A stretch of DNA of 26,286 nucleotides from a virus (lineage: Duplodnaviria; Caudoviricetes), in the IMG/VR virus record IMGVR_UViG_3300030098_000859, positions 1 through 26,286 of that record, one strand, 5' to 3'. The stretch's first letter is position 1. Every line of letters begins with the position of its first letter. The position numbers and the translations under genes were made by a program. Positions 1 to 26,286 of this stretch are shown piece by piece. The notes below the pieces were generated by a model, which was given only the letters and a program-made list of their open reading frames with translations, made no database searches and was not told the DNA's origin.

Positions 1-2
1 TC

Positions 3-2570
3 AAAACAGATAATACTACCAGATTAACGATTGATGATACAACTGGTGATGCTACTTTTGTTAATGAAATCACAGCTACGGAAGAAATTACAACTAAGGC
101 AAGTTTACAAGTTCAAACTGGTGGTGGTTCAGCTATTGGAAGCATTACAAGTGATAGCGGTGATTTATCAATACAAGGTGATGGCGATAGAGACGTGGGG
201 ATAGGCTCTGCAAATAATAAAAATGTATTATTTGTTAATGCTGTAAATAGCCGTGTGGGAATTGGTACGGCTTCTCCAGACCAAACATTGCACATTCATA
301 AAGCATCTGCTGGTAGCATAGCAAGTGATTCTAATACTGTATTAACTGTTGAAAATAGCGACCATTCATTAATATCAATTTTATCGCCAGAAGCAAAAGA
401 TGGGGCTGTTATGTTTGGCAATCCTACTGATGGTGCTTTGGATGGTAGATTGGTTTATGACAATGCAGATAGAGCATTACAATTCTGGACTGCTGGAACG
501 CAGAGAGTTACTATTGATTCCAACTCCAGAATCTCACTTACAAATAATGATAGTGGCGGTACTGGTGGTTCAGATGGCACAAGTGCGAATACAATCTTTG
601 GATATTTGGCTGGTGAGGACATCGCATCGGGTGGTGTAGATAACACCTATTTCGGACACAAGGCAGGCTCAAATAACGCTACTGGCGATGACAATACTTT
701 CATTGGTTCAAATGCTGGTAAAGGAGTTCATGGAAATAGTAATGACGACAATACTGGTATTGGCTCTGATTGTATGTTGGCAATCACAACAGGAACAAGA
801 AATACAGCAGTAGGAAGAGGTGCTGGCGATAATCTTAGTACAGTAAATAGAACTGTTTTAATGGGTGATTCTGCTGGAAGTGGAGTAATGACTACAGGCG
901 GTAGCATGCCAAGTAATGCAGACGGAACAGTAGCCGTTGGATATTCTGCTCTTTATGCATTGACAACTGGGTTTGGTAATGTAGCAATAGGTTATCAAGC
1001 TTTAGAAGATAATGAAACTGGTGTTTACAATACAGCCGTAGGATTCACAGCTCTTGCAAATACTACTAACAATTATAATACAGCAGTAGGGTATGCATCT
1101 CTTGTTACAGTTGTAGGTGGCGGTGGAAATACTGCAATGGGGCATGAATCTTTATATCATAATTCAAGTGCAAGTGCCAATACTGGAATTGGTTATCAGG
1201 CTGGATTTTATACTACAGGAGCAAGCAACACCTATGTCGGTTATTCTGCTGGTAAAGGAGGGTCTGGTGCAGATTCAGAAAATGTTGGAATTGGAAAAGA
1301 AAGTTTACTTGATATAACATCTGCATCTGGAGTTGTAGCAGTCGGTACTGAAAGTGCATATAATATTACTTCTGGAAGTGAATCTGTAGCAATCGGTAAA
1401 CAGGCTCTATACACAGCCACTGATGTAGGTGCTAATACGGCAGTTGGTTATCAAGCATTAAAATTTAATACAGTTGCAAATAATACAGCAGTTGGACACT
1501 CGGCTTTATTAAATAATAGTTCTGGAACTGGAAATGTCGCAGTAGGTGCTTCAGCTGGACTTGGGTTGGTTGATTCTTCTGATTGTACTTTGATTGGTTA
1601 TATGGCTGGTGAGGATATAGATTCAAGTGGCTCTACTCCACAAGAATGTACTTATATTGGTTCTTATGCTGGGCGATTTTTAGATGATGGTTCTTTAAAC
1701 ACAGCGGTCGGTCACGGAGCAATGGAAGGTACTACTGGTGGTAGTTCTTGTATAGAAAATGTCGCTGTTGGACGCCACGCCATGACTGCAATTACAACTG
1801 GTGATTATAATGTAGCAGTAGGAGCATCTGCTCTTGATGCAATTACGACTTCTTCTAATAATACAGCTGTCGGGTATAATGCACTTACTTCTTGTGGAGA
1901 TAGTTATTCTAATGTTGCGGTAGGTAGAGATGCTGGAAACACAATTACAAATTCTGGGGCATTTAACACTTGTATTGGCACAAGTTCAAATGTAACTGGT
2001 GGTGCGGCTATGTATCAGATTGCAATAGGATATTCACAAACAGCAACTCAAGATAATGAAACTGTTATTGGTCAATCTATTTGGAAAACAGTAACTAAGT
2101 CAGTTACTTGCAATAAAGGTGGCGATGATGCAAATGACCCAGCACATACAACTGCAATATGTAAGATACCTCGATATGCAGTTATTACAAAGGCTTGTGC
2201 ATTAGTAACTCAATTAAGTAATCAAGGAAACCACACTTTAAAACTTTGTTTATCTACAGATAGTAGTGGAACAGATGGAACTGTTTTAAATAATGTTCAA
2301 GATTTAATTAGTACAAGCGTTGAATGTTGGTCTGGTCGTGCGGCTGATGGAACAAATAATGGTATAGCAGTTGGTAGTGGAGATACAAATAAAGTAGGAT
2401 ATGCCGCAAGTGCTTTAGGAACAGATACAGCATTATCTACATTAGATACAACTAGTGCAGATTTATATGTTTACTTAGCACATAATGATAATAATTATAG
2501 TGGTAGCGACACAGACCCTACAACAGCACCAATTGTTGAAGTTTTAATTGAATATGTAGGTATGGATTAA
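3..2570 (+). CDS. Tail fibre / receptor-binding protein with ~14-aa N-T-A-V-G repeats (5'-truncated)
   Basis: The frame is open from nt 3 (KTDNTTRLTIDD...), so the track start at 195 is internal. Contains a VGIGTASP..LHI phage-fibre motif, many N[TV]A[VI]Gxx[AS] repeats (trimeric beta-roll/beta-helix type) and a distinct non-repetitive C-terminal domain of about 160 aa. Confidence 0.85.
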   Translation, partial: KTDNTTRLTIDDTTGDATFVNEITATEEITTKASLQVQTGGGSAIGSITSDSGDLSIQGDGDRDVGIGSANNKNVLFVNAVNSRVGIGTASPDQTLHIHKASAGSIASDSNTVLTVENSDHSLISILSPEAKDGAVMFGNPTDGALDGRLVYDNADRALQFWTAGTQRVTIDSNSRISLTNNDSGGTGGSDGTSANTIFGYLAGEDIASGGVDNTYFGHKAGSNNATGDDNTFIGSNAGKGVHGNSNDDNTGIGSDCMLAITTGTRNTAVGRGAGDNLSTVNRTVLMGDSAGSGVMTTGGSMPSNADGTVAVGYSALYALTTGFGNVAIGYQALEDNETGVYNTAVGFTALANTTNNYNTAVGYASLVTVVGGGGNTAMGHESLYHNSSASANTGIGYQAGFYTTGASNTYVGYSAGKGGSGADSENVGIGKESLLDITSASGVVAVGTESAYNITSGSESVAIGKQALYTATDVGANTAVGYQALKFNTVANNTAVGHSALLNNSSGTGNVAVGASAGLGLVDSSDCTLIGYMAGEDIDSSGSTPQECTYIGSYAGRFLDDGSLNTAVGHGAMEGTTGGSSCIENVAVGRHAMTAITTGDYNVAVGASALDAITTSSNNTAVGYNALTSCGDSYSNVAVGRDAGNTITNSGAFNTCIGTSSNVTGGAAMYQIAIGYSQTATQDNETVIGQSIWKTVTKSVTCNKGGDDANDPAHTTAICKIPRYAVITKACALVTQLSNQGNHTLKLCLSTDSSGTDGTVLNNVQDLISTSVECWSGRAADGTNNGIAVGSGDTNKVGYAASALGTDTALSTLDTTSADLYVYLAHNDNNYSGSDTDPTTAPIVEVLIEYVGMD

Positions 2571-2590
2571 CAATAACTAAAGGACAAATA

Positions 2591-2875
2591 ATGAAATGGT
2601 CTAAATATAGTACATTGAAATCTGCAAAAAAGGTTGCATTTGAAAAAGTTGCTGAAGTAAAAGATAGCGATGACAATGTAACAAAAGAAGCTCATGTTGT
2701 CTTGGCTCAGAAACGCTTTGATGGTGAAACTGGTGAAGCCTTAGATGATTCAAAACAAGAATGGTCTTTATCTGAATTAGAAATAGAAAAGGCTCGTTAT
2801 GATTCAGAGATTGTAAGTGCAAAAGCAGAAAGTGATGAACTAGCAAAAGCAATAGAAGATTTTAAAAAACTTTAA
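2591..2875 (+). CDS. Hypothetical protein, possibly tail-fibre associated (C-terminal coiled coil)
   Basis: 94-aa ORF with AAGGA upstream, directly after the fibre gene; helical acidic C-terminus. Confidence 0.6.
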   Translation: MKWSKYSTLKSAKKVAFEKVAEVKDSDDNVTKEAHVVLAQKRFDGETGEALDDSKQEWSLSELEIEKARYDSEIVSAKAESDELAKAIEDFKKL

Positions 2876-2896
2876 TTAACTAACAAGGAGTCAATA

Positions 2897-3169
2897 ATGG
2901 CGAAAAAAGAAAAAGAACAAAAGCCAGTCTTGAATCTTGATGGAGAAGAATACATCATCGAAGATATGACTGATTCACAAAAAGAACTTGCAGGTCAGGT
3001 TGCATTAAACCAAGACCATGTAAGAGATATACAAAACAAGCTGAATACGAATGCTTTCATGCGACAACAATTAGTTGAATGTGAAAAAGCATTTGTAGAG
3101 AAGTTCCAAAAAGGTTTAGCAGAGCTTAAAAAAGCTTTAGAACCTGAAGAAGTAAAGGATGAAGCATGA
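2897..3169 (+). CDS. Hypothetical coiled-coil protein, possible fibre assembly chaperone
   Basis: 90 aa, AGGAG at 2886-2890; LDGEEYIIEDMT followed by a heptad-like helix. Function inferred from position only. Confidence 0.6.
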   Translation: MAKKEKEQKPVLNLDGEEYIIEDMTDSQKELAGQVALNQDHVRDIQNKLNTNAFMRQQLVECEKAFVEKFQKGLAELKKALEPEEVKDEA

Positions 3170-3319
3170 AAATTAAAGGAGTTTCATTAAGTGGTTTATA
3201 TGAAAAGACATTCTAAGCATCATACTGGTAAGCATTTAAAAGAAATGGTTTCTTTAATGAAAAAAGGTAAAACATTTACTGACTCTCATAAATTAGCAAT
3301 GAAGAAAGTTGGTAAATAA
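3166..3319 (+). pseudogene. Small basic His-rich protein split across two frames (3166-3216 and 3200-3319)
   Basis: ATG 3166 (AAGGA upstream, ATGA overlap with the previous stop) reads MKIKGVSLSGLYEKTF*. The +1 frame from ATG 3200 reads MKRHSKHHTGKHLKEMVSLMKKGKTFTDSHKLAMKKVGK*. Confidence 0.45.
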
Positions 3320-3338
3320 CAAATAGGAGATTATAATT

Positions 3339-3422
3339 ATGCCTAAAGGAACATACGGCAAATCGTCTAAGAAAAAAAAGACACAAACTAAAAAGAAAAC
3401 CAAAAAGCGTAGTGGTTATTAA
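3339..3422 (+). CDS. Tiny Lys-rich basic protein (27 aa), not in the ORF track
   Basis: AGGAG at 3325-3329; MPKGTYGKSSKKKKTQTKKKTKKRSGY*. Confidence 0.65.
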   Translation: MPKGTYGKSSKKKKTQTKKKTKKRSGY

Positions 3423-3441
3423 TAAAGAAAGCTGGTAAACA

Positions 3442-3894
3442 ATGATCATAAGAAGGTGTAGTCAGGGTCATCATATTAGGCTCCATAAAAATACAACCCC
3501 GGGTGCTACCCGTGTAAAGACCTATCCTGATGGAACCAAGGAGACTCTGACATACCCTTCGTCTTATTCATATTTTGTAGATGTAGATGGCGAGATTGAA
3601 AAAAGAAGCAATAGCTTTAAGGTTATCGAAGAGTTCTATGTATCTGAATGTGCTAAAAAACACGGAGATGGGCATGGAAGACTGCTTATTGGTAAACACC
3701 ATTTGATAAATGGAATAGCGACAGATCAAAATGACTACCCTTCAGATTCCAATACAAAAGCAGAAATAAAAGATTTTTATGATAAAAGAAATATATCTTA
3801 TGGAAACACTGAAACAAAAGCTCAGTTATTATCTAGGATAGGACATCATTACGATGTAAACGATAATATAATAGCAAATTTTATAAAGAGATAA
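3442..3894 (+). CDS. Hypothetical protein with C-terminal HeH/LEM-like helix-extension-helix
   Basis: 150 aa; PSDSNTKAEIKDFYDKRNISYGNTETKAQLLSRI fits the T-x-A-E-[IL]-K...Y...K-A-x-L HeH pattern. Confidence 0.6.
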   Translation: MIIRRCSQGHHIRLHKNTTPGATRVKTYPDGTKETLTYPSSYSYFVDVDGEIEKRSNSFKVIEEFYVSECAKKHGDGHGRLLIGKHHLINGIATDQNDYPSDSNTKAEIKDFYDKRNISYGNTETKAQLLSRIGHHYDVNDNIIANFIKR

Positions 3895-4187
3895 TGAACA
3901 ATCCAGTAGCGAAATTAGTATCATGGCAGATAAGAACAGGGCAGCTTGATTGCTGGACCAGTTATCATTTAGCAGCAGGTGCATTTTTATGTAAAATATT
4001 CCAATGGTTCAACTGGAGTGATTTTTGGTGTGTGATGGGAGTATTCATTATTGGCGTTCTATGGGAGATATTTGAGTGGTTTGTTGAAGGAGACGAGGAA
4101 ACCTATGGCTCCAAAGAAAAATGGGCGTATAACACAGCATCTGATCTCATAGTAGAAACTGCTATGGCATGGTGGATGGTATTGTAG
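3894..4187 (+). CDS. Small integral membrane protein (VanZ/DUF2238-like H..WExxE..NxxxD signature)
   Basis: 97 aa, three hydrophobic segments with D-x-W-T-x-x-H, LWEIFE and NTASD. Confidence 0.6.
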   Translation: MNNPVAKLVSWQIRTGQLDCWTSYHLAAGAFLCKIFQWFNWSDFWCVMGVFIIGVLWEIFEWFVEGDEETYGSKEKWAYNTASDLIVETAMAWWMVL

Positions 4188-4196
4188 GAGTTAGTA

Positions 4197-4514
4197 ATGG
4201 CTAAAGGAATTAGAAAATATACTGCAGCTGAAGCAACGTCTTTGGCTATTGGTCAAATGGGATTTGATCTTATCGCAGAACATGATACAAATTATTCAAG
4301 TCCAGACTCAGGTTCTTGGGTTGCAATACAGGCGTTAGGTAAAGATAGTAGCGGAACTACTGAATTTTTAAAATTAAAAGCAACTTGCAATATTGGAGAC
4401 AATCTTAATTCTGCTTATTTTTATTTGATACCGGGAGAGATCCTATATGGTAATTTTGCAACTATCCTTAATCATACAGATTCTACAGCAACATGCATAG
4501 CTTACAGAGGATGA
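4197..4514 (+). CDS. Hypothetical beta-rich protein, probably virion-associated
   Basis: 105 aa, AGGAG at 4186-4190; short beta-strand pattern ending CIAYRG. Confidence 0.6.
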   Translation: MAKGIRKYTAAEATSLAIGQMGFDLIAEHDTNYSSPDSGSWVAIQALGKDSSGTTEFLKLKATCNIGDNLNSAYFYLIPGEILYGNFATILNHTDSTATCIAYRG

Positions 4515-4624
4515 GAAGAACAAAGCGAATAAAGAAAAGGCTAAACATGATGAAGCCTAAAAAATTAAGTTTGTTTCAAAGGCTTAAAAAATGGTTCAAG
4601 TCTAAACTGTGGAGTTCTAAATGA
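4511..4624 (+). CDS. Small very basic amphipathic peptide (37 aa)
   Basis: ATGA overlap with the previous stop; MRRTKRIKKRLNMMKPKKLSLFQRLKKWFKSKLWSSK*. Confidence 0.5.
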   Translation: MRRTKRIKKRLNMMKPKKLSLFQRLKKWFKSKLWSSK

Positions 4625-4713
4625 ACTATAAGATAAAAAAATTAAAAAGCGGAGATTTTAAAGTTGTTAGTACGAGTTATGACATTCCTATTAATTATGT
4701 TTATATTGATTAG
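4621..4713 (+). CDS. Small hypothetical peptide (30 aa)
   Basis: GGAG at 4611-4614 and ATGA coupling; MNYKIKKLKSGDFKVVSTSYDIPINYVYID*. Overlaps the next ORF in another frame. Confidence 0.35.
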   Translation: MNYKIKKLKSGDFKVVSTSYDIPINYVYID

Positions 4714-4765
4714 TTTAACTGGATGCGATTCTGGTTGGTCAGTATGTGGCTGGGAGGTTAAGTGA
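4664..4765 (+). CDS. Miniature lipoprotein (lipobox LTG-C, 13-aa mature peptide)
   Basis: GGAG 4651-4654, TTG start at 4664 (alternative ATG 4679): MLVRVMTFLLIMFILISLTGC-DSGWSVCGWEVK*. The stop overlaps the GTG start of the next gene. Confidence 0.6.
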   Translation: MLVRVMTFLLIMFILISLTGCDSGWSVCGWEVK

Positions 4766-5061
4766 GTGGGAAGCCTGAAACTGCACGAAGCTACAGAGGT
4801 ACAGTCGTTGATGATAATGCCGTTATATCAATTAATATTAAATGGCTACTTCAATCAGCGGTGGTTATTGCAGGTCTTGTTTATTCATATTACTCAGTTA
4901 TTCAAAGGATCGCAGAGTTAGAGAGAAAAATGTCAGACGCTAATAATACAATTACAGAGTTAGTTGAAAAACACATAGTAGAAGAGCAAGAAAGATTTGC
5001 TGAGATGGAAGAAGAGTTAAAGTGGTACGAAAAAGCTTTAGGTAAAAAGAAGAAGAAATAA
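4762..5061 (+). CDS. Single-TM + coiled-coil membrane protein (i-spanin/holin-like candidate)
   Basis: Hydrophobic WLLQSAVVIAGLVYSYYSVI followed by a heptad helix and a basic tail; upstream of the endolysin. Confidence 0.55.
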   Translation: MSGKPETARSYRGTVVDDNAVISINIKWLLQSAVVIAGLVYSYYSVIQRIAELERKMSDANNTITELVEKHIVEEQERFAEMEEELKWYEKALGKKKKK

Positions 5062-5378
5062 TGGATTTTATGGCAATATATGGTGAAGCAGGAATGATCG
5101 GTGTGGTTGGAGTTATGTTTGTATATCTTGTTATGTCCTTATCTAAAAAATCAGAAGCACAGCAACAAGCATTAGAAAATTTAAAGATCGAGAATAAAGG
5201 TCAGAGTGAAACACTTGAAAACATGGAAGGCATGGTAATAAAACTTATCAACAGGTGGAACCAATCAGATGATAAACTAGATAGAAAGTTTGATGCTATC
5301 ACCAAAGAAATAAATGATCTTGATAATCAGGTATCAGAATTAAAAGGCTCTATGAGTCGTATAAATGGAAGGAGCTAA
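5061..5378 (+). CDS. N-terminal TM + coiled-coil protein (lysis-cassette membrane protein)
   Basis: GMIGVVGVMFVYLVMSL TM segment then a long coiled coil; TAATG coupling at both ends. Confidence 0.55.
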   Translation: MDFMAIYGEAGMIGVVGVMFVYLVMSLSKKSEAQQQALENLKIENKGQSETLENMEGMVIKLINRWNQSDDKLDRKFDAITKEINDLDNQVSELKGSMSRINGRS

Positions 5379-5524
5379 TGGATAGTTTAAAAGTAACAGG
5401 ATTAAGTACGGGCTTAGGTATGGTCTACTATACAGATCTTATATCAGGAGTATTGATGTGCATTATGTTTGCGATCAATATCTATTACTTAATATTAAAA
5501 GCAAAGAAAATGAAGGAGTCTTAA
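5378..5524 (+). CDS. Putative holin (48 aa), not in the ORF track
   Basis: GGAG + TAATG start; MDSLKVTGLSTGLGMVYYTDLISGVLMCIMFAINIYYLILKAKKMKES*, with 1-2 hydrophobic segments and a basic C-terminus, two genes before the endolysin. Confidence 0.55.
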   Translation: MDSLKVTGLSTGLGMVYYTDLISGVLMCIMFAINIYYLILKAKKMKES

Positions 5525-5525
5525 T

Positions 5526-5753
5526 ATGGACCTAAAGAAAATGTTAGTTGAACTAGCTGAAGCTCAAGCAGATAAAATGAGAGAAGAAGCTGTTAATCAT
5601 CTTGGATCTGAAGAGATGACAGAAAAAATAGCTAGTGCTATCAATAAAAGAATTGACATTCCGTTTGTGTCTGAAGATAAAGAACAGATATTTTTTGAAA
5701 AAGTAGTAGATGTTGTTACGGATGTATTAGAAGGTGTATTTAAAGGAAAATAA
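5526..5753 (+). CDS. Hypothetical acidic helical protein
   Basis: 75 aa, AGGAG 5514-5518; INKRIDIPFVSEDKE core. Confidence 0.6.
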   Translation: MDLKKMLVELAEAQADKMREEAVNHLGSEEMTEKIASAINKRIDIPFVSEDKEQIFFEKVVDVVTDVLEGVFKGK

Positions 5754-5755
5754 CT

Positions 5756-6154
5756 ATGCCAAAGTTCGGAAAAAGAAGTAGGGAAAGATTGCGTGGTGTC
5801 GATTCTAAACTTGTTAATGTCTTAAACGAGGTAGTTAAACACTTTGATATCACTGTAATAGAGGGTCTTAGAAGTCAAGAGAGGCAAAATGAACTTGTTA
5901 AGCAAGGAAAGTCTAAAACAAAATTTGGTAAACATGTTCTCGGAAAAGCTGTGGATATCGCTCCTTATCCTATTGACTGGGATGCTCGTGATGATTTCCA
6001 TTATTTGGGCGGTTTCGTTTTGGGAATCGCCTCAAAGTTGGGGGTTGATGTAAGATGGGGTGGAGACTGGAATGCATCAAGTATGTATAAAGGTAAAAGA
6101 ACAACAAAAGATAACAATTTTGATGACCTTGTGCATTTTGAATTGAAAGAGTAA
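5756..6154 (+). CDS. Endolysin, peptidase M15 family (T5-like L-alanyl-D-glutamate peptidase)
   Basis: EGLRSQERQ, GKHVLGKAVD (His/Asp Zn ligands), WGGDW and DLVHFE: the M15C motif set. Confidence 0.9.
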   Translation: MPKFGKRSRERLRGVDSKLVNVLNEVVKHFDITVIEGLRSQERQNELVKQGKSKTKFGKHVLGKAVDIAPYPIDWDARDDFHYLGGFVLGIASKLGVDVRWGGDWNASSMYKGKRTTKDNNFDDLVHFELKE

Positions 6155-6157
6155 TGT

Positions 6158-8887
6158 ATGCCAAAGCAGATATTTCAAATAAAAGATTTCAGTGGTGGAC
6201 TGAACACTTTAAAGGACCCTGCTGATATAGCAAATAACGAACTCCAAGATATTGAAAATCTTAGGGTCGATAAACAAGGTTCTATATCTGCTGCTTATAT
6301 CAATACAGACTCTACCAATAATAAGGTAAGTGCTTATAACAGTTCACACATTTCAACAATAGAAGCTGGGTATGGTCTTGGATATCTTGAAACAGATCAC
6401 GTAAGAGATCCTGTTACAGTTTCTCAAACAAGTTCTATAGCAGGAGATGATGACAATGAAGGTTCTGCCTATGGATTTATTGCACGTCAAGTTGGTGGTG
6501 AATATAAAGAATTAGAATACAGATCAAACGGTACTCAGCAAAATCTAGCTAGTTCATTTCCTATTGGAACTCAAGTATTGCTTACGTCCACAACGTTTAC
6601 AGCAGATGGACTAAGCCCTGAGTCTCAAGGTGTATATACTGTAGTTGATACAAATGGTAGCAATATCATATTTGATAAAGCTTTATCTATTAATATCGAA
6701 ACAGCACCTCAAGACTTTTGGGGTGCAACCCTTAAAGGAACTGCTTATGGGGATCAAGTTATATTATTAGCCAATCCAGCAGAGCATAAAATAGATACTT
6801 ATTCTGTTAATACAGCTGGTACAAATTGGCAAGAAGACAGCATAACATTAAGGTCAGATGCTAGTGGAACGAATTCAAAGGTAAAATATTATACAGTTGA
6901 AGATGCTATTAGGTGTTGTGATACTGCAGATAAGAACAATTCTAAGATACAGTGGTATGGATGGATACAGAGAAGACACTTTGAAAAAACGGCTGCTGCA
7001 AGTAGCTGGAAAGGCGATACTGGAGATAACTCTTATTTAGCATATTACGCAAAAGATAATACGTTAGCAAAGCCAACTCAAGGACATGTAAAATCATCCA
7101 CAGGAACAGCTGGAGTTCTTGTTAAGTACAAAAGCTCAGATGGTGCAACGTACGATTCTTTAGACGCTGGTACTGGATTCAATGTAGCCATAACCACCGA
7201 AACAGACGTAGACGGGCTTATATCTTCTGGTATATATGAACTTGCTCAAACATTTGTATATGATGGAAATCAAGAATCGCTACCAACTGTCTATACTGAT
7301 ACACATACAATAACCGAATCAGATGACCTTAAAGTTCTTTCATTATGTATTGGAACAGTTGGACCGTTTGATCCTAGAATATCTGGTGGTAGGATATATA
7401 TAAGAAAGCAGGATACAGATGAAGAATGGGTAATGCTTGTAGATATCGACCTTACAAAAGGATGTAGAACCAAGTTCACAGACGATCATAGTGTATGGGA
7501 TAATGGTATATTTACACCTACTGGAACAACGGGCAATAGCAGTACATCCATAACGAGCGTATCTGATGTTACTTATTTAGTAGATGGGATGACCATAACT
7601 GGTGGCAATATAGAAGCGGGCACAACAATAGCAAGTCATAATGGAAGTAATGTTATTACTTTATCTCAAAATACTGCAAGTAGTGGTGGTGGCTCTACCA
7701 CATTGACCATATCTGGTGGAGTATATTCTTGTCCAGATTTTAATCATGCTGCTAATAATTTTATAGTAAAGCAACTAGGTGCTATTACTTACGAAATGAT
7801 CAATGGTTTTTCTTCTAATATATTTAGTCATGCTATAGGTGATAGTGGTGAATATTGGAAAGATGTTGTTGTCGCTAATAATAGGGCTTTTGTTTGCAAC
7901 GTAAATATAAAAGATGAAAATACAGGTTTAACAAAAGAAGGGTCAACAACAACACATTTCCCAGATAGGATCATGTATTCAATGCCACATAGATATGATA
8001 CATTTCCTTATCATAATTTTATCGAAGCCGCTAAAGGTGATGCAGATTCATATACTGCAATAGATTCATATGGCGATAGGCTATTAGCCTTTAAACGATA
8101 CAGTCTTGACATTATCAACATAGCCAATCCAGATGATACAAGCTGGTTCTTAGAAGAATCTAGAAAATACATGGGCGTAGGCAATCCTGAAGCTGTTAAA
8201 CGAACTCAGTATGGTGTTTTATGGATAAATCAGCAAGGGATCTATTTATATAATGGTCAACAGATACAAAATTTATCAGAGAATAAATTAAGCCCATCAA
8301 CAATAAGTGGGTTGGTAACTACTTCTACAGGTATCATATATGACGAACTAGAATCTCTTGCCTATATTATCAAGAGCTTAAGTGGTGCAGCGTCTGGTAT
8401 AACAGTAGATCTTAGAAAAGGAACCTTTGTCAAAACAACAGATTTTGTAAGCGTTGCTAATGACGGAAATACAAACCCAATAGATACAGATAATAATATT
8501 TTAATAGCAAATGATAGCGGAGCTGCTGTTGATTTTTACAAGCTGTACCGAACAGTGGCTGCTAATACTTGTGAATTTGAAACAAAAGAATATGATTTCG
8601 GTGATCCATCTACCACAAAAAAAGTATATGCTGTTTACGTAACCTATAAATCAGACAATGCTTTAACTGGTTATTTTACATTACAAGAAGACGATGGTTC
8701 ATCGCATGCTTTAAGTGGTACTATTGCTTCATCTGCTACGAATTGGGCAACTGTAAAGCTTACTCCAAGTTCTCCAGTTGTATGCAATAAGATAGCAGTA
8801 AAAATGGATACAAGCTCAAATAATAGAAAGGTTTATATTAACGATATAGGTATTGAATATAGAATGCTTAAGAAAAGAGCTGGTTAA
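6158..8887 (+). CDS. Tail tubular / stabilisation (nozzle-like) virion protein
   Basis: 909 aa; N-terminal IKDFSGGLN typical of podovirus tube-B/P22 gp10-like proteins; beta-propeller-like segments (DRIMYS, DRLLAFK, GIYLYNG) and C-terminal FETKEYDFGDPSTTKK. Confidence 0.7.
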   Translation: MPKQIFQIKDFSGGLNTLKDPADIANNELQDIENLRVDKQGSISAAYINTDSTNNKVSAYNSSHISTIEAGYGLGYLETDHVRDPVTVSQTSSIAGDDDNEGSAYGFIARQVGGEYKELEYRSNGTQQNLASSFPIGTQVLLTSTTFTADGLSPESQGVYTVVDTNGSNIIFDKALSINIETAPQDFWGATLKGTAYGDQVILLANPAEHKIDTYSVNTAGTNWQEDSITLRSDASGTNSKVKYYTVEDAIRCCDTADKNNSKIQWYGWIQRRHFEKTAAASSWKGDTGDNSYLAYYAKDNTLAKPTQGHVKSSTGTAGVLVKYKSSDGATYDSLDAGTGFNVAITTETDVDGLISSGIYELAQTFVYDGNQESLPTVYTDTHTITESDDLKVLSLCIGTVGPFDPRISGGRIYIRKQDTDEEWVMLVDIDLTKGCRTKFTDDHSVWDNGIFTPTGTTGNSSTSITSVSDVTYLVDGMTITGGNIEAGTTIASHNGSNVITLSQNTASSGGGSTTLTISGGVYSCPDFNHAANNFIVKQLGAITYEMINGFSSNIFSHAIGDSGEYWKDVVVANNRAFVCNVNIKDENTGLTKEGSTTTHFPDRIMYSMPHRYDTFPYHNFIEAAKGDADSYTAIDSYGDRLLAFKRYSLDIINIANPDDTSWFLEESRKYMGVGNPEAVKRTQYGVLWINQQGIYLYNGQQIQNLSENKLSPSTISGLVTTSTGIIYDELESLAYIIKSLSGAASGITVDLRKGTFVKTTDFVSVANDGNTNPIDTDNNILIANDSGAAVDFYKLYRTVAANTCEFETKEYDFGDPSTTKKVYAVYVTYKSDNALTGYFTLQEDDGSSHALSGTIASSATNWATVKLTPSSPVVCNKIAVKMDTSSNNRKVYINDIGIEYRMLKKRAG

Positions 8888-9561
8888 TGGATAGGGTTTC
8901 TAGGTTTATAAATAATAGAAAGCAAGATAAGATACGAGTTGTAAATGCTCAACCATCTTTACAGTCTATGAGAGAAGGCGAAGAGGTGTTATTCTTTAAT
9001 CGTAAGGGAGTGCTTTCGAGGTATAGAAAAGAACGAGGCATATTATGGCGTTCTGATATGTATAAGAACAACGATCTAAATGTTGAAGAAACTCTCAATG
9101 CTTCCAATTTAAAATACTCTTCAACCTTTATAGACTACAGATATTTTATACATAATTTTTCAGACGATATAAATACAGATACTCATTATATTCCTTGGCA
9201 AGGAACTGGAGAACAAACGTCTCCAGATAATTCAACATCTTCTTTTTTAGTTCCTTACAAAATGACCTGTCATAAAATATTATTTAGACCTGAAACTTTG
9301 TCTGACGCAACAGCTGACTTTGAATTTAAGATAGTAAAGCAAGATGATGGAGATACAACAAGGGATACTGTTTCTACTTTTACATACACAACAACACTTT
9401 CTAGCGATACATTGATAGAGATAAATCAATCAGATTGGGATAATTCTCCAACTGTAGAAGCTGGAGACAAGGTTTCTATTTATTTAGACGCAAGCACTGA
9501 TCCATCTGGAACTATAGATTGGTTTATAACTTCTGTATGGAAAGTGACCATAAGTATATAA
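8887..9561 (+). CDS. Putative tail/virion structural protein
   Basis: 224 aa, TAATG-coupled to the tail gene; beta-rich acidic C-terminal domain. Confidence 0.55.
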   Translation: MDRVSRFINNRKQDKIRVVNAQPSLQSMREGEEVLFFNRKGVLSRYRKERGILWRSDMYKNNDLNVEETLNASNLKYSSTFIDYRYFIHNFSDDINTDTHYIPWQGTGEQTSPDNSTSSFLVPYKMTCHKILFRPETLSDATADFEFKIVKQDDGDTTRDTVSTFTYTTTLSSDTLIEINQSDWDNSPTVEAGDKVSIYLDASTDPSGTIDWFITSVWKVTISI

Positions 9562-9608
9562 TGACAATGTTAAATAAGAAAATATTTTATTAGATTAGGA
9601 ATAATAAT

Positions 9609-10670
9609 ATGTCAAGTTACGCACAACTCGCAATGGCAGCTCAAGAAGCACAAGATAGAGCTGCTTTTAAAGCCGCTGAAAGAAAAGAATCTTCTAGGCG
9701 TGGCAGAGCAGCGAAAGCTGGTGGCTGGGGAAGGCTTCTCGGTATGGGTTTAGCTGGTCTTGCAACTGGTGGAATGGCTCCGCTTATTCAAGCTGGTCTT
9801 ATTGGCTTAGGTGGATTAGCTGGTCGTTCTATTGGTAGAGCGGCAGCGGGTGGAAGAGAACGTGATGCTGACAAGAATATAGATGCTCTTTTTCGTCAAG
9901 GCGATCAAGAGGCATTTAAAGAGAATATTGAAGATTATCAAAAAGGTACAAGAGAAAGAATGCTGGTAGATGCTGGGAAAGATGCTTTCTCTGCTTTTAC
10001 TATGGCTAAATATTTTAAACCTCATCTTGCAAAAGCAAAAGCATCGCTTGGAATAGGAGGAGCCGGTACTGGTCTTCCGCCTGAAATGGCAGAAGAAATA
10101 GCAAGGGCAAAAGGTGCTTCTGAATATTTAGCTGGTGCAGATGCGGGAATGTTTGGGGAAGCTGGATTTAGCAAAGCCGATCCAACTAGCTGGGCTAGAA
10201 CTCCTGCTGCATCTACTCTTGGTCCAATGACAGATCCCGGTCCCGTTAATACGGTTGGACCTTATGGGGTTGACCCTGTCCAACAATTTGGAACAGACCC
10301 ATTAGGTGTAAATGATGATCCGTTAAGTAATGTACCTAGTCCTTATAGTCCAACTGCACCAGACCTGTATGGAAGTTCTGCAGAGAATTATTCTAATGCT
10401 GTTGCAAGAGCTCAGGCAATGAGCGATCAAGGAATGTTAAGTCCTGAAATTAGACAGTCTTTAGGTTTGACCAGTCAAGCAGATCAGGTTATGAGCAATG
10501 CTTATGCAAATAATTATGCACAGCTTTCAAATATGAGCCTAGATGAATTTGATGCAATGATGAATGCACAAGATGGGAACTTGTTAGACTTGACTGGTGG
10601 TAATCCTTATCAAATGAACCAGCAATTTAATCCATATCAAACAACACCTCAACCAATGACAATATATTAA
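9609..10670 (+). CDS. Putative internal virion / ejection protein
   Basis: Gly-zipper hydrophobic stretch (GMGLAGLATGGMAPLIQAGLIGLGGLAG), Ala/Gly/Met-rich, Cys-free, with a Pro/Gln/Asn low-complexity C-terminus; follows the tail genes. Confidence 0.6.
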   Translation: MSSYAQLAMAAQEAQDRAAFKAAERKESSRRGRAAKAGGWGRLLGMGLAGLATGGMAPLIQAGLIGLGGLAGRSIGRAAAGGRERDADKNIDALFRQGDQEAFKENIEDYQKGTRERMLVDAGKDAFSAFTMAKYFKPHLAKAKASLGIGGAGTGLPPEMAEEIARAKGASEYLAGADAGMFGEAGFSKADPTSWARTPAASTLGPMTDPGPVNTVGPYGVDPVQQFGTDPLGVNDDPLSNVPSPYSPTAPDLYGSSAENYSNAVARAQAMSDQGMLSPEIRQSLGLTSQADQVMSNAYANNYAQLSNMSLDEFDAMMNAQDGNLLDLTGGNPYQMNQQFNPYQTTPQPMTIY

Positions 10671-11206
10671 TGAACGGTAATCCTCAACATACAAATCCTT
10701 GGCTTCAATCTGCTCTTGGTAATACAACTAATCCCAATATGGACTTTCAAAGCTTTCTAGAAAGCAGAGGAATTGAAGTTGATCCTACGAAACTAGGAAA
10801 GTTCTTTACTGGTATATCAGACGAATATCAACAAGATATTGGAATGGCTAGAGCAGGTCTTCAACAGACATGGGATCAAGCAAGAGCTGGTGCTATGGGT
10901 CAAATGTTTGGATTAGGTGGTGGTCAAGGTTTTGGTTCTGTAGGAGGCGGAGGTTTTGGAAGGCAAGGTTATAACCTTAATAGAAGTATTGGTGGTATCA
11001 ATACAGCTTATGGTCAAAATATGGAATCAGGTCTTTTAGGATTTGCACAAGATAGCTTAAGTGCAAAAAGAAGAATGGAATCACAATTTATGGATGTTGC
11101 AAGCGGATTATTAGCAAGAGACGCAGCTGGAATAGGTAACTATAGAGCACCAGATATGCAACCGGACGATTACGATGAACAGTCAGATCAAGACTGGTTT
11201 CGTTAA
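10670..11206 (+). CDS. Putative internal virion / ejection protein
   Basis: 178 aa, Gly/Gln-rich (GLGGGQGFGSVGGGGFG), Cys-free, translationally coupled. Confidence 0.55.
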   Translation: MNGNPQHTNPWLQSALGNTTNPNMDFQSFLESRGIEVDPTKLGKFFTGISDEYQQDIGMARAGLQQTWDQARAGAMGQMFGLGGGQGFGSVGGGGFGRQGYNLNRSIGGINTAYGQNMESGLLGFAQDSLSAKRRMESQFMDVASGLLARDAAGIGNYRAPDMQPDDYDEQSDQDWFR

Positions 11207-11218
11207 AAGGAGTATATA

Positions 11219-11848
11219 ATGTCACAATATCAATCAGGCGAATATATAAATGAATTCTTAAATCAAATGCCTACGCTTCTTCTTACTATGCGTAAGATGG
11301 ATGTAGACCAAATGCTACAGACAAGAAAGCTAGATCAACAAGACAGGGTTATCAATCTTGATGCACAAAGATTTGCTTTTGATTCTACTATGAGAGATAG
11401 GCAAATGAATATTATGGAAGCCGAAGCTGGTAGAGCTGGTGAGTTATTTGCAGAAGAAAAGAAAGGTCGTCAAGCTTGGAGAAAGGTAAAAGAACCATTA
11501 ACCCAAGCAATGAAACAAAGAATGCAATTAGATGAAGAATATAGAAAGCAAAAAGAAGATATGCCGTTTAAACATTGGTGGCGACCAAATGAAGAAAGTT
11601 GGCAAATATTCGGAAAAGATATAATCAAGTCCGAAAGGCAGATCGCTAAAGATATTGCAGAAGAAAAATATGGAAAGCCAAAAGAAGCTAGTGAAGTTTT
11701 TGGAGACGTTGAGTCTATTAGTAAAGACCTTTCCCCAGAGCAATTCATGAGTATATATAGCAATCCATATTTTCAACCACAAATGCTTGGTAAAACAGGG
11801 CTTATGGGGCTTGCGTCTGCACCAATGGCAGGTGGATATTATCCTTAA
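11219..11848 (+). CDS. Putative internal virion protein (helical, Gln/Met-rich)
   Basis: 209 aa, AGGAG 11208-11212, Cys-free, coiled-coil-like. Confidence 0.55.
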   Translation: MSQYQSGEYINEFLNQMPTLLLTMRKMDVDQMLQTRKLDQQDRVINLDAQRFAFDSTMRDRQMNIMEAEAGRAGELFAEEKKGRQAWRKVKEPLTQAMKQRMQLDEEYRKQKEDMPFKHWWRPNEESWQIFGKDIIKSERQIAKDIAEEKYGKPKEASEVFGDVESISKDLSPEQFMSIYSNPYFQPQMLGKTGLMGLASAPMAGGYYP

Positions 11849-11857
11849 GGAGTTATT

Positions 11858-12538
11858 ATGGCATTAAGTTTTGTAGCTGTACAAGAATTAAATCGTAGAT
11901 ACAATGAAGACCCTCGGTCTTTTACAGACCAAGAGGCTGAAATGATAGCGGGTCTTTCTAATCAATTTGGTCTAGAATTTCAACGAGAATCAAAGCCTCT
12001 TCAAAAAGGAGCGTTTGATTTTGCTGATATAGCAGCTTTTGGTTTATTGCCGAATGAATGGCGACCTACAACCAGAGGCGAAACTGTATACGGAGAAACT
12101 GGTCGTGATAAATTAGCTGGTGATGTAGGTTCTTTAGGTGGATTACTTGGTGCAGTGGGTACTGCTACAGGTATATATCGTGGCATCAGAGGATATCGAG
12201 CAATGAAAAAAGCTCCCGGCTTTAGCCCAGAAGGTGGTGGAACAGCACCCGCAGGAGATATAGTTCGTAAATCATCTGAAGGTATTACGAATACAGGTCG
12301 AGGCTTATTACCTCCTTACGAAGGTGGTGGTGCTTTGGTTCCAGCTCCTTTACAATTAACTGGTAGGCTAGGATTACCTAGTCCACCAACTCCACTTCAA
12401 TTAACTGCTGGTGGTCGCAATCTTCTACCTCCTTATAGAACAAGCAGTGTAGGTGACTATATGCAAACAAGAATTAATGACCTATTAATTGGACAGGGAG
12501 CATCTCCAAATATGAGTTTCGGACCTACGTATTTGTAG
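11858..12538 (+). CDS. Putative internal virion protein sharing its N-terminal domain with the giant RNAP protein
   Basis: AGGAG 11848-11852; residues 8-45 align ungapped with residues 10-47 of the 2758-aa protein; Gly-rich hydrophobic helix; Pro-rich tail. Confidence 0.6.
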   Translation: MALSFVAVQELNRRYNEDPRSFTDQEAEMIAGLSNQFGLEFQRESKPLQKGAFDFADIAAFGLLPNEWRPTTRGETVYGETGRDKLAGDVGSLGGLLGAVGTATGIYRGIRGYRAMKKAPGFSPEGGGTAPAGDIVRKSSEGITNTGRGLLPPYEGGGALVPAPLQLTGRLGLPSPPTPLQLTAGGRNLLPPYRTSSVGDYMQTRINDLLIGQGASPNMSFGPTYL

Positions 12539-12546
12539 GTTAAACA

Positions 12547-15500
12547 ATGGCACTCTATAGCGAGTCATATCGTGTCAAAAAGCTTATTGACATGTATAGG
12601 GCTAATCCTATGCAGTTCACAGAAGAACAGGTTGATGAGCTTCAGGAAATAGCACAGCAAGTAGATCTCAAGTTCAATCGAGTATCTTCAGATTTCAATC
12701 TTCGTAATACAGTAGAAACAGCTATCGGTGGTGTAGCCGAAGGCTTTACTACTATTCCAGTTGGCAGAGAACCTCGTAATACATATGAGGCTATCGCACA
12801 TTCCCTTGGTCACTTAGTTGGTTTCGCTCCCGGTATAGCAGCTATCCCTCTTAAAGGAATGGCTAGGGGTGCATCCAAACTTGGTATGATGGGCGTAGAA
12901 AGAGCATTAGAAAAAGGTGCTTTTGGTGCACAGGTTGTTAACAAGTTCTCTGTTCCTATGCTATTTGGTGATAAAGCAAGTGACCTTGTAAACAAAGGTA
13001 TATCCAAAGCTGGTCTTGAATCCCTTGAATATATGAAACGTGGTAGTGCAGCTCGTGGTGTTTTCAACGATGCTGTTCACTTAGGCGTTGCTAGTGGTGT
13101 TAGTAGTTTCTGGGGCGGACCAGATCAGATACTTAATTCAATGATACATGGTACAATAGCAGGTGGTGCATTTGGCGGTCTTGGAAACTTTAAGCAGATA
13201 GGTACTTTATTACAAAGTAAAAATTATGCGAATCATGAAAGAGCAGAACGCATGATCAAGACTGGTATTGGCTCAATGATAACAGGACTGCCTACAACTC
13301 TTCAAGATATGCCTATAGAAATGCAGTTATATCAATATTTATTAGGCGGATTCTTTGGATACCAAGCAAGACCTTCTTATGAAAAAGAGGGAATGAAATT
13401 CTACGCAGAGGATATTGCATCAGGTAGACCAGATAGGGTATTCTATCCTGAGAAGAATCCTGAGTTTGACAAGCTATCTAAAGATACAAAATCATATGTA
13501 TATAAACAGGCAGCAGATCAGGCTCGTATCAGCATGATGAAGACAGGTGCTTGGGAAACAAAAGAAGAATTGGAGATCCATTTAGCTACTGCCGCAGAAA
13601 AAAGATATGGCAGAAAGCCAACCGAAGAAGATATAAATAACATAGCACGTGAACAGGCTGGTAGGATAGTTCAAGGTGGTATTGTTATTGACCTTAAAGA
13701 ATGGGAAGATCCATTTCCAGAGCAAGAATCAGACCCTAGGTCATCTGCAAGAGAACAGATGCTTGTTCAGATCTTTAGAAAAGATGGTAAACCCGATGGA
13801 CCAATAATAGGCATAGAAGCTATTCCCAGAGGCGGTGATTATAAAGGTACTAAAATGGATGGTATCTCTCCCGTTACAAAAGATGGTAAAGCGTGGGATA
13901 TTCCAGCAGATATACTAGATGGTAGAGAATTAATAACCCTTCAATATATTAATGTTTCTGGTAGAAAAGATTCTGATGGTCGTATCATTGTAACAAAGCC
14001 CTTCAAGGGCGTTCCAAACTTTAAGACTGGTAAGCTTGATTACAATGTAAAAGAACATGACTGGTATGCAATAGAAGATCACCTTGCTTCAAATAATATG
14101 TATATAGATGGAGGTGTTAAAGATAAGGGTATTTTAAAAGTAAGTGTTTTTCACCCTGATATTAATCAGATCAGATTTGATACAATGGTTGAAAATTTAG
14201 CAAGGGGTCAATTAAGAGAAGCCTTAGAAAAAAATCCTAACCTATCTGCTGGTGAGCAGAAAAGATTATTGAACCAATATAAAAGCGAACTATATGATAA
14301 CTACAATCAAAGTGAACGCAAAGAATTAGAATGGTTCGGAGATGCTATTGAATCAGAGGTTATGGAACGTAATATAATCGATAGACATAAAAAATCTTGG
14401 AAAAGCAATGTTTTATGGGAAGCACAGCGTCATGGATTATATACAGTAGGTGGAGATGAACGTGGCTTTACTATGATAGGTAATCTTATGAATAGTAAAG
14501 TTGGTGCTAGGAATGTTGTTGACAGAAATAAACGTGAACAAATGTTCCACACTAAGAATATTCCTTTGAATTTTGATATCAATGGAAAGAATACTTTAAA
14601 CATTACTGTGTTAAAAGATTATGTACCCAAGGAAAATGAATTCCCAGATATGTGGTACAAACAAGACGTTAAAGAAGCAGACGGTAGCGTTAAAACATAT
14701 AAGTATCCATATGAATCTCAAACAGATGGAACTATATATATAAGACAAGACGTTTGGAATGAGATAGTAAAGAATTCAGGATTTAAAAAAGGTGAAGAAT
14801 TCGTTAGAGATCTCATGGAAGATTCTGGAATGCTTAAGCCTAGTATTGTGACCAGAACAGAAACGGGTGTTTTAATAGGTAAGTCTGCTGGTAGAAAAGC
14901 ATCAGATTCTATGAATGAGTTTATGTTACAGAATGATCTTGATGTGATTCTAATGTCTTCAGCCGCAAAACATAAAGGCGGTATTAAAGAAAGTAAATAC
15001 GATTATGTAGATGGAAGACATGTGGCGTTAGGCGAATTAGATATTAGACAAATGCCTATTTCAGACTTTAGACTAGACCTTGGTGTCTATGAAAATCCTA
15101 TCAAGTCTGTATCTCCTCAAATGATAGTAAGACAGTTATTTGGAAACCTTAATGAACAGCAACATGGTAAGATATCTGAGCATGTATTTAAAACTTTTTA
15201 TGAACCTCTTATCGATGGAGACCCAGTTCAGAATGCAAAAATAGAACAATACATTAAAGATCCAACATCTGGTATAGACTTTAAAAAATTAAACGTAGAC
15301 CAGATATCACTTAAAAATATTCATTCTATCCTAACATCTGAGGGTAAAGAATTAAAAGATTTAAGAACACACATACGTGATCATATCATGCGTGTATCCA
15401 CAGAACGTGATCAAGGGGAAGCTGATCTTAATTTCACAGATGACCAATGGCGGGACTATATATTTAGAAATAAAAGAATATTTCATACCGTAGGAACAAC

Positions 15501-18500
15501 AGACGCAGTTGCTGATGGCTTTAAAGCAACTAGTAAGTTTTGGGAACATACTTACAAAAGATATATGATAGATAGGTATTTAAGACCTAAATGGAAGTAC
15601 TCTGGCAAGGGTTGGGCTATGCCATATGGTGTAGAAGAATTAAGAACCATGAAGATCAATGAAGGTGAATTCATGATGGATGACGGGATGAAAAGATTTC
15701 CCGTTGATTTTGACGCTAAAATAGTAAAGGCTATACTACCTAAGAAAAAAGGAAATAAAGCCTACCTTGGCGAAATTTGGCGTATTAAACAGATGCTTAA
15801 CAACCCAGCTAAGGTAAATAAAATGAAAGAAGCTGGTATCTATAGTAAAGTAAAGAAAGCTATTGATAAGTTTGATAGCGAATTTGTTGTTATACGTGTC
15901 CCTGCTGATTCATCAAGTGGTGCTAGGGTTCTTGTCTTTAAAGGGTTTACAGGTAGAAAAGGTAACGCTGTTTTAACTCACCCTAAAGACGATGCTTATC
16001 TAGGCGGTATGGATAAGGATTCAGATTCAGTATTTATTTATCATGGGTTCGACAGTAAGGTAAAGAATGCTTATAAGAAAGTTAAGAATGAATGGGAAAA
16101 AGACGGTAAGGTCATAGACGGAAAGTCTAAGGACATGGATCCTATATTCAATGACGTTTCCGACCAAGATACTTACCTACATCCAGCTAGTATATTTTCT
16201 CCATCTATGAGAAAAGAGGTTGCAAGGAATGTATATGAAGGCAATAATGGTATAGGCTGGGCTATCAATAATAGAACAACTATCCAAGCTTTGGTTGACA
16301 TGGCAGCAGCAAATGACGGAAAGCTTGTAGTTGATATACATCCCAAATTAAAGAATGATGCTGGAAAAGAAACATTCAAATTGAATTATGAAAGAAATCT
16401 TGGACAATACATATTAACCCTTAAGCCGAATGCAGGTGAGAACGTAAGGCTTTATGGTAGAGAAATGCTTAACCGTTCTGCAGATGCTGGTAATTATCCT
16501 AAAATGAGATCATATGTGCGGTTTCCTAGGTTGTTATTTGAACAGGCTTTTGATGTAGAATTCAAGCCTGCGTCTTGGATGAATGATCCTAAGTATGAAG
16601 CAATGAGAGATACATTTGCTCAGGCAGATTATCAAAGAATTAAAAGCAATACAGACCTTGGAAAGCTTTATAAGATGGGTCAAACAATGAAGCCTAATGC
16701 TATGAGTAAAAAGGGAACTGGAGAATCAATGGATCTTGCAGAATTCCAAGAAAGGCTTTTTGGTGATACTCAAGTTGGTCCCAATTTTAAATACAAGTTT
16801 CCAAATATAATGACCCTTATTACTTATAAGGCACGTAAGGATGGTGTGCATAAAATGATATTCACACATCCTCACGATTCAAATATAAACCTTATTAAGT
16901 CTTTAGATAAGCTCATAGCAGAAGATCCATTAGCAAGAGAACTTGCTGGAGATAGATTGATATCTTTATCAAAGAACCTAGAAGCATTAAGGCAGAAGGC
17001 AGCGTTAACAGGAGACTGGAAAAACCTTACTGAAATGCTACAGAAAGAGAATCTTAAAATAGCAAGCTTTATGGCTTTGGTTAAAAAAGCTCATGCTATA
17101 GAAGCTAAGATACTTGCTGAGGGTGGTAATGCTGCAGACGTTAAAAGAAATTTAAAATCACTTGCAGATAAAGCAGATATTATAAAAAAGAAATATCAAA
17201 ATATCGACCGTGACCCAGAAGGCGAACATAAGAATACTTATTTTACAGATTATGATAGCGAAGTTGTTGCTCTTAAAAATAGCATAAGACAAGAACTGGG
17301 TGAGAAAGGTATAGACCCTACAAAATTTGAAGAATATTTAGATATATATTTACTTAGTCCATTTGCAAAAGGTCAGCGTTTTGGGATCTTCAGTAGGATA
17401 CCTTGGCAGTCTCCACAGATAGGTAACAAAGCTGTTAAAGATGTGTTCAATGAGCTAGATGTTGTAACAACATTAGCTAAGAAACCTGCAGTTAAACAGG
17501 CAGATAAAATAGAGGCTTTTAAAGAATATCTACATAGACCATCTAACTATGCTAAAATAGATGATAGTTTTACCAAGTTCATGGGACAAGACTTTGTAGG
17601 TGATCCTGTATTTGATGCTAAGGTCAAGCGATTAAAAGATCACATGGCAGAACATCCTTACTGGGCTGAACATCCAGAAGATGCTTTCATTATGTATACG
17701 TATGAATTCGAGGCTGCTCCTAGAGACTTTAGCACCATGACAAAGAACGATGTTTCAAACCTCTTAAGATTCTTTGAATACTATAATCCAAAGTTCAAAG
17801 AAGGTTGGATAGATAGATTTGTAAAAGACAATTTTCCATCAACTAAAGATAGAGATCCTATGCGTATACAAAGGATATTCTATTATAATAGACCTACAAC
17901 CTTAGATAAAAAGACACTGGCTTATGAGGTCAATATATTCAAGCAAGCCAATATGCCTGTAAAAAGTAAGGACAGGGTTGTTATAAGAGATGTAAAGCGT
18001 GTTATGTCTACGCACGGTGCGATGCGTGAATGGTTAAGTAAGATGGTGAGTCAATCTGAGAATGAGGTTTCTACAGTATTAAATAAGATGGATGAGTCTA
18101 CATACAGAACCTTATCAGGTCTTACGCCTAATGAACGAGTTGAATTGTTCAATAAGGCTGTAGATATAATGGAAGGCAAGACCACACTTGATAAGATACC
18201 TAAAGAATATTTAAATAGAACATTCAATATAGAAGAAAAAGGTCAGCAAAAGAAATTTACTGGCAAGCAAATGCTTGAATCTTTGACCAGAAGGATACGT
18301 GATGATCTTGAAGAATTTGGGAATGAGTATGTTTATCTTTCAGATAAATGGGATAAGGTAGAGACTGATATAAATACAGCTACTGTTGTAAAATTAAATG
18401 ACTATATGATATGGCGTAATGGAAAGTTTGATTTTGAGAATTTTTATAAGAAAGTAATTAGACCAGCTTGGGAAGGTAAGGACATAAAAAATATACCCCT

Positions 18501-20823
18501 TGAAGCTATATACAGAGCACAGTACGAGTACAGGCTTGAGCAGATTATAGGCAATAAGAATAAAAATGAATTATTCAAAGCTAGTGGATTAAGTAAAGGA
18601 TCGGATATTAGAAAGGCATACAGAGAGGGTAATCTTAAAAACAAAGATGGTAAGAAATTAGATACAAAGTTTAGACCTATAGGAAGATATAATAAGGAAA
18701 CATATTTTCCACATGTTTGGAGAACTAGGCTAACCAAAGCAGAGAAAAGAAAGCTACAAGCTCATGAACAAGAGCTTTATGAAGCAGAATTATCAAAAGC
18801 CTTGAGCAAACCAGAAGAGGTTATAGAATATCTAGAAGCTCAAGCTAGATTAATGAATCCAGAATCCTCTGAAAAATTAACTAAGATCATAGATGCTTAT
18901 AAAGATACAAAGAATATTGATCTGTTACGCTCTGTTTTAGAGCCTGCTTTAAGAAGTAAGTACCAATACTTAAGTGATGCTATGTCACATCCAACAAAGT
19001 TTGGTGAGTCTCATATGCATGAAGCACTTGTACAGGTAGATATGACATCTAAAGATGTTGCTGGTATTATTTCCGACTTAGTTCGTATCGGTTTCTTTTC
19101 AAGACCTAAAAATATACTTGAAAGACAATCAGAATATCCAGCCTATATGAAAGAATATGATGCTATTAAAATGTATAAAGAAGGCGTTGTTAAGTCTAGG
19201 TTAAAAAACCTTGCTGCACTTATGGGAGATGTTGAAATAGACAGAATGACAGCAAAAGAACCTTTTGGTAAGTACACAAAGGATCATGCTGAATTTTACC
19301 GCATGTACCTACGGGATTCTCTTGGATACAAAACAACATTTTCTGATTGGGTATTGAGGTCAATGGAGAATAGTGACCCTCTAAAATTAAAAAAGAATAT
19401 GTACTATCAGACAAGCGATCATGAGATGATACAGAAGCTTGACCGTATATTAAAATTCTTTGGCACTGATAAACTCCCATTTAATCTTCCTAAGAACGAT
19501 CAAGCGAGAGCTGAGAAATTGGCTAGGATCATACATGACCTAGGTGCAGTAGAAGCAAAGTTTCAGTTATTGACATTACTTGCTAATACTGGTGTTGCTA
19601 CTGGTAATTTATTTGGTGGTTCTTTGAATACAGTTACAAAGACAGGTCTTAGAAATTTTCTAAGGTCTACAAATTTTAAATATCTTGAAAAGAATATCCT
19701 TAAGAATGAGAATGGCGACTATCAATTAAAATTTAAAGATGGAAGCTTTGTAAAAACAAAGAAAGACCTGAAGAGGTGGATCATTGAGAAAGGTGTTATA
19801 GAACAATATATAAAGAACGAACTTGATTTCAACCCAAAAGTAAGGGTGATGAAAAACAAGAAAGCTCTTTATGAGTTCGCTAAAGATTTCAATAAGCTCT
19901 TATTAAAGAATCCAGATCCTAATAAAGAAACGATCATGGAGCTTGCCCGTAGGCACGGTCTTACTGAAAAGATACTTGAGCTAGGAGCATTCCCCATGCA
20001 GGCATCTGAAAGATGGCTTAGGGCTAATGCATTCTTATCTCACATGCTGCAGATGAGAGATAGTTTTAATGGTATGGCAGGTCAATTAGATCTGAATAGT
20101 GATGCAGTTATAAAACATGCATTGAAAGGTGTGGAAGCAACGCAATTCGTTTATCATAGTGTTGGCAGAAGTGCTTTTATGCGTACTGCTACTGGTAAGG
20201 TTCTTACAAGATTCAAGAACTATGTCCAGAATCAAATAGCATTTCAAAGAGAGATATATAGACAGGCTAAGTTGTACGGGTTCAAACCCGGTACTAAAGC
20301 TCATGATGATTTTCAACGTCTATTTGTTATCAATGCAATGCTTATGGCATTAGGCTCTGCATATGCATATAGCCTTTTTGATGTAGCTACTCCTCCTCCA
20401 TTTGACTGGATGATCGAGACTGGTGAATTGATGTGGGGAGATAAGAGAGAGCGAGAAAGAGCTTTCTTTGGTACATATCCTAGGGCTATTGCACCGCTCC
20501 AAATCATTACTCCACCTATTGCACGTATACCTCAAAGTTTAGTAATGTTACTCAATGGAGATTGGGAAAGATTTGCAGATTACCAAGCTTGGACATTATT
20601 TCCTTTTGGAAGATTCGCAAGGTCTGTTGATAAAACATTCAACGAACCTTACGGCACAACCTTTGGTAGGGGTATGCAACAGTTTGTAAGGATCCCAACA
20701 GATAAATTCAGACGGGATTATGACAGAGCACAGTTGGAAAAAATGCGTAAAGAATACATAGAATCAACCATCGATGACCTTTATGAATCTGAAGGTGAAG
20801 ATTGGGACAATAAGGAGAATTAA
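12547..20823 (+). CDS. Giant virion protein containing a single-chain two-barrel (DPBB) DNA-dependent RNA polymerase; putative virion RNAP
   Basis: Ordered motifs: TDG (D727), GK779, DVILMSSAAK808, VVIRVP (R1117), YLGGMDKDSD (D1156/D1158/D1160, nt 16012-16026), GIGWAINN (G1235), NRSAD (1309-1313). Gly-rich hydrophobic N-terminal region and an ejection-protein-like helical C-terminus. Confidence 0.8.
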   Translation: MALYSESYRVKKLIDMYRANPMQFTEEQVDELQEIAQQVDLKFNRVSSDFNLRNTVETAIGGVAEGFTTIPVGREPRNTYEAIAHSLGHLVGFAPGIAAIPLKGMARGASKLGMMGVERALEKGAFGAQVVNKFSVPMLFGDKASDLVNKGISKAGLESLEYMKRGSAARGVFNDAVHLGVASGVSSFWGGPDQILNSMIHGTIAGGAFGGLGNFKQIGTLLQSKNYANHERAERMIKTGIGSMITGLPTTLQDMPIEMQLYQYLLGGFFGYQARPSYEKEGMKFYAEDIASGRPDRVFYPEKNPEFDKLSKDTKSYVYKQAADQARISMMKTGAWETKEELEIHLATAAEKRYGRKPTEEDINNIAREQAGRIVQGGIVIDLKEWEDPFPEQESDPRSSAREQMLVQIFRKDGKPDGPIIGIEAIPRGGDYKGTKMDGISPVTKDGKAWDIPADILDGRELITLQYINVSGRKDSDGRIIVTKPFKGVPNFKTGKLDYNVKEHDWYAIEDHLASNNMYIDGGVKDKGILKVSVFHPDINQIRFDTMVENLARGQLREALEKNPNLSAGEQKRLLNQYKSELYDNYNQSERKELEWFGDAIESEVMERNIIDRHKKSWKSNVLWEAQRHGLYTVGGDERGFTMIGNLMNSKVGARNVVDRNKREQMFHTKNIPLNFDINGKNTLNITVLKDYVPKENEFPDMWYKQDVKEADGSVKTYKYPYESQTDGTIYIRQDVWNEIVKNSGFKKGEEFVRDLMEDSGMLKPSIVTRTETGVLIGKSAGRKASDSMNEFMLQNDLDVILMSSAAKHKGGIKESKYDYVDGRHVALGELDIRQMPISDFRLDLGVYENPIKSVSPQMIVRQLFGNLNEQQHGKISEHVFKTFYEPLIDGDPVQNAKIEQYIKDPTSGIDFKKLNVDQISLKNIHSILTSEGKELKDLRTHIRDHIMRVSTERDQGEADLNFTDDQWRDYIFRNKRIFHTVGTTDAVADGFKATSKFWEHTYKRYMIDRYLRPKWKYSGKGWAMPYGVEELRTMKINEGEFMMDDGMKRFPVDFDAKIVKAILPKKKGNKAYLGEIWRIKQMLNNPAKVNKMKEAGIYSKVKKAIDKFDSEFVVIRVPADSSSGARVLVFKGFTGRKGNAVLTHPKDDAYLGGMDKDSDSVFIYHGFDSKVKNAYKKVKNEWEKDGKVIDGKSKDMDPIFNDVSDQDTYLHPASIFSPSMRKEVARNVYEGNNGIGWAINNRTTIQALVDMAAANDGKLVVDIHPKLKNDAGKETFKLNYERNLGQYILTLKPNAGENVRLYGREMLNRSADAGNYPKMRSYVRFPRLLFEQAFDVEFKPASWMNDPKYEAMRDTFAQADYQRIKSNTDLGKLYKMGQTMKPNAMSKKGTGESMDLAEFQERLFGDTQVGPNFKYKFPNIMTLITYKARKDGVHKMIFTHPHDSNINLIKSLDKLIAEDPLARELAGDRLISLSKNLEALRQKAALTGDWKNLTEMLQKENLKIASFMALVKKAHAIEAKILAEGGNAADVKRNLKSLADKADIIKKKYQNIDRDPEGEHKNTYFTDYDSEVVALKNSIRQELGEKGIDPTKFEEYLDIYLLSPFAKGQRFGIFSRIPWQSPQIGNKAVKDVFNELDVVTTLAKKPAVKQADKIEAFKEYLHRPSNYAKIDDSFTKFMGQDFVGDPVFDAKVKRLKDHMAEHPYWAEHPEDAFIMYTYEFEAAPRDFSTMTKNDVSNLLRFFEYYNPKFKEGWIDRFVKDNFPSTKDRDPMRIQRIFYYNRPTTLDKKTLAYEVNIFKQANMPVKSKDRVVIRDVKRVMSTHGAMREWLSKMVSQSENEVSTVLNKMDESTYRTLSGLTPNERVELFNKAVDIMEGKTTLDKIPKEYLNRTFNIEEKGQQKKFTGKQMLESLTRRIRDDLEEFGNEYVYLSDKWDKVETDINTATVVKLNDYMIWRNGKFDFENFYKKVIRPAWEGKDIKNIPLEAIYRAQYEYRLEQIIGNKNKNELFKASGLSKGSDIRKAYREGNLKNKDGKKLDTKFRPIGRYNKETYFPHVWRTRLTKAEKRKLQAHEQELYEAELSKALSKPEEVIEYLEAQARLMNPESSEKLTKIIDAYKDTKNIDLLRSVLEPALRSKYQYLSDAMSHPTKFGESHMHEALVQVDMTSKDVAGIISDLVRIGFFSRPKNILERQSEYPAYMKEYDAIKMYKEGVVKSRLKNLAALMGDVEIDRMTAKEPFGKYTKDHAEFYRMYLRDSLGYKTTFSDWVLRSMENSDPLKLKKNMYYQTSDHEMIQKLDRILKFFGTDKLPFNLPKNDQARAEKLARIIHDLGAVEAKFQLLTLLANTGVATGNLFGGSLNTVTKTGLRNFLRSTNFKYLEKNILKNENGDYQLKFKDGSFVKTKKDLKRWIIEKGVIEQYIKNELDFNPKVRVMKNKKALYEFAKDFNKLLLKNPDPNKETIMELARRHGLTEKILELGAFPMQASERWLRANAFLSHMLQMRDSFNGMAGQLDLNSDAVIKHALKGVEATQFVYHSVGRSAFMRTATGKVLTRFKNYVQNQIAFQREIYRQAKLYGFKPGTKAHDDFQRLFVINAMLMALGSAYAYSLFDVATPPPFDWMIETGELMWGDKRERERAFFGTYPRAIAPLQIITPPIARIPQSLVMLLNGDWERFADYQAWTLFPFGRFARSVDKTFNEPYGTTFGRGMQQFVRIPTDKFRRDYDRAQLEKMRKEYIESTIDDLYESEGEDWDNKEN

Positions 20824-20825
20824 AA

Positions 20826-21098
20826 ATGGCATTTAGAAAAGATCAATTTGGTTTTGGTACAGAGCAACCAATAAGCCAAGAAGATCTATTAAAGATGGAA
20901 CGATCTAAGCTGGATAAGCTTTTGTCTATGGGAGAGATAACTCAAGAAGAGTTCACTAGAATGTACAAACAATTACAGGATACTATATCTGGAATTGAGA
21001 AGGCAAAGAGCACTGGAGTTGTTTCAAACATACAGCCATCAAATAAAGATGAATTTGAATTATTTGGGGTAAGCTCAGAAGGTGCAAAAAGGTATTAA
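20826..21098 (+). CDS. Small protein with SHOCT-like motif
   Basis: AGGAG 20813-20817; KLDKLLSMGEITQEEFTRMYKQL matches the L..L...G.I[TS].EEF SHOCT pattern. Confidence 0.55.
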   Translation: MAFRKDQFGFGTEQPISQEDLLKMERSKLDKLLSMGEITQEEFTRMYKQLQDTISGIEKAKSTGVVSNIQPSNKDEFELFGVSSEGAKRY

Positions 21099-21100
21099 CT

Positions 21101-21520
21101 ATGATGGGATTACTTAAACTACTTGGACCCGGAGCACTCGCAGCAGGTGCGGGAGCATACGGAGTAGACAAGGCTACTGAAGCCATGACAGGTGGTGGAA
21201 TACAATTTGATCCTTGGGGTGAGAAAAGAGAAGCCTATGAAAGAGATCTTGGTTCAAAGTATATAGAAGAAGAAGCTTATCAAAGAAGCAAAAAGAAACA
21301 AGAAGAGGCGTATGAAAGAAGCAAAGGGGATAAAGATTCTTTTGGATACGGTACTGTTAAGCTTAGAGATTCTGATTGGCTTGATATTGAACATAAAGGA
21401 GAAAAATATAAACTTGCAAATATTCCAGAGGTTCAGGAAGTAATGCAAAGTGCTACCATGTTCAACATGCAAGATGTCTTTGACAATCTTTTAGATCAAG
21501 GCTACATTAAAAAAGCATAG
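21101..21520 (+). CDS. Hypothetical protein with Gly/Ala hydrophobic N-terminus
   Basis: 139 aa; LLGPGALAAGAGAYG, then three EAY[EQ]R repeats. Confidence 0.6.
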   Translation: MMGLLKLLGPGALAAGAGAYGVDKATEAMTGGGIQFDPWGEKREAYERDLGSKYIEEEAYQRSKKKQEEAYERSKGDKDSFGYGTVKLRDSDWLDIEHKGEKYKLANIPEVQEVMQSATMFNMQDVFDNLLDQGYIKKA

Positions 21521-21714
21521 TGCCCGGATCAAGAACATATAACCAGACCAAAGGCAAAAAGGCATGGATACAAGAGCCAACCAAAGAACCTGTAGTTTTT
21601 ACAGAGGCATCTGATATACTCGTATCCAAATATGTTGATACTAAAGCCAAAAAACAGTCTAGATTAGCTAACACCTTAAAGAAGATGGCTAATAGACGTA
21701 AGAAAAAACAATGA
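21520..21714 (+). CDS. Small basic hypothetical protein
   Basis: 64 aa, GTG start overlapping the previous TAG; Lys/Arg-rich end. Confidence 0.5.
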   Translation: MPGSRTYNQTKGKKAWIQEPTKEPVVFTEASDILVSKYVDTKAKKQSRLANTLKKMANRRKKKQ

Positions 21715-21727
21715 TATTTAAAGCTAT

Positions 21728-21786
21728 AGTAGGTATGCCTATTATGGAGAAACGTCCATATAGGGCAAATTAGACCTACTTTTTTT
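21728..21786 (+). terminator. Long interrupted hairpin + U-tract (terminator/attenuator candidate)
   Basis: AGTAGGT (21728-34) pairs with ACCTACT (21774-80); inner GCCTATTATGGA/TCCATATAGGGC; followed by TTTTTT and then AGGAG. Confidence 0.55.
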
Positions 21787-21796
21787 AGGAGAACAT

Positions 21797-21895
21797 ATGC
21801 CAACTCATAAAAACCTGTCAGATCTTATAATTGACAGAAGAAAACATATAAAAGATAGTAAAAAAACCAGATCACGTTCTAATAAGTCTAAATAA
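21797..21895 (+). CDS. Small basic peptide (32 aa), not in the ORF track
   Basis: AGGAG 21787-21791; MPTHKNLSDLIIDRRKHIKDSKKTRSRSNKSK*. Confidence 0.5.
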   Translation: MPTHKNLSDLIIDRRKHIKDSKKTRSRSNKSK

Positions 21896-21906
21896 CTGAT
21901 CATAAG

Positions 21907-22953
21907 ATGAAGATAGTTAAAGACTCAGATGGTAATATAATAGGTTGCCGTCATTGCGGATCACGTTCTATTCATAAAAGCGGTTTTGTTTATAGAGCCG
22001 AATCAAAAAAACAACAATGGTTATGTACTGCTTGCGGCAGGAAAACATTAAAACCTAGCATTCTTGAAGAATCTCCTTTTTCTGGCGAGAAAAAAGAAAG
22101 TGAGTTATTAAATATTGACGAACTCATTGAAATGCGTAAGAAAAAGTATGAGCAAAAGACCAGATCAAAAGAAGATAGAAAACTATACAATATAAAGATC
22201 AACATGAAAGGTCCTATAGGGATATGCCATTTTGGTGATCCTCATATTGATGACGATGGTACTAACATCGCTGAAATATATTCTTTGTGTAATCTTATAA
22301 ATAAAACAGAAGGTCTTTTTGGTGGGAATCTTGGTGATGTACAAAATAACTGGATAGGTAGATTATCCTATTTATACGGACAGCAATCTACATCAGCAAA
22401 AGAAAGCTGGAGACTAACAGAGCATTTTGTAAATCAAGTTGAATGGTTATATCTGGTTGCTGGTAATCATGATGTTTGGTCAGGGGATGGTGATCCTTTA
22501 GAATTTATTATGCGAGATCACAAGGGAGTCTATGAACAATGGGGTGCTAGGCTTAATCTTTCTTTTCCAAATGGAAAAAAAGTAAGAATAAATGCTAGGC
22601 ATGTATTCAAAGGTAATTCAATGTGGAATACTGCTCATGGTGTAGCTAAAGCAGCACAGATGGGATGGAAAGACCACATTCTTACGTGTGGTCATACACA
22701 TGTTTCAGGTTATCAGGTTCTTAAAGACCCAGCATCGGGTTTGATATCACATGCTTTACAGGTAGCATCATTTAAAATGATAGATCAATATGCAGATAAG
22801 CTTGGTCTAGATGATAAAAATATATTCAACGCTCCTGTTACGATCATCGATCCTAAGTACGATGATGACGATAATAGATTGATCACTACCATATTTAATC
22901 CTTACGAGGGTGCAGAATACCTTACGTATAAAAGAAAAAAGGCTCTCGGTTAA
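21907..22953 (+). CDS. Calcineurin-like metallophosphoesterase with N-terminal Zn-ribbon
   Basis: All five motifs present: GDPH (DxH), LGD, AGNHD, ARH, GHTH. N-terminal CRHC...CTAC. Confidence 0.85.
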   Translation: MKIVKDSDGNIIGCRHCGSRSIHKSGFVYRAESKKQQWLCTACGRKTLKPSILEESPFSGEKKESELLNIDELIEMRKKKYEQKTRSKEDRKLYNIKINMKGPIGICHFGDPHIDDDGTNIAEIYSLCNLINKTEGLFGGNLGDVQNNWIGRLSYLYGQQSTSAKESWRLTEHFVNQVEWLYLVAGNHDVWSGDGDPLEFIMRDHKGVYEQWGARLNLSFPNGKKVRINARHVFKGNSMWNTAHGVAKAAQMGWKDHILTCGHTHVSGYQVLKDPASGLISHALQVASFKMIDQYADKLGLDDKNIFNAPVTIIDPKYDDDDNRLITTIFNPYEGAEYLTYKRKKALG

Positions 22954-22964
22954 GAGAGCCTTTT
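22937..22964. terminator. Bidirectional intrinsic terminator between convergent operons
   Basis: AAAAGGCTCTC-GGTTAA-GAGAGCCTTTT, a perfect 11-bp inverted repeat with a T-tract on both strands. Confidence 0.85.
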
Positions 22965-23093
22965 GTTTTCTTTACGCATATCACGTTTGTTTAAGAATAT
23001 TATCCACAGTATTAGTATTACTATAAGAGAGAAGTTCAATACAACAAACCATGATACTAGCATGATCCAGTTTGGTATGTCTATTATGAGCAT
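22950..23093 (-). CDS. Small single-TM membrane protein (47 aa), not in the ORF track
   Basis: GAGGAGG upstream; MLIIDIPNWIMLVSWFVVLNFSLIVILILWIIFLNKRDMRKENKRLS*. Confidence 0.6.
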   Translation of the reverse strand: MLIIDIPNWIMLVSWFVVLNFSLIVILILWIIFLNKRDMRKENKRLS

Positions 23094-23188
23094 TATTCCT
23101 CCTCCTCATATATTATATCGCAATGTTCTAAGCAGCTAGAACATATGTCCTGATATTTTATTTCTGCATTACAACAATCACTTACCAT
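23093..23188 (-). CDS. Small Cys-rich (Zn-ribbon-like) protein (31 aa), not in the ORF track
   Basis: GAGGAG upstream; MVSDCCNAEIKYQDICSSCLEHCDIIYEEEE*. Confidence 0.6.
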   Translation of the reverse strand: MVSDCCNAEIKYQDICSSCLEHCDIIYEEEE

Positions 23189-23473
23189 TTAGCTCCTCAT
23201 TGTTTTTGCTGCGGTATCCCAGTGGTCTGGGTATCCCAAGTTTTTTTCAACATGACTTTCAATAGCCCACTGTATAGTATTCCAATTCACGCCAATACTT
23301 GCATCGTGTTGGCTGTCTACTATTGATAATATATCCATACAGTCATCATCTGTTAGCTTGATAGGTAACTCCATATTCTTAGACATGTCTTTTACATCAT
23401 CAATACACCACACTATTCGTATTGAGTTTGTTTCATTGAATCCGTAACCATAATCATGTTCTGGTTTACTCAT
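23189..23473 (-). CDS. Hypothetical acidic phage protein
   Basis: 94-aa ORF tightly packed with its neighbours; WCIDDV...LTDDDC..IL...HDASIGVNW. Confidence 0.65.
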   Translation of the reverse strand: MSKPEHDYGYGFNETNSIRIVWCIDDVKDMSKNMELPIKLTDDDCMDILSIVDSQHDASIGVNWNTIQWAIESHVEKNLGYPDHWDTAAKTMRS

Positions 23474-23876
23474 TGTTTTTATCCTTTAGTATCTTCTGTA
23501 TAGCATCCTTAGCCATTTTACGATACTTTGCACTGCTCGCTTGTGTTGTTATGATCTCATCTAAGCATTCTAATGCTCTTGACAACATAGCAGCGAGTTC
23601 ATCTATCTCTTTATCTTTCTTGTCTTTAGGTTCCTCGTATTTCTCTAGTTTGCTAACAGGTATGACCCTTAGTTCAACATTGGCTCCTACCTTTTTCTTA
23701 TCAAACTTTTGTGCAAATTCACGTGTAACCAAATATTTATCTGGATATACTAGATTGTCGTGTTTATCTGTATAGGATATATCTACTACACATGGTAGTC
23801 TGAATTCAGCTATACCTATACATCTTTCTTTATATCCACCATCCCAGATAGGTTTACTGATAGTGTATTTATTCAT
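23466..23876 (-). CDS. Hypothetical protein
   Basis: 136-aa ORF with 8-nt overlaps to both neighbours. Confidence 0.65.
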   Translation of the reverse strand: MNKYTISKPIWDGGYKERCIGIAEFRLPCVVDISYTDKHDNLVYPDKYLVTREFAQKFDKKKVGANVELRVIPVSKLEKYEEPKDKKDKEIDELAAMLSRALECLDEIITTQASSAKYRKMAKDAIQKILKDKNNE

Positions 23877-24069
23877 TATCGAATTTGTCCATTATGTTTT
23901 CGATCTCCTCAAGTAATTCATGATACATTGTTTGATACTCGTCTAATTTGTTTTCTATTCTATGCAGTCTCCATAGTTGACTTAGTTGCAATGCAAGCAT
24001 CATAAGCATAGTGAATTCCCAGTACGGGAAATATTCCGTACTAAATAAAACTTCCCAGTAATATCTCAT
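23869..24069 (-). CDS. Hypothetical TM + coiled-coil protein (66 aa; start revised)
   Basis: GGAG-N6-ATG at 24069 (MRYYWEVLF...) is a better start than the GTG at 24120; hydrophobic FTMLMMLALQL then an acidic helix. Confidence 0.55.
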   Translation of the reverse strand: MRYYWEVLFSTEYFPYWEFTMLMMLALQLSQLWRLHRIENKLDEYQTMYHELLEEIENIMDKFDNE

Positions 24070-24184
24070 ATTATTCTCCAGTTTTTGACAAGGGACAAAC
24101 GCCAACCTGTCCCTTGCCACATTTGCCGTCCTCTTTTCTTAACCGTCTTTTCCTATGGAAAATCCAATCTTCAGACAAAGAGGG

Positions 24185-24526
24185 TTAGCCCGTTAACCTC
24201 TTAAAGAGCGTTAACAAGTCTCCGTATCGTATTGTTACTAATGGTTCTTTACGATCTTCTTTGAGAATCTGTCCATATACTTCATCACATGGCTTTAGAT
24301 AGTTCGCAATAGACTTACGACCTTTTACTTGAAATTTAAAAGGGTGACTTTTTACTGCGTTTTCACTGCAGGGTAGTTCTACTACTATGTCAACTTCTTC
24401 ATGCCAGCCTAGTGATCTTCCATCAGATCCCCAAGCTCTACGTGATTCAAAGCCAAATTCTTTGGCTAGTTTTACACATTCTCGTTCAATTCTGTTTCCT
24501 TTTTGTTTTGGTGCTTTTCCACTCAT
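24185..24526 (-). CDS. Holliday junction resolvase, archaeal Hjc-like PD-(D/E)xK nuclease
   Basis: KGNRIERE, GFESRR, VDIVV and FQVK: Hjc-type motif order. Confidence 0.8.
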   Translation of the reverse strand: MSGKAPKQKGNRIERECVKLAKEFGFESRRAWGSDGRSLGWHEEVDIVVELPCSENAVKSHPFKFQVKGRKSIANYLKPCDEVYGQILKEDRKEPLVTIRYGDLLTLFKRLTG

Positions 24527-24732
24527 GGTAACATTTTATCCTTAAATGCAAATCCAAAGAAGAGTTCTAGATTGAACAGTCCTATGGACATGTGGTGATG
24601 GTATCCTTTGTGTTTTCCTATTCCAACTGTGAACAAGAAAACTCCAAATAGTACCAGTTTTATTCCTTTATAGTCATTTCTCAGTATTCTAGCATACTTG
24701 AATATAGGTAATCCAAATATTTGAAGATTCAT
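24523..24732 (-). CDS. Hypothetical hydrophobic/aromatic protein
   Basis: 69 aa, AAGGA upstream, ATGA overlap with the resolvase gene. Confidence 0.55.
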   Translation of the reverse strand: MNLQIFGLPIFKYARILRNDYKGIKLVLFGVFLFTVGIGKHKGYHHHMSIGLFNLELFFGFAFKDKMLP

Positions 24733-24757
24733 CTTTATCCTTAATTAATTGAAAGAT

Positions 24758-24826
24758 AAGGGAGAGGGTTGATATTGAAAGTGCGGAATCTATCAATATA
24801 GGAGCAAAACATTGTCCCTCTCCCTT
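24758..24826. promoter_or_regulatory. Intergenic nested stem-loop
   Basis: AAGGGAGAGGG (24758-68) / CCCTCTCCCTT (24816-26), perfect 11 bp; inner ATATTGA (24772-78) / TCAATAT (24793-99). Confidence 0.55.
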
Positions 24827-24831
24827 GAGGT

Positions 24832-26286
24832 TTATATTTGTTGAAAACTAAAGGTATTGTAGTCGAATGACATTTTAACTTCAAATGAGCTTTCATCCCT
24901 TGTACCAAGAGACGATATTATTCTCATGTTGTCGTTTTCCACGCCTTGTTCAAATCCTATGACCTTATCAGCTTTTTGTTCTATAACAGAGTTTCCCTTG
25001 AAACTATGAATACCTAGTCTTTCTCCATTCTCTAGTTGCTGTGCAGCATACTTTGATATGTGAGATATGCCAAAGATTATTATCTTATGTCTATTGGCTA
25101 GGCTTTTTAGTTCCTTTATGATAAAGTTTTGTCGTTCATATTCATCATTGTAATACTTAGCGGGTATGGTGTCTATAGTGTCTATTACCAGCATTTTTGG
25201 TGAATAAGTTTCTATTACTTTATCATAATCACGTATGTCAGGAGAATCGTCAGTTACATGTATATGATTCATACTTTCTCTTAGGTACTCATCATACTCA
25301 TGATTCCAATTATCGAAGCTTTCTTTGTTGATGCTTAAAGCACATTGAAAGAATCTTCTACATATCAGATCTTCGTTTACCTCCAATGACATGAACGCTG
25401 TCTTTACATCGGGAAATTGTGATATGATCCATTGTACAAATGCTGTCTTACCTATCTTAGTGTTTCCACCAAGAATAGCAAGTTCTCCAGCCTTGAATAC
25501 ATAATCATCGGACAAAGCCATGATGTCTTTAAAGTTGAATTGACTATTGTATTTAGATTCTTCTATATATTTCTTATAAGATTCTATCATCTGGTCAACA
25601 TTCTTTAATTGGACACCATGTCCATAGTCCTTAAGACTGTAGTATTTACATTTAGGATCACAGTGTTTTTCTAGTATTTCATCTTGACAAGTATATTGAT
25701 ATCCTTGTTTAAAAGTGTCTATTACTACTCTTTCTACTTCTTCATCAGGGAAATCGTCTGGATATGTAGCTATCCAGTTCTTTGCAAGTAAAATACATTG
25801 TTCCTGCGTAAAGCCTTTCCTACGCCATATAGACACTAGCCTAAGTAATGTTAAGTGCCTATTGGCTACCCTAGCACCGTTATTTGTTATGTGTTGTCCA
25901 CATGTAACGTCACTATTTGTAGGGTATTTAGAATTACTAAGAACCTTACGTTCTTCAGGAACTTCTTTTCTGCTATATTCCATTGGCTCCCAGATCACTT
26001 TAAAATCGTTCAACAATGGTGGTTTGTCATATCGCAGTTCTTTACAATATTCTACTACTCCTTCGTAATTCATTTCTAAGAATTGATCGTTGGTCAAGTA
26101 GTTTTTATAAAGATTTGTCTTTTTGTTCAGTGAATAAGGTAGTCTTATTAACCGTTTTGGATCGTATATAAGGTCTACCATATCTCCAAAGTCACGTGCT
26201 ATGGTACTTTTTACTTCCCGTGCCACGTTCTCTGATGGTTCAAATCCATAAAGATTTGGTATTACAATATGAAATCCTCTTCCACT
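24832..26286 (-). CDS. Primase-helicase: AEP primase + Cys-containing accessory domain + SF4 (DnaB/T7 gp4-like) helicase, 5'-truncated
   Basis: The frame is open to the window edge and begins SGRGFHI (AEP motif II), then DLIYDPKRLIRLPYSLN (motif III region). Walker A GGNTKIGKT, Walker B LVIDT, and ISHISK...FKGNSVIEQKAD (SF4 H3/H4). Confidence 0.85.
   Translation of the reverse strand, partial: SGRGFHIVIPNLYGFEPSENVAREVKSTIARDFGDMVDLIYDPKRLIRLPYSLNKKTNLYKNYLTNDQFLEMNYEGVVEYCKELRYDKPPLLNDFKVIWEPMEYSRKEVPEERKVLSNSKYPTNSDVTCGQHITNNGARVANRHLTLLRLVSIWRRKGFTQEQCILLAKNWIATYPDDFPDEEVERVVIDTFKQGYQYTCQDEILEKHCDPKCKYYSLKDYGHGVQLKNVDQMIESYKKYIEESKYNSQFNFKDIMALSDDYVFKAGELAILGGNTKIGKTAFVQWIISQFPDVKTAFMSLEVNEDLICRRFFQCALSINKESFDNWNHEYDEYLRESMNHIHVTDDSPDIRDYDKVIETYSPKMLVIDTIDTIPAKYYNDEYERQNFIIKELKSLANRHKIIIFGISHISKYAAQQLENGERLGIHSFKGNSVIEQKADKVIGFEQGVENDNMRIISSLGTRDESSFEVKMSFDYNTFSFQQI

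Follow-up and report, generated by a model that had tools for sequence, protein, structure and literature searches.

A predicted single-chain two-barrel RNA polymerase inside a giant cysteine-free protein of marine podoviruses

The giant gene and its genomic setting

The window analyzed here is a 26,286-nt stretch (IMG/VR record IMGVR_UViG_3300030098_000859) from an uncultured marine phage of ~46 kb, and its central feature is a plus-strand open reading frame (12547..20823, +) encoding a 2758-aa protein that contains no cysteine and is a predicted virion RNA polymerase and ejection protein. This one gene occupies about 18% of the genome. In G001, a record 99.9% identical to the window, the late strand encodes a terminase, a P22 portal, and an SU10 capsid and adaptor. 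The structural strand runs from terminase through portal, capsid, tail, and lysis genes to the giant gene, which lies near the end of that strand in G001 and in related loci; gene order is the same across the related loci compared with the window. Genes of 909 and 224 aa (6158..9561, +), likely tail proteins as judged from their position, have an ordinary cysteine content and mark the left edge of a cysteine-free block; they are followed by four cysteine-free genes (9609..12538, +; 353, 178, 209, and 226 aa) whose products are likely co-ejected and gave no family match below E 0.01 in Pfam, PHROGs, or the family scan. Two cysteine-free genes downstream of the giant gene (20826..21520, +; 90 and 139 aa) are possibly part of the same block, and a bidirectional terminator-like hairpin (22937..22964) is found at the junction of the late strand with the early/replication strand.

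The giant protein has many relatives (236 clusters, with 514 IMG/VR matches for one clade), and sequence comparison places them in a large family of 40–55-kb podoviruses with P22-like portals that gives no sign of crAss kinship. A P22-like portal is present in 38 of 44 records, including all 21 near-complete ones; 20 of these 21 span 40.1 to 55.2 kb (median 46.5), a range from which G020 (73 kb, two portals) is excluded. The best 25 of 743 TerL matches are 22 to 26% identical, and none is crAss-like. The Crassvirales have genomes of about 97 kb upward (97 kb for crAssphage) and encode a DnaG-family primase and separate helicases, whereas the phages examined here encode a fused primase-helicase of ~590 aa, for which a family scan returned no DnaG match in four of four proteins and a weak PriCT_1 match in one of the four. 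One relative resides within a Prochlorococcus single-cell assembly, a weak link to that host; the single recA found there is compatible with a co-sorted particle. Full-text searches, with most subscription journals outside their coverage, returned no account of the family, nor was it found in PMC5512222, PMC5332604, PMC7886860, or 10 supplements of PMC10770324; one further supplement may bear on novelty.

Predicted fold and catalytic residues of the core

An earlier note on this DNA had proposed that the giant protein conceals a single-chain two-barrel polymerase, which automated annotation would call hypothetical, and had placed nine motifs in it. All nine are present in the 2758-aa translation at the residues given (NKREQMFHT, 661–669; ITVLKD, 686–691; D727; K779; K808; R1117; D1156/D1158/D1160; G1235; and N1309), the R-to-D spacing of 39 aa is exact, and the DxDxD motif occurs exactly once. 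An AlphaFold model of residues 601 to 1451 (14347..16899, +; pLDDT 87.1, pTM 0.88) places two double-psi barrels on one chain: a β-like barrel at residues ~672 to 847 (14560..15087, +), which carries D727–G728, K764, K779, and K808, and a β′-like barrel at residues ~1017 to 1168 (15595..16050, +), which carries R1117-x-P1119 and the predicted Mg-binding loop D1156-K-D-S-D1160 (16012..16026, +). Isolated double-psi barrel folds match these two separate places by VIA (model residues 72–247 and 417–568). Farther along the model, DSSP delineates a long helix at 1219 to 1254 containing GIGWAINNR (16201..16308, +) and a second helix at 1296 to 1313 ending in NRSAD (16432..16485, +), with D1313 invariant; from their order and position in the model, these are likely the bridge helix and the base of the trigger loop, respectively.

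A Foldseek search of the PDB with this model, the check that the earlier note had proposed, retrieved gp66 of phage phi14:2 as the top match (E 4.6e-9), followed by QDE-1 and RDR2, although TM-scores of the whole model against solved enzymes are low (TMq 0.39 and 10% identity to gp66). VIA ranks QDE-1 first (Z 17.9, 446 residues aligned, rmsd 4.8, a single superposition over model residues 19–838), with RDR2 third and P74 gp62 (Z 15.6), a nonvirion enzyme, above gp66 (Z 12.9, 653 residues aligned, the longest alignment) and P23-45 gp96 (Z 10.3). The model and these matches support the proposal that residues 601 to 1451 adopt the entire two-barrel fold of a cell-type RNA polymerase, and the QDE-1 superposition hints that the Asp triad may adjoin the first-barrel lysines. 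Since VIA places QDE-1 and the nonvirion P74 gp62 above gp66, the modeled fold alone fixes neither the template nor packaging.

The likeness to gp66 is confined to structure, there being no sequence match. Both proteins are giant chains harboring two barrels, both have a residue other than Gly at the fourth loop position, and both genes lie on the late strand with early genes opposite; gp66, on the other hand, is 2180 aa long and has the loop DFDID in place of DKDSD, and its orthologs are described as having Ile or Val at the fourth position, which is Ser in the giant protein. QDE-1 and plant RDR2 (PF05183) share the single-chain barrel order but are eukaryotic silencing enzymes, 10% identical to the core and lacking ejection-type flanks. 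According to the accessible text of PMC10770324, P23-45 gp96 is a virion protein fused to the tape measure and P74 gp62 is nonvirion; P23-45 is a long-tailed phage with two polymerases, whereas the genomes here have a podovirus-type gene set with one polymerase and no tape-measure fusion.

To examine conservation, we aligned the window core with 51 of 53 homologs picked by phmmer rather than by motif (A1, without the self hit P0002 and the fragmentary P0021). Across these 52 sequences, just 28 of the 851 columns show no variation (mean column identity, 28%), and these include K662, D727, K764, K779, K808, R1117, P1119, G1153, G1154, D1156, K1157, D1158, D1160, A1312, and D1313; because so few columns are invariant and the catalytic residues are among them, the motif match exceeds chance. 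In a wider set of 64 sequences with identities down to 18% (A2), K764, K779, K808, R1117, P1119, D1156/58/60, and D1313 are unchanged throughout, and the conservation of D727 is 90% or higher. The loop and upstream R-x-P are found in 187 of 198 fetched proteins, 175 of which have the 39-residue spacing by hand count. We take D727, K779, and K808 (also K764) to be the counterparts of the cellular first-barrel Asp and two Lys. Cellular enzymes have Phe and Gly where the DKDSD loop has Lys and Ser; within the family, the fourth position is also Gly, Ala, or, only in some distant relatives, Ile, and the loop grades into DLDGD. Three hallmarks of the two-barrel superfamily are found here, namely two double-psi barrels in the predicted model, an invariant DxDxD with upstream R-x-P, and a first-barrel Asp with two Lys.

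The expectation that automated annotation would miss the enzyme is borne out, in that Pfam, PHROGs, and cultured phages are silent on the core. The core has no real match in Pfam or PHROGs, none at E ≤ 1 by tblastn against 50,697 phage records, and none in the PDB by phmmer or by profiles A1, A5, and A6 (the best phmmer row, E 1.3, is chance), such that no sequence-level link, profiles included, connects it to any PDB polymerase. In Atlas, the nearest named cluster is a viral PF05183 RdRP at 0.83, a lead only, and PF05183 matches weakly in 5 of 48 catalytic-barrel segments (best E 0.013).

About 1,900 residues of the giant protein fall outside the core. The C-terminal third (17881..20820, +) is helical, with a weak PLxRFG (NF032893) match at residues 2510 to 2583, below cut-off or significance, and a hydrophobic segment at 2592 to 2610. 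A model of this region matches nothing at E ≤ 0.001 in Foldseek or Z ≥ 8 in VIA; its best rows in both (E 0.2 and Z 6.3, nonsignificant) are phage ejection proteins, a weak resemblance to the large ejection proteins of podoviruses. No HExxH motif was found in the giant protein, a further difference from gp66.

A cysteine-free block and proposed virion packaging

The giant protein and its neighbors form a sharply bounded cysteine-free block. At the rate of the window's other genes, 34 cysteines would be expected in 2758 aa; none is observed. In 40 of 41 close loci, the giant protein totals 102,700 aa with 0 Cys; in 55 of 79 distant loci, it totals 150,380 aa with 1 Cys. The loci left out have no long enough piece that holds the catalytic loop. 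Neighbors −1 to −3 have 0 to 1.2 Cys per 1000, versus 6 to 9 per 1000 further upstream and 12 per 1000 in large opposite-strand genes, and the +1 position has none across the family (4,437 and 19,908 aa). The accessible text of PMC11445570 describes cysteine suppression as conserved in the ejection operon of the Schitoviridae, and N4 and DEV likewise have a giant cysteine-free polymerase with helical flanks that ends a block of smaller cysteine-free genes (PMC11445570 and PMC4496689, accessible text). The N4 polymerase core is described as T7-like, a fold unrelated to the two-barrel core predicted here, and the cysteine-free ejection-type block is a trait shared with N4-like phages that does not prove kinship. 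By analogy with these phages, the suppression suggests that the giant protein is packaged with its small neighbors, which gives independent support to the packaging role argued earlier from gene position alone.

The early region and the proposed role of the enzyme

In close relatives, a hairpin-C-T-run-TG element recurs upstream of early genes (55 sites in sense orientation, 1 in antisense). Written as YYCY-T6-nTG, it sits 31 to 66 nt ahead of start codons and is a candidate terminator or promoter. The hairpin is mostly of the RNA type (42 of 55 sites), with 64 G–T pairs on the sense fold versus 23 on the antisense fold. N4 promoters are described as DNA hairpins on the template strand whose loop is conserved; here, the variable loops and the G–T pairs that favor the sense, RNA-like strand disfavor a promoter of that type. 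The element is missing in G003 and hardly occurs in the 19 genomes that are more distant (7 sense, 5 antisense), and the 11 most distant genomes yielded no motif above shuffles (a single shuffle per genome, given fewer restarts than the real sequences). In a metatranscriptome (X20, contigs only), coverage is limited to 7 of 30 bins. P23-45 gp96 starts at AT-rich promoters, and terminators in its region carry a conserved motif (PMC10770324, bioRxiv version, accessible text). For gp66, the accessible text of bioRxiv 2020.03.07.982082 reports that no early promoter motif was found; these genomes provide a concrete candidate element.

We consider it probable that the 2758-aa protein is a DNA-dependent RNA polymerase with two barrels on a single chain, carried in the virion and ejected, and that it transcribes early genes, in a host that is likely Gram-negative. 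In this, the phage would resemble the crAss-like gut phages, which are much larger. With its gene close to the end of the structural strand, the protein would be expressed late, enter the particle together with three or four of its small cysteine-free neighbors, and pass unfolded through the short tail and periplasm; the helical C-terminal third would perhaps contribute to the ejection channel in the manner of gp16. Once in the cytoplasm, both barrels would together make one active site in which D1156/58/60 bind Mg2+ and, by analogy, R1117, K764/K779/K808, and D727 contact RNA and NTP. The opposite strand carries the short early genes, which the enzyme would then transcribe, possibly drawing DNA in meanwhile, and in the close clade YYCY-T6-nTG might act as its start or stop signal. 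Late genes would be served by the host polymerase, as the near-complete genome revealed no other polymerase; a search for a T7-type polymerase in four genomes was empty, as was its control. gp66 itself is described as injected and transcribing early genes (bioRxiv 2020.03.07.982082, accessible text). Such a role would mean that crAss-like and Thermus phages are not alone in carrying cell-type polymerases in the virion, and would add a large group of 40–55-kb ocean phages that annotation tools miss. A more elaborate version is doubtful when taken as a whole: that this widespread, undescribed family of small marine phages grafted a two-barrel polymerase into a gp16-like ejection protein, that C-T-run-TG both closes one early transcript and opens the following one as the first sequence-defined promoter for a crAss-type polymerase, and that the design converges on that of N4 with an unrelated enzyme, with some family members infecting Prochlorococcus.

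An unlikely alternative is that the ejected polymerase is mainly mechanical or replicative, acting as a membrane-anchored genome-pulling motor or synthesizing RNA primers while the host polymerase makes early mRNA. The hydrophobic segment at 2592 to 2610, the lack of a DNA polymerase among scanned G001 genes, and the genome-ejection motor proposed for N4-like phages (PMC11445570, accessible text) are consistent with this; however, the phage has its own primase-helicase, and σ70 promoters are not in excess in the G001 early region (19 versus 23.6 ± 4.3 in shuffles). A motor role, moreover, fits alongside early transcription by an ejected enzyme and does not exclude it. There is little likelihood that the polymerase is instead active but nonvirion, made during infection to serve middle or late genes, as with P23-45 gp64 or SPbeta YonO. 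The high rank of P74 gp62 and the indirect nature of the case for packaging favor that role, but in the loci examined the gene sits toward the distal end of the structural strand, a position too late for its product to drive that strand, it shares its lack of cysteine with its neighbors, and its ~1,900 residues beyond the core contrast with a P74 gp62/gp64 chain of about 590 in the PDB.

Use of an RNA template, or of both templates, as in QDE-1 and RDR2, is very improbable: the VIA ranking and weak PF05183 matches point that way, but the encoder is a DNA phage with no evident RNA stage, and gp66 is likewise closest to QDE-1 yet DNA-dependent (bioRxiv 2020.03.07.982082, accessible text). The family enzymes nonetheless add branches to the question of where eukaryotic RNA-interference polymerases originated. 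A catalytically dead relic retained as a structural ejection protein, for which the noncanonical DKDSD loop might speak, is hardly credible given that the predicted catalytic residues are kept down to about 20% identity (D727 being at least 90% conserved) and that the loop grades into DLDGD in relatives. In gp66, a non-Gly loop residue is proposed to set a self-inhibited state, and the Gly, Ile, Ser, and Ala found at loop position four provide a natural test of that proposal.

The predicted polymerase core of the giant protein

The giant ORF (12547-20823, + strand) is real and encodes P0001, a protein of 2758 residues in which all nine polymerase motifs named in the earlier note are found at the residues assigned to them. 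The DxDxD catalytic motif occurs once, 39 residues after R1117. Nothing in Pfam matches P0001 at E ≤ 0.1, and its two PHROGs matches are weak and unnamed. Neither PDB sequences nor 50,697 phage records contain a real match to the polymerase core, and profile searches with the family alignments did not reach solved polymerases.

AlphaFold2 models the core (residues 601-1451) with a pLDDT of 87.1 and a pTM of 0.88. The earlier note proposed two double-psi β-barrels (DPBBs) on one chain and took a model lacking them as grounds for abandoning a polymerase; isolated barrels map onto two separate regions of the model (VIA), both DPBBs are therefore predicted, and that objection fails. Foldseek ranks phi14:2 gp66, the crAss-like virion RNA polymerase, first (E 4.6e-9), followed by the eukaryotic RNA-interference polymerases QDE-1 and RDR2, with cellular β′ subunits at E about 1e-3. 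VIA gives Z values of 17.9 for QDE-1, 15.6 for the Thermus phage polymerase P74 gp62, 15.4 for RDR2, 12.9 for gp66, and 10.3 for Thermus phage P23-45 gp96, a remote similarity with about 10% identity to the solved enzymes. Within a viral structure library, unnamed proteins head the ranking (TMq 0.65), with crAss-like proteins next. The core almost certainly adopts a polymerase fold.

A word-indexed search retrieved 53 homologues of 1754-3151 residues, and a full phmmer scan yielded 236 clusters at E ≤ 0.001. In an alignment of the window core with 51 homologues, 28 of 851 columns are invariant across the 52 sequences; every candidate catalytic residue proposed from the sequence is invariant, as is K764. 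A wider alignment of 64 sequences, reaching down to 18% identity, retains K764, K779, K808, G811, R1117, P1119, G1154, the three Asp of the catalytic loop (D1156, D1158, and D1160), and D1313. The loop is present in 187 of 198 fetched homologues, as DKDSD (63, the type in P0001), DLDGD (38), DLDID (27), DKDID (12), DKDAD (10), or other variants (37). In the listed part of a tree of 168 motif-delimited cores, read without support values, DKDSD proteins and some DKDID members form one branch. At one related locus (L010:8173-10801), the giant gene appears split into a 705-aa ORF and a second piece close to the end of the contig, reflecting either an assembly error or a broken copy.

The observation is real, and the predicted polymerase is a variant not previously described of a type already known from gp66; by analogy, P0001 would work like gp66. 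Membership tests place it outside both the crAss-like polymerases and the N4-type polymerase, and the size of the genome, the type of primase, and the loop residue all speak against placing the phage in Crassvirales. Our search of the literature, mostly outside subscription journals, found no published account of a giant-polymerase podovirus family.

Genome organization and relatives

The window shares 99.9% identity with genome record G001, which is 45,971 bp long and 95% complete. On the late strand of G001, the giant gene comes after terminase, tail, and lysis genes and those for a P22-like portal and an SU10-type capsid protein and adaptor; small early genes sit on the opposite strand, together with DUF932, ParB-like, Sak, primase-helicase, and resolvase genes. 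None of the scanned G001 genes matched a DNA polymerase. In the window, the C-terminal part of a repeat-rich tail fibre or spike of 1167 aa, full length in G001, occupies 195-2570 (+ strand; PHROG 6002, 4636). The late strand ends with a zinc ribbon and calcineurin-like phosphoesterase gene (21907-22953, + strand; PHROG 7339), and a two-way terminator-like hairpin (22937-22964, both directions) lies at the end of the early/replication strand. The primase-helicase gene (24832-26286, − strand; about 590-613 aa in relatives) is truncated by the window end. In some relatives, a gene of 250-300 aa lies between the lysis and tail genes and may be related to the phosphoesterase gene.

Of 41 close loci, 40 carry a giant ORF with the loop, and gene order is shared over whatever length each locus covers; a portal is found in 38 of 44 records. 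Nearly all near-complete records (20/21) are 40-55 kb, a range from which we excluded G020 (locus L035; 73 kb, two different portal genes), possibly a chimeric record. The 25 best terminase matches in cultured phages reach no more than 26% identity. The distant clade has 514 confirmed IMG/VR matches, and related DNA is found in 20 of 24 public runs among those listed, from nine studies, all labelled marine or aquatic; five of these runs may be the window's own source. In most distant-clade genomes, the replication genes are preceded by unannotated ORFs of 460-660 aa (L142, L150, L154, L146, L151, L149, and L143), which the close clade lacks.

Cysteine suppression, probable ejection, and possible host

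P0001 has no Cys against 34 expected at the rate of the other window genes. The giant protein has none in 102,700 aa of close loci (40/41) and one in 150,380 aa of distant loci (55/79), counts from mutually related and thus nonindependent loci; 143 of 152 proteins longer than 2400 aa are Cys-free. Three genes before the giant gene and one after are also nearly Cys-free, and genes further upstream and replication genes have 6-12 Cys per 1000 residues. The excerpted text of Lokareddy et al. (PMC11445570) describes the same suppression in the N4-like ejection operon and cites periplasm passage as its cause. P0001 is probably a virion enzyme for early genes.

The C-terminal third of P0001 is modeled as helical (pLDDT 73), with a subthreshold PLxRFG match (E 3.5e-6); in two structure searches its best rows, to phage E1004 core proteins (E 0.2) and to the PhiM1 ejectosome (Z 6.3 over 262 aligned residues), fall below significance. 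Among 12 scanned homologues, three carry an AlkB-like 2OG-Fe(II) domain and one DUF4326, and 6 of 15 scanned carry cpYpsA, NADAR, helicase, or HhH domains, which fits cargo co-delivered with DNA. P0024, P0027, P0047, P0022, P0107, P0131, P0132, and P0138 are carriers of AlkB-like, DUF4326, cpYpsA, NADAR, DUF7831, or helicase extras.

Cysteine suppression points to a likely Gram-negative host. Among GTDB species genomes, one match was obtained: QCPL01000010.1 (L052, the same as L011), a phage contig of 46,061 bp standing alone in an assembly from a single Prochlorococcus cell, its core 34% identical. It is a near-complete family member with two 2OG-Fe(II) oxygenase genes; excerpts of the paper on the Prochlorococcus single-cell data (PMC6122165) warn of both infected cells and co-sorting.

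A repeated element on the early strand

Beyond the window, G001 and G004 carry on their early strand repeated copies of a hairpin with a C-rich arm, a T-run, and TG after it (L044:7099-11113 in G001; L049:16400-19200 and L050 in G004), also found in the early regions of G002, G005-G007, and G009-G012. In close genomes (10/11 positive), a pattern that also requires a downstream ribosome site and start codon has 55 early-strand sites, one on the opposite strand, and 0.5 in shuffles, in a count that is not a blind test because the pattern was fixed after hits were seen; the late-strand control gives one match in 316 kb. A motif search run without guidance found the element again in 8 of the 11 close genomes, and TG, not part of the pattern, directly follows the T-run at 33 of 55 sites versus 53 of 555 other T-runs.

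The plain reading is that these are intrinsic terminators: of the 55 sites, 42 form terminator-like RNA hairpins and the other 13 do not, and 28 of the 55 have an upstream stop within 40 nt. That the element is a signal for the giant-protein polymerase is possible but doubtful. In favour of such a signal, the next start codon lies 31-66 nt away, a tight fit for a host promoter of its own, and sigma-70 sites are not enriched in the G001 early region; AT-rich promoters have been reported for P23-45 gp96 (PMC10770324, bioRxiv version, in excerpt). The scarcity of the element in 19 more distant genomes weakens the case for a family-wide promoter. A G+C-rich noncoding stretch with inverted repeats in G001 (L044:6820-7070), flanked by the small terminase-like gene and by the first of the early genes, is a candidate packaging site or origin.
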